DNA from: Anaerolineales bacterium
Lineage (GTDB): Bacteria > Chloroflexota > Anaerolineae > B4-G1 > SLSP01
Length of the DNA: 37,586 nt
Assembly: GCA_046541755.1 (NCBI GenBank)
Contig: JBKHCQ010000002.1
Span: 1 to 37,586, forward strand
Direction of reading: 5' to 3'
Both the position numbers and the translations under genes were made by a program. Positions 1 to 37,586 of this stretch are shown here, in pieces. The notes beneath the pieces are model-generated. The model was given only the letters and a program-made list of their open reading frames with translations. It was not told the origin of the DNA and made no database searches. Within the stretch, counting starts at the first letter, position 1; each line of letters starts with the position of its first letter.

Positions 1-3000
1 GTGATGGCGTGATCGCCCACGTCGGCGTTGGCGGGCGTCCCGCTCAGCGTGGCCGTGCCATCTCCGTGATCAGTCAGATTGAGCCAGGCGGGCAAGTCCT
101 CCGCCGTGATGGTCAGCGCGTCGCCGATGTCGATATCCGCCGCCGCGACCGTGTAACTGTAAGCCGCGTCCTGCGTCGCCTCCGTGACCGGTTCGCTGGT
201 GAACATCGGGGCGTCGTTGACGTTGAGCACGGTGAGGGTGAAGGTTTGCGTATCGGTCAGGCCGCCCGCGTCGGTCGCCAGAAGCTCTACCAGATGATCG
301 CCCACCTCGTCGTTGGCGGGCGTCCCGCTCAGCGTGGCCGTGCCATCGCCGTGATCGACGAAGGTCAGCCAGGCGGGCCTACTCTCCACTGTGATGGTCA
401 GCGCGTCGCCGACATCCACATCCGCCGCCGCGACCGTGTAGCTGTACGGCGCGTCCTGCGTCGCCTCCGTGACCGGTTCGCTGGTGAACATCGGCGCGTC
501 GTTGACGTCCGTGATCGTGATGGTGAAGCTCTTCTCGAAGATTGCCTGCCCATCGTCAGTGCGGACGCGGATGGTGTAACTGTGCTGGGTCTCGTAGTCG
601 AAGCTCGCCGCCGTCCGCAACTCATTCCCGCTGATGTCGAACGCAGCATTGTCGTCATCTCCCGCGCCGGCGACCAGACTGTAAATGTGCGCGGCATCGT
701 CCAGATCCTCCGTGCTGAACGCGCCGACCACCGTGCCGGCCGGCTGGTTCTCGGCCACGCTCGCAGCATCCAGACTAATATCAGAGGGGTTGTAATCGTG
801 GGGATCGGTGCCAGCCTGGTACTCCTCCAAGTTGGTTAGAGCATCCGCGTCCGGGTTTTCACTCGCATCATCTACCAGCGGATCGAGGCCGTTATCGATT
901 TCCCAGCCGTCGGGCATGCCGTCGCCGTCGCTGTCATCGTCCTGCGGATCGGTCCCGGCCTGGTATTCTTCTAAGTTGGTCAGGCCGTCACTATCCGGGT
1001 CGGCGGCGGCGTCGCTATCATCCAAGGGATCGAGGCCGTTATCGACCTCCCAGCCGTCGGGCATGCCGTCGCCGTCGCTGTCATCATCGTGCGGATCGGT
1101 GTTGTGGGTGTTGACTTCCTCGCCGTCGATCAGGCCATCATCATCGGAGTCCGCATCATTGGGATCGGTTCCGTAATCGTTGACTTCCTCGTAATCCGTG
1201 AGCCCGTCATCATCAGAGTCTGGGTTGTTGGGATCGGTGCCATAGGTGTTAACTTCCTCGCCATCGATTAACCCATCGCCATCGGTGTCGGGATCATTCG
1301 GATCGGCGCCTAACGCATCTTCGGTGGCATTAGTCAGGCCGTCGCCGTCGTTATCGAAGGGCACGGTAACTTGATGCGTCGCCGTCACTTCGCCGCCGTA
1401 GCCGTTGGTCGTCGTCAACAGAACGGTGTAGGTATCCGTAGCAGGGAAAGTGTGAAGGATGGTCGCGTTGTTCGTCGTGACCGACACGCCGCCATCGCCG
1501 AAGTCCCAGATGTAGCTCACGGGTTGCGAGGCCGAGGCCGGCGTATAAACGGCAGTGAACTGCGTCTCCCAATCGCTGGCGTCCGTCTCCGGCTCGAAAT
1601 CAAATCCGGTCGCCGTGACCGGCTGATATACGGGAATGACCTCGGAGAAAGCCGCGTCGTCGTAAGGATTCTCCACGATGAGATGAACCGTGTAGTCGAT
1701 GCTGTCCGTGAAGGTGTGGGTGACGGTCGGTTCTGAGGTCGCGACAATGGACGAGCCATCGCCAAAGTCCCAGGTGTAGGTCATCGGCAACGAGGTGTCA
1801 ATGGAGGTGTAATCGGCGACGAAGGCGACCTCTTCATCGATGAGCACGGAAGCCGGCGCGTAATCGAAGGCGGCGGCGGTGACGGCCGGCCAGGCGTTGA
1901 GGAAGACGTCATCCACGTACCAGCGCAGACCGGATTGGGCCTGGGCGTTGAAGCGGAATCGAACATCCGGCGTCTCGCTATAGGCGCTCAGATCCACCTG
2001 TTGCGTCGTCCAATGGGACGTCGTATCGTCATAGGTCGCGAGCGTGCTCCAACTCACGCCATCGGTCGAGACCTGCAAACGGCCCACATCGCCGGCGGAT
2101 TGCATAGCGCGCGCGGTTCTGAAGCGCAGCGCCGGACTGACATACTCGGAGAGATCCACCGGCGACGCAACGCGCAGCGCGCCATCAGGGCCGGAGGAGT
2201 TGGCTCGCCAGGCGTGAGACCAACTGTACCCAATATCGCTGGCCAGAGACCACGGACTGCTCCAACTCCAGAGGCCGGCTCCGCTTTCCATATCGTCCTC
2301 AAACACAGCGAAGGAGGAGTGGGCCGGCTCGAAGTCATCTCGTGTATACGCGGGCGTCGTGAGCGCCACAGCGATGTGATCCTCTAACGTGGCGGCGCTC
2401 AGGTTGCCGGCGAAGATCTTCACATCCACAAGGGTGAAGGATTGGGTCGCCGGCGACAGGGGCATATGATCATGGAGCAAGCGGCCATCGAAGATTAGCT
2501 CCAATATCTGCGAGCCAAGGCCCAGGGTCTGGGGATCGCTGACGCTCCAGGCGACGGGGACGCCGCGCTCATCCACCAGCAGGCCCTCGATGCGATAATC
2601 GCCGCCGGCGTCGGTCACCTCCACGCCAACTTCAACCACCAACTGATCATAGCGGCCATCGCCGTCGTGATCCACGGTGGTTGTGGTGAAGATGTTGGTG
2701 GGCGTCACATCTAGCGGCGCGAACTGACCGGGCGAGGCCGCGCGCAGATTGCCGAGCGCAATAGCGCCGCGATCCACCGGGCCGTCTAATTCGGCAATCT
2801 CATAGGCTTTGTAGTGACGGGAGTCCAACTGCTCGCCGTTGGGAGCGTAGAGGCGCAGGTGCTCCAACGTGTACGGCAGGGTAGATTTCGTGATATCAAA
2901 CTGGAGCGCCGCCGCGGCGTCATCGCCAGACCAACTGGCGTGGCCCAGGAAGGTTCCCGCGCCGTCGTATAGATCGCCGGTCACGCGATAATCACCGGGG

Positions 3001-5411
3001 TAGTTGATATGCAGCGGCGCATCAACAACTAAGGATTCGTAACGGCCATCCCCGTCCTCGTCCAGGCCGCGATGGGAAAAATCTTGAGCCAGAAGCGCGG
3101 GAACGACCTCAAAAGCGTCCGGGACGTAGGCGTTCGTCTCGTAGGTCAGATAATGATGGGCCAGCAATTCCTCCGGCTCCGCCAAGATGATCGGTTGCTC
3201 AGCGCGGGCGACCCACAGTTCGGTCACGCGATAGGGGCCTTCAAGGCCCGCATCGCCAATTGGCCGGCCATCGAAGACCACCGGCACAGTCTGAACGCCC
3301 CAATCTAAGTAGAAACCACCCAAGTAGGGTTGATCAGCGCGGGCGCGGATAGCTTGATCGCCCACAAGCAACGTTCCGCCAATCTGATACTGACCGGGTT
3401 GCTCAACATACACCTCGAACTCGGCCACCAGTTCATCGTAGCGGCCGTTATCGTCCGTATCGATGCCGTAATCGCGGATGACCCGGCCAATCTGCACCGC
3501 GCCGCCCTTAGCATCAGCGCCATCATAGGCAGCCACCAGCGGCAGGAAAACGCGGGAGGTCGGCGTAGTCGGAGCATCCGCCGCCGCGTTCTCCATCGCA
3601 TCAAGCGCATCCGAAAGGAGCGCGGATTGCGTCCCCCCGCCCCCCAACATCGCGGCGCAATCGGGTGTACCGGCGGAGGAGGGACTGCATACGGTAGGCA
3701 CGGGATTGTAAGGCCAGTTTTCCAATGGATTGGCAGGGTCTGGAATATCTAGGGGAAGTTCGTAGGTTTGCGTCGCTACCCGGCCGGCGGGGTTGCTGCT
3801 GGGCGGATCGCGCCACTCGCTGGGCGCCCAGTTGTCGCCGTGCCAGGTCTCGTAGTTCAAGATAGGAGCATACGGCGAGCGTTCAACTTCCAAGGGGTTA
3901 TGACTCCACCAGTGGTAATCCCAGTTACTGTTAGGATATGCAAATTCCTCGGTAGGAACCCCCTCGCCCTGACCGTACCAAATGGTATTGACCATGCCGC
4001 CGCCATTGCTGCCATCCTGCCAGTCCCAGCGGTGGTCGGATGTGACGATCAAATCTCCAGCAGAATCAAAATACCATTTATATATAGGTCCAACCAATTT
4101 ACGTCCATTATAGTAGGGATAGTAAACGTCGCCCGCCTCCTCACCATTATAGCTGCGAGCGCCTTTCCAAATGCCATCCAACCAGACCAAGACGGAATGG
4201 TCGTATTCGTAAGGGTTGTTGAATTGGCCGCTCTCCCCATGCCCCGGCGTCTTGTTCCAATCCACTGCAAATGTCTTGGCCGGGAAGCCCGCCGAGCGCA
4301 GGAGGCTCGTCAAGATATTGGCGTTGTCCTGGCACGCACCGCCGGTCATCGTCCAATCAGTGCCATCGTGGAACTTTTGCATCGCGCTGCTCCAGTTGTT
4401 GTTCGTGTAAATGTAGACGGTGCGAAACTCCCGGTCAGCGCGTTTGACGATTTCATTAGCGGCGGTGGTGCGATTGGTCTGGCCTTCGATAGCCGCCATC
4501 GCGTGATTGACGAAGACTTTCTGCGTGAATTGTTCGGTCCAGAAAGCTTGAGCGTAACCTTCCGTCAAGCCATATTTCCACAGCGAGCAGGCGGAGTCGG
4601 GATAATCATCACAATTCGGAGGCGTCGAATCGCTGAAACCGGGGAAATAGTAACTCCATTCCGGCGTCCGCCACCAGACGGAGACCTCATCTCGCAGATC
4701 ATCCGGGTCGTCGTCGTAGATGTACGCATCAATTTCGTCCGGGGTGAGATCATTGGGGAACTCGAAGATCACGTAGATAGGGATATTCTTACTCCACCCG
4801 CCAAGAGACATGGTAGCGGTGTAGGTTCCGGTCTTGGCGTTGGCAGGCACGGCGATCTCCCAACTGCTATCGAAGTCCCCCGTGGAGACGGGCGTCAGCG
4901 TCGTCAGGCCCGAGCTGGAGATGCTCAGGGAGGCGCCATGGTACTGCGGGCCGCCGATGCGGAAGGTAGCGCCGCGCCGGACGACCAACGCCTCGGTCAT
5001 CAACAGTTGTTCGCCGCCTTGTAGCACCGGTAGATATTTGCGGATAAGGTTGCCCCACTCATCCTCCTCCATCTCATCGATGGAGCTGAAGTATTGACGG
5101 GTTTGGAGGGCCGGATCGTAGCGCATGTAAAGGCCCGGATCAAACGGATCGTTCGGATCAGTGCCGAACAGCTTCTCCTCCGCGTCGCTCAAGCCATCGT
5201 TATCGCTGTCGGCGTCGGAGGGATCGGTGTAGAATGGCCCGCCGGACAGGCTGTACCATCCTTCCAACTCCAGGGCGTCGGGTATCCCGTCGCCGTCAGA
5301 GTCGAGCGAGTCGAATGGCCCATCGGCCAAAACCGGCATCGGTGGGACAAGTAATGATAAGATAATAACCAACATCGTAATTCGAAGTAACCCCAACTGC
5401 TTCTGTTTCAT
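1..5411 (-). CDS. Giant secreted multidomain adhesin-like surface protein (C-terminus beyond window; at least 1803 aa)
   Basis: Own translation. ATG at 5409-5411 is preceded by AGGAGG (5420-5425). The frame stays open to position 1; it is absent from the ORF track because it has no stop in the window, and no listed minus ORF shares its frame. Signal peptide MKQKQLGLLRITMLVIILSLLVPPMPVLA. DxDxDGxxD thrombospondin-type-3-like Ca-binding repeats (~5150-5300 and ~830-1350). GGACQDNANILTSLLRSAGFPAK...YDHSVLVW is a possible transglutaminase-like Cys/His core (Cys codon 4332-4334). Three DxDGDGRYDxLVV modules. Two PKD-like motifs (YTWDFGDGS ~1750, YIWDFGDGG ~1500). At least two ~95-aa cadherin/He_PIG-like repeats ending in (D/N)VNDAP (1-830). 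Confidence 0.85.
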   Translation of the reverse strand, partial: MKQKQLGLLRITMLVIILSLLVPPMPVLADGPFDSLDSDGDGIPDALELEGWYSLSGGPFYTDPSDADSDNDGLSDAEEKLFGTDPNDPFDPGLYMRYDPALQTRQYFSSIDEMEEDEWGNLIRKYLPVLQGGEQLLMTEALVVRRGATFRIGGPQYHGASLSISSSGLTTLTPVSTGDFDSSWEIAVPANAKTGTYTATMSLGGWSKNIPIYVIFEFPNDLTPDEIDAYIYDDDPDDLRDEVSVWWRTPEWSYYFPGFSDSTPPNCDDYPDSACSLWKYGLTEGYAQAFWTEQFTQKVFVNHAMAAIEGQTNRTTAANEIVKRADREFRTVYIYTNNNWSSAMQKFHDGTDWTMTGGACQDNANILTSLLRSAGFPAKTFAVDWNKTPGHGESGQFNNPYEYDHSVLVWLDGIWKGARSYNGEEAGDVYYPYYNGRKLVGPIYKWYFDSAGDLIVTSDHRWDWQDGSNGGGMVNTIWYGQGEGVPTEEFAYPNSNWDYHWWSHNPLEVERSPYAPILNYETWHGDNWAPSEWRDPPSSNPAGRVATQTYELPLDIPDPANPLENWPYNPVPTVCSPSSAGTPDCAAMLGGGGTQSALLSDALDAMENAAADAPTTPTSRVFLPLVAAYDGADAKGGAVQIGRVIRDYGIDTDDNGRYDELVAEFEVYVEQPGQYQIGGTLLVGDQAIRARADQPYLGGFYLDWGVQTVPVVFDGRPIGDAGLEGPYRVTELWVARAEQPIILAEPEELLAHHYLTYETNAYVPDAFEVVPALLAQDFSHRGLDEDGDGRYESLVVDAPLHINYPGDYRVTGDLYDGAGTFLGHASWSGDDAAAALQFDITKSTLPYTLEHLRLYAPNGEQLDSRHYKAYEIAELDGPVDRGAIALGNLRAASPGQFAPLDVTPTNIFTTTTVDHDGDGRYDQLVVEVGVEVTDAGGDYRIEGLLVDERGVPVAWSVSDPQTLGLGSQILELIFDGRLLHDHMPLSPATQSFTLVDVKIFAGNLSAATLEDHIAVALTTPAYTRDDFEPAHSSFAVFEDDMESGAGLWSWSSPWSLASDIGYSWSHAWRANSSGPDGALRVASPVDLSEYVSPALRFRTARAMQSAGDVGRLQVSTDGVSWSTLATYDDTTSHWTTQQVDLSAYSETPDVRFRFNAQAQSGLRWYVDDVFLNAWPAVTAAAFDYAPASVLIDEEVAFVADYTSIDTSLPMTYTWDFGDGSSIVATSEPTVTHTFTDSIDYTVHLIVENPYDDAAFSEVIPVYQPVTATGFDFEPETDASDWETQFTAVYTPASASQPVSYIWDFGDGGVSVTTNNATILHTFPATDTYTVLLTTTNGYGGEVTATHQVTVPFDNDGDGLTNATEDALGADPNDPDTDGDGLIDGEEVNTYGTDPNNPDSDDDGLTDYEEVNDYGTDPNDADSDDDGLIDGEEVNTHNTDPHDDDSDGDGMPDGWEVDNGLDPLDDSDAAADPDSDGLTNLEEYQAGTDPQDDDSDGDGMPDGWEIDNGLDPLVDDASENPDADALTNLEEYQAGTDPHDYNPSDISLDAASVAENQPAGTVVGAFSTEDLDDAAHIYSLVAGAGDDDNAAFDISGNELRTAASFDYETQHSYTIRVRTDDGQAIFEKSFTITITDVNDAPMFTSEPVTEATQDAPYSYTVAAADVDVGDALTITVESRPAWLTFVDHGDGTATLSGTPANDEVGDHLVELLATDAGGLTDTQTFTLTVLNVNDAPMFTSEPVTEATQDAAYSYTVAAADIDIGDALTITAEDLPAWLNLTDHGDGTATLSGTPANADVGDHAI

Positions 5412-5489
5412 AGCGCCAGCCTCCTGCTTAAATGGATAGGAATTCACCTGAAAAGCCTCATCTGTTGCTCTTAAGGCTTTCCCTAAATC

Positions 5490-5498
5490 ATTCTAGCA
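5490..5498 (-). promoter_or_regulatory. Candidate extended -10 promoter element (TGcTAGAAT) for the giant adhesin gene
   Basis: Minus strand reads TTTTGCTAGAATGATT in the AT-rich 280-bp gap, ~80 nt upstream of ATG 5411. No convincing -35. Confidence 0.3.
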
Positions 5499-5581
5499 AA
5501 AGTGCGTCATAGAAATGGAAACAATTGTTTAAAGAAGTGCTAAATCGGCCGGGGATGCCATCAGCGAGGAAGTAAAGTTGA

Positions 5582-5675
5582 GGCTTTCGGATTTCGCCGG
5601 ACAACTCCCCGGACAATCCTAAAAGCAACGCGGATGCGCGTGTTTGTGAGGATCACGACCCTTTTGGCGTCGTTC
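5582..5675. repeat. Dispersed intergenic repeat, family 2 (copy a)
   Basis: GGCTTTCGGATTTCGCCGGACAACTCCCC...GTGAGGATCACGACCCTTTTGGCGTCGTTC aligns by eye with 31526-31619. Its first ~65 nt also align with 29725-29790. All three copies have the same orientation. Confidence 0.7.
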
Positions 5676-5691
5676 AGCCCCTACGTAGAGA

Positions 5692-7038
5692 TCAGGTCAG
5701 CCGCACCGGCACATCTGAGGTGGTGACCAGGTGCTTGCCGCTGGCGGTGGTGGGGATCTCATCCATTATGGTCAAGATCAACTTGACCGGTTCACCTGCA
5801 AAGAGTTTCAAAACCTGCCGACGTACTAAATCGAGTTGCGCCTCCTCAAACGCCGGGCCGCGCTCGATGAGAATCTCAATCTCATCCCGCCGATGTTGAT
5901 GGACGCGAATCTTCTTGAAAGCGATCGTCTCTTTAAACGCCGCCAGGTAAAAGGCGTTGCCATATATTAAACGCCCGCTGGGCAGGGTAAAGATACTTCC
6001 GACGCGCCCACTGATCTCTCGCACTACGGGGAGGCCGCGACCACAAGCGCAGGCAACGTCATCCCACATCGCCGCATCGCCGACGCGAAAACGGATCAGG
6101 GGCATACCATAAGCGTAGAGCGGGGTCGTGATCACCTCCCCCACCTCGCCGGGCGCGGCCGGCCGCCCGTTCACCAGAATTTCGACGTGGCAAAAGTCAC
6201 TGAAGACGTGCCGGCGTCCCACCGGGCATTCGGCGGCCACCACGCTGCCCGATTCATGGCTGCCGTAGCGATCGGAGACGGGACACTGGAAGACTTCCTC
6301 GATCACGGCGCGCTCGTGGGGCCACAATTGCATGGCCGTCGTCTCGACGCATTTGGGGCGGATGCCGGTGATGTGCTGCTCGGAGATCAATTGGGCAAAG
6401 AGCGCGATCACATTGGTATAGCCGGCGATCAGATCAGGCTGCCAGCGCGCCAGTTCCTCCGCGAAAGCCCGCATCCGTTCGGAGGTGGGCTGAAAGCCGT
6501 CCATCCAACGCTCCTGTTTGATGTGATACACAAGCCGCTCTGTAAACGTCTGCGGAATTTCTTGGCGGCGGCCCCAGAACCAGGCGACTTTATCGCCGAA
6601 CTCCCAGCCGAACCAGCGCCGCGAGCGGGCGAAGGCCGCCGCGTTCGCGGCCTGATATTCGAGGCTGTGGTAGGCAGCGAACGGCTCCCCGGTCGAGCCG
6701 CTGGTCACGGCGCGCTCCATATCCGCCTTAGAAAACCCTTCGGCGATTAATTGATCTTCATTCTGGCGGATATCGTCCTTAGTCAACAGCGGCAAGCGAC
6801 GAAAATCGGCCGGGGTGCGGATGTCCCGTGGCGTGATGCCCAGCGCATCGAAGCGGCGGCGGTAGAAGGGCACGCGCGTGTAGGCGTGATCCAGCAGCGC
6901 CTTGAGCTTCTCCCAGGCGACGGCCTGTATCTCTCCTGGCGAGAGCCACTGATCGCGTTCAAACGCGCGCTCGATCTCCCGCGCGCGGGCGGCATGCGGT
7001 TGCCATCGGCGGAGAAAACGATAGAGGTGGTTGGGCAC
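5692..7038 (-). CDS. Phenylacetate-CoA ligase family / CapK-like adenylate-forming enzyme
   Basis: Track ORF 5692-7314, trimmed to GTG 7038 (GGAGG 5 nt upstream; 11 nt after the stop of the preceding gene at 7050). Motifs VTSGSTGEPF (AMP-binding P-loop), YTRVPFYRRRFDALGITP and LPLLTKDDIR are typical of the PaaK/CapK/F390-synthetase family. 448 aa. Confidence 0.8.
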   Translation of the reverse strand: MPNHLYRFLRRWQPHAARAREIERAFERDQWLSPGEIQAVAWEKLKALLDHAYTRVPFYRRRFDALGITPRDIRTPADFRRLPLLTKDDIRQNEDQLIAEGFSKADMERAVTSGSTGEPFAAYHSLEYQAANAAAFARSRRWFGWEFGDKVAWFWGRRQEIPQTFTERLVYHIKQERWMDGFQPTSERMRAFAEELARWQPDLIAGYTNVIALFAQLISEQHITGIRPKCVETTAMQLWPHERAVIEEVFQCPVSDRYGSHESGSVVAAECPVGRRHVFSDFCHVEILVNGRPAAPGEVGEVITTPLYAYGMPLIRFRVGDAAMWDDVACACGRGLPVVREISGRVGSIFTLPSGRLIYGNAFYLAAFKETIAFKKIRVHQHRRDEIEILIERGPAFEEAQLDLVRRQVLKLFAGEPVKLILTIMDEIPTTASGKHLVTTSDVPVRLT

Positions 7039-7049
7039 ATCAACCTCCG

Positions 7050-8417
7050 TTACGCTTCTACTTCCGAAATCGCATATTGGTGCTTGCCGGAGGGCAACGC
7101 CGGGATCTCGTCCGGGAACTCGAACCGCACCTCCACATTGTCGCCGAAGGCCGTGTGAATGGTTTGCGTCAAGGTCTCGGTCACGGAAGGTGGAATTTCG
7201 CCGATCAGAGCCAAGCGCACGATCATCAAATCCAACGATTTTTGCACAATTTGGAATTGCCGGATGTTGGGATGCGCCAGGGGGCTGTAACCGGCCCCGG
7301 CAAAGCCGGCCCAAGCCGCGCGCCCATCCCGCGTCTTGAAGGCATCAACTATGCGGCCCTGCACCGGCGCCAACCTCGGAGCGGCCCGCCCGCAGGGACA
7401 CGGCGCGCCCGCATCCCCATCGTACCAGGCGCCGATGTCGTCATTGTGATAACGGATGAAGGGCATGCCCAAGTTATTCAGATTCGTCACGACAACATCA
7501 CCCTCCTCGCCGGGCGCGGCCGGCCGGCCATCGCGCAGAATCTCGATGTAGTTATTCTCCACGCTGACGTGTAATCCCGTGTGGGCTTCACACTCGCAAG
7601 CGAGGCCGCCCAACTCCTTCGAGCCGTAGCGGTCGAAGACGCGGCAATCGAACGTCGTCTCCAGGATCTGCCGCACGGCGAGGAGCAACACCTCGGCGGA
7701 AGAGAAGATGCCGTCGAAGGTGATGTCATCATAGCCTTTATCGCGCACAAACTGGGCAAAGCGATGCAGGCTGGAGGCATAGCCGAAGAGCAATTTAGGT
7801 CGGCGGCGGCGCACGTCCTCGGTGAAGGCGGTCAACGATGCCTCGGTCAACAAGAAGGCGTTGGTCAAGAAGCGGTTCCACGTCCAATCCAACAAGCGCG
7901 TCCGCAACGACTCCTGAGCGCGCACCTCGAAGTTAGCGCCCCAGATGTAGGCATGCAGTTGGCCTATCTCCCAGCCGGCCCAGCCCAGGTGACGCTGGAT
8001 GTCGGCGGTCACGGCGTCGCGATAATCGTTATCCTGCATGAAGACGAGCGGCCGCCCGGTGGAGCCAGAGGTGGCGACCTCGGTCAGTTGCTGGCGACGC
8101 GCCGGCTCGGTGGTCATCAGATCATCGAAATGCTCCCGGATAAGGTCTTTGGTCAAGAGCGGAATTTTCCGGAAGCTATCTGGGTTCTGAGCCAGGTCGT
8201 CGGGATGAAAGCCAACCTCGACGAAGAGCCGCCGGTAATAGGGGGTGTGTTGATAGGCATACGCGACCACCCGCTGCAACTTTTGGCGTTGCAAAGCCCG
8301 CAACTCAGCGGCGGATAGCCATTGGGTGCGATTCAGCTCTTGCAATCGGCCCAGAACGCGCCGCCCGGTCAACCCTTCATGAGCTTTGAGCGCTGTCCAA
8401 CGCAGTAAATCAGCCAT
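7050..8417 (-). CDS. Phenylacetate-CoA ligase family / CapK-like adenylate-forming enzyme (paralog)
   Basis: Track ORF 7050-8519, trimmed to ATG 8417 (GGAGGGGG upstream). Motifs ATSGSTGRPLVF, YQHTPYYRRLFVEVGFHP and IPLLTKDLIRE. 455 aa, same architecture as 5692-7038. Confidence 0.8.
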   Translation of the reverse strand: MADLLRWTALKAHEGLTGRRVLGRLQELNRTQWLSAAELRALQRQKLQRVVAYAYQHTPYYRRLFVEVGFHPDDLAQNPDSFRKIPLLTKDLIREHFDDLMTTEPARRQQLTEVATSGSTGRPLVFMQDNDYRDAVTADIQRHLGWAGWEIGQLHAYIWGANFEVRAQESLRTRLLDWTWNRFLTNAFLLTEASLTAFTEDVRRRRPKLLFGYASSLHRFAQFVRDKGYDDITFDGIFSSAEVLLLAVRQILETTFDCRVFDRYGSKELGGLACECEAHTGLHVSVENNYIEILRDGRPAAPGEEGDVVVTNLNNLGMPFIRYHNDDIGAWYDGDAGAPCPCGRAAPRLAPVQGRIVDAFKTRDGRAAWAGFAGAGYSPLAHPNIRQFQIVQKSLDLMIVRLALIGEIPPSVTETLTQTIHTAFGDNVEVRFEFPDEIPALPSGKHQYAISEVEA

Positions 8418-8431
8418 ACCCCCTCCTATTT

Positions 8432-9067
8432 TCACTCGACATACACGGTCTTTCGCCACAGACCGATGCGCGTAAAGGTGATGTGCGCGACAACGTCGGC
8501 GTTCATCTTCTTCTGCCACACAGCCAGCGAGGGCGCGTTATTCACTTCGATGTAGGCGAGGATGCGCCGGTAGCCCTTCTCCTGGGCCGCGCGCAGCCGC
8601 GCCTTCGAGAGCACAGTTTGCACGCCCTGCCCGCGCGCGCCGGGCGCGGTGAAGGCGTCGGTGAAGAGGACATCGCCCGGCTCGAAGCACAAGTCGACGC
8701 GCTCCAGCGAGGCATCCGTGCAACTCCACGCATACCCCACAATTTGCCCCTCGATGCAGGCGGCGATGCCATCGTGGCCGCGCGCCAGCCGTTGAGCGCA
8801 CAGATGCGCTTCGGAGGGCAAATATTCGCGGCGCACGAAATCCAAATCATCGGCGGCAAAGGGCCGGACAGTAATCGCGGCCTTGGGGCGCGTCTCCGGG
8901 AGCGGGTGTGCCAGGGAGCGCGCCACGACGGCAAATTTAATCCGCCGGTAGGGAAGTGTCAGCGCCTCTTGGCGGATGTGGGGCCACGCGGCCCGCCAGC
9001 CATCCCGCCGGACGCGCCAACGCCAATCCTGCCAGATGATACTAAAACGATTACCAGAACCTGTCAT
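8432..9067 (-). CDS. GNAT family N-acetyltransferase
   Basis: Track ORF 8432-9310, trimmed to ATG 9067 (GAGGA upstream; 24 nt after the upstream stop). The C-terminal half carries the acetyl-CoA pocket pattern FTAPGARGQGVQTVLSKARLRAAQEKGYRRILAYIEVNNAPS (R/QxxGxG). 211 aa. Confidence 0.7.
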   Translation of the reverse strand: MTGSGNRFSIIWQDWRWRVRRDGWRAAWPHIRQEALTLPYRRIKFAVVARSLAHPLPETRPKAAITVRPFAADDLDFVRREYLPSEAHLCAQRLARGHDGIAACIEGQIVGYAWSCTDASLERVDLCFEPGDVLFTDAFTAPGARGQGVQTVLSKARLRAAQEKGYRRILAYIEVNNAPSLAVWQKKMNADVVAHITFTRIGLWRKTVYVE

Positions 9068-9090
9068 AATAACATCCTCATCTGATCGCG

Positions 9091-10110
9091 TTAATGGCTC
9101 AAGAAGTACCGACGATACACCTCGTATCCACCGGTGCTCAATTTCAACCGGAGAGGCGAATGGACACAGGTGTTGCGGCCAAAACAGACCAATTGACCGC
9201 CGAACTTGGCTTTGAAATCGCGCACGCCGTAGTCCTCGTCGGGATGGCCCGCGCCGCCGAAGTCGTAGACCCTGTAGCCGTGCTGCGCGCCCCATGCCAG
9301 GATGTTCCACATCAACATCTCGTTAGGCATGTAGGAACCGTACTCGCGATCCAGCCCGCCGTACCAACCGTAGATGATGTCCTTGTAAAGCAACTCCACC
9401 GAGACGGCGGCGAGGGCCTCATCCACGCGGGCCACGGTGAAGCGGATCATCTCTTTTGAAAAGAGCACATCGAACGCCGCCTCGAAGAGCGAGAGATCAG
9501 CCAGGGGAATCTCGGCCAAACTATACGTCTGCGCCAGCAGATCATAGCAGCGGGCCACGCCCTCGCGATCCGTCACCGCCGCGACGTTGACATCCGCCTG
9601 GCGCAGCCCACGGCGGATGTGCTTGCGCGTGCGCCGCCCGAGGCTCTGCAAGACCTCCTCCGGGGAGGGGGCCAGATCGATCAGGTAGTTCAGATGATCG
9701 TCATAGGCGAAGCCGCTGGCGATCAACACCGGTTGGATCACGTCCGGATCGGATAGATTGCGCAGTTCGGTGAAGAGCGACGCACCATTCATCTCCCGCC
9801 GATATGCGCGCAGGAGCGTCCGCAACGCCTCCCGGCCCGCATCCCCCGGCGCGCAGAGAATGCCGCCGTAAACGACGGAGCGCGTGGTGAGCGGGCGCAA
9901 CCAGCCCGCCATCAAGGTAACGTGCACGGGCGACAGCAGGGCGAGCACGCGCTCCTCTTGCACCGCCGCCCACAATTCTGGGCGATGCCCCTCAGCGCGC
10001 CGGAAGACCTCGAACATCTCCGGCGTGTGGAAGATGTTGCCGTGGGGGTGCTCATCCACAAAGCGGCGCCATTGCGCCTCTGGCAAGCTGCGAACAACCG
10101 AAACATTCAT
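9091..10110 (-). CDS. FemAB-family (Acetyltransf_6-like) aminoacyl/peptidyl transferase homolog
   Basis: 339 aa. N-terminus ...FVDEHPHGNIFHTPEMFEVF. C-terminal half LLYKDIIYGWYGGLDREYGSYMPNEMLMWNILAWGAQHGYRVYDFGGAG...GVRDFKAKFGG, typical of FemAB-like proteins found in EPS loci. ATG 10110 with GGAGG 9 nt upstream. Confidence 0.7.
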   Translation of the reverse strand: MNVSVVRSLPEAQWRRFVDEHPHGNIFHTPEMFEVFRRAEGHRPELWAAVQEERVLALLSPVHVTLMAGWLRPLTTRSVVYGGILCAPGDAGREALRTLLRAYRREMNGASLFTELRNLSDPDVIQPVLIASGFAYDDHLNYLIDLAPSPEEVLQSLGRRTRKHIRRGLRQADVNVAAVTDREGVARCYDLLAQTYSLAEIPLADLSLFEAAFDVLFSKEMIRFTVARVDEALAAVSVELLYKDIIYGWYGGLDREYGSYMPNEMLMWNILAWGAQHGYRVYDFGGAGHPDEDYGVRDFKAKFGGQLVCFGRNTCVHSPLRLKLSTGGYEVYRRYFLSH

Positions 10111-10139
10111 AGAGGGAAACCTCCAATCCGCACAGTAAA

Positions 10140-12824
10140 CTACCGCTTCACCAGGGGCAAATAGACAAACTTGAGCACACCCGGCGGCCAGAATTCATCG
10201 GCGCCTAAATCGGGGGCTTGATAGGGGCGAGGTTGACCGTCCACATCATTCCGCACCCCGGCCTCCACGCCGGCATCCAGCGCGACGCTCTCGGGGAGAA
10301 TACGATAGGTATCGATCAAGGCCGCATCCCCAAAGACGTCGTTGTTTCTCTCGATGTCGCCTTGACCGTTCCAGTACAACGTCGGTTGTTCTCCCCACAG
10401 CGTCGCGTTCAGGATGGCGCGGTTATTCGCCGCGACCACGAGGCCCAGCGTGTGCCCAGAAAGGATGGTATTCGTCAGAGCTACCGTGCTATGATTGCCA
10501 TAGCCGTCATCCGTGATATAGACGCCGACGTCCACATCACCTGGATCATTGGCAACGTTATAAGCAATCGTCGAGTGCAGTAACCGGGGCGAAGCGGCTT
10601 TGATATACACCCCCGCGCCGGTCGCGCCGGCTTGATTGTCCATCACCACGGTATTGACTAGCACCGCATTGCTTTTATCCAAGAATAAGCCGCCGCCATT
10701 ATCCCGGGCCGTATTCGCCATAATGATATTGCGGTCGAATGTGGCATCACTGGAGCGCGCATACAGCCCCCCGCCCTCGAGCAGCGCGCTGTTGTTAAAA
10801 ATCCTGTTATGCGTGAGCGCCAAGTCATCGGAAGAGGATACATAGATCCCGCCCCCCTCGTGAACGGCCGTGTTAGTCGCAATGATGCTCCCCCGCAACA
10901 TAGCCGCGCTATCATAGGCGAACACTGCTCCCCCGCTCTGTCCCGCGTGATTATGGGAGATGTTGAGGTAGTCGAGACGCGCCGAACCTCCATAGAGGTA
11001 AACGCCGCCGCCACGCGCCTCGGCCCGGTTATGGGAGATGACATTAGCGCCGGAGAATGTAGCCGTGTCCCCTTCCATATACAGCCCGCCGCCCTCTCCC
11101 AAAGAAACATTGTACGAAATATCATTATCGACATAATGGGCCTGACTCCAACCCAAAAACAAGCCGCCGCCCTGCTCCGAGGCGAAGTTTTGGCTGAATT
11201 GATTGGCAATGAGCGTCGGACGATACCCCACCAGCGCTAACCCACCCCCACGTGTGGCGCGGTTAGAGGTGATGATGTTATCCTTGAGTTCGGCGGCGCT
11301 ATTATATAAACGCAGGGCGCCGCCTATCTCGGCTACATTTTCAGAGAATGTATTGACCTCGACTAGGGAGGTATCCCCACCTAAATAGAGACCGCCGCCT
11401 AGATCGGCAGAGTTGGAGATGAATGTATTATTGGTAATCGTCGCGTTACAAGAGACAACGTAAAGACCGCCGCCGGTAGCATCATCTTCTGGCCTAACAG
11501 CGACCGCCTGATTACCGAGGAAGCTGTTATCAGCAACTTGAGCGGCATTACCAACTAAGTATAGACCGCCCCCATTATCACCGGCGAGGTTAGAATGTAC
11601 CTCGTTCGCTTCAAACACAGGTGCGCCCGCATACGCATAAAGTCCGGCCCCATTCAAGGCATTATTATTAGCAAGGGAATTTCCCTGAAGCGACGCTACG
11701 GTGTTTTCCAGGCACAGCCCGCCGCCGGTGATGACAGAAGTATTGCCGGATATCGTATTATTGCGGAAGGTGACATCGCTGTCATTGAGCAGCAAGCCGC
11801 CCCCCTTGCGGGTCGCCCTATTGTCAGAAATGGTATTGCCGTTCAGTGTAGCCCCGCGCACAGTAACCAACATGCCTCCGCCGCCAAAGTCGCCCGTATT
11901 GTTCGAGAGCGTGTTGTTGCTAAATATCATTTCACTTTCATCGATATAGAGGCCGCCGCCTTCCGGTGCTTGGTTGCCCGATAGGGTATTACGACTGAGC
12001 GTCGTGTCGTCGCTCCGGGTTAAATACAGCCCGCCGCTCCGAATCGTAGCGATGTTGTTGCTAATATTATTCTCACTGAATGTCGAGCCGCCGATGTCAA
12101 ATAGGCGCATCGCCCCGCCGTAATCAGCCTCATTTTCGCGAACTGTGTTTTTAGAGAGGACAAATTGGCCTTCTCGCAGATATAACCCCCCGCCATAGCC
12201 GCCGATCACCTTGTTGGAAGCGATGGTGTTTTCTAGAAACGTCCCGCCGGTGGATCTCACATAGATGCCGCCGCCTCGCGCCGCTGTGTTCGCGATGACC
12301 TGACACTGTTGCAGGGTCAGCACGCTCCCATACGCCACGTAGATGCCGCCGCCGGCATCTGCATCCCCCACGATGTGTCCCCCTAACCCGGCGGCATTGC
12401 CATTGATAATGCGCAATCCCGCAAGCGTCGGGCCAACGGCGCCGACGACGTAGACGCCCCGCCCTTGCCCCTGCGCATCTATCGTAGTGGGGTTCGCAAT
12501 CGGATCGGGCGTGGCCCAATTACCGGGGCTGTAGCCTCCCTGGATCGTGAGGGTTTTGTTCAGATACACTACCTGCCGCGACTCGCCCCGCGTATTGATC
12601 CCGGTGTACACGCCGGCCGCGACCTTGATCACATCCTGAAAGCCGGCCGCATCCACCGCAGCCTGGATCGTCGTAAAATTGCAGTCAGAGGCGCAGACGG
12701 TGTACGTAGCCGCGCGGGCCGGCTGCGGCACCCCGCTCAACAGCCATCCCAAGCTCAACATCACAGCGAGACTCAAGAGCAAAGTCAGCGTGATTTTTTT
12801 CATCTGATGGGTGAAACGTTTCAT
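10140..12824 (-). CDS. Secreted right-handed parallel beta-helix repeat protein (Pmp-like GGxGxY / FxxN repeats)
   Basis: ATG 12824 with AAGGAGG 7 nt upstream. Signal peptide ...LSLGWLLSGVPQPARA. About 23 repeats of ~23 aa, each with GGG(L/I)Y followed by FxxN(T/I)(I/F)xxN. C-terminal ...DVDGQPRPYQAPDLGADEF, then hydrophobic-basic tail KFVYLPLVKR. Confidence 0.8.
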   Translation of the reverse strand: MKRFTHQMKKITLTLLLSLAVMLSLGWLLSGVPQPARAATYTVCASDCNFTTIQAAVDAAGFQDVIKVAAGVYTGINTRGESRQVVYLNKTLTIQGGYSPGNWATPDPIANPTTIDAQGQGRGVYVVGAVGPTLAGLRIINGNAAGLGGHIVGDADAGGGIYVAYGSVLTLQQCQVIANTAARGGGIYVRSTGGTFLENTIASNKVIGGYGGGLYLREGQFVLSKNTVRENEADYGGAMRLFDIGGSTFSENNISNNIATIRSGGLYLTRSDDTTLSRNTLSGNQAPEGGGLYIDESEMIFSNNTLSNNTGDFGGGGMLVTVRGATLNGNTISDNRATRKGGGLLLNDSDVTFRNNTISGNTSVITGGGLCLENTVASLQGNSLANNNALNGAGLYAYAGAPVFEANEVHSNLAGDNGGGLYLVGNAAQVADNSFLGNQAVAVRPEDDATGGGLYVVSCNATITNNTFISNSADLGGGLYLGGDTSLVEVNTFSENVAEIGGALRLYNSAAELKDNIITSNRATRGGGLALVGYRPTLIANQFSQNFASEQGGGLFLGWSQAHYVDNDISYNVSLGEGGGLYMEGDTATFSGANVISHNRAEARGGGVYLYGGSARLDYLNISHNHAGQSGGAVFAYDSAAMLRGSIIATNTAVHEGGGIYVSSSDDLALTHNRIFNNSALLEGGGLYARSSDATFDRNIIMANTARDNGGGLFLDKSNAVLVNTVVMDNQAGATGAGVYIKAASPRLLHSTIAYNVANDPGDVDVGVYITDDGYGNHSTVALTNTILSGHTLGLVVAANNRAILNATLWGEQPTLYWNGQGDIERNNDVFGDAALIDTYRILPESVALDAGVEAGVRNDVDGQPRPYQAPDLGADEFWPPGVLKFVYLPLVKR

Positions 12825-12864
12825 CGCAAAGCCTCCTTGTTTGTGGTATGGATCACAGCTCTAT

Positions 12865-13084
12865 AGGTGTGACGTTTGATTGTAGGAAAAGATGAACTTG
12901 CGCCGCCTGCGCCTGCGGATGAATCGCAGGCTAAAAGCTAAAGTCGGCTAAAGACCAACTGAAAGACAGAAATCCACGGGAAAATCAAGTCAACTTTAGT
13001 TGACCTGCGCTTCTTAGCCGGGGATTTCAATCTTAGGCACGGGGCGCGGCGGGATGTTTTCCGACGATCAGCCGTCGCTCCCCA
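12865..13084 (+). repeat. Multi-hairpin dispersed repeat, family 1, copy A (slightly decayed)
   Basis: ~220 bp. Aligns end to end with the reverse complement of 31294-31518 (roughly nine of ten positions identical by eye) and with 37208-37299. Contains serial palindromes: GCCTGCG-n7-CGCAGGC, GTCGG-n7-CC(g/a)AC, AGTCAAC-n4-GTTGAC, GCCGGG-n9-..., CGACG-n6-CGTCG. Confidence 0.85.
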
Positions 13085-13171
13085 GCTCTATTATCCTCCT
13101 CCAGATTCCCAAATGATGAATGATGGGGGAATTTCTCGCAACCAATAATTCTCTCGCGACCGATACCCACA

Positions 13172-14476
13172 TCATTTCCCCAAAAAGCGCAGACCGTAAT
13201 CCCACAGCGTCAACGCATCGATGTCGCCGGTGATCGCCAAGGCGCTGCGCGCGCCGTTCGGCCAGCGGCCCAGGCGCACCAACGGCTTGTCCGTTCCTTC
13301 GATTTCGGCCAACAGGGGGCGTTGATCCTCCGCCGTGAAGGCTGTCGGCGCCAGATAATATGAATAACGCCGCGCCTCAGCGCTGATCTGGACGATGTAC
13401 CCCTGCTGGTGCAAAAAATCGGCCAGGGCAGGCGGGGCATCCGGCGCCAGTCCGATGAAGGGGCGGTTGGCGACTCGAATGGTAAAGGATGACGCTGTAA
13501 CCTGCTGATAGCCATCCCCCCACGGGGTCGTCGGCGCGTCGATTGCGACGGAACGCGCCAGCGCAATCGTCCCCGGCGGGCCGTTGATGATGACGTGGAG
13601 CTGATCCGCGCCCGCCTCGGTGATCTCGACCGCCACGGCGGCGCGCGCCCGCCACCAGGCCGCGATCTCATCTAAGCGCGCCATCCACACCGCCGGCGAA
13701 CGGCGGCGCGCCGCGCGCAAGACCGCCTCCAGCGGCCCCTCACACGCCGCGATGCGCTCCGGGTGCAGGCCCAGGACGAACAGCTCGCCCTGCGTGTACG
13801 TCCGCTCCAAAATGGCCAACCAGGGAGCGTCCATCTGGGCCGGCGTCTTGAGCGGCAGGCGCTCGATGAGGGCCTCGTCATCGGGGAGGCTGTAGGGCAT
13901 GCGCACCAGACCATCTTCCAGCACAGGCAGGGAGGGATAGATCGCGGCGGAAAGCGCGCCGTAGAATTTCAGCCCCTCGCGATAGGCCGGCGTCTCGCGC
14001 CCGTCCAGCACATCCCAGGCCAGCCCCTGGCTGCTATCGTAGGTCAGATTACGACGGCGCAAGGCCGTCAGCGTGTCGGCGGCGGCGTGGAGGTAGGGGC
14101 CACGGAATCCCCGCGCCGCGATCTCGGCCTCCTCGCAGATGCTTTGCGCTTGCGCCACCTCGTCCAGATGCTCCGCCAATGAGAGTTGCGCGTGATCCAC
14201 GTGCCGATAGCCGTGGATGGCGAACTCGAATCCTGCCGCCGCATATTGTTGAATCCGTTGCGGGTGGCGGCGCAGGGCGACGGCGGTGATGGGAAAGGTC
14301 GCCGGGCATTCGTAACGGCGCAGCAGCGTGGTGAATCGATCCAGCGCGCGGTGCATCTTCCTCGGCGTCGGCCCATAATGCCGCGTGATGCTCACGCCAC
14401 GACGCAAGAAGTTGGCAAAGCCCTTGCCCTGAAGGGCGATAGCAATAGGGTTGGTTCTCTGAGCGCTTGATCTCAT
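13172..14476 (-). CDS. Polysaccharide deacetylase family protein (NodB-type N-terminal domain plus C-terminal extension)
   Basis: 434 aa. Motifs FPITAVALRRHP, FEFAIHGYRHVDH and RGFRGPYL fit the NodB homology domain. ATG 14476 lies 10 nt after the upstream stop. Confidence 0.7.
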   Translation of the reverse strand: MRSSAQRTNPIAIALQGKGFANFLRRGVSITRHYGPTPRKMHRALDRFTTLLRRYECPATFPITAVALRRHPQRIQQYAAAGFEFAIHGYRHVDHAQLSLAEHLDEVAQAQSICEEAEIAARGFRGPYLHAAADTLTALRRRNLTYDSSQGLAWDVLDGRETPAYREGLKFYGALSAAIYPSLPVLEDGLVRMPYSLPDDEALIERLPLKTPAQMDAPWLAILERTYTQGELFVLGLHPERIAACEGPLEAVLRAARRRSPAVWMARLDEIAAWWRARAAVAVEITEAGADQLHVIINGPPGTIALARSVAIDAPTTPWGDGYQQVTASSFTIRVANRPFIGLAPDAPPALADFLHQQGYIVQISAEARRYSYYLAPTAFTAEDQRPLLAEIEGTDKPLVRLGRWPNGARSALAITGDIDALTLWDYGLRFLGK

Positions 14477-14485
14477 ACGCGCCCC

Positions 14486-15703
14486 CTAATCCAAAAGTAA
14501 TTGATAAGCGGAGAGATATAGTTCCCTCTGCTTTTCCCACTGATATTGCGCGTAGAGCCGTTGTGAGTTCTCGACTAACGTCTGCCGCTTCTCCGGATGT
14601 TGATAGAGATCTAAGATGGCCGCAGCTAAACTTTCGGGGTCGCCCGGCTCGAAGAAGCAGAGGCTGTCGTCATCGAAGTACGCCTGCACGGAGCGCAAGC
14701 GCGAGGCGAGGACGGGTTTCTCGAAGGCCAGGTAATCGTACATCTTGCCGGTATGCACCAGATGCGAATAGATGGACGCTTTCTGGGCGACGATGCCCAC
14801 ATCGGCACGGCGCAGTTCCGCCGCCAGTTGCGCGAACGAAACGTAGCCCAGGTAGTGAACTGCTCCTTGTAAGTCCAACGCCCCGATCTGAGCCAGGAAT
14901 TGATCCCGGTACCCGCCCCACCCTGTGATGCGCAGTTGCAGGCCGGGGATCAATGATCTGAGTTGTGCGACGGCCTGAAGCATCGTGTCGTGACCGTAAC
15001 GCTCCTCGATGGCGCCGTGGCAGATGAGGATGAACTGGCCGTCGGACGGCGGTGACGCGCCGCTCTCTGTCTCTGGGGTTTCCATCTCGAACAGGCGGGC
15101 ATCGGGCACGTTGAGGACGACGGTGATTTTATCGGGATCGGCGCCGCGCGCGACGAAGGAATCCTTGAGCTGCCGCGTGACCGCGAAAGCAGCATCCGTA
15201 TATCGCAGGCTGGCTTGCTGGATGCGCGCCAGCATGTTGATCAAGGCGCGGCGGGGCCAGGGTGCGCGCGCAATATCAGCCTCCTGGGTCATCCCCAAGC
15301 GCGTGGCCCACAGCTCCGGCGTCGGCTCGTACAGTTGCAACATCACTCTTGCGCCCAACAGGCGGGGGATCAGCGTCGCGAATACCAAAAAGTCGGGCAT
15401 CGTGTTCACTTGGATAAAGGCGTAGGGCCGGCGCAGGTGATTGCGAGTGAGCGTAAACGCCGCCATTACAAAGAAGACCGCATACTCGTAGAGATACCGT
15501 CCCGCTCCACCCTTGGAGCGCCGCAGCGGTAAGCGCCACACGTGGAGGCCGTCCACATCCTCGCGCGCCGGCTGATCGCGGCCGCGCAAGCAGAAGACGT
15601 CGACATCAAAGCCAAAATCGCGCAGGGCCAGCGCCTCGCGCCGGACCAGCATATCGTGCGGGTAGTAGCTGCTATGACGGACGATGCAGGCGCGTTTGGT
15701 CAC
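14486..15703 (-). CDS. Glycosyltransferase, GT4-like (GT-B fold)
   Basis: 405 aa, GTG start at 15703. N-terminus ACIVRHSSYYPHDMLVRREALALRDFGFDVDVFC. C-terminal Glycos_transf_1-like region with ...VHTGKMYDYLAFEKPVLAS. Confidence 0.75.
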   Translation of the reverse strand: MTKRACIVRHSSYYPHDMLVRREALALRDFGFDVDVFCLRGRDQPAREDVDGLHVWRLPLRRSKGGAGRYLYEYAVFFVMAAFTLTRNHLRRPYAFIQVNTMPDFLVFATLIPRLLGARVMLQLYEPTPELWATRLGMTQEADIARAPWPRRALINMLARIQQASLRYTDAAFAVTRQLKDSFVARGADPDKITVVLNVPDARLFEMETPETESGASPPSDGQFILICHGAIEERYGHDTMLQAVAQLRSLIPGLQLRITGWGGYRDQFLAQIGALDLQGAVHYLGYVSFAQLAAELRRADVGIVAQKASIYSHLVHTGKMYDYLAFEKPVLASRLRSVQAYFDDDSLCFFEPGDPESLAAAILDLYQHPEKRQTLVENSQRLYAQYQWEKQRELYLSAYQLLLD

Positions 15704-15730
15704 GCTTTCCCTTCCTTTGCAGCTTCTCGC

Positions 15731-15770
15731 ATCTTGCCTTATCTCGCCTCATCTTGCCTTATCTTGCCCC
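15731..15770. repeat. Four phased 10-bp direct repeats (ATCTYGCCYY) in an 81-bp intergenic gap
   Basis: atcttgcctt/atctcgcctc/atcttgcctt/atcttgcccc read directly from the sequence. Lies between stop 15785 and start 15703. Confidence 0.8.
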
Positions 15771-15784
15771 TCATCACGCGCGCG

Positions 15785-16831
15785 TTACTCCTCAAAATAT
15801 GCCGCCGTTTTAATCGGCGGCAGTTCAAGCACGCGAAAAGATTCCCAGGAAATCTCGCCTATCAGATCGTCTTCCGCTAACACGCCCGCCCACGACTGAT
15901 CGGGCTTGCCGTATAATCCCTCGCCATAGAGAACCAGGGAATTCGCCGCAAAATCGCCCACATAGGCGCCATATTCCTGTAAAGCGCGGGCGATGATTTT
16001 GGCGGCCTCCGATAGCTCCAGCGTCTCGACGTCAATCGTAGGATCAAGTTGGAGACGTCCGCCCATAGGAATGCCATGCTCGTCGCCGTAGGCATCATAG
16101 GCTGTGCTGGCCGGATAGACATAGACGCCGGGCCTCGGGGCGTCGTACGCTATCACCAGGGCATGATCGATGTATCCTCGCTGTATCTCTTCCCATCGGA
16201 TCAACCCGGCCAGCAGGGGAAAGCCGCTGGCTCGCGCGCTGCCGATGCCCTCCGGCTGCACACCGTCGCCCTCCAGATCGAAGAGATAGCCCCACTCCAC
16301 CACCCATCCCCCATCCCGCGGCCTGGCCCGAAACATATCCCACGAGAGATCGCGGTACAAATCCACTACGACCATATGAGCATCATCCGCCGGATCGGGC
16401 ATCGCGTCATCCGGGATGGGGATATCCTCCCCAAAGCCGGCGCCGCAGACTTCCCAGGCGTTATCGCAGGGGACATCATAGATGGGCGTATGAGCATCGG
16501 CGTAATACACCGGGATCGTCCAATCATCCAAGTTGATCCAAAATCCGCCGCCGCCGCTGGTTTCCAGCGTGGCGATCATCGCATCGGAATTGGGATCGAT
16601 GGCGGGATCGGGGCCGATGGGGACGTTCCAAGGGCTGTCGGGACTGAATAGTTGCCAAACCTTCACGCCGCCTCGAACGACGGGTAAATATGCTTGGGGC
16701 GTCAGTTCAACTTCAAAGGCCGCGGGGGCGACCGCGGCAAACTCGGATGCTGTATCGGAGAGCGATGTGATGCTAATAGCCAACAAACCTATGACAACGA
16801 CTAAAGTAAAAATCTTCTGGGCGTCCATCAT
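15785..16831 (-). CDS. Hypothetical secreted/membrane-anchored protein (no family recognised)
   Basis: 348 aa. N-terminal hydrophobic anchor IFTLVVVIGLLAISITSL. Acidic, Trp/Gly-rich body (…SARASGFPLLAGLIRWEEIQRGYIDHAL…). Coding-like composition and operon position. The start may be the second ATG (16828). Confidence 0.6.
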   Translation of the reverse strand: MMDAQKIFTLVVVIGLLAISITSLSDTASEFAAVAPAAFEVELTPQAYLPVVRGGVKVWQLFSPDSPWNVPIGPDPAIDPNSDAMIATLETSGGGGFWINLDDWTIPVYYADAHTPIYDVPCDNAWEVCGAGFGEDIPIPDDAMPDPADDAHMVVVDLYRDLSWDMFRARPRDGGWVVEWGYLFDLEGDGVQPEGIGSARASGFPLLAGLIRWEEIQRGYIDHALVIAYDAPRPGVYVYPASTAYDAYGDEHGIPMGGRLQLDPTIDVETLELSEAAKIIARALQEYGAYVGDFAANSLVLYGEGLYGKPDQSWAGVLAEDDLIGEISWESFRVLELPPIKTAAYFEE

Positions 16832-16837
16832 TCCTCT

Positions 16838-16915
16838 CTTAGGCAGTTCCAGGAATCAAAACCTCCCCAACCGGATGTTTTTCCTCGGAAAACGGCTTAC
16901 TTTTGGGAGATTTAT
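16838..16915 (-). repeat. Dispersed ~79-nt intergenic repeat, family 3 (copy a); hairpin followed by a U-rich tract
   Basis: Aligns with 30117-30195. Minus strand: ATAAATCTCCCAAAAG...GGTTGGGGAGGTTTTGATTCCTGGAACTGCCTAAG. Both copies start within 30 nt after a minus-strand stop codon. Confidence 0.7.
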
Positions 16916-16943
16916 TCTCTTGGAACGGCCTTATTATTTCTCC

Positions 16944-17966
16944 CTATTTTTGAACTACTGTCAGCAACTGACGCGCTTTCTCCCACCACTCCTGGCGTCG
17001 AATGGTCTGGAGTGCGCGCATCTCGGCCCGAAATCGCGGTAGATCATCCTGCATCTCCAACAGGGCCTCTCGAATGCCCGGGGCGGTGTTATCGATATGA
17101 AGCGTTCCTTGGTTAAAGTAGGTTTCGAGCACCGGCCCCTGGGATGTGATGAGGGGTTTGCCTAACCACAGTGCTTCGTTGGCGCCGCTGAGGAATTGAT
17201 AATCCTCGACGCACAAATCCATCATCACATCGGCGGCCTCTAAAAGGGAAAAGAAGTCCTCTTGCAAGTAGCCGGTGAAGTGGGCGTTTTCCGGCGCGCT
17301 GTCCACGATGGGCTGCCGCGCTCCCGAATAGTCACCGGTGATGTAAAAATGAATCTCCGGCAATTCGCGCGCCGCTTTCAGCACCTCCCGCACCGGCTCA
17401 TCGGGGCTGGCCGAGCTGACCATGACGACGTTCAGGCGGTTCGCGGGCAACGCCAGCGGCTCGGTCACGCGCGGCGCGAGCGGCGGATCCTCCAGGACCA
17501 AGCTGTGCGCGCCCCAATCCATGACCAAATCGCGCAGGTAGTCGTTGGTCACCAGGGTAGTGATCGCCCGGCGCGAGAGGAAGCGGTGCAAGGGCAACGT
17601 CCATTTCCACATAGGATGTAGCAAGGGCGGCGTGTGAGCATCGATGATGAATTTGGCAGGGAAAAACAGACTGTAGATGTACACGGGCAACGCCGCAAAG
17701 ATCGGGGGGTCTTGGATAAATACCAGTTGGTAGCGCGTGCGGATCAGAAAGATGAGCGTGGCGAAAAATTGATAGGGGTATTTGTAGAGCGCGTGGTATT
17801 TTCCCTTTTTGGCCGTGATGTAAATATGCTTCACATCCATCCCCAGGTGCTGCGCGATGATCTGACTTCGCCGCGAGCCATGGGGCGCGCCCCAGACTAG
17901 GAATAAAGCCTTAGCATCTATTTGAATCGACGGTTGAATCGACGGGTCGCTGTTATGCATGGTCAT
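16944..17966 (-). CDS. Glycosyltransferase (GT-B fold, GT4-like)
   Basis: 340 aa. C-terminal ...LSGANEALWLGKPLITSQGPVLETYF resembles the GT-B EX7E region. Overlaps the upstream stop by 14 nt, so translationally coupled. Confidence 0.6.
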   Translation of the reverse strand: MTMHNSDPSIQPSIQIDAKALFLVWGAPHGSRRSQIIAQHLGMDVKHIYITAKKGKYHALYKYPYQFFATLIFLIRTRYQLVFIQDPPIFAALPVYIYSLFFPAKFIIDAHTPPLLHPMWKWTLPLHRFLSRRAITTLVTNDYLRDLVMDWGAHSLVLEDPPLAPRVTEPLALPANRLNVVMVSSASPDEPVREVLKAARELPEIHFYITGDYSGARQPIVDSAPENAHFTGYLQEDFFSLLEAADVMMDLCVEDYQFLSGANEALWLGKPLITSQGPVLETYFNQGTLHIDNTAPGIREALLEMQDDLPRFRAEMRALQTIRRQEWWEKARQLLTVVQK

Positions 17967-18912
17967 CTTCCATCCAGATATTGCCCAAATATTGCGCGGT
18001 ATAGTCTCCCACGGTCATAAATACGACATCAGGAAACGAAGCCATATAAGCCAACAACTCTCGCGTATACTCGATCATCATCTGCCCGCTGGCGCGATAG
18101 AATAGGTTGCGCAATCGCAGCCCGTGCGCGCGGATGAACGAGGGCTTGAAATACTCCGGCTCGATGAAGTCTCGCCATTGTTTCCAGCCCCCCCCGCCCC
18201 CGCCGCTCACAAACTCGGCCGGATGCGCCAGGTAGACGATGGGTTTGCCCGTATGATGGGATTCTATGTACAGTAATCTAAACAGAATTTTTAACATGCC
18301 CACGCTAAAGATCCTGAGTAGCGTGGAGATAAAGGGCGCTCCGGTCGCCGAGACCGGCGCCTCCCAAATGGGCATGTCGCCGGCCCGAAAGACATTATCC
18401 GCGCGCGGACGATAGGGACGGCGCGGCGCGAAGACCCATCCCAGGTTGATGAGATTTGAGCTGACGAAATCTATCCTCTGAGAGCAGACCGAGCTATCGA
18501 CCCGGTAACCGTGTTCGACCAACACCTTCATCGTCGGTGCCCCGACCTTCACACGCGGGGCGCGAAACGCCTGGATCGGGACGCCGGTCACGGCTTGCAG
18601 TTGCTCGGTGGCCTGTCCGATGTACGCGCGCTGCATCGCCTCCGGCATTTGATCGTAGTTCTCCTCGGTGCCGTGGGTCAAGCCGTGACAACCCACCTCG
18701 TGGCCTTGATGTTGCATCCTCGCAATCTCATCGCGATAGGCTTCCGCCGCCGTCGCCGTGACGAAGAAAGTCGCGCGGATCTCATGTCGCCGGCACAGAT
18801 CCATTGCCGTTCTCAGCGCCTGCAACCGGTTGTCCAACGGAATCCATTCGTCGGGGTCCGCGTCCCACGTGATGAGTACCGGCACTGTATGAGAGCTAGC
18901 GGGATGGTTCAC
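17953..18912 (-). CDS. Polysaccharide deacetylase (NodB homology domain)
   Basis: 319 aa, GTG start 18912 in a GTGA overlap with the upstream stop. Motifs VLITWDADPDEW, ATFFVTATAAEAY, GHEVGCHGLTHG and FRAPRVKV. Confidence 0.8.
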   Translation of the reverse strand: MNHPASSHTVPVLITWDADPDEWIPLDNRLQALRTAMDLCRRHEIRATFFVTATAAEAYRDEIARMQHQGHEVGCHGLTHGTEENYDQMPEAMQRAYIGQATEQLQAVTGVPIQAFRAPRVKVGAPTMKVLVEHGYRVDSSVCSQRIDFVSSNLINLGWVFAPRRPYRPRADNVFRAGDMPIWEAPVSATGAPFISTLLRIFSVGMLKILFRLLYIESHHTGKPIVYLAHPAEFVSGGGGGGWKQWRDFIEPEYFKPSFIRAHGLRLRNLFYRASGQMMIEYTRELLAYMASFPDVVFMTVGDYTAQYLGNIWMEDDHA

Positions 18913-20138
18913 AAGTATCTCTCGAACAGGTCGCCCAATTTAGCCGCGCTCTTGTAGATGTTGAACTCTTCTACAATTCGCTTCCGCCCATTCTGGCCCA
19001 ACGTCCGGCGCAACGCTGCATCTTCTATCAACCGCTGGAGAGCATCCGCCAACGCCTCCGCGTCCTTTTCCGGCACGAGCAGGCCGCTCACGCCGTCCTC
19101 GATCAACTCCGGGATGCCCGACACATCGGTGGAGACGGCGGCGATTTCCATCGCCATCGCCTCCATCAGCGAGACCGGGATGCCGTCCACATCGTTGTTG
19201 CGCGCCGTGATGCACGGCAGCGCGAAGATGTCCGCGCGTTCCAGGTACGGGCGCAGATCCTCTTGAAAGACGGCGCCGGGCAATTCGAACGATGCTTGCA
19301 GGTCATATTTCTCAACCAGGTGATCCACAAGCGGCTTCTCAGGGCCGTCGCCGATCAAGGCGCAGTGGAAGGGCACGCCGCGCTCGGCCAAAATCCGGCA
19401 TGCTTCCACCAAGAAAGGCGCGCCTTTGCGCTCCGCCAACTGCGCGACGAAGAGAATCAGCGGGATATCGTTGTCGGGTCGCGCATCGGGCGGCGAAAAA
19501 TCGTCCGGCGCGAGGCCGCAGCGAATGATGTGCATCTTGGCCCCTTGCTCCTCCCCGCCCGGCACGAGATCCATCAGAAATTGACGGCTGAACTGGGAGA
19601 TGACGCTGATGAATCGCGCGCCGTGGACTTTTTCCGGCAACAGGACCCGGTCAATAAAGAAGCTGTTGTGCGCCGTGAAGCTGTAGGAAATATCGAGCAG
19701 GCGCGAAATCACCAGCGCGATGGTCGCGGCGTTGATGGCAAAGTGCGCGTGAATGTGCTCGACGTTCAGACGTTGCATCTCGCGGGCCATGCAGATTGCT
19801 TCGCAGAAGTGGAGGAAGGTGCGCCGGCGATGTGAGATGCTCTCCCCTGGCCGGGTCAACACGAACCACAACGTCTTGAGGTATCGAGCCGGTCGGGTGA
19901 AGAGAAAATGCAAGTGCGCGCCGATGAAATCGGCCCACCGGATGGGTAGAACATAGAAGGTGCTATCCACCAGATGGCGCGATTCCAGCGAGAGCTTGTC
20001 CTTGACGGGTTTCCAGATGGCAAACGTTTCGATGTTGAACCCTCTTTCCTGCAAGGCGAACACTTCCCGGTACACGAACGACTCGGTCAGCGCCGGGAAA
20101 ATATGAGAGACATAGGCGACGGTCTTTTGTGAGTTCAT
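18909..20138 (-). CDS. Glycosyltransferase family 4 (WcaL-like)
   Basis: Track ORF 18909-20144, trimmed to ATG 20138 (ATGA overlap with upstream stop 20135-20137; GAGGGGTGGGG upstream). N-terminus VAYVSHIFPALTESFVYREVFALQERGF. C-terminal ...PCITARNNDVDGIPVSLMEAMAMEIAAVSTDVSGIPELIEDGVSGLLV. Confidence 0.8.
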   Translation of the reverse strand: MNSQKTVAYVSHIFPALTESFVYREVFALQERGFNIETFAIWKPVKDKLSLESRHLVDSTFYVLPIRWADFIGAHLHFLFTRPARYLKTLWFVLTRPGESISHRRRTFLHFCEAICMAREMQRLNVEHIHAHFAINAATIALVISRLLDISYSFTAHNSFFIDRVLLPEKVHGARFISVISQFSRQFLMDLVPGGEEQGAKMHIIRCGLAPDDFSPPDARPDNDIPLILFVAQLAERKGAPFLVEACRILAERGVPFHCALIGDGPEKPLVDHLVEKYDLQASFELPGAVFQEDLRPYLERADIFALPCITARNNDVDGIPVSLMEAMAMEIAAVSTDVSGIPELIEDGVSGLLVPEKDAEALADALQRLIEDAALRRTLGQNGRKRIVEEFNIYKSAAKLGDLFERYL

Positions 20139-21421
20139 CCCCACCCCTCTTTTCGACCTCTATTGGGTTGTTTCGCCAATGGCGGCTTGATCAACCAGCC
20201 GGCATCTCCTCCGTCGGCGGACTGGATCGCTTCCTCGATCCAGAACAGGGGAAGTTTATAGCCACTCAACACCTTACAGCCGAGGCAATACACGGATGCG
20301 CCCTGATGACATCGCAACCGGTAGACCAGATACCGGCCGCTGCGATACGGCGTGCGCGTTTTGCCGCGCGCCAACGTCGGCACGGGTAGACGCGGCGTAT
20401 GTCGGGCGTCCTGTTTCGGCTGCTTCCCGCCGGGCGCATGCACCATCGAGAGATAGCCGACCTCCTTGGCAATGCGCACCGTCAAGTCGTTGTAGCCTCC
20501 ACCCGGCCAACAGACGAAGTTTACCTTTTTCTGCAAGCGAGCTTCGATGATCTCTTTAGACGCGCCCAGTTCATATCGCACGCGAGCTTGATAGGCTTCC
20601 TCGCTCTCCCAGCTTTCCTCAAGTTGATGTCGCGAGCGATAGTGTCGCACCCACTGGAAAAGGCGCGGCCGCCAGCCGCGCTCCTGGAACAGCGCCGGGC
20701 CGCCGCGCGCCTCGACCTGGCGGATTAAAAAATCTGCCAATTTGGGATCCGGGAAATATCGGCGGGCCAGCAATGATTTTCGATAGGTGTAGATAGGCGT
20801 CCCGAAGGGGACAAACGAGGATTGGTCTTCATTGAGCCACAGATATTTGCGCTCCGGTTTGGCATTCCATGCCAGCCAGGGGTAGCCATCCTGGGGATGG
20901 TGAAAATCCACGATATGATGATCGTTAAAGTACCAGGTGTGCGTGATGGTGTGGGATTGCACATCCATCACCCCGGCAGATTCCATCTCCGCTAACTCCG
21001 TCCAAGATAAAAAACCGGTGGTTTCCAAATCCCGCGCCGCGCCGCGTCCCGCTGCTGCATCATCCGAATTAAGACGTCGGGTATCTCTGGGATCGACAAA
21101 GTCTGGGTTGATGAAAATCGTCCCTTCGCAACCGTAACGTTTGAGGATCGGGTAGGCGTACACCCAGTTATCGAGGTATCCATCATCGAATGTGAGTACG
21201 ATCGGATTGGGGGGGAGGGGAGCATCATGCGCCAGATGATCGTACAGATGTTGGAGCGAGATTGTCGTAAAGTTGTGATTGACCAGCGCGCGCACGTGAT
21301 CCTCAAACACGCCCACCGGACACGAGAGATTGCCCCACAACCACTGCTGGTTATCTGAAACGCTGTGATACATCAGCACGGGGACGTGGATTTTGATGTC
21401 GATCGCGGGAGATTTTGCCAT
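20135..21421 (-). CDS. Polysaccharide deacetylase (NodB homology domain plus C-terminal extension)
   Basis: Track ORF 20135-21427 (TTG), trimmed to ATG 21421, 3 nt after the upstream stop. Motifs VPVLMYHSV, IVLTFDDGYLDNW and GTIFINPDFV. Confidence 0.8.
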   Translation of the reverse strand: MAKSPAIDIKIHVPVLMYHSVSDNQQWLWGNLSCPVGVFEDHVRALVNHNFTTISLQHLYDHLAHDAPLPPNPIVLTFDDGYLDNWVYAYPILKRYGCEGTIFINPDFVDPRDTRRLNSDDAAAGRGAARDLETTGFLSWTELAEMESAGVMDVQSHTITHTWYFNDHHIVDFHHPQDGYPWLAWNAKPERKYLWLNEDQSSFVPFGTPIYTYRKSLLARRYFPDPKLADFLIRQVEARGGPALFQERGWRPRLFQWVRHYRSRHQLEESWESEEAYQARVRYELGASKEIIEARLQKKVNFVCWPGGGYNDLTVRIAKEVGYLSMVHAPGGKQPKQDARHTPRLPVPTLARGKTRTPYRSGRYLVYRLRCHQGASVYCLGCKVLSGYKLPLFWIEEAIQSADGGDAGWLIKPPLAKQPNRGRKEGWG

Positions 21422-21423
21422 AA

Positions 21424-22644
21424 TCAAGCCTCGTCTAACGAATGATGGTACAGAGATAGATGTTCGTCCACCTGCACTTGCGCGCTAAACGCCGCCGTTG
21501 CCCGTCGCTTACCCGCCAACCCCATCGCTTGCGCCCGCTGAGGATCGGATAAAAGCTGTGATATCGCCGCCGTGAGTTGCGGAACATCGCCAGGCGGCGT
21601 CAGGCGTCCCATCTCCTCCGAGGTGATGACCTGCACAGTACCGGAGACCTCGGAGGCCACCACCGGCAATCCCGTGGCCAGTGCTTCCAAGAGCGCCATT
21701 GAAAGCCCCTCCCACAAAGAGGGGAGCACGAAGAGATCGCTGGCGGCCAGCAGCGCCGGCACGTCGCGGCGGCTGCCCAAAAAGTGGATGTGCGCATCCA
21801 CATGTAACGCCGCCGCCTGCGACTTCAAGGCCTCCCGCAAAGCGCCATCGCCGATGAAGAGTGCATGCGCGGATGGATGGCGCGCCACAATGGCCGGCAT
21901 CGCCTGGATCATGTACGGGTGTCCTTTGCCTTCTTTCAACGTGCCGACGAGCGCAATCAGACGCGCGGTCTCTTCCAAGCCCAGCTCGCTGCGGATCCCC
22001 GTTGGATCGCCGGGTCGTTCGTACTGCTCAATATCCACCCCGTTACAGATGACGATGACTTTACCGGGAACGGGACGGATGGTCTCCGTGATGGCGTCCC
22101 CCACCTGATCCGAAACCGCGATGAAGCCATCGACGAACCGGGAGGCCCATTTATATAGCAGGTGATGGACAAATCGTTTTGGCCCTAGCAGCCACGTGTG
22201 GCCGGCGAGGTCGGTTTTCGCCAACCTAAATTGGGCGCTGTGAAAGGTCCAGAAAACGGCGCGGACGGCGGTGGTGTACTTGAGAAGTAAGACGAGAAAA
22301 TCGAGCGTGCGCAACAAATGGGTCTGCACCACATCGATGTCATATTGCCGGACGATTTGGGTCAACGCTCGCCAGATACGCATCATATCGCCCAGGAACC
22401 AGGGGAAGGCCAACACGCTGTAGCGACGATCGGGCAGGATATGCACGTCAATGCCCAATTGTTCTATATCCCGCCGCAAGGGGCCATCTTTAAAAGAGCA
22501 GACGACGGGCCGGGCCGCCGGCGCATTCATCGCATTCATGTATTTCACCAGCGTCCGCACGACCTCCTGGGCGCCGCCGATGTTCAGATCTCCAATAATC
22601 TGCAAGACGTTAAGCGATCGTCCACGGCCCTGTGAGGCTGTCAT
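21424..22644 (-). CDS. Glycosyltransferase family 4
   Basis: 406 aa. ATG 22644 in an ATGA overlap with upstream stop 22641. Motifs LNVLQIIGDLNIGGAQEVV and ...FVLPSLWEGLSMALLEALATGLPVVASEVSG (EX7E). Confidence 0.85.
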   Translation of the reverse strand: MTASQGRGRSLNVLQIIGDLNIGGAQEVVRTLVKYMNAMNAPAARPVVCSFKDGPLRRDIEQLGIDVHILPDRRYSVLAFPWFLGDMMRIWRALTQIVRQYDIDVVQTHLLRTLDFLVLLLKYTTAVRAVFWTFHSAQFRLAKTDLAGHTWLLGPKRFVHHLLYKWASRFVDGFIAVSDQVGDAITETIRPVPGKVIVICNGVDIEQYERPGDPTGIRSELGLEETARLIALVGTLKEGKGHPYMIQAMPAIVARHPSAHALFIGDGALREALKSQAAALHVDAHIHFLGSRRDVPALLAASDLFVLPSLWEGLSMALLEALATGLPVVASEVSGTVQVITSEEMGRLTPPGDVPQLTAAISQLLSDPQRAQAMGLAGKRRATAAFSAQVQVDEHLSLYHHSLDEA

Positions 22645-24137
22645 CTCGAAAACCCCCCGGTCATCGTATCAGGAGCGAAATGCATGGCCCATCTGCGCGC
22701 CCAATGCGGCAGACCAAAATCTTCGGGCCGGAGGTACGCTTGCACCATATTGGCAACCAAGCCCAGTGAAAACCACCATGTACCGATGGCATGCCAGAAG
22801 AAGCGCGCATCCATAACCTGGGTGGCTATCAGATAGAAGATGATCGATAACCACAGCAGGACGAGCAAGCGCCAACTCCAAAATCCCTCACGCGGCAAGC
22901 GCGGCAACACCTTGATCGTCAACCGTAGCCACCAGAGCACGGCGAAGAATTGGAGGAAAAACCCCACCAGCCCCATCTCCGCCAAAATCGTGAGATAGGT
23001 GTTGTGCGAGGTCCCCTTATTGATGTCCCAATCTGTGGGCGCGGCACTCCCCACGCGGACCATAAATTTCCAATCGTAACGATCATAGTTGCCGAATCCC
23101 CATCCCCATAAAGGTTTGGCGTAGAACATTTCGCGTCCGGCGTTCGCCAGGACGATGCGACTATCCACTGTATCCTGGACCCCCAGTCGTTTGAGCGCAA
23201 AAGCGACCTCATCTGCCAATATCGTGCCAGATAGAATCCCCGCTGCCACGATGGTGGTGATCAATAGCAAGGACATTGTCTTGGGATACAGAATCAACAG
23301 TCCCAAGAGGACGGGCGCTGACGCGAGCCAACAGCCGCGCGTAAAGGTCAAAAAAATACAGAACAATCCCAAACAGAAGGTCAAAATTAAGAGCCACCGA
23401 ACGATGTCCGATTGGCGATGCATGGCTTCGTGAAAAATGAAGACCATACACACGATCAGCGTATAAGCATAGGGTGTGGGATTAGTGAATGTGCCGGACA
23501 TCCGCGTGCCCATTCTGGCGATATCCCATATCGGAGGCAATGTCTGAGGCGCATAGCGCCCCCAAAAACCGAGCACAATCTCCCCGACGCAGACGAGGAA
23601 CATCGGCAGCACTAACCGCCTCATATCCTCCGCGCCGGGACGCAGGACCCGCACCAACCAATACGCGGCGAACGACACAAACATTCGATCATACAGCTCA
23701 TACAGGTAGATGAGCGGGGAGCTTCGCGTCAGCAGGACAGAAACTCCGGCTACGACGAGATACATCACCATCGAAAGCTCCGCCCATCCCACCTTCACCG
23801 GCTTGTACGCTTTGACCTCCAATGCCCGCGCTAGAATGGCCAATCCCATCGCCAAGGGAATCAAAGCGCGATGGACGAGCCAAAAGACGCGCGATCCGAC
23901 CGTCTCGAAGGGCAAGAACGGCATCAGCACAAACCAGACGATAACGCTCAGCCATGGATAATGATTGAGCAACATCCCCGCCGGCGCGGCGAAGAGGACA
24001 CCCAAGGCGAGCAGCCAAGAGCCTCTGGCGAGCAGCAGGGCGACCAACAAGCCTAATATTCCCCCAAGTAATAGAGGGATGCCAGAGGCTAAAAAACCCC
24101 TATTCCAAAGTTTCCGCATTTCTCTCTCAAAATTCAT
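22641..24137 (-). CDS. O-antigen ligase family membrane protein (probable Wzy-type polymerase)
   Basis: 498 aa, polytopic. Large loop with ...NKGTSHNTYLTILAEMGLVGFFLQFF, typical of the Wzy_C/O-antigen-ligase domain. Confidence 0.75.
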   Translation of the reverse strand: MNFEREMRKLWNRGFLASGIPLLLGGILGLLVALLLARGSWLLALGVLFAAPAGMLLNHYPWLSVIVWFVLMPFLPFETVGSRVFWLVHRALIPLAMGLAILARALEVKAYKPVKVGWAELSMVMYLVVAGVSVLLTRSSPLIYLYELYDRMFVSFAAYWLVRVLRPGAEDMRRLVLPMFLVCVGEIVLGFWGRYAPQTLPPIWDIARMGTRMSGTFTNPTPYAYTLIVCMVFIFHEAMHRQSDIVRWLLILTFCLGLFCIFLTFTRGCWLASAPVLLGLLILYPKTMSLLLITTIVAAGILSGTILADEVAFALKRLGVQDTVDSRIVLANAGREMFYAKPLWGWGFGNYDRYDWKFMVRVGSAAPTDWDINKGTSHNTYLTILAEMGLVGFFLQFFAVLWWLRLTIKVLPRLPREGFWSWRLLVLLWLSIIFYLIATQVMDARFFWHAIGTWWFSLGLVANMVQAYLRPEDFGLPHWARRWAMHFAPDTMTGGFSR

Positions 24138-24154
24138 CTTTTCAACAACAGTTC

Positions 24155-25759
24155 CTATGAGGATATTCGCTCAAAGAGCTGGGATAACGCCGGGATGCGG
24201 CTGACGCGCTCTCGCAAACGCTCCACAACCATCTGATCCTCCTTAGAGAGACCGAGCATCAGCAAAGCGCTGACATAGGTGAACAACAAAATGCCCGCGC
24301 CGATAATCGTTCCCGCCGTTGAATTCCCCGGCAGGAGCCACTGGCGCAGCGCGTACGTGGCCAAAGACGCTAACAAGGCTGCGATCACCGGCTTCACGAA
24401 GCTCCGATTGTACGGTAAGATCCGAAACAAGAAGAACACCTCTAACATCAGCATGAGATTAACGGTAGAAAGACTGATTGTCGTCGCCAGCGCCGCGCCC
24501 ACCACACCCCAGCGCGGGATCAGCCAGAGACTGAGTAGCGCCAGCAGGAGAGATCGCACAGCCGCGTTGAGGATGTTCAGCTTTGTATTGCCCGTCATCG
24601 TGACCATCACGCCGCAAATCCCCACCGCCGCGCCGAACAAATCATTGCCCGCCAAAATGATCAACCCCAGGGAACCGGATACATAGCTGTCGCCAAAAAC
24701 CGAGAGGATAGGACGCGAGAAAAACAGGATCAGCAAAAAGAACGGCAAACTAAAGGTCAGCGTCCATTTGGTCATCGTCTGGAAGAAACGCCTTAATTTT
24801 TGCATATCCCCGCCCGCGTGCAGTTCTGATACCACAGGCATGGACATCATACTGATCGAAGTGTAAAAGGCCGTGCTGACCATGCTCACGCGCGAAGCGA
24901 CGGTGAAGACGCCGGCCGAGGCGACGGTGCTGAGCGCTCCTAACAGCAGGATGCGAAGGTTAGGCCCCAACATCAACAGAAGCTCCGAAAGATAGACTGG
25001 CAACGAGAAATGCAACATCCGGCGCGCATGCCGGCGGCTCACGCGGAGCGGGCGGTTGAGCGGAAATAGCTTGTTCACAAAATAGAGCAGCAGCCCACAG
25101 GATGCTATCGCCCCCATGGAGTAGACCGTCATCGCCTTGACAGCGGTCAATCCCGTGAACGCCAACCCGACAATCAAGAACAGCTTCAAGTAGGTTTGGA
25201 GGATGTTTTGCGCGATGACGCTATATTCCACGCGCTTGAACCCCAGGAGCACAAAACTCGCCACCGTCGCTAAAGTTCCGGCGGGCACGGCAATCGCGAC
25301 GATGCGCAAGAGGGGCACCAAGCTCGGCTCGCGAAATATGATCTCCGCCAGCGGCGCAGCCAATCCAAAACAGAGCAACCCGCCCAGCAAGCTAATCAGC
25401 AGCGGCAGGCCCCCGCCAATCTGGATCGTTTGCCATAACGCTTCGCGATCCCGTTCTGCCGCAAACATCGAGATGAAATGCGTCGTCCCGGTGTTGAGGC
25501 CCAACAAGGCGACGCCCACGACGATGTAAAAGGTAGAATCCGCCACGCTGTATAACCCGTATTGTTCATCTCCCAATAGGCGCGCCAACAAAAACCCGAG
25601 GATGAACCGCCCCGCATACTCCAGCATCGTGCCGATAAAAGAGAGGCTCCCGCCCTTGGCCACCGTCAAGATATTCTGATCCGACGCTGATGATCCAACG
25701 TCAGAATTTTCGTCCAGGAATTTCTCCGGTTGGGATACGGAGGCGTCAGTTATCGTCAT
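24155..25759 (-). CDS. MOP-superfamily polysaccharide flippase (Wzx-like)
   Basis: Track ORF 24155-25852, trimmed to ATG 25759 (ATGA overlap with upstream stop 25756-25758). 534 aa, polytopic, with N-terminal ...VAKGGSLSFIGTMLEYAGRFILGFLLARLLG, typical of the Polysacc_synt family. Confidence 0.8.
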   Translation of the reverse strand: MTITDASVSQPEKFLDENSDVGSSASDQNILTVAKGGSLSFIGTMLEYAGRFILGFLLARLLGDEQYGLYSVADSTFYIVVGVALLGLNTGTTHFISMFAAERDREALWQTIQIGGGLPLLISLLGGLLCFGLAAPLAEIIFREPSLVPLLRIVAIAVPAGTLATVASFVLLGFKRVEYSVIAQNILQTYLKLFLIVGLAFTGLTAVKAMTVYSMGAIASCGLLLYFVNKLFPLNRPLRVSRRHARRMLHFSLPVYLSELLLMLGPNLRILLLGALSTVASAGVFTVASRVSMVSTAFYTSISMMSMPVVSELHAGGDMQKLRRFFQTMTKWTLTFSLPFFLLILFFSRPILSVFGDSYVSGSLGLIILAGNDLFGAAVGICGVMVTMTGNTKLNILNAAVRSLLLALLSLWLIPRWGVVGAALATTISLSTVNLMLMLEVFFLFRILPYNRSFVKPVIAALLASLATYALRQWLLPGNSTAGTIIGAGILLFTYVSALLMLGLSKEDQMVVERLRERVSRIPALSQLFERISS

Positions 25760-28527
25760 GGGGCTTGTGCTCGTCTTCGAGATTGCCGCCAGGCAATACC
25801 CAAAATAGCGCAGAGGGCCAGCCCCGCTGCAATCACCAGGGGAATTAGCCACCCTGGACGACTCACAGCCTCATCCTCCAAAGAAATCTGAGGCGCAATC
25901 TCGGTCGCGGCGGATGGCTCAGGGGCGACCGTGGGGGAAGCCGTGGGATCGCGCGCCGTCGCAGTGGACGTCACGACCTCCGACTCAGAGAGACTCGGCC
26001 CGGTGGTTTGCACATAGTCATCGCCGAACCTCCGCGTATCGACCGTACTAACCGCCCCATCCTTAATCAACGCCAGATTTCCGTTCAAAGCCCAGGATTG
26101 ATGCATCAACACATCCGCGGCCTGCTGCACCCCCTCATCTGTCGTGCCGGTCACGGCCAACAGAGCGCGCGACGCATGCCAAGGCGAAACCATAAGCTGG
26201 ATATATCCCAAACTCGCATTCGAGGGGAAGCGCAACGTCACCCAATCCAACTTCTGCGCGATCACATCCGAGTTCGGCAAGAAAGGCTGCGGCAGTTGAT
26301 TATGTACCTCTTGCAACACGCGGTTCCGCGAAGGTCGCCCTACCGCAATGATATGATGCGCGCTCAACATCGCTGCGGCATCCGGCATGCCCAACGTCAC
26401 CGCCGGCGCGAAACTAAGCCCCCCAGAGGCCTCGCCCAGCATCGCGGCCAACCGCAACGCAGAATCCCACACCTCGCTCTGAGGGCTTTCGGGCAGCGCA
26501 AAGAGCACGTCGGTCAAATCCGGGCGCAGATCAAAAGGATGCGAGAAGAACTTCAGATCCAACACCTGCTCATCGCGCACCGAGTGCTCCAAGTGCAACG
26601 CGGATGTGCTAATGACGCGCAACCAGACATTCGCGTATGCGCACTCGTCCACCGGGAACAGCTCAGACTCTACAGAAATAAGATTAAGCTCGCCATTGCG
26701 GACGAGGGAAAGCGGCAGCACCACATCCACCCGCCCCGCCAACGCGGTTTGAGCGCTGAGCGCGATGGTGGCGATGGTCTCATGGTTAAGGGCCACACTC
26801 AGCGATGATCGATCATAATCTAGGTTCTGGGCATGTCGAAAGGACAGGCTCAGCGTGATCTCGTCGGTGAGATGCCAGCCCACGGGGATATCGAAGTAAT
26901 AGCTGACCCTATCGCTGAATCCATCCAGCATCCCATCTTCATATCCCAAATCGGCTAAGGTCATCTCGGCCCGGGGGGAAATTTGAGGGCGTTCCAATCC
27001 GACGGACGGGCCGCGCACCACTGCATGCGCCCCCGTCAGGCCGGGGAAGCGATTCCGGGAACTTATGGCCCGACTCGCCAGGGCAACCGCCTCATCATGC
27101 AATCCAGTGAGAATCAAAATCGCCTTCGATGGTTCCCAAGGAGATACGAGCATCTGCACCACGCCGTCATACTCCGCAACCCCGCGCCCTTCTTGCACGA
27201 AAAAGTAATCGGATGGGGGGCGCGAGCGCTTTATATTGCCCGCCGTGCCCGCTTCGATTTCTGAAGGCGCGCTCGTGCTCACGGTCGTCGTCAAGGTGCT
27301 CACATTCACCGGATGATCGCGCGCATCGAGCAAGGTCGCCGTGTTCTCCACCATAGCCGCGGTCAGCGCATCGCTCGCGCGCAACACCAACTCCCGATTG
27401 ATCGTCGCCCCCGGAGATAAGGAGGGCAACTCCCAAGCGACCTCTCCCGTCGCTAACTCAACGCAGGCCGGCAAGCAGCGTGTGAATTGTGTGGGGGTCA
27501 GGATCGCATTCACCAGCGAGAAAGATGCGATATGGTCATCCGTCGTATTCGTCACTGTCAAGGTATACGTCAACAGCGCGCCCGGCGCGACGGAGATTGG
27601 CCCCTGAGTGGTCAGGTGCAGTTGCCGCTCCTGCAAGGCGAGCGGCAGAGCGTCTAGCTCATTAAGCGCCCCTATCACTTTGTTGCGCTCTGGCGTGCCG
27701 ACCACAATCCAATGCTCGTACGGCAACGCTGCGCCCTGCGCCGCGATGCGTTCCAGCAGCTCCCCATCGGTCGTGCCGCTAATCAGCACTCCATACGTCA
27801 GCGCGCCCAATCTGGCAGATGTCGCCGCCGCGCCCGCCAACTCCGCCGCCGAGGGATGATCAGGCAACACGAACTGGACGCGATCGGGTGCCACAGCGTT
27901 CTGATAAAAGGGCCGTGGATAAAGCGCCAAGTCCACCTCGATAGGGCGTTGTTCGTAGGCGAGTGCGAAGAAGGAGGTGGCATGGATGGTCGAATATGCA
28001 TTGTGTGGGATGCCGCAGATATAGCTCGCGTCCAAGATCACTTTGATGGTATGCGAGCGTGATGGCAAGGTGTTGAACACCGAGGGCGGCAAATCGATGC
28101 GCAGACGAGCGTGTTCCGCCGCTGCATCATCAATGGGGGCGATGTGCAGAACTTCCCCATCCAACGTGATGATGAGATTCCCAAAAGAAATTGGCTCGAC
28201 GGGTCTCGCTAGGGGATCTGCCGAATGATAGGTATAGCTAAAATCCAGCTCCAAAAAGCTCCCCGCCTGAAGATGCCACCCTTCAGGCAGTCGTAGCGTA
28301 TAATCCGTCGTACTATACGGGCTGCGCAACGTCCTCTCGCCGTATTGCAGATCAGATAGTGCAATCTGCACGCCGGGAAAGGCATCGTCAGGCGGATCAT
28401 GGCTCTCTTGCGCCTCCGTAGAAGAATAAAAAACGCCCAGAACTAGCCAGGTCAGCAAAACCCAAAATATCACAACGCTTCCGATGCGGACGCTGCCCCT
28501 GGATCTCCGCTTTCTCTGCTCACTCAT
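25756..28527 (-). CDS. BcsB-like (cellulose-synthase subunit B family) two-module extracytoplasmic protein with C-terminal TM anchor and an inserted DUF11-like domain
   Basis: Track ORF trimmed from GTG 28566 to ATG 28527 (GGAG upstream). N-terminal signal/anchor VVIFWVLLTWLVLGVF. Module 1: IALSDLQYGERTLRSPYSTTDYTLRLPEGWHLQAGSFLELDFSYTYHS...NLIITLDGEVL...ICGIPHNAYSTIHATSFFALAYE...DLALYPRPFY...HWIVVGTP. Module 2: MTLADLGYEDGMLDGFSDRVSYYFDIPVGWHL...LSLSFRHA...SSLSVALNHETIATI...ECAYANVWLRVISTSALHLEH...LKFFSHPFDL...HHIIAVGRP. Two ...VSPW(E/H)(P/A)S(K/R)A(I/L)L..TG...E(A/G)V..A(S/A) flavodoxin-like ends. LTYTLTVTNTTDD insert between the modules. C-terminal TM GWLIPLVIAAGLALCAILGIAW-RQSRRR. This pattern matches BcsB as I recall it from E. 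coli. Confidence 0.75.
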   Translation of the reverse strand: MSEQRKRRSRGSVRIGSVVIFWVLLTWLVLGVFYSSTEAQESHDPPDDAFPGVQIALSDLQYGERTLRSPYSTTDYTLRLPEGWHLQAGSFLELDFSYTYHSADPLARPVEPISFGNLIITLDGEVLHIAPIDDAAAEHARLRIDLPPSVFNTLPSRSHTIKVILDASYICGIPHNAYSTIHATSFFALAYEQRPIEVDLALYPRPFYQNAVAPDRVQFVLPDHPSAAELAGAAATSARLGALTYGVLISGTTDGELLERIAAQGAALPYEHWIVVGTPERNKVIGALNELDALPLALQERQLHLTTQGPISVAPGALLTYTLTVTNTTDDHIASFSLVNAILTPTQFTRCLPACVELATGEVAWELPSLSPGATINRELVLRASDALTAAMVENTATLLDARDHPVNVSTLTTTVSTSAPSEIEAGTAGNIKRSRPPSDYFFVQEGRGVAEYDGVVQMLVSPWEPSKAILILTGLHDEAVALASRAISSRNRFPGLTGAHAVVRGPSVGLERPQISPRAEMTLADLGYEDGMLDGFSDRVSYYFDIPVGWHLTDEITLSLSFRHAQNLDYDRSSLSVALNHETIATIALSAQTALAGRVDVVLPLSLVRNGELNLISVESELFPVDECAYANVWLRVISTSALHLEHSVRDEQVLDLKFFSHPFDLRPDLTDVLFALPESPQSEVWDSALRLAAMLGEASGGLSFAPAVTLGMPDAAAMLSAHHIIAVGRPSRNRVLQEVHNQLPQPFLPNSDVIAQKLDWVTLRFPSNASLGYIQLMVSPWHASRALLAVTGTTDEGVQQAADVLMHQSWALNGNLALIKDGAVSTVDTRRFGDDYVQTTGPSLSESEVVTSTATARDPTASPTVAPEPSAATEIAPQISLEDEAVSRPGWLIPLVIAAGLALCAILGIAWRQSRRRAQAP

Positions 28528-28542
28528 CTTAATCACTCCATT

Positions 28543-28575
28543 ACTTAGACGGCACTTAGACGGCACTTAGACGGC
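28543..28575. repeat. Perfect 11-bp x3 tandem repeat (acttagacggc) spanning the stop codon of the Wzz-GGDEF gene
   Basis: Read directly from the sequence. Minus strand is (GCCGTCTAAGT)x3, and the first unit supplies Ala-Val-TAA of the upstream gene. Confidence 0.95.
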
Positions 28576-29694
28576 CAGGATCTCCGCCGTTGAACTGCTG
28601 ATCGCGCCAGAGACCGACTCTGAACGCTGCAAGGATTTCTCGGCTTGGGCCAGAAACTCCTCGGGACTCAACTGATTACGTTGATAGGTCGCAACCGCGG
28701 CTCTGCAATTCAAGTCGAGGGCTCCGCCCCCCCTTTCCAATTTGAAGGACATCGAGGTTATCCCCATCTGCAACTCCTCGATAAAGCTCTCAGCCTCTTC
28801 CTTCCGCAGGTCGGGGAGGAGTATGGCGAACACGGTACCCTTCGTCCGCGCTATCACATCCTCCGTCCGTATATGGCGCATCAAGAACATGGCCGCCCGG
28901 CGGATCACCGCGCTTTGCTCCTGCGGCGAAGAGAGCGCTTCGATTTCCCGGGCGCGATCGATATCGATGCAGGCCAAACTCAAGGCATACGCATTACGCT
29001 CAGCGCGGGCCATCTCCTCCTCTAATCGCTGTTTTAAGAAAGTTCTGTTATATACGCCACTTTCCTCATCCAGGATATTAAACTCGGTTGGGGAGCGCAA
29101 GGGAATTTGGAGGTATTCCAAGAAGAACGCCAATCCGCAGCCCAGCGCCAATCCGAACACCGCGCCCAAGGCTACCTGCATTTTTTCATTGCGCGCCACT
29201 TGATACCCCTCTTCGGGCGCGGAGTCGAGAAGATTCAGATTATAAATTCCCTGAAGCTCTTGAAGATCTTTAACATAGGCCACGGTCTCATCGCCAATCG
29301 TGTTAGCCAAAAGGGAGACGCTTTCGCGATTCCGGCCCTGAACCGTGATTTTCAACAGGTTTGTCCCCGACAAAGGGTAAGCATCAATCGAGAAATACGC
29401 CATTTGGGACATGGATAATCCCAACTTATCCGCCACCCGCCCGCGAACTAAGCGGCTCAGGGCTATTTCCGCGTAAGTGTTACCGATCTCGGTCTGCCGA
29501 CTTAAAATATCGACCCCGTACACCACGCTGCCGGCGAGAGAGGGATTAGGCACGATGACAAAGGTGACGGTGGCTTCGTAAATCGGGGGCTGCATGAATG
29601 TAAATACGATCGTGGCAGTTAAGGTGATCACGAAAACAGATAAGACGATCCACCACTTTCGCAACAGAATCAGCATATAGATCTTCAGTTCCAT
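28567..29694 (-). CDS. Wzz/PCP-type polysaccharide co-polymerase fused to a degenerate GGDEF domain with intact RxxD I-site (predicted c-di-GMP receptor)
   Basis: Track ORF 28567-29790, trimmed to ATG 29694 (the upstream part lies in a dispersed repeat). 375 aa. Wzz N-terminus ELKIYMLILLRKWWIVLSVFVITLTATIVFTFMQPPIYEATVTFVIV. TM2 MQVALGAVFGLALGCGLAFFLEYL. Then DEESGVYNRTFL...LACIDIDRAREIEA...HIRTEDVIARTKGTVFAILLPD. Confidence 0.8.
   Translation of the reverse strand: MELKIYMLILLRKWWIVLSVFVITLTATIVFTFMQPPIYEATVTFVIVPNPSLAGSVVYGVDILSRQTEIGNTYAEIALSRLVRGRVADKLGLSMSQMAYFSIDAYPLSGTNLLKITVQGRNRESVSLLANTIGDETVAYVKDLQELQGIYNLNLLDSAPEEGYQVARNEKMQVALGAVFGLALGCGLAFFLEYLQIPLRSPTEFNILDEESGVYNRTFLKQRLEEEMARAERNAYALSLACIDIDRAREIEALSSPQEQSAVIRRAAMFLMRHIRTEDVIARTKGTVFAILLPDLRKEEAESFIEELQMGITSMSFKLERGGGALDLNCRAAVATYQRNQLSPEEFLAQAEKSLQRSESVSGAISSSTAEILAV
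28600..29082 (-). other. Degenerate GGDEF domain: active-site position KGTVF (28828-28842), I-site RTED (28858-28869)
   Basis: Gapless by-eye alignment to the PleD GGDEF domain. There are 29 residues between IDID and RxxD in both, and RxxD is followed by 5 residues and then the GG(D/E)EF position. The FKxxND stretch is replaced by AREIEA. Confidence 0.75.
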
Positions 29695-29989
29695 CTCTTC
29701 ACCTGGCCTCCCAAACATTTCTAGGGCTTTGGGATTTCGCCGGACAATTCCCCCAGCGATCCTGACAACCACTATCCCCGTACACAACACAAACTTCGGA
29801 AGCTGTCAGGTCATATCCACCAGTAGCGATGACGATGTCATCGCCTATCGAGGGGGGGATATACCTCACAAACCTCCGAAGTTTGTCGAGGATCTATGAC
29901 CTCCGCACCTATCTTAACGATCAAGAACAACTGCGCGACTCAAAAATCAAAACGATCCGTTACGCTCGTCCTTTCCGTAAGTAGGGCAA
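29695..29989 (-). promoter_or_regulatory. Long structured 5' leader of the Wzz-GGDEF / BcsB-like operon segment
   Basis: Perfect 12-bp inverted repeat 29789-29800 / 29875-29886. Inner 8-bp hairpin 29826-29833 / 29837-29844. A further 8-bp pair, 29808-29815 / 29895-29902, crosses the first (alternative fold or pseudoknot). No ORF in the region. Confidence 0.45.
29725..29790. repeat. Dispersed intergenic repeat, family 2 (copy b, partial)
   Basis: GGCTTTGGGATTTCGCCGGACAATTCCCCCAGCGATCCTGACAACC aligns with 5582-5625 and 31526-31560. Confidence 0.6.
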
Positions 29990-30017
29990 AGTGTACAATG
30001 TTTGCTAATTAACGCAA
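29990..30017 (-). promoter_or_regulatory. Candidate sigma70-type promoter TTGCGT-N16-TACACT
   Basis: Minus strand: TTGCGT (30012-30017), 16-nt spacer, TACACT (29990-29995). Lies immediately downstream of the 14-bp repeat array. Confidence 0.4.
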
Positions 30018-30032
30018 ACGTTATCTCCTTTC

Positions 30033-30094
30033 CATCAACACTTTCACATCAACACTTTCACATCAACACTTTCACATCAACACTTTCACATCAA
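30033..30094. repeat. Tandem 14-bp direct repeat, 4 full copies plus 6 nt (catcaacactttca)
   Basis: Read directly: units at 30033, 30047, 30061 and 30075, partial at 30089-30094. Perfect copies. Confidence 0.95.
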
Positions 30095-30116
30095 ATCCTT
30101 CAGTGAAATGTTGGGA

Positions 30117-30195
30117 CTAAAGCAGTTCCAGAAATTAAAACCTCCCAAACCTGATGCTTTTTTCTTGGGAAACTGTTCGTTTTTGAGAGATTTAT
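30117..30195 (-). repeat. Dispersed ~79-nt intergenic repeat, family 3 (copy b)
   Basis: Aligns with 16838-16915. Begins 9 nt after the sugar-transferase stop. Minus strand: ATAAATCTCTCAAAAACG...GGTTTGGGAGGTTTTAATTTCTGGAACTGCTTTAG. Confidence 0.7.
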
Positions 30196-30204
30196 CAAAC
30201 TACA

Positions 30205-30885
30205 CTACAGGGCGCCGGCGCCAGAGAAGACCGAAAGAGCCGTCAACCACAAGATTTTCAAATCGAGCCACAAGCAGCAATCTTCCACATATTCTACGTC
30301 GTGATGAGCAATGTCATCGAAGGAAATCGTGCTGCGCCCCATAACCTGCGCTAATCCTGTGATGCCGGGCAGGACGTTCAGGCGTTGATAGTGCCACGGC
30401 TCGTAAGCTTCTACTTCCCAAGGAACGTTGGGCCGTGGCCCGACGATGCTCATCTCGCCCCGCAGCACATTGATGATCTGAGGCAGCTCATCCAAGCTGG
30501 TCTTGCGCAAGATCGCCCCTACCTTGGTGATCTGAGAAGCTTTGATCGGCTTGAAAATCGTGTGGCCCTCTTCAATCTTCCCTTCAACTTCCCCCTTCAC
30601 AAACGCCTGCATATACGCCCGGTGCTCGCGGTCATCCAAATTGTGCTGCATAGTGCGAAATTTAAACATTCGGAATGGATTCCCATCCTTCCCGATGCGC
30701 TCCTGAATGAAAAACGCCGGGCCGGGAGAATCCAATCGAATGGCCACCGCACACACAGCCATCACAGGTAGCAAAACAGGCAATAGCAAAAGACAAATCA
30801 CCCAATCGAAAAGCCGTTTAGCTACCTCGTATGGCCTTGGATAAGACCATACCTTTGTTTGTTGTTGAATAAAAACCGAGTCCAT
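30205..30885 (-). CDS. Bacterial sugar transferase (initiating polyprenyl-phosphate glycosyl-1-phosphate transferase, small monotopic PGT)
   Basis: Track ORF (TTG 30903) trimmed to ATG 30885, with AAGGAGG 6 nt upstream. Motifs KRLFDWVICLLLLPVLLPVMAVCAVAIRLDSPGPAFFIQERIGKDGNPFRMFKFRTM, DELPQIINVLRGEMSIVGPRP and LPGITGLAQV are hallmark Bac_transf motifs. 226 aa. Confidence 0.9.
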   Translation of the reverse strand: MDSVFIQQQTKVWSYPRPYEVAKRLFDWVICLLLLPVLLPVMAVCAVAIRLDSPGPAFFIQERIGKDGNPFRMFKFRTMQHNLDDREHRAYMQAFVKGEVEGKIEEGHTIFKPIKASQITKVGAILRKTSLDELPQIINVLRGEMSIVGPRPNVPWEVEAYEPWHYQRLNVLPGITGLAQVMGRSTISFDDIAHHDVEYVEDCCLWLDLKILWLTALSVFSGAGAL

Positions 30886-31108
30886 GGTACCCTCCTTTCG
30901 CAAAACAACACTTGACTCTCCTGAAAAACAAAGATCTCAAAAGTGGTTCCCGCGCTCACCTGAGCTTTTTCAGTAGAGCCGACTGAAATGGCGAAAAACC
31001 TCCTTTCACCTAGCGTATCGACAGCCCAAATTCATCGAACTGCCCATACGTGCGTCTCTGCCTCCCCCCTACTGACTGAATTTTACAAAAAATGTATGAA
31101 GAGCGAGT

Positions 31109-31136
31109 ATTAAAAATCCTAAAAATTCCTTAGCAA
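31109..31136 (-). promoter_or_regulatory. Candidate promoter TTGCTA-N16-TTTAAT for the EPS operon
   Basis: Minus strand: TTGCTA (31131-31136), 16-nt spacer, TTTAAT (31109-31114), in the only AT-rich stretch upstream of the sugar transferase. Implies a ~215-nt leader. Confidence 0.35.
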
Positions 31137-31293
31137 ATGGGCGGGGACTATACAGAAGCAGCGCCTAACTTTCCAGCAAGCTGACTCAACCGGGTAATTC
31201 GAACTCGAGACAACCCATTCATAGCTTCCCGGAAGGTAAAAGCCTGAGTAGTTTTGACATGAGCGGGATGTTTTCTCCCGAGGAACCGATGAG

Positions 31294-31518
31294 GGGGAAG
31301 CGACGGCTGATCGTCGGAAAGCATCCCGCCATGCCCCGCGCCGAGGATTGAAATCCCCGGCTACTAAGCGCAAGTCAACTCAAGTTGACTCGATTTCCAC
31401 GTGGATTTCGGTCTTTCAGTCGGTCTTTAGCCGACTTCAGCTTTTAGCCTGCGATTCATCCGCAGGCGCAGGCGGCGCAAGTTCGTCCTTTCCTACAATC
31501 AATCAAGCGTCACACCTG
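31294..31518 (-). repeat. Multi-hairpin dispersed repeat, family 1, copy B (inverted relative to copies A and C; hairpins intact)
   Basis: The reverse complement aligns along its full length with 12865-13084 and with 37208-37299. Palindromes GCCTGCG/CGCAGGC, AGTCGG/CCGACT, TCCAC/GTGGA, AGTCAAC/GTTGACT, GCCGGG/CTCGGC and CGACG/CGTCG are all present. Confidence 0.85.
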
Positions 31519-31525
31519 ATGAGGG

Positions 31526-31619
31526 GGCTTTTGGATTTTGCCGGACATCCCCCTAAGTGGCCCTCAGAGCAGCGAAGAGGGGCGCGTTGGTGAGAATCAC
31601 AGACCTTTTTACGTCGTTC
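31526..31619. repeat. Dispersed intergenic repeat, family 2 (copy c)
   Basis: GGCTTTTGGATTTTGCCGGACATCCCCC...GTGAGAATCACAGACCTTTTTACGTCGTTC aligns with 5582-5675. Lies 8 nt from family-1 copy B. Confidence 0.7.
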
Positions 31620-31666
31620 TAGGTTGTGGGTAGGCATAGCAAGATTGCACCCGATGAGCAACCAAT

Positions 31667-31700
31667 AAAAAAACGCTCGATCCGGTTAAGGATCGAGCGT
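31667..31700 (-). terminator. Rho-independent terminator after the ICMT-family gene
   Basis: Minus strand: ACGCTCGATCC-ttaacc-GGATCGAGCGT (11-bp perfect stem) followed by TTTTTTT. Lies 46 nt after stop 31746. Confidence 0.85.
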
Positions 31701-31745
31701 TTGCGGTTATGGATAGACAAGAGACGTCAAGCCATCAAATTTATC

Positions 31746-32381
31746 TTACTCCTCTGGCGTATACCTCCGGCCCGGCCAGGGGAGGAAGCGCGGTACCTGC
31801 TCCCGATAGACCTCGTAATCCGCGCCGAACTCATGATGCAGGACGCGCTCCTCCTGGATCGAGCTAATGATGAAGTAGAGGGTAATGAGGATATTCAACA
31901 CGAAGACGCCGTAGGTCATCACCGGCGTTAGCCACAACACCAGCGCGGCGAAAAGATAGAGCGGATGTCGGATATAGCGAAAGAAGCCGCGCACTTGGAA
32001 CTTCCCCCTCTCTTGTGAAGCTTGCGGATGCTCGGCCAGGGCCTGCGCGACGCCCAGAAAGTGCGCGATCCCCGCCTGCCACGTCGCGATCACCAACGCG
32101 ATCCCGGCGGCAATCTGGCCAGCGAGCATCGCGGCGCGCCAGGGCATCGGCACGGCGTAGAGGATGCGAATCGGGGAGACCGCCAGCAAACCCAGCAACG
32201 GCGCCAGCGTCGCCACGCTGATGAGCACGAAGAGCAGCCGATACCACCGATGAAACGCCTCGCCGAAGAGCTTCGCGCACCCACGCTTCACCATCAAGCT
32301 GGCCAGCGCGCTGTGCAACAGCGCCCATCCGATAAAATAGGCCGCCAGCGGCCACAGACGCAACCACGTCGTAAGGTTCAA
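31746..32381 (-). CDS. Isoprenylcysteine carboxyl methyltransferase (ICMT/PEMT) family membrane protein
   Basis: 211 aa, TTG start with GGAGGA 4 nt upstream (start uncertain). Motif GFFRYIRHPLYLFAALVLW...EERVLHHEFGADYEVYREQVPRFLP is typical of the family. Confidence 0.75.
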   Translation of the reverse strand: MNLTTWLRLWPLAAYFIGWALLHSALASLMVKRGCAKLFGEAFHRWYRLLFVLISVATLAPLLGLLAVSPIRILYAVPMPWRAAMLAGQIAAGIALVIATWQAGIAHFLGVAQALAEHPQASQERGKFQVRGFFRYIRHPLYLFAALVLWLTPVMTYGVFVLNILITLYFIISSIQEERVLHHEFGADYEVYREQVPRFLPWPGRRYTPEE

Positions 32382-32413
32382 TGTTCCTCCATTCGTCTCA
32401 CCATCCGTTACAT

Positions 32414-33679
32414 CTACAGCAACAAGATCGCCGCCGCGCCCGTGATGAGGAGCAAAACCATGCCGGGTAACAACGCGCGCCGCAACTCCGAGGAGCCGGT
32501 CGTCAGCGCAAAGCCGCCTTTGAACAACGTATTCGCCAGCGCCGCGATCATAATCGCGTCGGAGGCCACGGCCCTCGAGACGCCGCCGTTCTGCGCCCGC
32601 ACCAGATCAACGACCGAGAGCGTAATCGCGTCCACATCCGCCAATCCAGAGACCAGGCTGGAAAGGTAGATACCGGTGTTGCCAAAGTAGACCTGGGCCG
32701 CCTTGGAGATCAGCAAGACCACCGCGTACACCAATCCAAATTTGATGGCCGGCCCTAACTCGAACGGGTTGGTGAACTCCATATCATGCTGCTCCTCGGT
32801 CGGGTGAATGAGATAGAGGTAGCCGGCATAGGCGCCGCCGGCGGCCAGACAGAGCAGCATCGGCCAGAGCAAGAGACGCCCCAGAGCTGGCTCTAATGTA
32901 AAAACCACTACGATCACCCGCACGAACATCACCGCCCACGCAATGATGATGGCCAGCGAAAGGGGTTTCGCCAGCGCCTCGTTTTGGTTGCTGCGCTGAG
33001 CGAAACTCAGCGTGACCGCCGTGCTGGAGGCAATCCCGCCCAACAGCCCCGTCAGCCCGATACCGCGCCGCGTTCCGACGACCTTCATCAGTACAAAGCC
33101 CGAAAAGCTGATGCCGGAGATGAAGACGACCATCAGCCAGATATTATAGGGATTGAGCACATCGAAGGGCGGCGGCCCATAGCTCTGATCCGGGAGCACC
33201 GGCAGGACAATGGCGCTGACCACGGCGAACTTGAGCGTCGCATAGATATCCTCGCGGGTCAACAGGCTGGCGAAGCGATGGGTCTCCGGCTTGACGGAGA
33301 GCAGTACCGTCATCACGACGCCGAGCGCGACGGAGAGCGCGATGTGTTCCCAGTAACAGAGCGCGCCCACAACAAAGGTCAACAGCGTTGCGATCTCCGT
33401 CGTCACGCCGCCCTCACCATCCAAAGCGTTGACGTAATAAGCCACCGAGGCCAAAATCCCCAACAACGCCGCGATGACGGGCAAAGTCCAACTCGATCCC
33501 GAAACATCGGCCAACATCGCCGCGCTGCATCCCAGCACGCTGATCAAAGAGAAGGTGCGCACCCCGGCGAAAATCTCCTTATCCGAGGCCTTCGAGACAT
33601 GTTCCCGCTGAAGGCCCACCAAAAAGCCGATGACTAAGGCAATTCCAAAGCGATAAAATATATCCGTGTGTTGTGGCAT
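32414..33679 (-). CDS. MgtC/SapB family membrane protein with DUF4010-like C-terminal half
   Basis: 421 aa, polytopic. N-terminus FYRFGIALVIGFLVGLQRE...AGVRTFSLISVLG is typical of MgtC. Confidence 0.75.
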   Translation of the reverse strand: MPQHTDIFYRFGIALVIGFLVGLQREHVSKASDKEIFAGVRTFSLISVLGCSAAMLADVSGSSWTLPVIAALLGILASVAYYVNALDGEGGVTTEIATLLTFVVGALCYWEHIALSVALGVVMTVLLSVKPETHRFASLLTREDIYATLKFAVVSAIVLPVLPDQSYGPPPFDVLNPYNIWLMVVFISGISFSGFVLMKVVGTRRGIGLTGLLGGIASSTAVTLSFAQRSNQNEALAKPLSLAIIIAWAVMFVRVIVVVFTLEPALGRLLLWPMLLCLAAGGAYAGYLYLIHPTEEQHDMEFTNPFELGPAIKFGLVYAVVLLISKAAQVYFGNTGIYLSSLVSGLADVDAITLSVVDLVRAQNGGVSRAVASDAIMIAALANTLFKGGFALTTGSSELRRALLPGMVLLLITGAAAILLL

Positions 33680-33710
33680 ACGCCTATTCTCTCTCCTCTC
33701 TTAAACTCAA

Positions 33711-34559
33711 TTAGGCTGGATGACTTTGCCGCGCGACGATATCGCCGACCTCGGCGCCAATATCTTGGGCGATCACGGGGCATTTGATCTGCAACAGGCA
33801 AAAGACCTTGGGATCGGCCGTGCTCAAGGTCTCGTAGTTCGCCTGCCCCTTGGCGATCACGACCGGCGCCGATGCGAATAGAGATTGAAACGTCGGGGAA
33901 CAGAGATCCAAGATCGTTCCCGGCGCATCGACGCCCGTATCGACTAACGTCGCGACCTCGTCCAGGCCGGCCGCGCGCGCATCCGCCAGCGTCGCGTCGT
34001 TCAAGATCGGCCCGCCCTTGACGGCGTAGGTCACAGGCACATCCAATGTCTCCACCAGCACCCGGTCGAAGACCGTCTCGCCCGCGTTATCGGCCAGAAA
34101 GAGCACGAACTCCGCCTCCGCCAGCGTCGCGAACAGCCCCGGCCGGTCATCGATGGCGAAGGGCTGCTCCAACACCCGCGTGAGCGATTCCCACAAATCG
34201 TAATCATCCGCCACCGCCAGATCGATGATGTTGCCCGCGATGCTCAATCGAATGGCTGTCTCCAAGGGATGCTCACTCGCAGCCAGTTGAGAGACGAGTT
34301 GCGGATAGAGCGTCAGCGCCTGGCGGGTGCTCGCGTCCTTGGCCTCGCGGTAGGGATCCTCCGCCTCGACCTCTGCGCGCACGATGTGATGGACGTGATA
34401 GGCGATCTCCGGCGGCGTCGCGCCGGTGGGAATATCGCGCAGCAGATCCAATACTTCCACCATCACCGTCTCTATCTGTTCCTCGTCGGCATCGACGTGA
34501 CGGGCGGCGCTCAGCGCCTGGCGCAAAAAGCAGGGGTAGCAATCGAAGTACGTGCGCAT
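33711..34559 (-). CDS. DUF89 / ARMT1-like damage-control phosphatase family protein
   Basis: Track ORF trimmed to ATG 34559 (TGATG junction with the upstream stop). Motifs YFDCYPCFLRQAL, FLADNAGETVFD and IAKGQANYETL. Confidence 0.75.
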   Translation of the reverse strand: MRTYFDCYPCFLRQALSAARHVDADEEQIETVMVEVLDLLRDIPTGATPPEIAYHVHHIVRAEVEAEDPYREAKDASTRQALTLYPQLVSQLAASEHPLETAIRLSIAGNIIDLAVADDYDLWESLTRVLEQPFAIDDRPGLFATLAEAEFVLFLADNAGETVFDRVLVETLDVPVTYAVKGGPILNDATLADARAAGLDEVATLVDTGVDAPGTILDLCSPTFQSLFASAPVVIAKGQANYETLSTADPKVFCLLQIKCPVIAQDIGAEVGDIVARQSHPA

Positions 34560-34954
34560 CACAGCACCTCCGCCCAATCCTCATCCAAAAAACGCTGAAT
34601 CTCCAGCAGATATCCATTCGGATCGCGCAGGAAACAGTGGTAAATACCATAGGTCTCGTTGATGGCGGGCGCCTTCTCAAACGGCACGCCCCGCGCGCGC
34701 AGATGCTCGTACCAGCCATCGACCTCGGGCGTGACCAGCGTGAAGATCACACCCCGCGCCTCCTCCGGCGTCGTCGGCGCCGACGCGCGCTCGCAAAAGC
34801 CCACGTAGGCCGCATCCGCCACGCGATAAATCCGGCAACTGCCCTGATCCACCACCAGCGGCAGGCCCATCACCTCTTCGTAAAAACGCGCCGTCGTCGC
34901 CAAATCGCGCGTCGTGAGAAACGTAATCTGTTCCGTTACAGGTAATGACGTCAT
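34559..34954 (-). CDS. VOC (glyoxalase/bleomycin-resistance/dioxygenase) family protein
   Basis: 131 aa. ATG 34954 with GAGGAGG upstream. Motifs ITFLTTRDLATTARFYEEVMGLPLV... and YHCFLRDPNGYLLEIQ. Confidence 0.75.
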   Translation of the reverse strand: MTSLPVTEQITFLTTRDLATTARFYEEVMGLPLVVDQGSCRIYRVADAAYVGFCERASAPTTPEEARGVIFTLVTPEVDGWYEHLRARGVPFEKAPAINETYGIYHCFLRDPNGYLLEIQRFLDEDWAEVL

Positions 34955-34971
34955 TTAATCTACCTCCTCAC

Positions 34972-35072
34972 ACCCTTGCGAAGGTTCCGCGACACCTCCG
35001 ATAGCGGCGGCATCCGCAATCGAAACGGCAAAAACTGGGATACAAGCATCCCGGCGCAACCTTCGCAAGGTT
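34972..35072. promoter_or_regulatory. Pair of 15-bp 6-3-6 palindromes (ACCCTTgcgAAGGTT / AACCTTcgcAAGGTT), 86 bp centre to centre, upstream of the VOC operon
   Basis: Sites at 34972-34986 and 35058-35072, read directly. Each is self-complementary and they complement each other (13-bp long-range stem possible). An inner hairpin GGGAT-n6-ATCCC lies between them. Confidence 0.5.
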
Positions 35073-35079
35073 AACTTCC

Positions 35080-35111
35080 AGAAAAAGATAGCCTGGGTCA
35101 ATCCCAGGCTA
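35080..35111 (-). terminator. Rho-independent terminator after udp
   Basis: Minus strand: TAGCCTGGG-attga-CCCAGGCTA followed by TCTTTTTCT. Lies 56 nt after stop 35167. Confidence 0.8.
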
Positions 35112-35166
35112 CTATCGATACATCTATAACTCGATGGGCATCTAGTTTTTCGCTGAGGCCAACGCC

Positions 35167-35925
35167 TCATTCGCCGCGATCTTGGCGGATGAGGATTTTC
35201 AGCGCTTCGATGGCCGTCCGGATGGCGCGGTCGCCGTGGAAGAGGCGCTTGCCCTCTTCCGTCTTCGGCAAGCCCTTGTCCTTCCCCACCATCATCATCA
35301 CGCCACCCGCGCGCTTGCGGTGGATGCCGGCGATGATGAAGATCGCCGCCGCCTCCATCTCGGAGCAGATGGCGCCGCCCTGCACCCACGCCTCCCAGCG
35401 CGCGCTGAGCTGGTCCGAAAGCGGCATCCGCTCCTTCTCGGTCTCGCCGTAGAAGGAATCCTTCGAGTGGGAAACGCCGGTGCGGAACGGCAACTCCAAG
35501 TTGATGGCGGCCTGGCGCAACGCCTGCACCACGGCGGGATCGGCGACCGCCGGGAATTCGAGGGGGAGATAGTGCTGCGTCGTGCCCTCATCGCGGATGG
35601 CCGCCGTCACCACCGCGATCTCGCCGGTCTCCGTGCCGGGCTGCATCCCGCCGGAGGTCCCCACGCGGATAAAGGTATCCGCGCCGATCTTGATCAACTC
35701 CTCCACAGCAATCGCGGTGGAGGGACAGCCGATGCCGGTGGAGACCACGGCGACCTTTTCCCCCAACAGCGCGCCGGTGTAGGTCGTGTACTCGCGGTTT
35801 TGGGCGATTTTCTGGGGATCATCGAAGAACGCCGCGATTTTCTCGCAGCGCCCCGGATCGCCGGGCAGCAGGACATACCGCCCAACATCTCCCTCTTTTA
35901 ATTGAATGTGGTATTGGATAGACAT
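35167..35925 (-). CDS. udp: Uridine phosphorylase (PNP_UDP_1 family)
   Basis: 252 aa. Motifs LLPGDPGRCEKIAAFFD, VVSTGIGCPSTAIAVEELIKIG, LEFPAVAD and SEMEAAAIF closely parallel E. coli Udp as I recall it. AAGGGAG RBS. Confidence 0.85.
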   Translation of the reverse strand: MSIQYHIQLKEGDVGRYVLLPGDPGRCEKIAAFFDDPQKIAQNREYTTYTGALLGEKVAVVSTGIGCPSTAIAVEELIKIGADTFIRVGTSGGMQPGTETGEIAVVTAAIRDEGTTQHYLPLEFPAVADPAVVQALRQAAINLELPFRTGVSHSKDSFYGETEKERMPLSDQLSARWEAWVQGGAICSEMEAAAIFIIAGIHRKRAGGVMMMVGKDKGLPKTEEGKRLFHGDRAIRTAIEALKILIRQDRGE

Positions 35926-35943
35926 CTTCGCTCCCTTTATCTA

Positions 35944-35999
35944 GTTGCTGGTTGCTGGTTGCTGGTTGCTGGTTGCTGGTTGCTGGTTGCTGGTTGCTG
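35944..35999. repeat. Perfect heptanucleotide tandem repeat (gttgctg)x8; minus strand (CAGCAAC)x8
   Basis: Read directly. Lies between the cyclase stop (36022) and the udp RBS/start (35925). Confidence 0.95.
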
Positions 36000-36021
36000 G
36001 CTTGAGGCCGCCCCCGCAAGC

Positions 36022-37110
36022 TCACTTCGACCGGCCCAGGCGATCCAAAAAGCCCAGTAGGCCGGAGCGGTGTTGCACCTCGCGGGGGTATAGCTCCACG
36101 CGATAGGCCATAATAGGATCATCTAAACCGCGCACTTGGGAGGCGAATTCGCGGATGCGATAGCCCATCAGGCGCGCGGGCACCTCCGGTTGCGCGTAGC
36201 TCGCCTCCGTGAGCACGATTTCCTCGCCGCGCGCCAAGTTGCTCACGCGCGAGGCGGTGTTGACCGTCGTCCCGAAATAGTCCAGGCGATTGTTCAACGT
36301 CACCACGATGGCCGGGCCGGTGTGAATGCCGATCTTCAAGCGGAGGCAACGATCATCGTCCAGCCCTTTCGCCTCATTGAACTCCCGCAGCATCCGGTTG
36401 ACGCGCAGCGACGCATCGACCGCGTCGACCGTGTGCGAGAAGACGCCCATCACACCGTCGCCCATCGTCTTGACGATGGCGCCCTCGGCCCCTTGGACGG
36501 CCTCGCCCACCAGTCCAAAGTGCTCGCGCACCAACTGGTAGGCGAAGGGATCGCCGTTGCGGGCGTAGAGCGCCGTGCTCCCGGTGAGATCGGAGAACCA
36601 GATCGTCATCTGGCTGACCTCCAGGTGCTCATCGGGCGCGAGCGGCTCATTCTGCGCCCAATCTCGAAAGCGCTGGATGGTCATCAACTCATGCACTGTG
36701 GTCGGCCCGTACTGCTGGCGCACCTGGGCGCGATAGTCGGGATCATCCGCCGCCTCGTCCAAATCGCGGATATTCGGGTGCGGCGAGAAGGTCACCTGCG
36801 CCTCGTGATCCACGTGGACGGTGAAATCGGCCCCGCACGCGCCGCACGTCGTATCCGTGATCGCCGTCTGGAACACATCGCCAATCTCCGCGAAGGCATT
36901 GCAGAACGGACACTCCAACTCCCAATGCATCTTCGCCGCGCCATCGAACATCAATCCCACCAGAGCCTCCAGCGCGATCCGCTGCGGGATCTCCAACGCA
37001 TCCGCCACATGCTTGGGGAGGGCATGGTAGACATCGCGCGGCGCGGCCTCCAACAGATACGACCGCACTCTCTCGTAAGGTAAAACGCGACTGCTGGGAG
37101 CTTCGGCCAT
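36022..37110 (-). CDS. Class III adenylate/guanylate cyclase with N-terminal CxxC...CxxC zinc-ribbon-like domain
   Basis: Track ORF trimmed to ATG 37110 (AAGGAGG upstream). Cyclase core TIWFSDLTGSTALY...KTMGDGVMGVF...LKIGIHTGPAIV...DYFGTTVNTASRV. N-terminal ECPFCNAF...TTCGACGADF. Confidence 0.85.
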   Translation of the reverse strand: MAEAPSSRVLPYERVRSYLLEAAPRDVYHALPKHVADALEIPQRIALEALVGLMFDGAAKMHWELECPFCNAFAEIGDVFQTAITDTTCGACGADFTVHVDHEAQVTFSPHPNIRDLDEAADDPDYRAQVRQQYGPTTVHELMTIQRFRDWAQNEPLAPDEHLEVSQMTIWFSDLTGSTALYARNGDPFAYQLVREHFGLVGEAVQGAEGAIVKTMGDGVMGVFSHTVDAVDASLRVNRMLREFNEAKGLDDDRCLRLKIGIHTGPAIVVTLNNRLDYFGTTVNTASRVSNLARGEEIVLTEASYAQPEVPARLMGYRIREFASQVRGLDDPIMAYRVELYPREVQHRSGLLGFLDRLGRSK

Positions 37111-37162
37111 CTCGCCTCCTTTTCGGGATAAACCGACCAACGCCCGACTCATTTGTCTTCTA

Positions 37163-37191
37163 AGTATAGTTGAAACTCCAACCTCCGTCAA
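37163..37191 (-). promoter_or_regulatory. Candidate sigma70-type promoter TTGACG-N17-TATACT for the cyclase gene
   Basis: Minus strand: TTGACG (37186-37191), 17-nt spacer, TATACT (37163-37168). Lies ~50 nt upstream of ATG 37110. Confidence 0.5.
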
Positions 37192-37207
37192 CGAACCAAC
37201 ACGCAAA

Positions 37208-37299
37208 GCCTGCGCCTGCGGATGAATCGCAGGCTAAAAGCTGAAGTCGGCTAAAGACCGACTGAAAGCCAGAAATCCACGTGGAAATCGAGTCAACTT
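37208..37299 (+). repeat. Multi-hairpin dispersed repeat, family 1, copy C (left half only, truncated at the central palindrome)
   Basis: GCCTGCGCCTGCGGATGAATCGCAGGCTAAAAGCTGAAGTCGGCTAAAGACCGACTGAAAG..AATCCACGTGGAAATCGAGTCAACTT matches copies A and B up to the loop of the AGTCAAC/GTTGACT hairpin, then diverges. Confidence 0.8.
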
Positions 37300-37310
37300 A
37301 TGAAGATTAA

Positions 37311-37488
37311 GAAAATAATCCGGTAATAGGAGAGTGTTTATAATTCACCGCCCGGACGTAAACATCCAAGCTCAAAGGGCAAAGCCTCCTTCGGAGGCTG
37401 AATCTACGAGCCTGCAAGGCTTTGTTCTTTTAGCGCGGGGACTTCCATCCCCGCGCGAAGAAGGCAAAATTATTACCGAATTAATTTT
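37311..37488. mobile_element. Possible MITE-like insertion bounded by imperfect 18-bp inverted repeats
   Basis: Left arm gaaaataatccggtaata (37311-37328) versus the reverse complement of tattaccgaattaatttt (37471-37488): 15 of 18 match by my count. AT-rich ends. The interior has GC hairpins GCCTCC-ttcg-GGAGGC and GCGCGGGGA-n6-TCCCCGCGC. Lies next to the break point of family-1 copy C. Confidence 0.3.
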
Positions 37489-37586
37489 TTATATCTGTTT
37501 AGTCTCGTGAGTGGATGTTCCCAGAACTTCAAAAAAAGCTCTCAGTCCCCGTCCCCGGGGACGTTGACAAAGCACCTGCGATCTGC

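Follow-up and report, generated by a model that had tools for sequence, protein, structure and literature searches.

The polysaccharide cluster of this uncultured Anaerolineales bacterium (Chloroflexota) raises the question of why a Wzx/Wzy-dependent pathway carries a degenerate GGDEF domain and a BcsB-like protein, both of the type found in synthase-dependent systems, and what the two may do there. The stretch of DNA analysed, referred to here as the window, is 37,586 nt long (GCA_046541755.1 JBKHCQ010000002.1:1-37586). We explain the cluster as a Wzx/Wzy-dependent polysaccharide pathway with a degenerate-GGDEF co-polymerase, an explanation that, taken jointly in all its parts, we hold to be probable on balance.

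Organization of the gene cluster

The genes lie on the minus strand in the order PGT, Wzz-GGDEF, BcsB-like, Wzx and Wzy, followed by interleaved GT4 and CE4 deacetylase genes (Table 1), and every gene named in a preliminary description of this DNA was confirmed by Pfam. Upstream, the cluster is bounded by a hairpin resembling an intrinsic terminator, which a leader of 785 nt separates from the PGT start. The first gene encodes a small initiating phosphoglycosyl transferase (PGT), which starts at ATG 30885 with GAAAGGAGG 5' of the start and also matches the NCBIfam model TIGR03025 (5e-80, under the model's cut-off). The initiating polyprenyl-phosphate PGT, the MOP flippase and the two-transmembrane co-polymerase (PCP) of Wzz fold that define a Wzx/Wzy pathway are all encoded in the window. 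The presumed polymerase carries a Wzy_C domain, which is common to polymerases and ligases and does not tell the two apart. The assembly and tail genes comprise three or four GT-B transferases, three CE4 deacetylases, FemAB/GNAT proteins and PaaK-like ligases, which suggests that the product may be a partly de-N-acetylated, re-acylated amino-sugar polymer.

Table 1. Features of the polysaccharide cluster in window coordinates
Feature	Coordinates	Strand	Evidence or description
Terminator-like hairpin, intrinsic type	31671..31702	-	13 bp + T run; ends upstream DUF1295 gene
PGT, EPS_sugtrans-like, 226 aa	30205..30885	-	Pfam Bac_transf E 2.4e-61
14-nt tandem repeat, 4.9 copies, in PGT-Wzz gap	30028..30094	.	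minus strand GATGTGAAAGTGTT; TRF score 127, 98% matches
Conserved non-coding element, ~260 nt, upstream of Wzz-GGDEF	29778..30040	-	DNA conservation + RNA folding
Wzz-GGDEF co-polymerase, 375 aa	28567..29694	-	Pfam Wzz 5.1e-11, GGDEF 2.7e-19
BcsB-like protein, 923 aa	25756..28527	-	Pfam PF03170 7.7e-42, in two stretches
Wzx-type flippase, MOP superfamily	24155..25759	-	Polysacc_synt_3 4.9e-20, MatE 1.1e-14
Wzy / O-antigen-ligase-family polytopic membrane protein, presumed polymerase	22641..24137	-	Wzy_C 4.2e-17
Repeat-unit assembly/modification genes, whole block	13172..22644	-	Pfam + six-frame scan
GT4	21424-22644	-	
CE4	20135-21427	-	
GT4	18909-20144	-	
CE4	17953-18912	-	
Weak GT-B	16944-17966	-	
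Secreted protein, unknown	15785-16831	-	
GT4	14486-15703	-	
CE4	13172-14476	-	
Tail of cluster, whole block	5692..12824	-	
Secreted parallel beta-helix protein	10140-12824	-	
FemAB-like acyl/aminoacyl transferase	9091-10110	-	
GNAT	8432-9310	-	
PaaK-like adenylate-forming ligase	7050-8417	-	
PaaK-like adenylate-forming ligase	5692-7314	-	

The genes had been described as one tight block whose junctions are overlaps or gaps of at most 40 nt, and this stands for the close-packed part from Wzz to GT4 provided that the BcsB-like gene starts at its ATG. The gap from Wzz-GGDEF to the BcsB-like gene is 39 nt with a BcsB-like start at ATG 28527, and 93 nt with the GTG start at 28473 that is implied by a 905-aa database entry. 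The BcsB-like/Wzx and Wzy/GT4 junctions are ATGA overlaps, and 17 nt separate Wzx from Wzy. Between the stop of PGT at 30205 and the start of Wzz at ATG 29694 (MELK..., also the start in homologues) lie 510 nt, well over the stated limit, and neither one tight operon nor co-transcription with the PGT is therefore supported. Promoter and terminator scans within the block gave site numbers no higher than in shuffled sequence, and only the terminator in Table 1 stands out.

Two features lie in the gap between PGT and Wzz: the 14-nt tandem repeat, and a non-coding element that is conserved, folds strongly and may serve as a cis-regulatory leader or RNA. The element shares 87–88% DNA identity with two related loci (L010 and L011), the flanking genes sharing 72–83%, and contains a rod-like hairpin of ~100 nt with an RNA fold z-score of -5.0. 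It has no Rfam match, nhmmer found no further copies beyond the window, L010 and L011, and metagenome contigs scanned for exact 22-mers of the intergenic element gave zero matches. Covariation amounts to one compensatory pair of 83 in three near-identical sequences and is therefore uninformative. A c-di-GMP riboswitch or other known RNA in the leaders was considered and rejected, there being no Rfam match at gathering thresholds over the window, and Rfam at E <= 5 over 29600–31750 returned nothing credible. Relatives encode a 285-aa TM/GGDEF-like protein upstream of the PGT, and no pseudogene of it was found in the window.

The Wzz-GGDEF co-polymerase

The second gene encodes a co-polymerase with a predicted first transmembrane segment (residues 14–34), an outside PCP domain of ~120 aa (39–157), a second transmembrane segment (170–196) and a cytoplasmic GGDEF fold. 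The GGDEF part (residues ~205–375) would form a soluble domain of 170 residues. The AF2 model has a pLDDT of 85, and Foldseek matched its GGDEF part to the c-di-GMP-bound diguanylate cyclases PleD, DgcB and DgcR at ~2 A over ~155 residues. The signature is degenerate, with KGTVF in place of GGDEF, and five residues upstream of it, as in I-site receptors of this type, is the RxxD I-site R276-T-E-D279 (RTED); a secondary site, R230xxR233, sits 46 residues upstream of the RxxD. In the profile alignment the RxED falls on the I-site of DgcR (RKSD), and GGEEF is the counterpart of the degenerate motif. The GGDEF-domain residues that are invariant in 25 aligned homologues include the I-site positions R223, E227, R230, R233, E278 and D279; the secondary RxxR is kept, and the signature degenerate, in 25/25. 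Across 99 distinct sequences the RxxD is kept in 97 and GG(D/E)EF in none, and four further divergent sequences also have RxED, which brings the counts to 101/103 and 0/103. The cytoplasmic domain is, as predicted from these residues, a catalytically dead GGDEF domain that retains the primary RxxD and secondary RxxR residues of the I-site.

I-site binding requires an RxxD motif, which does not suffice by itself. The tertiary I-site arginine, at the position of PleD R390, is not conserved in the window protein. This, together with the loss of the catalytic motif in all members, would suit a GGDEF domain that acts as a structural or oligomerisation module, as a docking module for a glycosyltransferase or Wzy, or as a binder of another nucleotide, in which case the PCP would not be controlled by c-di-GMP. 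The same Wzz module is elsewhere trailed by LysM or other domains, so the position tolerates varied domains. We regard such a role as unlikely: even at ~30% identity, RxxD and the RxxR upstream of it stay invariant or almost so, with the GGDEF signature lost, and PssE and YdaK, both proven receptors, show this pattern too (PMC4125290, PMC5422440).

The window co-polymerase shares with the PCP-2 proteins (E. coli Wzc; Gram-positive CpsC/CpsD and CapA/CapB) a two-transmembrane Wzz module, a PGT/Wzx/Wzy cluster and a predicted cytoplasmic nucleotide-binding-type domain after the second transmembrane segment, and it gives profile matches to Wzc structures (7nhr, E 4e-6) as well as to model TIGR01006 of the CpsC family. 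It differs in having, in place of the kinase, a putatively dead GGDEF domain with I-sites, with no Walker motif or tyrosine cluster, and in its short extracellular domain. Relatives that match the Wzz half only (E 1e-66 to 1e-84) have an AAA_31/CbiA BY-kinase-type domain after the second transmembrane segment, and in the closest Wzz relatives a BY-kinase P-loop domain lies at the position of the GGDEF domain. In the window, AAA_31/CbiA had no match in any Pfam scan, the six-frame scan of the whole window found no BY-kinase-like ORF at E <= 0.01, as the preliminary description had claimed, and there is neither a fused nor an adjacent BY-kinase with Walker A/A'/B motifs and a Tyr cluster. The degenerate GGDEF domain sits where the closest Wzz relatives have a BY-kinase, a domain swap, which is the better description of the locus. 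A Cys-rich C-terminal module is shared at 52% identity between the Wzz-GGDEF of locus L035 and a BY-kinase-like protein of locus L020, where the latter takes the place of Wzz-GGDEF beside the BcsB-like gene. Homology of the N-terminus of this BY-kinase-like protein to the Wzz module found no support, the profile comparison being not significant (probability 0.6%).

The BcsB-like protein

The third gene encodes a protein with a signal-like N-terminus, two BcsB halves with a DUF11/CLIPPER Ig-like insert, and a C-terminal transmembrane anchor with an RRR motif after it. Its PDB profile match is E. coli BcsB (1.8e-14), and all of the top 22 PDB matches of its AF2 model (pLDDT 73) in Foldseek are BcsB, the best being the BcsB crown (E 2.9e-32). 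The protein is a true BcsB homologue and corresponds to the BcsB-like subunit of synthase-dependent EPS systems (Bcs/Pss/Yda). It resembles BcsB of the E. coli crown and of R. sphaeroides BcsA-BcsB in fold over ~850 aligned columns and in having an extracytoplasmic body with a C-terminal transmembrane anchor, and differs in its identity of 11–14%, its Ig-like insert and the absence of a BcsA partner nearby. With a best score of 69 bits against the NCBIfam BcsB equivalogs (cut-off 750) and no BcsA nearby, it falls outside these equivalogs. A six-frame scan of the whole window found no GT2-like ORF at E <= 0.01, and a processive membrane GT2 synthase as in Bcs/Pss/Yda was not found within the 37-kb window. 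The combination originally described is borne out in these respects: the Wzy-route set of PGT, Wzx, presumed Wzy and PCP occurs with a synthase-type I-site domain and a BcsB homologue, and with no GT2 synthase in the window.

Ig-like inserts of the DUF11/CLIPPER kind are typical of surface proteins, and Wzy_C (PF04932) occurs in polymerases, ligases and O-oligosaccharyltransferases. The Wzy_C protein might then be a ligase or O-oligosaccharyltransferase, and the cluster might decorate a surface acceptor (wall, sheath or protein) instead of making a free EPS; the acceptor could be the DUF11-bearing BcsB-like protein itself, with the BcsB-like protein serving as a surface lectin or anchor. Pfam scans of the window found neither an LCP ligase nor an OPX protein, which also favours this reading. 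The PCP is conserved beside Wzy and PCPs act on polymerisation, and Wzx, the PGT and multiple glycosyltransferases suit the synthesis of a repeat-unit polymer, and we judge a ligase to be rather unlikely and treat the protein as a presumed polymerase.

Conservation and synteny in Chloroflexota

Among the Wzz-GGDEF loci of Chloroflexota MAGs, 36 non-redundant ones extend far enough downstream to be informative, and all members come from MAGs or metagenomes. A tighter alignment was used for the genome scan; the 25-sequence alignment had no stretch conserved enough. The PGT, Wzz-GGDEF, Wzx and Wzy are found again from locus to locus, as is the BcsB-like protein where there is one. The claimed pairing of Wzz-GGDEF with a BcsB-like protein is only partly general: the BcsB-like gene comes next after Wzz-GGDEF in 27/36 loci, and Wzz-GGDEF passes straight into Wzx or Wzy in the other 9/36. 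Because it is absent from these nine, the BcsB-like gene is a non-obligate partner that is not essential to the function of the PCP-GGDEF protein. The gene order in which it lies between PCP and Wzx recurs in 27 non-redundant loci, with short or overlapping junctions in loci other than the window, and the arrangement is therefore not chance. The preliminary description had proposed tabulating such pairs against polymerase type. Wzx and/or Wzy are present in 16 of the 17 loci that extend 6 kb or more downstream (counting a Pfam call for L021), and none of the related loci had a recognisable synthase-type GT2 within 10 kb in a tabulation that used only the window proteins as queries, with Pfam annotation of part of the loci. 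The only GT2 seen there is a small protein of 331 aa in L004.

In two outgroup loci the BcsB-like genes adjoin GT2 synthases, and one of these loci also has a YdaK/PssE-like TM-GGDEF protein next door (RTMD, DETGF). Since these BcsB-like genes sit in GT2-synthase contexts, the two loci are consistent with a synthase-type accessory module having moved into the Wzy pathway. A cluster of the same phylum (L022; 5xMshEN-GT2 ... BcsB-like, TM-GGDEF) resembles the window in having a BcsB-like protein (27% identity) followed immediately by an I-site-only GGDEF protein; unlike the window it is synthase-dependent, carries the GGDEF domain on a 4-TM anchor instead of Wzz, and is without Wzx, Wzy and PGT. 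A special relationship between the Wzz-fused domain and the L022 TM-GGDEF, such as direct descent, found no support, the two having only 23% identity (E 6e-11) and being homologous as any GGDEF pair is. The outgroup contexts, and the fact that the window spans only 37 kb of the genome, would also allow the GGDEF domain and BcsB-like protein to serve a GT2 synthase encoded elsewhere, while the surrounding Wzx/Wzy cluster makes a different polymer. This is very improbable, as the GGDEF domain is covalently fused to the Wzz module, and the recurrent position of the BcsB-like gene, its overlap into Wzx in the window and the scarcity of GT2 genes near the related loci all argue against it.

Comparison with c-di-GMP-controlled systems and proposed mechanism

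Listeria PssE (with PssD BcsB-like and PssC a GT2), B. subtilis YdaK (ydaJKLMN) and PelD also have a degenerate GGDEF with an RxxD five residues upstream, and as in PssE and YdaK the window protein is a membrane-anchored, receptor-type protein encoded beside a BcsB-like gene in an EPS cluster (PMC4125290, PMC5422440). PssE has the RxxD arrangement seen here and binds c-di-GMP with a Kd of 0.79 uM (PMC4125290); in YdaK, whose RxxR-RxxD spacing is that of the window protein, the RxxD is required for EPS (PMC5422440). In contrast to both, the window protein is anchored by a Wzz/PCP module instead of a 4-TM domain, a presumed Wzy polymerase accompanied by Wzx and PGT stands in for the processive GT2 synthase, and c-di-GMP binding is predicted.

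In the Wzx/Wzy-dependent Caulobacter holdfast pathway, c-di-GMP acts directly and post-translationally on pathway proteins; the CE4 deacetylase is HfsH, and the FemX-like GNAT HfsK is a soluble acyltransferase and c-di-GMP effector (PMC5362036). The window pathway is likewise Wzy-type, with three CE4 genes and a FemAB-like gene, and differs in that the holdfast effector HfsK is a soluble acyltransferase and not the PCP. The glycosyltransferase HfsJ is a further c-di-GMP target in the holdfast pathway. To our knowledge, a GGDEF domain is absent from the holdfast PCP, and a BcsB-like protein from the pathway.

How PCPs control Wzy polymerases is, as far as we know, an open problem, the BY-kinase cycle being the only well-studied cytoplasmic switch. 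The oligomeric state of canonical PCP-2 proteins is controlled by cycles of tyrosine phosphorylation. For the window protein we infer gating of the co-polymerase by c-di-GMP and guidance of the polymer by the BcsB-like protein. Intercalated c-di-GMP dimers bound at RxxD and RxxR would alter how the cytoplasmic GGDEF domains associate and, through this, how the PCP ring oligomerises; such a change could license polymerisation by Wzy or set chain length. The BcsB-like protein may dock on the PCP/Wzy membrane complex and bind or guide the nascent polymer outside the membrane, by analogy with BcsB and cellulose. We tentatively propose a new class of PCP, in which c-di-GMP at an I-site-only GGDEF domain might replace tyrosine autophosphorylation as the switch for Wzy polymerisation or chain length, with a synthase-free BcsB homologue.

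Targeted full-text searches of the searchable literature found no description of Wzz-GGDEF with a BcsB-like protein in a Wzx/Wzy cluster, and within that literature we rate the combination as an undescribed variant of the pathway. If the proposal is true, it would describe the first PCP of a Wzx/Wzy pathway to receive direct second-messenger input, and the first BcsB-type module to occur apart from synthase-dependent systems. It suggests that the co-polymerase step may be a point at which c-di-GMP exerts post-translational control over Wzy-dependent polymers, and gene context indicates that BcsB-type proteins are found beyond GT2 synthases as well. A natural family with its BY-kinase swapped for an I-site domain would represent an orthogonal, ligand-controllable version of the PCP machine.

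Organization of the polysaccharide cluster

The ORF listing and Pfam scans outline a single long minus-strand cluster that begins after a strong terminator and extends to approximately position 5692. The PGT, Wzz-GGDEF, BcsB-like, Wzx and Wzy_C genes and the interleaved GT4 and CE4 genes of the preliminary description were all identified by Pfam on the minus strand. The local absence of a GT2 synthase and a BY-kinase was likewise confirmed, as a six-frame search of the entire window with BY-kinase and GT2 domains from related loci identified neither at E ≤ 0.01.

Features of the window and of the comparison loci
Sequence	Feature	Coordinates	Strand	Evidence or detail
Window	Strong terminator	31671-31702		
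Window	Leader, 785 nt	30886-31670		
Window	Sigma-70-like match	31175-31147		Sole match in leader
Window	78-nt stretch	31060-31137	-	88% identical to L010 2176-2253
Window	PGT	30205-30885	-	Bac_transf, 2.4e-61
Window	14-nt tandem repeat, 4.9 copies	30028-30094	-	GATGTGAAAGTGTT as read on the minus strand
Window	Non-coding stretch, ~260 nt	29778-30040	-	
Window	Wzz + GGDEF	28567-29694	-	Wzz 5e-11; GGDEF 2.7e-19
Window	BcsB-like	25756-28527	-	PF03170 7.7e-42, two stretches; DUF11 weak
Window	Wzx	24155-25759	-	Polysacc_synt_3, MatE
Window	Wzy_C protein	22641-24137	-	4.2e-17
Window	GT4, CE4, GT4, CE4, weak GT-B, secreted unknown, GT4, CE4 (transcription order)	13172-22644	-	
Window	Parallel beta-helix protein, secreted	10140-12824	-	
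Window	Cluster tail (next three rows)	5692-10110	-	
Window	FemAB-like transferase	9091-10110	-	
Window	GNAT	8432-9310	-	
Window	Two PaaK-like ligases (adenylate-forming)	7050-8417, 5692-7314	-	
L001	~285-aa gene upstream of PGT	3948-4802		
L004	~285-aa gene upstream of PGT	8431-9288		
L008	~285-aa gene upstream of PGT	6923-7783		
L020	BY-kinase-like protein	12590-14647		GCA_041300525.1
L021	Wzz-GGDEF and Wzy cluster	4776-12514		GCA_034436395.1
L022	Synthase-type cluster	1-11807		Chloroflexi MAG GCA_023489135.1
L035	Wzz-GGDEF with Cys-rich tail	143-2404		
L036	Wzz-GGDEF with Cys-rich tail	1301-3378		

Gene junctions were assigned by inspection of start codons and of homologue N-termini (MELK...). 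The BcsB-like/Wzx and Wzy/GT4 junctions are ATGA overlaps and Wzx is separated from Wzy by 17 nt. The gap between the Wzz-GGDEF and BcsB-like genes is 39 nt if the latter starts at ATG 28527, or 93 nt if it starts at GTG 28473, as implied by a 905-aa database entry. The described pattern of overlaps or gaps of at most 40 nt therefore holds for the Wzx, Wzy and GT4 junctions, and for Wzz/BcsB-like with ATG 28527, and fails between PGT and Wzz-GGDEF, which lie 510 nt apart; this junction is the part of the preliminary description that does not stand, while the gene content and arrangement do.

The PGT-Wzz gap contains a tandem repeat directly upstream of a conserved non-coding stretch. At the same place, L010, one of the window's two closest relatives, carries a different short repeat (GGATTGGAT...). 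The non-coding stretch shares 87–88% DNA identity with L010 and L011, the other closest relative, compared to 72–83% for the flanking genes. Its predicted fold is much stronger than that of shuffled sequence (z = -5.0), and part of it is a rod hairpin of approximately 100 nt. The stretch has no match in Rfam, no further copies were identified beyond these two relatives, and three sequences are too few for covariation; it is a candidate leader and is not put forward as a finding. Upstream of PGT, the 78-nt stretch conserved in L010 falls within the leader just downstream of the sigma-70-like match, and may represent the cluster's promoter or 5' UTR.

Conservation of the arrangement

Neighbourhoods were collected through direct look-ups, a scan of GTDB representative genomes and a metagenome scan, giving 51 non-redundant Wzz-GGDEF loci. 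The loci were annotated with window proteins as the sole synteny queries, and part of them with Pfam. PGT is located upstream in 29 of the 35 loci that have 1.3 kb or more of upstream sequence. Among the 36 loci whose downstream sequence is 700 nt or longer, the BcsB-like gene follows directly in 27, and in the remaining nine Wzx or Wzy is next, without a BcsB-like gene. The preliminary description had proposed examining whether the Wzz-GGDEF/BcsB-like pair keeps Wzy-type or GT2-type company: Wzx and/or Wzy is present in 16/17 loci whose downstream sequence is 6 kb or longer (L021 counted by its Pfam call), and no synthase-type GT2 was identified in any locus with annotated neighbouring genes. 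A less likely, rival explanation is that the cluster is a mosaic whose synthase is encoded distally. One related locus, L004, has a small GT2 of 331 aa following Wzy. Wzz-GGDEF with Wzx/Wzy is the broader association, and the BcsB-like gene is a frequent, not universal, insertion between the PCP and Wzx. Apart from one Acidimicrobiia MAG, the named records are MAGs of Anaerolineales, Anaerolineae, Chloroflexia and Chloroflexi; the two closest, at 76% and 74% identity, are MAGs of an uncultured Anaerolineales member and of a Chloroflexi member.

The related locus L021 has the order Wzz-GGDEF, Wzy, two tandem BcsB-like paralogues (768 and 837 aa), GT4, CE4 and GT4. Three relatives (L001, L004, L008) encode an additional protein of approximately 285 aa upstream of PGT that is absent from the window. 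This protein has about four TM helices and a highly degenerate domain resembling GGDEF (Pfam GGDEF E 4e-5 to 8e-3) with the motif ENYD...NDHFL, and hence lacks RxxD.

The Wzz-GGDEF protein

The AF2 model (pLDDT 85) comprises TM1 (residues 14–34), an alpha/beta outside domain (39–157), TM2 (170–196), a short linker and a GGDEF fold, and Foldseek returned matches at approximately 2 Å to c-di-GMP-bound diguanylate cyclases. Profile searches of PDB sequences match residues ~200–365 to diguanylate cyclases and the N-terminal and TM2-proximal parts to Wzc. When aligned with DgcR, the RxED of the family lies over the RKSD I-site and the degenerate motif over GGEEF. Across 25 homologues, with identities down to 29%, R223, E227, R230, R233, E278 and D279, at I-site positions, are among the residues of the cytoplasmic domain that never vary; R276 is nearly invariant, and the GGDEF signature motif is degenerate in all 25. 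RxxD is found in 97 of 99 distinct sequences and GG(D/E)EF in none, and four divergent members missed by the census pattern also contain RxED. An RxxR is located 46 residues upstream of RxxD, the same spacing as in YdaK, where mutation of RxxD abolishes EPS (PMC5422440). PssE, which binds c-di-GMP with a Kd of 0.79 uM (PMC4125290), has the same arrangement of RxxD and dead motif. A rival explanation is that the degenerate domain has no signalling role; the conserved I-site residues, taken with the dead motif and the likeness to YdaK and PssE, give the protein the sequence hallmarks of an I-site receptor.

An exhaustive profile search identified 562 representatives at E ≤ 1e-30, and most of the best 150 of these cover both domains. 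Some of the matches listed are restricted to the Wzz half (E 1e-66 to 1e-84), and in these TM2 is followed by other domains: a BY-kinase-type P-loop domain (AAA_31/CbiA) in five cases and LysM in two. In two further loci, L035 and L036, the Wzz-GGDEF protein has an additional TM helix and a Cys-rich tail outside the cell (...CNCRxECxGRDCTxVCDxCEKEKCD). Over 228 residues, this tail shares 52% identity with that of the BY-kinase-like protein of L020, which adjoins a BcsB-like gene on a 5.2-Mb contig. Given the kinase domain after TM2 and the common tail, the degenerate GGDEF domain occupies the exact kinase position of the nearest Wzz relatives among the matches listed, a domain swap.

The BcsB-like protein

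A profile built from 20 homologues matched E. coli BcsB structures in two stretches (E 1.8e-14) and also R. sphaeroides BcsB. In the AF2 model (pLDDT 73), the two halves are beta-sandwich/flavodoxin-like, there is an Ig-like insert, and residues 876–903 of 905 form a C-terminal TM helix. BcsB accounts for every one of the 22 best PDB hits in Foldseek (best E 2.9e-32, ~850 aligned columns), with identity of 11–14%. Against curated NCBIfam models, neither this protein nor Wzz-GGDEF reaches a cut-off beyond the generic GGDEF domain model, the BcsB-like score being 69 bits against a cut-off of 750 bits. The protein is a true, very divergent BcsB homologue. Its clade consists of ~100 clusters at 36–73% identity, within Wzx/Wzy clusters.

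Both outgroup BcsB-like loci examined (L022 and L023) are beside GT2 synthases. In L023 the GT2 gene is next to the BcsB-like gene, and L022 encodes a 1242-aa synthase of five MshEN domains fused to GT2, PMT-like membrane proteins, the BcsB-like protein and then a 4-TM degenerate GGDEF protein (RTMD, DETGF). The last two form a YdaK/PssE-like pair, and these outgroup contexts support the proposed combination of a Wzy pathway with a synthase-type accessory pair. L022 also has two different types of c-di-GMP-binding module in one EPS operon.

Proposed function

The most likely mechanism is that a state of the PCP ring set by c-di-GMP would govern Wzy. Intercalated c-di-GMP dimers would bind the RxxD and RxxR sites of the ring and cross-link or rearrange its cytoplasmic domains, and the resulting oligomeric state would permit Wzy polymerisation or chain-length control. 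A less likely, rival explanation is that the Wzy_C protein, encoded between Wzx and the first GT4, is a ligase and not a polymerase. In the proposed mechanism, the BcsB-like protein, anchored by its C-terminal helix, would join the membrane complex and, outside the membrane, would bind the polymer or guide it.

The three CE4 deacetylases, together with the FemAB/GNAT transferases and two PaaK-like ligases of the cluster tail, suggest an amino-sugar polymer that is partly de-N-acetylated and re-acylated. The set recalls the Caulobacter holdfast, in which c-di-GMP acts directly on a pathway protein, the acyltransferase HfsK (PMC5362036), whereas the target proposed here is the PCP.

Neither a Wzz-GGDEF fusion nor a BcsB homologue in a Wzy pathway was found described in open-access full-text literature, where absence is not proof, and within that scope the combination remains unrecognised as a described system, as first noted. 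The evidence supports the interpretation of composition and evolution, which is sharpened by the replacement of BY-kinase by GGDEF; the functional interpretation, predicted c-di-GMP control and polymer guidance, is plausible and directly testable. The system is not categorically new: it is a Wzx/Wzy pathway whose PCP belongs to a new class and which has recruited a BcsB-type subunit.

Follow-up and report, generated by a model that had tools for sequence, protein, structure and literature searches.

In the prevailing view, BcsB is an obligate partner of BcsA, the cellulose synthase, and the synthase-dependent and Wzx/Wzy-dependent polysaccharide routes are taught as separate toolkits. Among the proteins of the Listeria pss operon, PssC is a GT2 glycosyltransferase, PssD is BcsB-like and PssE is a degenerate-GGDEF (GGDEF*) receptor; YdaN is the BcsB-like protein of B. 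subtilis. Both operons, pssABCDE and ydaJKLMN, place this gene beside that of a GGDEF* I-site receptor (PssE, YdaK) in a monoderm exopolysaccharide (EPS) cluster, and YdaM and YdaN have been termed putative glycosyltransferases (PMC5422440). BcsB canonically consists of four domains, D1–D4, in the order jellyroll, flavodoxin-like, jellyroll, flavodoxin-like, and in E. coli an amphipathic helix lies immediately ahead of the membrane anchor (PMC8892547).

The window, the whole stretch of DNA analysed here, is an entire contig of 37.6 kb from an Anaerolineales bacterium. It contains a BcsB-family gene at 25756..28527 (stop codon included), as located in a preliminary description made from the sequence alone. 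The gene lies on the minus strand and encodes a 923-aa product. Its start is the ATG at 28527, with a GGAG ribosome-binding site 8 nt 5' of it; a second possible start, a GTG at 28566, would give 936 aa. We read both junctions directly and confirmed the proposed spacing: 39 nt separate the stop of the upstream gene from the ATG, and the BcsB-like stop shares an ATGA with the start of the downstream gene. Pfam (Wzz, GGDEF, Polysacc_synt) supports the earlier naming of these neighbours as a Wzz-GGDEF fusion and a Wzx flippase, respectively.

The product is a genuine, single and complete BcsB-family protein. This identity had been suggested from motifs in two modules, all of which are present in the translation. 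A profile search with Pfam PF03170 (BcsB) gives E=7.1e-42 and 144 bits, well above the cut-off of 21. A profile built from 24 orthologs matches E. coli BcsB in the PDB with E~1e-14; this profile was needed, as a single-sequence phmmer search of the PDB with the protein gave no match. The NCBIfam BcsB equivalog cut-off is not reached (best 69 bits against 750). Superposition of the structure model by Foldseek confirms the proposed likeness to BcsB, with E-values down to 6e-31, a probability of 1.0 and TM(target) of 0.5–0.58 over ~850 aligned columns for the E. coli structures 6yg8, 9fmt and 7l2z. The alignment is collinear, from residue 60 (E. coli BcsB residue 80) through residue 915 (E. coli 767). 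Foldseek, the collinear mapping and the internal repeat all indicate four extracytoplasmic domains in one chain, in BcsB order.

The chain begins with a hydrophobic segment (aa 15-33, 28429..28485; all features are on the minus strand), visible in the hydropathy scan and as a helix in the model, which is a signal peptide or signal anchor. It is followed by the first jellyroll carbohydrate-binding domain, D1 (aa 52-193, 27949..28374), whose β-strands have pLDDT values of 80-94 and which corresponds to residues ~80-203 of E. coli BcsB. The first flavodoxin-like domain is split in two. D2a (aa 216-304, 27616..27882) alternates strands and helices and aligns to the second flavodoxin-like domain (FD2) of the same protein. 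D2b (aa 446-497, 27037..27192) corresponds to E. coli BcsB 282-334, and its VSPWEPSKAILILTG strand-helix aligns to the VSPWHASRALLAVTG element of FD2. The second jellyroll domain, D3 (aa 516-650, 26578..26982), is defined by the model, the alignments and the ortholog profile search of the PDB, and the second flavodoxin-like domain, D4 (aa 674-835, 26023..26508), by NCBIfam BcsB positions 609-704, the model and the alignment.

The two halves of the protein are still recognisably alike in sequence, which distinguishes it from BcsB. With the insert removed, comparison of module 1 (aa 51-304 and 446-497) to module 2 (aa 516-835) yields a BLASTP E-value of 9e-17 and an hhalign probability of 99.9% (E=5e-37). 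The preliminary description had read this as the BcsB pattern occurring twice. The internal repeat is real, but a jellyroll and a flavodoxin-like domain, twice in succession, is the normal layout of one BcsB, so the protein is not doubled. Two fused BcsBs were rejected because the protein is collinear with a single E. coli BcsB.

A 141-aa insert in D2 sets the protein apart from BcsB. This clade-specific region (aa 305-445, 27193..27615) comprises a putative CLIPPER/DUF11-like Ig β-sandwich (aa ~312-401) and a disordered linker, and the structure model is all-β at aa 318-400. A DUF11-like domain had been placed between the modules; the alignment and the module comparison instead locate it within the first flavodoxin-like domain. 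The Pfam DUF11 match in this protein is weak (E=0.004, 17.9 bits, under the 24.6 cut-off), and a PF01345 match is precomputed in most orthologs. The isopeptide-forming Lys described for CLIPPER domains (bioRxiv 10.1101/2025.04.25.650565) is not evident on a plain reading of the insert sequence. In the alignment, neither the proteins of clades A and C nor E. coli BcsB contain the insert.

The C-terminus is organised as earlier described, with a single TM helix (hydropathy peak at aa 894-912, model helix at aa 894-921) followed by the basic tail WRQSRRRAQAP. Together with a preceding RPGW motif, these elements occupy 25759..25854, and the same layout is found in most family representatives. The single C-terminal anchor, the four-domain fold and PF03170 are shared with BcsB of the BcsA-BcsB complexes (E. 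coli 6yg8/9fmt/7l2z; R. sphaeroides 4hg6). The amphipathic helix that couples BcsB tightly to its synthase is missing ahead of the anchor. D4 and the anchor are instead joined by a T/S/A/P/E-rich linker of 56 aa (aa 836-891, 25855..26022; pLDDT about 30), which forms a flexible stalk.

The ~900-aa orthologs fall into 32 clusters with 41-73% identity, and share more than 100 invariant positions and many more near-invariant ones. This conservation led us to reject the idea of a relic gene. A decaying, functionless remnant of a former synthase-dependent system would account for the missing GT2 partner that relatives possess. However, the ORF is full-length and keeps its four domains and the anchor, the invariant positions hold even among orthologs as low as 41% in identity, and synteny is conserved, making such a relic highly improbable.

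The Wzz-GGDEF gene (28567..29694, minus strand) encodes 375 aa from MELK, with a Wzz (PCP) domain (Pfam E=5e-11) fused to a degenerate GGDEF domain (E=3e-19). For the Wzz part, the CpsC-type PCP model TIGR01006 gives E=5e-14. The protein has two TM helices, and the GGDEF domain, C-terminal to TM2, is presumably cytoplasmic. It contains KGTVF in place of GG(D/E)EF and keeps the RxxD I-site as RTED, in line with the earlier comparison to the pss and yda operons, whose receptors are PssE and YdaK. An intact GG(D/E)EF motif is found in none of 55 Wzz-GGDEF homologs, while the RxxD Arg is present in 53 and the Asp in all 55. Judged by these motifs, the domain is predicted to be catalytically dead with an intact I-site, and is a putative c-di-GMP receptor.

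This receptor-like protein resembles PelD, a membrane-anchored dead GGDEF c-di-GMP receptor with a conserved RxxD motif, encoded in the Pel EPS operon. PelD consists of GAF and GGDEF domains without a Wzz domain, Pel synthesis is synthase-dependent, and the Pel system is not known to include a BcsB-like protein. The Gram-positive PCP-2b/BY-kinase pairs (CpsC/CpsD, CapA/CapB) provide a second parallel, as the Wzz part is CpsC-type and lies in a Wzx/Wzy operon. In contrast to these pairs, no BY-kinase was found in the window, the presumed cytoplasmic end of the PCP bears GGDEF*, and a BcsB-fold protein is added. No BY-kinase or P-loop kinase-like ORF was found among the window ORFs scanned.

The remaining genes complete a Wzx/Wzy-type polysaccharide cluster. 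An initiating phosphoglycosyl transferase (PGT; Bac_transf, Pfam E=2e-61; TIGR03025 E=5e-80) is encoded at 30205..30903. The Wzx flippase gene (24155..25759; Pfam Polysacc_synt, Polysacc_synt_3 and MatE), whose ATG overlaps the BcsB-like stop, is followed by a Wzy-type polymerase gene (Wzy_C, E=4e-17) at 22641..24137. The rest of the sugar-assembly genes lie in 13172..22644: three for GT4 glycosyltransferases, three for polysaccharide deacetylases, and two ORFs lacking any Pfam match. This block is syntenic in L109, the closest relative. By Pfam, the set of PGT, Wzx, Wzy and Wzz/PCP is thus complete, all on the minus strand, and relatives share this complement.

The absence of a BcsA-type or other GT2 synthase, noted earlier for this window, was borne out by two scans. 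Pfam identified no GT2 among the large ORFs, and open segments of at least 60 aa from all six frames gave no match to three GT2 HMMs at E<=10. As the window is the complete contig, this absence speaks for the contig and not for the whole genome. The locus departs from BcsA-BcsB in that the contig encodes no BcsA, PilZ or GT2 partner. It differs from pss and yda in three respects: its GGDEF* is fused to Wzz/PCP, its genes (PGT, Wzx, Wzy, GT4s) make up a Wzx/Wzy-type operon, and a PssC/YdaM-type membrane GT2 is absent from both the window and its clade.

A word-indexed homolog search, even with a profile, returned only the close clade, with DUF11-repeat proteins as the additional matches. A full HMMER scan revealed a far larger BcsB-like family. 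Relatives share an operon of PGT, Wzz-GGDEF, BcsB-like, Wzx, Wzy, GT4 and deacetylase genes. In the window's clade, Wzz-GGDEF is directly upstream of the BcsB-like gene in 11 of 14 loci, and Wzx or Wzy directly downstream in 9 of 14. A membrane GT2 is encoded within ±10 kb in none of 15 loci of this clade, where only small soluble GT2s occur. In the reciprocal test, four Wzz-GGDEF homologs located on long contigs served as the starting point, and three of them have a BcsB+CLIPPER gene directly downstream. A more distant clade (28-33% identity) has the order Wzz-GGDEF, Wzy, BcsB, BcsB in 9/9 loci, one of which carries a GT2.

Synthase absence does not, however, extend to the wider family. Among the 21 loci of the sister clade (~750-aa relatives) with at least 6 kb of flank on both sides, 16 encode a ~400-aa PgaC/IcaA-like membrane GT2. 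These loci join BcsB-like, Wzz-GGDEF and Wzx/Wzy features with a PgaC-like synthase. In this enzyme an N-terminal TM helix is followed by a GT-A domain and two to three C-terminal TM helices, and RRxR(I/L/M)xAG replaces QxxRW. It was recovered only through a metagenome scan and iterated HMMs; E. coli BcsA as a phmmer seed gave no match in the first 26 loci. As synthase candidates, a QxxRW regular expression picked out only a PLP enzyme, a phosphodiesterase and a peptidase, all of them rejected as false positives.

The sister-clade GT2 adjoins the BcsB-like or the Wzz-GGDEF gene, indicating that the ancestral partner of the BcsB-like protein may have been a GT2. Because a GT2 is usual in this clade, the GT2-less state of the window suggests that a BcsB without a synthase is a derived, clade-specific condition; the polarity of loss versus gain is no more than suggestive, since the NJ tree behind it is crude and its outgroup very distant. 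Several full operons of the GT2-bearing clade (L032, L044, L055, L096) contain GT4s only, so the constant partners are Wzz-GGDEF, Wzy and Wzx and not the GT2.

These data bear on the possibility that the protein still serves as the classical co-subunit of a processive GT2 synthase embedded in the membrane, whose gene would lie in another part of the genome, beyond the 37.6-kb contig. In its favour, most sister-clade loci place the PgaC/IcaA-like GT2 next to the gene for the BcsB-like or the Wzz-GGDEF protein, and a GT2 of this type is also present in L024, which branches deepest within the neighbouring clade C of the NJ tree. PssD and YdaN are likewise encoded together with a GT2 (PMC5422440). 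We nevertheless consider a distant synthase unlikely: no membrane GT2 lies within ±10 kb of the gene in any of the 15 clade loci, no GT2 remnant is found in any frame of the window, the gene is still translationally coupled to Wzz-GGDEF and Wzx, and several complete operons of the GT2-bearing clade also lack the enzyme.

Alternatively, the protein could be a membrane-tethered surface lectin that acts outside the polymerisation machine and retains finished exopolysaccharide or links the polymer to the wall. Two jellyroll carbohydrate-binding domains on a flexible stalk of 56 aa would suit this role, and CLIPPER/DUF11 domains are characteristic of the stalks of adhesins (bioRxiv 10.1101/2025.04.25.650565). 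In longer relatives the N-terminus is extended by SH3_3, LysM or β-propeller domains, the first two being wall-binding, and this fits a wall-associated extracytoplasmic role. In one locus, L115, the BcsB-like gene may have been lost. The cluster keeps Wzz-GGDEF, Wzy and Wzx, with a 151-aa possible BcsB-like remnant that is statistically unsupported (BLASTP E=0.34), and the protein may thus be dispensable for the core pathway. A role outside the machine is at odds with the conserved place of the gene between Wzz-GGDEF and Wzx/Wzy, its overlap with the Wzx start codon, and its position directly after Wzy in 9/9 clade C loci. On this evidence, a free-standing lectin seems improbable.

The reading we lean towards is that the BcsB-like protein is the outer-face polysaccharide-binding partner in a c-di-GMP-responsive Wzx/Wzy/Wzz exopolysaccharide operon of Anaerolineae. 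It is favoured by the BcsB fold, the operon coupling, the conservation, the synteny, the receptor signature, the GT2-less loci and the wall-related extensions of longer relatives. L115, the sister-clade GT2 and the flexible stalk, which contrasts with canonical BcsB and its tight coupling close to the membrane, count against it. The partnership with Wzz and Wzy, the binding of c-di-GMP and the guiding of the chain are what we infer from these features. As a BcsB relative is found beside Wzz-GGDEF in a cluster without a partner synthase, the BcsB fold is probably also at work in a polymer-assembly pathway other than the synthase-dependent one.

In the mechanism we propose, c-di-GMP would bind GGDEF* of the Wzz protein and switch or assemble the Wzz/Wzy polymerisation complex. 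The anchor and stalk would tether the BcsB-like protein at the membrane's outer face, where its two jellyroll domains may bind the growing chain, probably partly de-N-acetylated. The protein could then hold or guide the chain off the membrane and through the wall without a processive GT2 synthase. BcsB holds or guides the cellulose chain in a comparable way.

A more specific version, which we offer tentatively and with some doubt, is that the BcsB-fold protein, Wzy and Wzz of Chloroflexota form a three-part machine, in which the dead c-di-GMP-binding GGDEF replaces the cytoplasmic kinase partner of Wzz and BcsB serves as the outer-face chain guide. If so, the Wzx/Wzy-dependent pathway would be gated directly and post-translationally by c-di-GMP, and the window's clade, having lost the GT2 still present in relatives, would be a natural proof of a BcsB fold that operates without a synthase.

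The window locus and more than 100 related loci mix the synthase-dependent and Wzx/Wzy toolkits. They combine a BcsB-fold protein with Wzy, Wzx and a Wzz co-polymerase whose fusion partner is a domain of the c-di-GMP receptor type, and a PgaC-like GT2 is present in some lineages only. In the open-access literature on BcsB with Wzy or GGDEF, BcsB in Chloroflexi and Wzz-GGDEF receptors, we found no description of this arrangement. Should the partnership be real, it provides a testable model of direct c-di-GMP control over Wzy-dependent polymerisation and would show a role of the BcsB fold besides synthase activation. The cluster represents an uncharacterised EPS system in Anaerolineae, filamentous bacteria that are common in sludge and sediments.

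The longer BcsB-like relatives show no fusions to GT2, Wzy or Wzz, their extensions being limited to the extracellular propeller, SH3_3 and LysM domains. A ~680-aa P-loop protein is encoded after the BcsB-like gene in two loci only, L007 and L018.

The BcsB-like gene (25756-28527, minus strand) starts with an ATG at 28527, preceded by a GGAG 8 nt upstream. Upstream, 39 nt separate it from the stop codon (TAA) of the Wzz-GGDEF gene, which encodes a chain-length regulator (PCP) fused to a degenerate GGDEF domain; downstream, its TGA overlaps the ATG of Wzx (ATGA). The upstream junction also holds a perfect 11-nt tandem repeat, three copies of GCCGTCTAAGT (28543-28575, minus strand, TRF score 66), that starts in the last Wzz-GGDEF codons and puts a TAA in all three frames just before the ribosome-binding site of the BcsB-like gene. 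The repeat was found in none of the 115 related loci.

The 923-aa product matches the Pfam BcsB model with E=7.1e-42 and 144 bits (cut-off 21); its scores against the NCBIfam BcsB models fall well short of the equivalog cut-offs. A PDB search with the single sequence gave no match; with a profile of 24 orthologs, BcsB was retrieved from E. coli (E~1e-14) and R. sphaeroides (E~0.006). The AlphaFold2 model built from the ortholog alignment has a mean pLDDT of 71.6, with folded domains mostly at 80-94, and Foldseek aligns it with E. coli BcsB structures over ~850 columns (E down to 6e-31, probability 1.0, TM(target) 0.5-0.58).

BcsB consists of jellyroll domains (D1, D3) alternating with flavodoxin-like domains (D2, D4), followed by a C-terminal anchor (PMC8892547). 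The preliminary description had recognized two modules, and these are real: residues 51-304 and 446-497, with the insert removed, align with 516-835 (BLASTP E=9e-17; hhalign probability 99.9%, E=5e-37). They are not a doubled BcsB, however, but the normal layout of one. When the family is aligned, residues 60 to 915 run collinear with residues 80 to 767 of a single E. coli BcsB, which rules out two fused BcsBs. The DUF11-like domain, previously placed between the modules, is a 141-aa insert (residues 305-445) that interrupts the first flavodoxin-like domain, as seen in both the family and the internal repeat alignments; the last strand-helix of that domain (VSPWEPSKAILILTG...) comes after it. 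The family alignment shows that the insert is missing in E. coli BcsB and in two related clades. DUF11, recently renamed CLIPPER, is a CnaA-like Ig domain characteristically found in adhesin stalks (bioRxiv 10.1101/2025.04.25.650565). While E. coli BcsB has an amphipathic helix directly before the anchor, D4 is followed here by a 56-aa segment rich in T, S, A, P and E, modeled with very low confidence, and then by an RPGW motif, a TM helix (894-912) and a basic tail.

Every gene from 30903 to the start of the window lies on the minus strand. A phosphoglycosyl transferase (Bac_transf) comes first, followed by Wzz-GGDEF, the BcsB-like gene, Wzx, Wzy, and a block of three GT4 glycosyltransferases, three polysaccharide deacetylases and two ORFs without a Pfam match. 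The order continues with a beta-helix (NosD-like) protein, a FemAB-like protein with a GNAT acyltransferase, and two CapK-like ligases with a weak AMP-binding match. The presence of the deacetylases, the FemAB-like protein, the acyltransferase and the ligases within 5692-21427 (minus strand) suggests a de-N-acetylated polymer that is perhaps also amino-acid-modified. Directly downstream of this EPS cluster comes an open reading frame (3-5492, minus strand) that is truncated by the contig start yet still exceeds 1830 aa; it encodes a surface protein with matches to TSP3, PKD, He_PIG, cadherin and the transglutaminase core.

The window contains no GT2 of any kind: three GT2 HMMs gave no match at E<=10 against all open six-frame segments of at least 60 aa. 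The search covered the window, which is the entire contig, and a GT2 partner encoded elsewhere in the genome is conceivable, though in our view unlikely. A word-indexed search returned 32 clusters of ~900-aa orthologs (41-73% identity), which are Anaerolineae MAGs where named; at E<=1e-30 a full HMMER scan gave 1675 family representatives, though DUF11-repeat proteins inflate this number. We fetched 23 genome loci, 80 metagenome loci seeded with ~750-aa relatives, and 11 loci by exact protein look-up, nearly all of them MAGs or metagenome contigs, and labeled their ORFs with iterated HMMs.

Clade B, to which the window belongs, comprises 15 loci encoding ~900-aa proteins with the CLIPPER insert. 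Wzz-GGDEF is immediately upstream in 11 of 14 and Wzx or Wzy immediately downstream in 9 of 14. A membrane GT2 occurs in 0/15; ordinary small soluble GT2s (319-331 aa) are encoded in a few. Clade C (9 loci, 28-33% identity) keeps a core of Wzz-GGDEF, Wzy and BcsB in 9/9, mostly in the order Wzz-GGDEF, Wzy, BcsB, BcsB, GT4, an ORF labeled deacetylase-like by our own HMM, and GT4; a GT2 is present only in L024. The two tandem BcsB-like paralogs of this clade (L019-L027; for example L027:9041-11347 and 11404-14028) comprise a 768-aa protein with a P/T-rich tail and no TM anchor and a ~860-aa protein with an RPSW motif and anchor, an arrangement that suggests a hetero-oligomer. Clade A (79 loci) encodes ~750-aa proteins without the insert, typically in the operon Wzz-GGDEF, Wzy, Wzx, GT4s, ~400-aa GT2, BcsB, or alternatively with a divergent GT2 adjoining a Wzz-GGDEF-BcsB pair. 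Of the 79 loci, 45 carry a GT2, as do 16 of the 21 that have at least 6 kb on both sides.

The clade A GT2s form one coherent family of ~400 aa, with an N-terminal TM helix, a GT-A domain and two or three C-terminal TM helices. They almost always adjoin the BcsB-like or Wzz-GGDEF gene (L029-L108; for example L051:7430-8641, L058:204-1415 and, in clade C, L024:4607-5818). Their best NCBIfam match is PgaC/IcaA (full length, E~1e-24, below cut-off), and their best solved relative is a 356-aa GT2 (6yv7, E=7e-40), with BcsA at E~3e-15. An invariant RRxR(I/L/M)xAG occupies the place where processive synthases have Q(Q/R)xRW. The topology is thus synthase-like, but with the acceptor-stacking Trp replaced these proteins are at most candidate processive enzymes; they constitute an uncharacterised membrane GT2 family. 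In most ~750-aa relatives, this PgaC-like GT2 re-forms the GT2, BcsB-like and degenerate GGDEF triad of the Listeria pss and Bacillus yda operons, here within a Wzx/Wzy operon.

The proposal of a BcsB-like protein encoded without a neighboring synthase therefore stands for the contig and for all of clade B, but does not extend to the family, since most ~750-aa relatives keep the GT2. In a crude NJ tree, clades B and C group together apart from clade A, and the GT2-bearing L024 is the deepest clade C branch, suggesting that the GT2 may be ancestral and was then lost. Several complete clade A operons without a GT2 (L032, L044, L055, L096) indicate that the conserved partners of the BcsB-like protein are Wzz-GGDEF and Wzy/Wzx, not a GT2. 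The same is indicated by clade B, whose proteins are full-length with more than 100 invariant positions despite lacking one; that the gene is a relic seems highly improbable. Starting from Wzz-GGDEF homologs on long contigs, we also found a BcsB+CLIPPER gene directly downstream in three of four. The fourth retains Wzz-GGDEF, Wzy, Wzx and several sulfotransferases, with only a 151-aa ORF at the BcsB-like position (L115:8270-8725). Its QITLGELGHEE motif resembles the D1 start (a weak match without statistical support, BLASTP E=0.34), and it may be a deletion remnant; the BcsB-like protein may thus be dispensable, lost while the operon stays.

Wzz-GGDEF has two TM helices followed by the GGDEF domain, which by the usual PCP topology would be cytoplasmic. 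In its Wzz part it is similar to PCPs of the CpsC type (TIGR01006); the window showed no BY-kinase. GG(D/E)EF is replaced by KGTVF in the window and by DGTIF, DDTIF or DNTLF in orthologs, with the RxxD I-site retained five residues before it. All 55 Wzz-GGDEF proteins taken from across the related loci lack an intact GG(D/E)EF; every one of them has the I-site Asp, and 53 have the Arg. Loss of GG(D/E)EF with retention of the I-site marks c-di-GMP receptors like PelD, and Wzz-GGDEF is predicted to be one. PssE and YdaK are c-di-GMP receptors with the same signature (PMC5422440).

Most likely, the BcsB-like protein works at the outer face of the membrane, to which it is tethered, as a polysaccharide-binding partner of a Wzz/Wzy polymerisation complex that responds to c-di-GMP. 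In that role it would keep hold of the growing chain, or steer it, across the envelope of these bacteria, which are of the monoderm type. Longer relatives carry SH3_3, LysM and propeller extensions, which fit a wall-associated location. A role purely as a surface-retention lectin is possible but doubtful. We found no description of the BcsB-like, Wzz-GGDEF and Wzx/Wzy arrangement in the open literature, and bcsA and bcsB count as an inseparable pair in a systematic survey of synthase-dependent operons (PMC7112194). The BcsB fold and each single component are already known; their combination is not known to have been described, nor is a use of BcsB that seems to need no synthase. Their significance is tempered by the GT2 of the sister clade A and by the origin of nearly all related loci in MAGs or metagenome contigs.

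Further variation surrounds the family. Many clade B loci have a conserved ~285-aa ORF without a Pfam match directly upstream of the phosphoglycosyl transferase (L001:1546-2403, L004:6923-7783, L110:4774-5631, L113:8431-9288, L114:8254-9111). It is absent from the window and its closest relative (L005), and was picked up by the iterated Wzz/GGDEF HMMs, possibly as a second, shorter paralog. After the BcsB-like gene, L007 and L018 encode a ~680-aa protein (L007:12527-14584, L018:12602-14638) that contains a P-loop (CbiA/AAA_31/ParA) region and may be a BY-kinase-like regulator; L007 has no adjacent Wzz-GGDEF. In the clade B locus L011 (12641-16379), Wzy_C comes after the BcsB-like gene, and an ABC-2 permease with an ABC ATPase then takes the place of Wzx, so that the same BcsB-like protein goes with another export route. 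Finally, a subgroup of ~700-aa BcsB-like relatives lacks the C-terminal anchor (P0129, P0130, P0138, P0139, P0141, P0149, P0150, P0176); nearly all of its members end in RWW, the exceptions being one NWW and one YWW.

Follow-up and report, generated by a model that had tools for sequence, protein, structure and literature searches.

Among the closest described counterparts of the protein reported here are PelD of the Pseudomonas and Bacillus cereus Pel systems, PssE of Listeria and YdaK of B. subtilis. Like it, they are membrane anchored, have a degenerate GG(D/E)EF motif with an RxxD motif five residues upstream and are encoded within an exopolysaccharide (EPS) operon (PMC4125290, PMC8461298). 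PelD and PssE are degenerate GGDEF receptors with an inhibitory site (I-site) that activate EPS machines; in PelD, R402, the third primary I-site residue, is described as absolutely required (PMC8461298). PssE binds c-di-GMP with a Kd of 0.79 μM and has a BcsB-like neighbor, PssD (PMC4125290). All three serve synthase-dependent systems, which use a GT2 synthase or PelF/PelG, and none has a co-polymerase (PCP) as its membrane part. A second point of comparison is provided by Wzc of E. coli and by CapA/CapB and CpsC/CpsD of Gram-positive bacteria, BY-kinase PCPs that share the two-TM Wzz topology, place a regulatory module in the cytoplasm after TM2 and are encoded together with Wzx and Wzy. In the active enzymes PleD and DgcR, c-di-GMP dimers cross-link the RxxD motif of one GGDEF domain to a secondary I-site arginine of the other, R313 in PleD and R163 in DgcR (PMC8041772), which stops catalysis. 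Two proteins of the wzy-type holdfast pathway of Caulobacter, the soluble glycosyltransferase HfsJ and the acetyltransferase HfsK, are bound by c-di-GMP (PMC11481889, PMC5362036); their binding sites are not GGDEF domains, and neither is a co-polymerase.

The window, that is, the whole stretch of 37,586 nucleotides of an Anaerolineales bacterium (Chloroflexota) that was analyzed, encodes a protein in which a Wzz/PCP half is joined to a degenerate GGDEF domain. Its features are as follows, with the supporting evidence in parentheses.

28567..29694, minus strand: gene of the PCP-GGDEF fusion, 375 aa, from the ATG at 29694 to the TAA at 28567-28569 (ORF list, homologue N termini, Pfam)
29422..29682, minus strand: Wzz (PF02706) match, aa 5-91, with TM1 inside it (Pfam, TIGR01006, Wzc PDB matches)
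29593-29655, minus strand: predicted TM1, aa 14-34 (AF2 helix 14-34)
29182..29592, minus strand: predicted short extracytoplasmic PCP domain, aa 35-171 (AF2 secondary structure, TIGR01006)
29110..29181, minus strand: predicted TM2, aa 172-195, Gly-rich (G177, G181, G185) (alignment, AF2)
28621..29073, minus strand: degenerate cytoplasmic GGDEF domain, aa 208-358 (Pfam, gapless PleD/DgcR alignment, Foldseek)
28996..29028, minus strand: face of helix α1 with R223, E227, R230 and R233 (gapless alignments, conservation)
28858..28869, minus strand: primary I-site motif R276-T-E-D279 (PleD/DgcR alignment, family conservation)
28828..28842, minus strand: degenerate active site (A-site) K285-G-T-V-F289, in place of GG(D/E)EF (PleD/DgcR alignments, intact motif in 0/162 family members)

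In the ORF listing, the minus-strand reading frame extends from a GTG (28567..29790), and the ATG at 29694 yields a 375-aa product with the N terminus MELKIY. Of 36 aligned homologues, 32 share this start, with MELK or its equivalent at the N terminus, and in the remaining four (P0002, P0006, P0034, P0051) the gene call adds 2-20 residues. The start at 29694 and the fusion of Wzz to GGDEF, both claimed in an earlier note on this DNA, are therefore considered real. The homologue N termini also rule out the GTG at 29790, which lies within a conserved noncoding hairpin, and any start so far downstream that Wzz and GGDEF would be separated. Neither a c-di-GMP riboswitch nor another known RNA was matched at the Rfam gathering threshold in the whole window or in the 510-nt leader, and at E ≤ 1 there were only chance-level matches.

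The N-terminal half matches Wzz with 39.2 bits (cut-off 25.5) and the CpsC-type PCP family TIGR01006 of NCBIfam over aa 5-200 (5.4e-14); PDB chains of E. coli Wzc were matched over aa 9-128 (about 3.6e-4), and a weak Pfam match to GNVR precedes TM2. In the AF2 model (pLDDT 81.8), the long helices 14-34 and 170-196 are taken as TM1 and TM2, which would flank an α/β extracytoplasmic segment of ∼135 aa. This segment consists of an α/β base and one 26-residue helix, is of the Gram-positive PCP-2b type (AF2, TIGR01006) and resembles the short extracytoplasmic domain of CpsC-type proteins. The order of Wzz N terminus, TM1, short extracytoplasmic segment and TM2 agrees with the earlier reading, and the anticipated Pfam matches, PF02706 at the N terminus and PF00990 at the C terminus, were both found above cut-off. 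Just upstream of TM2, the PCP motif of the family has consensus prolines at positions 162, 165 and 168 (81%-95%), together with G181 and G185. The window protein keeps both glycines and has E162, Q165 and R168 in place of the three prolines, and its co-polymerase activity may therefore be atypical. Its assignment to the Wzz/PCP proteins rests on domain match, topology and locus, and a role in chain length or polymerization is inferred.

The match of the cytoplasmic part to GGDEF (PF00990, aa 208-358) scores 70.2 bits against a cut-off of 23.8 (2.2e-19). HMMER alignments to PleD and DgcR extend across about 155 residues without gaps, as the earlier note had described for GGDEF domains in general. 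The top Foldseek matches are GGDEF domains, many of them solved with c-di-GMP bound, and comparison with isolated GGDEF domains gave target TM-scores of 0.8-0.89 at an rmsd of about 2 Å. The fold is accompanied by the loss of the catalytic site. In addition to KGTVF at the A-site, A248-REIE-A253 aligns with FKKIND, so that the FKxxND substrate stretch is replaced, S261 stands in place of PleD D344 and E359 in place of PleD K442. The equivalents of PleD N335, D344, K442, R446 and E370/E371 are all replaced and unconserved. Automatic NCBI and JGI names make the protein an active diguanylate cyclase, which the significant GGDEF HMM match might seem to support. This assignment was rejected and is given practically no credence: the ligands of metal, guanine and phosphate are missing along with the GG(D/E)EF motif, no catalytic residues are left and the canonical motif occurs in none of 162 family members. 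Judged from the alignments, the whole family has other residues at the A-site and in the places of the metal Asp, guanine-binding N/D and phosphate-binding Lys, and the cyclase is dead, in line with the earlier view that activity was very unlikely.

Full-length members of the family number at least 162 and come from several classes of Chloroflexota, and 574 cluster representatives (50% identity clusters) were matched at E ≤ 1e-30. The genome scan used family-specific peptide patterns from the closer subset of the homologue alignment, and Wzz-GGDEF fusions outside the phylum would be missed by it. RxxD is kept in 140 of the 162 full-length members, and GG[DE]EF is intact in none of them; the pattern in the window protein is therefore more than chance. 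To compare conservation within the domain, its 153 positions were ranked over 105 non-redundant sequences. E227 ranks 1st, R230 2nd, R223 3rd, D279 5th and R276 9th; the A-site positions rank 25-113, the FKxxND positions 87-139 and the equivalent of the guanine-binding Asp is 153rd.

R276-T-E-D279 aligns with R359-A-I-D362 of PleD and with the RKSD motif of DgcR (R206xxD209), and five residues separate D279 from K285. The earlier note had placed RTED at these positions, in the register of an I-site and five residues before the degenerate A-site, and the alignments uphold this. The secondary I-site arginines of PleD and DgcR are also kept: R230 (96% conserved) aligns with PleD R313, and R233 (Arg in 131/162 members) with DgcR R163. 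The I-site RxxD is thus in register and, as far as the alignments allow inference, under selection. The equivalent of PleD R390 is Glu307, at a position that ranks 135th of 153 and is K or R in just 28 of the 105 non-redundant members. In DgcR the R390 equivalent is not needed, and inhibition occurs with a Ki of about 150 nM (PMC8041772); in PelD, by contrast, R402 stands where the fusion protein has Glu. RxxD and the α1 arginines belong to the heritage of GGDEF domains, and their conservation could reflect folding or protein contact and not a ligand. The earlier suggestion that this domain, with its dead active site and intact I-site, bears the signature of a c-di-GMP receptor is supported by the in-register RxxD and the high ranks of its Arg and Asp; binding itself, and any influence on chain length, are inferred.

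The genes around the fusion gene include those of a Wzx/Wzy pathway.

30205..30903, minus strand: small Bac_transf phosphoglycosyl transferase (PGT), for pathway initiation, upstream gene (Pfam 2.4e-61)
25756..28527, minus strand: BcsB-like protein of about 920 aa, downstream gene (Pfam BcsB 7.7e-42)
24155..25852, minus strand: Wzx-type flippase (Polysacc_synt / MatE; Pfam)
22641..24137, minus strand: Wzy-type polymerase (Wzy_C; Pfam, synteny)

Besides these and GT4 enzymes, no GT2 synthase and no PelF/PelG were found in the locus by a Pfam scan of the ORFs. A synthase-dependent EPS system of the Bcs, Pss or Pel kind was ruled out by the absence of a GT2 synthase and the presence of PGT, Wzx and Wzy, and by its predicted gene content the locus is of Wzx/Wzy type. 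The order PGT, PCP-GGDEF, (BcsB-like), Wzx, Wzy recurs over 13 related loci from Anaerolineales, Anaerolineae, Caldilinea, Roseiflexaceae and Chloroflexia. In 9/13 loci the fusion gene is preceded by a PGT homologue; a Wzx homologue is present in 11/13 (L008 and L013 end early or give no match) and Wzy in 9/13, the others being cut short or without a match. In Anaerolineae, the fusion gene is followed by the BcsB-like gene, which comes directly after it in the window and also in loci L001, L006, L007, L008 and L013; PssE is likewise encoded near a BcsB-like subunit (PMC4125290). The BcsB-like protein of the window has a hydrophobic stretch at both ends (an N-terminal signal or anchor and a C-terminal TM helix), and a PDB sequence search with it returned nothing at E ≤ 0.01.

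In contrast to the BY-kinase PCPs, the fusion protein has neither a P-loop (no P-loop family match in Pfam or NCBIfam) nor a Tyr cluster at its C terminus, and no kinase or phosphatase gene was found among the Pfam-scanned ORFs of the window. The absence of a BY-kinase from the locus, stated in the earlier note, holds for these ORFs: no BY-kinase or P-loop domain was found in them, every long minus-strand ORF of the locus included, with several overlapping ORFs of at least 150 aa, mostly on the plus strand, lying outside the scan. No diguanylate cyclase or phosphodiesterase gene was seen among the Pfam-scanned ORFs of the window. Proteins P0213, P0214, P0216, P0226 and P0185, whose Wzz half is 36%-43% identical to that of the window protein, have Walker A/B boxes after TM2, in four cases with a recognizable Tyr cluster (not in P0226). 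These sister PCPs confirm that the GGDEF domain sits at the topological position of the PCP-2a BY-kinase, as had been proposed.

With moderate confidence, the protein is considered a PCP of a Wzx/Wzy exopolysaccharide pathway of Chloroflexota (Anaerolineales-like) whose dead GGDEF domain serves as a c-di-GMP receptor; there are no binding or genetic data for any member, and Glu307, the lost prolines and the lack of a cyclase or phosphodiesterase gene among the scanned ORFs count against it. This reading is favored because of the fusion and its topology, the catalytic loss, the conservation of RxxD and the α1 arginines, the constant position of the gene between PGT and Wzx/Wzy and the BY-kinase sisters. 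The conserved α1 face also allows a different interpretation, in which the domain is a nucleotide-independent scaffold for oligomerization or docking that brings in the initiating transferase, GT4 enzymes or Wzx/Wzy, with RxxD and the Arg/Glu face of α1 as a protein interface or a structural element. The top-conserved E227, R230 and R223 share this one face, and no part in c-di-GMP binding is known for the invariant Glu; the R390 equivalent, moreover, is not conserved. Some degenerate GGDEF domains, for example that of CsrD, function as interaction modules alone, and CsrD is among the weak NCBIfam matches of the window protein. Yet the c-di-GMP-binding residues, RxxD and both secondary-site arginines, are kept as a set while other functional GGDEF residues have decayed, and the EPS-associated degenerate GGDEF domains with RxxD that have been examined (PelD, PssE, BcsE) all bind c-di-GMP. 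A pure scaffold is therefore thought unlikely, without being dismissed. Instead, the domain might respond to a nucleotide other than c-di-GMP, for example (p)ppGpp, GTP or a different cyclic dinucleotide, and tie EPS assembly to that signal. The Foldseek matches include PleD with ppGpp or pppGpp besides c-di-GMP (9g85, 9g86), which shows that GGDEF domains accommodate further guanine nucleotides, and GTP binding at the A-site is known for some degenerate members. Here, the A-site positions that contact GTP are all replaced and unconserved, which argues against such binding, and the residues that are conserved are those of the c-di-GMP I-sites, leaving this alternative little weight.

On the receptor reading, the fusion is best seen as a c-di-GMP-gated co-polymerase, probably acting through c-di-GMP cross-linking of its cytoplasmic domains, with geometry and oligomeric state inferred. 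PCPs would operate as rings of protomers, and a cross-link between primary and secondary I-sites (Ip-Is), as in PleD and DgcR, would staple the cytoplasmic domains together and fix an oligomeric or active state of the PCP. The fixed state would then license Wzy polymerization and export, possibly with the adjacent BcsB-like protein. Unlike in PleD and DgcR, there is no catalysis to stop, and the cross-link itself would be the output. Occupancy by c-di-GMP would replace the tyrosine phosphorylation cycle that controls oligomerization of Wzc-type PCPs, the input being a diffusible second messenger and not autophosphorylation. A broader and more tentative proposal, possible but held with limited confidence, is that in Chloroflexota the PCP ring has come to be switched by c-di-GMP instead of by tyrosine autophosphorylation. 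Intercalated c-di-GMP dimers would staple RxxD to R230/R233 of a neighbor and so directly gate Wzy polymerization and the length of the chains; in some lineages, a BcsB-like subunit taken over from synthase systems would act along with them.

The earlier note had held that posttranslational c-di-GMP control is described only for synthase-dependent systems. This was too strong, as HfsJ and HfsK, like the role proposed for the fusion, represent direct posttranslational control within a wzy-type pathway (PMC11481889, PMC5362036); the part that stands is that no receptor domain fused to a co-polymerase appears in the searchable literature. No description of a Wzz/PCP-GGDEF fusion was found there, and nothing relevant on c-di-GMP binding to Wzc or BY-kinases. 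If the proposal is true, direct c-di-GMP gating would extend from synthase-dependent EPS machines to a Wzx/Wzy co-polymerase, the first to be gated by a second messenger. How PCPs control Wzy polymerization and why many need a cytoplasmic kinase cycle are standing questions on which this widespread family bears. That one Wzz scaffold carries either a kinase or, in its place, a putative c-di-GMP receptor domain suggests that the cytoplasmic module is a generic switch of oligomerization or activity; it would amount to a natural experiment in which the oligomerization switch of PCPs is exchangeable. Point mutants of R276, D279, R230 and R233 offer a test. A systematic misannotation is also corrected, the family being labeled "diguanylate cyclase" in public databases. 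Among the relatives are some assigned to a cultured species, MAGs labeled Caldilinea aerophila.

Read from a GTG, the open reading frame of the fusion gene extends on the reverse strand from 29790 to 28567, whereas translation from the ATG at 29694 yields a product of 375 aa that begins MELKIY. In a 36-sequence alignment, 32 of the 36 homologues start at the equivalent residue; the remaining four (P0002, P0006, P0034, and P0051) carry gene-call extensions of 2–20 residues. Because the homologue starts agree with this ATG and the GTG at 29790 sits within a conserved non-coding hairpin, the earlier note placed the gene correctly at 28567–29694 and the fusion of the two domains is genuine, rather than the start lying downstream of the Wzz segment. 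The layout it had proposed (Wzz N terminus, TM1, short extracytoplasmic segment, TM2, GGDEF) was recovered by Pfam, which matched both expected families above their cut-offs, and by an AlphaFold2 model computed from the family alignment (mean pLDDT 81.8):

aa 5–91: Wzz (PF02706), Pfam, 39.2 bits, cut-off 25.5
aa 14–34: helix in the model, taken as TM1
~135 aa: extracytoplasmic domain, alpha/beta with one 26-residue helix in the model
aa 170–196: helix in the model, taken as TM2
aa 198–205: short disordered linker in the model, followed by the GGDEF fold
aa 208–358: GGDEF (PF00990), Pfam, 70.2 bits, cut-off 23.8

Upstream of TM2, Pfam gave a weak match to GNVR, and TIGR01006 (CpsC-type PCP, NCBIfam) matched aa 5–200 with a score far under the model cut-off. 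Foldseek matches in the PDB were GGDEF domains, many solved with bound c-di-GMP.

HMMER alignments of the degenerate GGDEF domain (GGDEF*) to PleD (1w25, 2wb4) and DgcR (6zxm) were gapless across ~155 residues. RTED, at 28858–28869 as previously placed, is indeed in register with the primary I-site, the c-di-GMP-binding RxxD site, and KGTVF replaces GG(D/E)EF and AREIEA replaces FKxxND as had been read. Both secondary-site positions are arginine (R230 and R233).

Motif register of the window protein against PleD and DgcR
Primary I-site: R276-T-E-D279; PleD R359-A-I-D362; DgcR R206xxD209
A-site (active site): K285-G-T-V-F289; PleD G368-G-E-E-F372; DgcR GGEEF
Substrate stretch: A248-R-E-I-E-A253; PleD F-K-K-I-N-D; DgcR none given
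Guanine binding: S261; PleD D344; DgcR none given
Phosphate binding: E359; PleD K442; DgcR none given
Third primary I-site residue: E307; PleD R390; DgcR R237
Secondary I-site: R230; PleD R313; DgcR none given
Secondary I-site: R233; PleD none given; DgcR R163

A word-indexed search gave ~64 clusters (90% identity) whose length and Wzz+GGDEF architecture are the same. Searched exhaustively with a profile, 1.84 billion cluster representatives yielded 574 at E ≤ 1e-30, with both halves covered in most of the 150 matches listed out of 574. In public pipeline annotations, these proteins appear as "diguanylate cyclase" or "protein tyrosine kinase modulator." Among the 232 sequences fetched, 162 were full length; none of the 162 has GG[DE]EF and the A-site is nearly random, whereas RxxD is kept in 140. 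Thinning the full-length set to below 60% identity left 105 sequences, over which the 153 GGDEF* positions were ranked by conservation. E227, R230, and R223 rank 1, 2, and 3, followed by D279 (5), R276 (9), and E278 (18); A-site residues rank 25–113, the FKxxND stretch 87–139, and the equivalents of R390 and D344 135 and 153. On this alignment evidence, the catalytic apparatus is decayed, the residues still conserved are those holding c-di-GMP in solved cyclase-product complexes, and the I-sites of the family are under selection. Cyclase activity, already considered very unlikely, is excluded. In the Wzz half, most or all of the three PCP-motif prolines are replaced in the window protein and its closest relatives, whereas the rest of the family keeps them: aa 162/165/168 (about 29191–29211), before TM2, are E, Q, and R here and prolines in 81%–95% of the family. 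P0002, one of these close relatives, retains P165.

Cryo-EM work on Wzc reportedly shows ring-shaped assemblies of Wzc-type PCPs, which form or not depending on the phosphorylation state of their cytoplasmic domain. In the fusion family, c-di-GMP would bind R276/D279 of one protomer and bridge to R230/R233 of its neighbor; the bridge would fix the PCP in an oligomeric or active state, which would license Wzy-dependent polymerization and export at high c-di-GMP. Cross-linking of GGDEF domains from primary to secondary I-site by c-di-GMP is established; PleD contributes R313 as the secondary-site arginine and DgcR R163, either position being Arg-enriched across GGDEF domains (PMC8041772). Degenerate GGDEF domains with RxxD also act as receptors that take up c-di-GMP as a dimer and switch on EPS machines, as in PelD (PMC8461298) and in PssE, which binds two ligands per protein with a Kd of 0.79 μM and has a BcsB-like neighbor, PssD (PMC4125290). 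In contrast to the window protein, where the residue is Glu307, PelD absolutely requires an arginine at this position (PMC8461298); in DgcR, the R390 equivalent makes no ligand contact and inhibition persists (Ki ∼150 nM; PMC8041772).

Sequence analysis supports the receptor interpretation as far as such evidence can reach. That GGDEF* senses c-di-GMP in some manner is inferred and seems to us reasonably probable, with no experiment on any member and host c-di-GMP metabolism not demonstrated; the specific cross-linking switch, likewise inferred without experiment on any member, is only a tentative proposal. The main rival, which we consider unlikely, is that the domain serves as a nucleotide-independent scaffold. 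Since no ligand role is known for the invariant E227, the α1 face could be a protein interface; R230, D279, and R276, which align with c-di-GMP-binding residues of solved complexes, are nevertheless among the best conserved positions. Sensing of another guanine nucleotide appears very improbable.

Reviews on capsule chain length and on EPS control by c-di-GMP confine direct activation by this messenger to synthase-dependent systems (PMC8461298, PMC12220298, PMC8892547). The earlier note's restriction of direct control to such systems was too strong, as two enzymes of the Caulobacter holdfast pathway, which is wzy-type (PMC6372794), are bound by c-di-GMP: the glycosyltransferase HfsJ and the acetyltransferase HfsK (PMC11481889, PMC5362036). 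Its other half stands: literature searches found no description of a PCP/Wzz-GGDEF fusion, and nothing relevant on c-di-GMP binding to Wzc or BY-kinases. What is new is the union of a known I-site receptor GGDEF with a known co-polymerase, in a pathway class without described coupling of this kind. To a specialist, the fusion is surprising yet not outlandish, and it bears on the question of what the PCP cytoplasmic module does.

Some of the best profile matches cover the Wzz half alone, although these proteins are 437–676 aa in length. The homologues P0213, P0214, P0216, P0226, and P0185 have a ParA/AAA_31-type P-loop domain after TM2 (Pfam), with Walker A (GEGKS), A′, and B boxes; a C-terminal Tyr cluster is clear in P0213, P0214, and P0216 (e.g., SSSYYYSGY), weaker in P0185, and not recognizable in P0226. 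Their Wzz halves are 36%–43% identical to the window protein, and the distant GGDEF* members P0064, P0060, and P0065 are comparably close (31%–39%). Given these equally similar Wzz halves, GGDEF* holds the BY-kinase position on the same scaffold, a real domain swap, in agreement with the topological place first assigned to it. Other sister modules are BY-kinase plus GAF or plus helix-hairpin-helix (P0213, P0214, P0185) and a C-terminal LysM (P0157, P0168), and in Chloroflexota modules appear to be exchanged especially often in the region that follows TM2.

The fusion gene lies among the following genes:

30205–30903, reverse strand: small Bac_transf phosphoglycosyl transferase (PGT; Pfam)
25756–28527, reverse strand: BcsB-like protein (PF03170, 7.7e-42), ~900–920 aa, hydrophobic stretch at each end
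within the window, reverse strand: Wzx, Wzy, three GT4 enzymes
13172–21427 and 8432–12824, reverse strand: three CE4 deacetylases, NosD/CASH β-helix protein (894 aa), FemAB/GNAT-type acyltransferases

Neither a GT2 synthase nor a BY-kinase was found among the window ORFs scanned, the latter as anticipated. Across 13 related loci, the cluster around the fusion gene includes Wzx in 11 loci, Wzy in 9 and, on the upstream side, a PGT in 9; where a partner is lacking, the sequence ends too early or there was no match. MAG labels are Anaerolineales, Anaerolineae, Caldilinea aerophila, Roseiflexaceae, and Chloroflexia, the closest relative being an Anaerolineales MAG (76% identity for the fusion protein, 85% for the PGT). 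The BcsB-like gene directly follows the fusion gene in Anaerolineae-type loci: the window, L001 (6774–9476), L006 (4920–7565), L007 (9254–11779), L008 (9265–11814), and L013 (1003–3561). BcsB is considered a subunit of synthase systems; here its relative sits in a Wzx/Wzy locus without a GT2 synthase. Listeria PssE/PssD likewise pairs a degenerate GGDEF with a BcsB-like protein. The BcsB-like protein had no match to PDB sequences at E ≤ 0.01.

The genes for the deacetylases, β-helix protein, and acyltransferases share one operon-like array, which suggests a polymer partly de-N-acetylated and possibly acylated. ORFs 15785–16831 and 16944–17966 had no Pfam match, and the left-end ~3 kb (840–3760) contained neither an Rfam match nor an ORF of at least 150 aa that matched a family. 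At 36022–37206 there is a gene for a class III adenylate/guanylate cyclase. L002 and L003, loci of the distant member P0064, have a variant cluster without the BcsB-like gene: a NusG paralogue lies upstream, and Wzx and Wzy are separated by five or six sulfotransferase genes. This content implies that PCP-GGDEF* control extends to a sulfated EPS.

The leader upstream of the fusion gene is 510 nt, of which ~250 nt (29790–30036, reverse strand) are 88% identical to L006, the locus of an Anaerolineales relative, compared with only 76%–85% for the flanking proteins. This stretch includes a hairpin at 29789–29886 (~98 nt, perfect stem, −53 kcal/mol, z −6.4), single-copy in the window and present among related loci only in L006. 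It matched no Rfam family and could be an attenuator, processing site, or operator. At the other end of the gene, a perfect 11-nt × 3 tandem repeat (28543–28575; GCCGTCTAAGT on the reverse strand) straddles the stop codon and gives each of the three frames a TAA shortly before the start of the BcsB-like gene.
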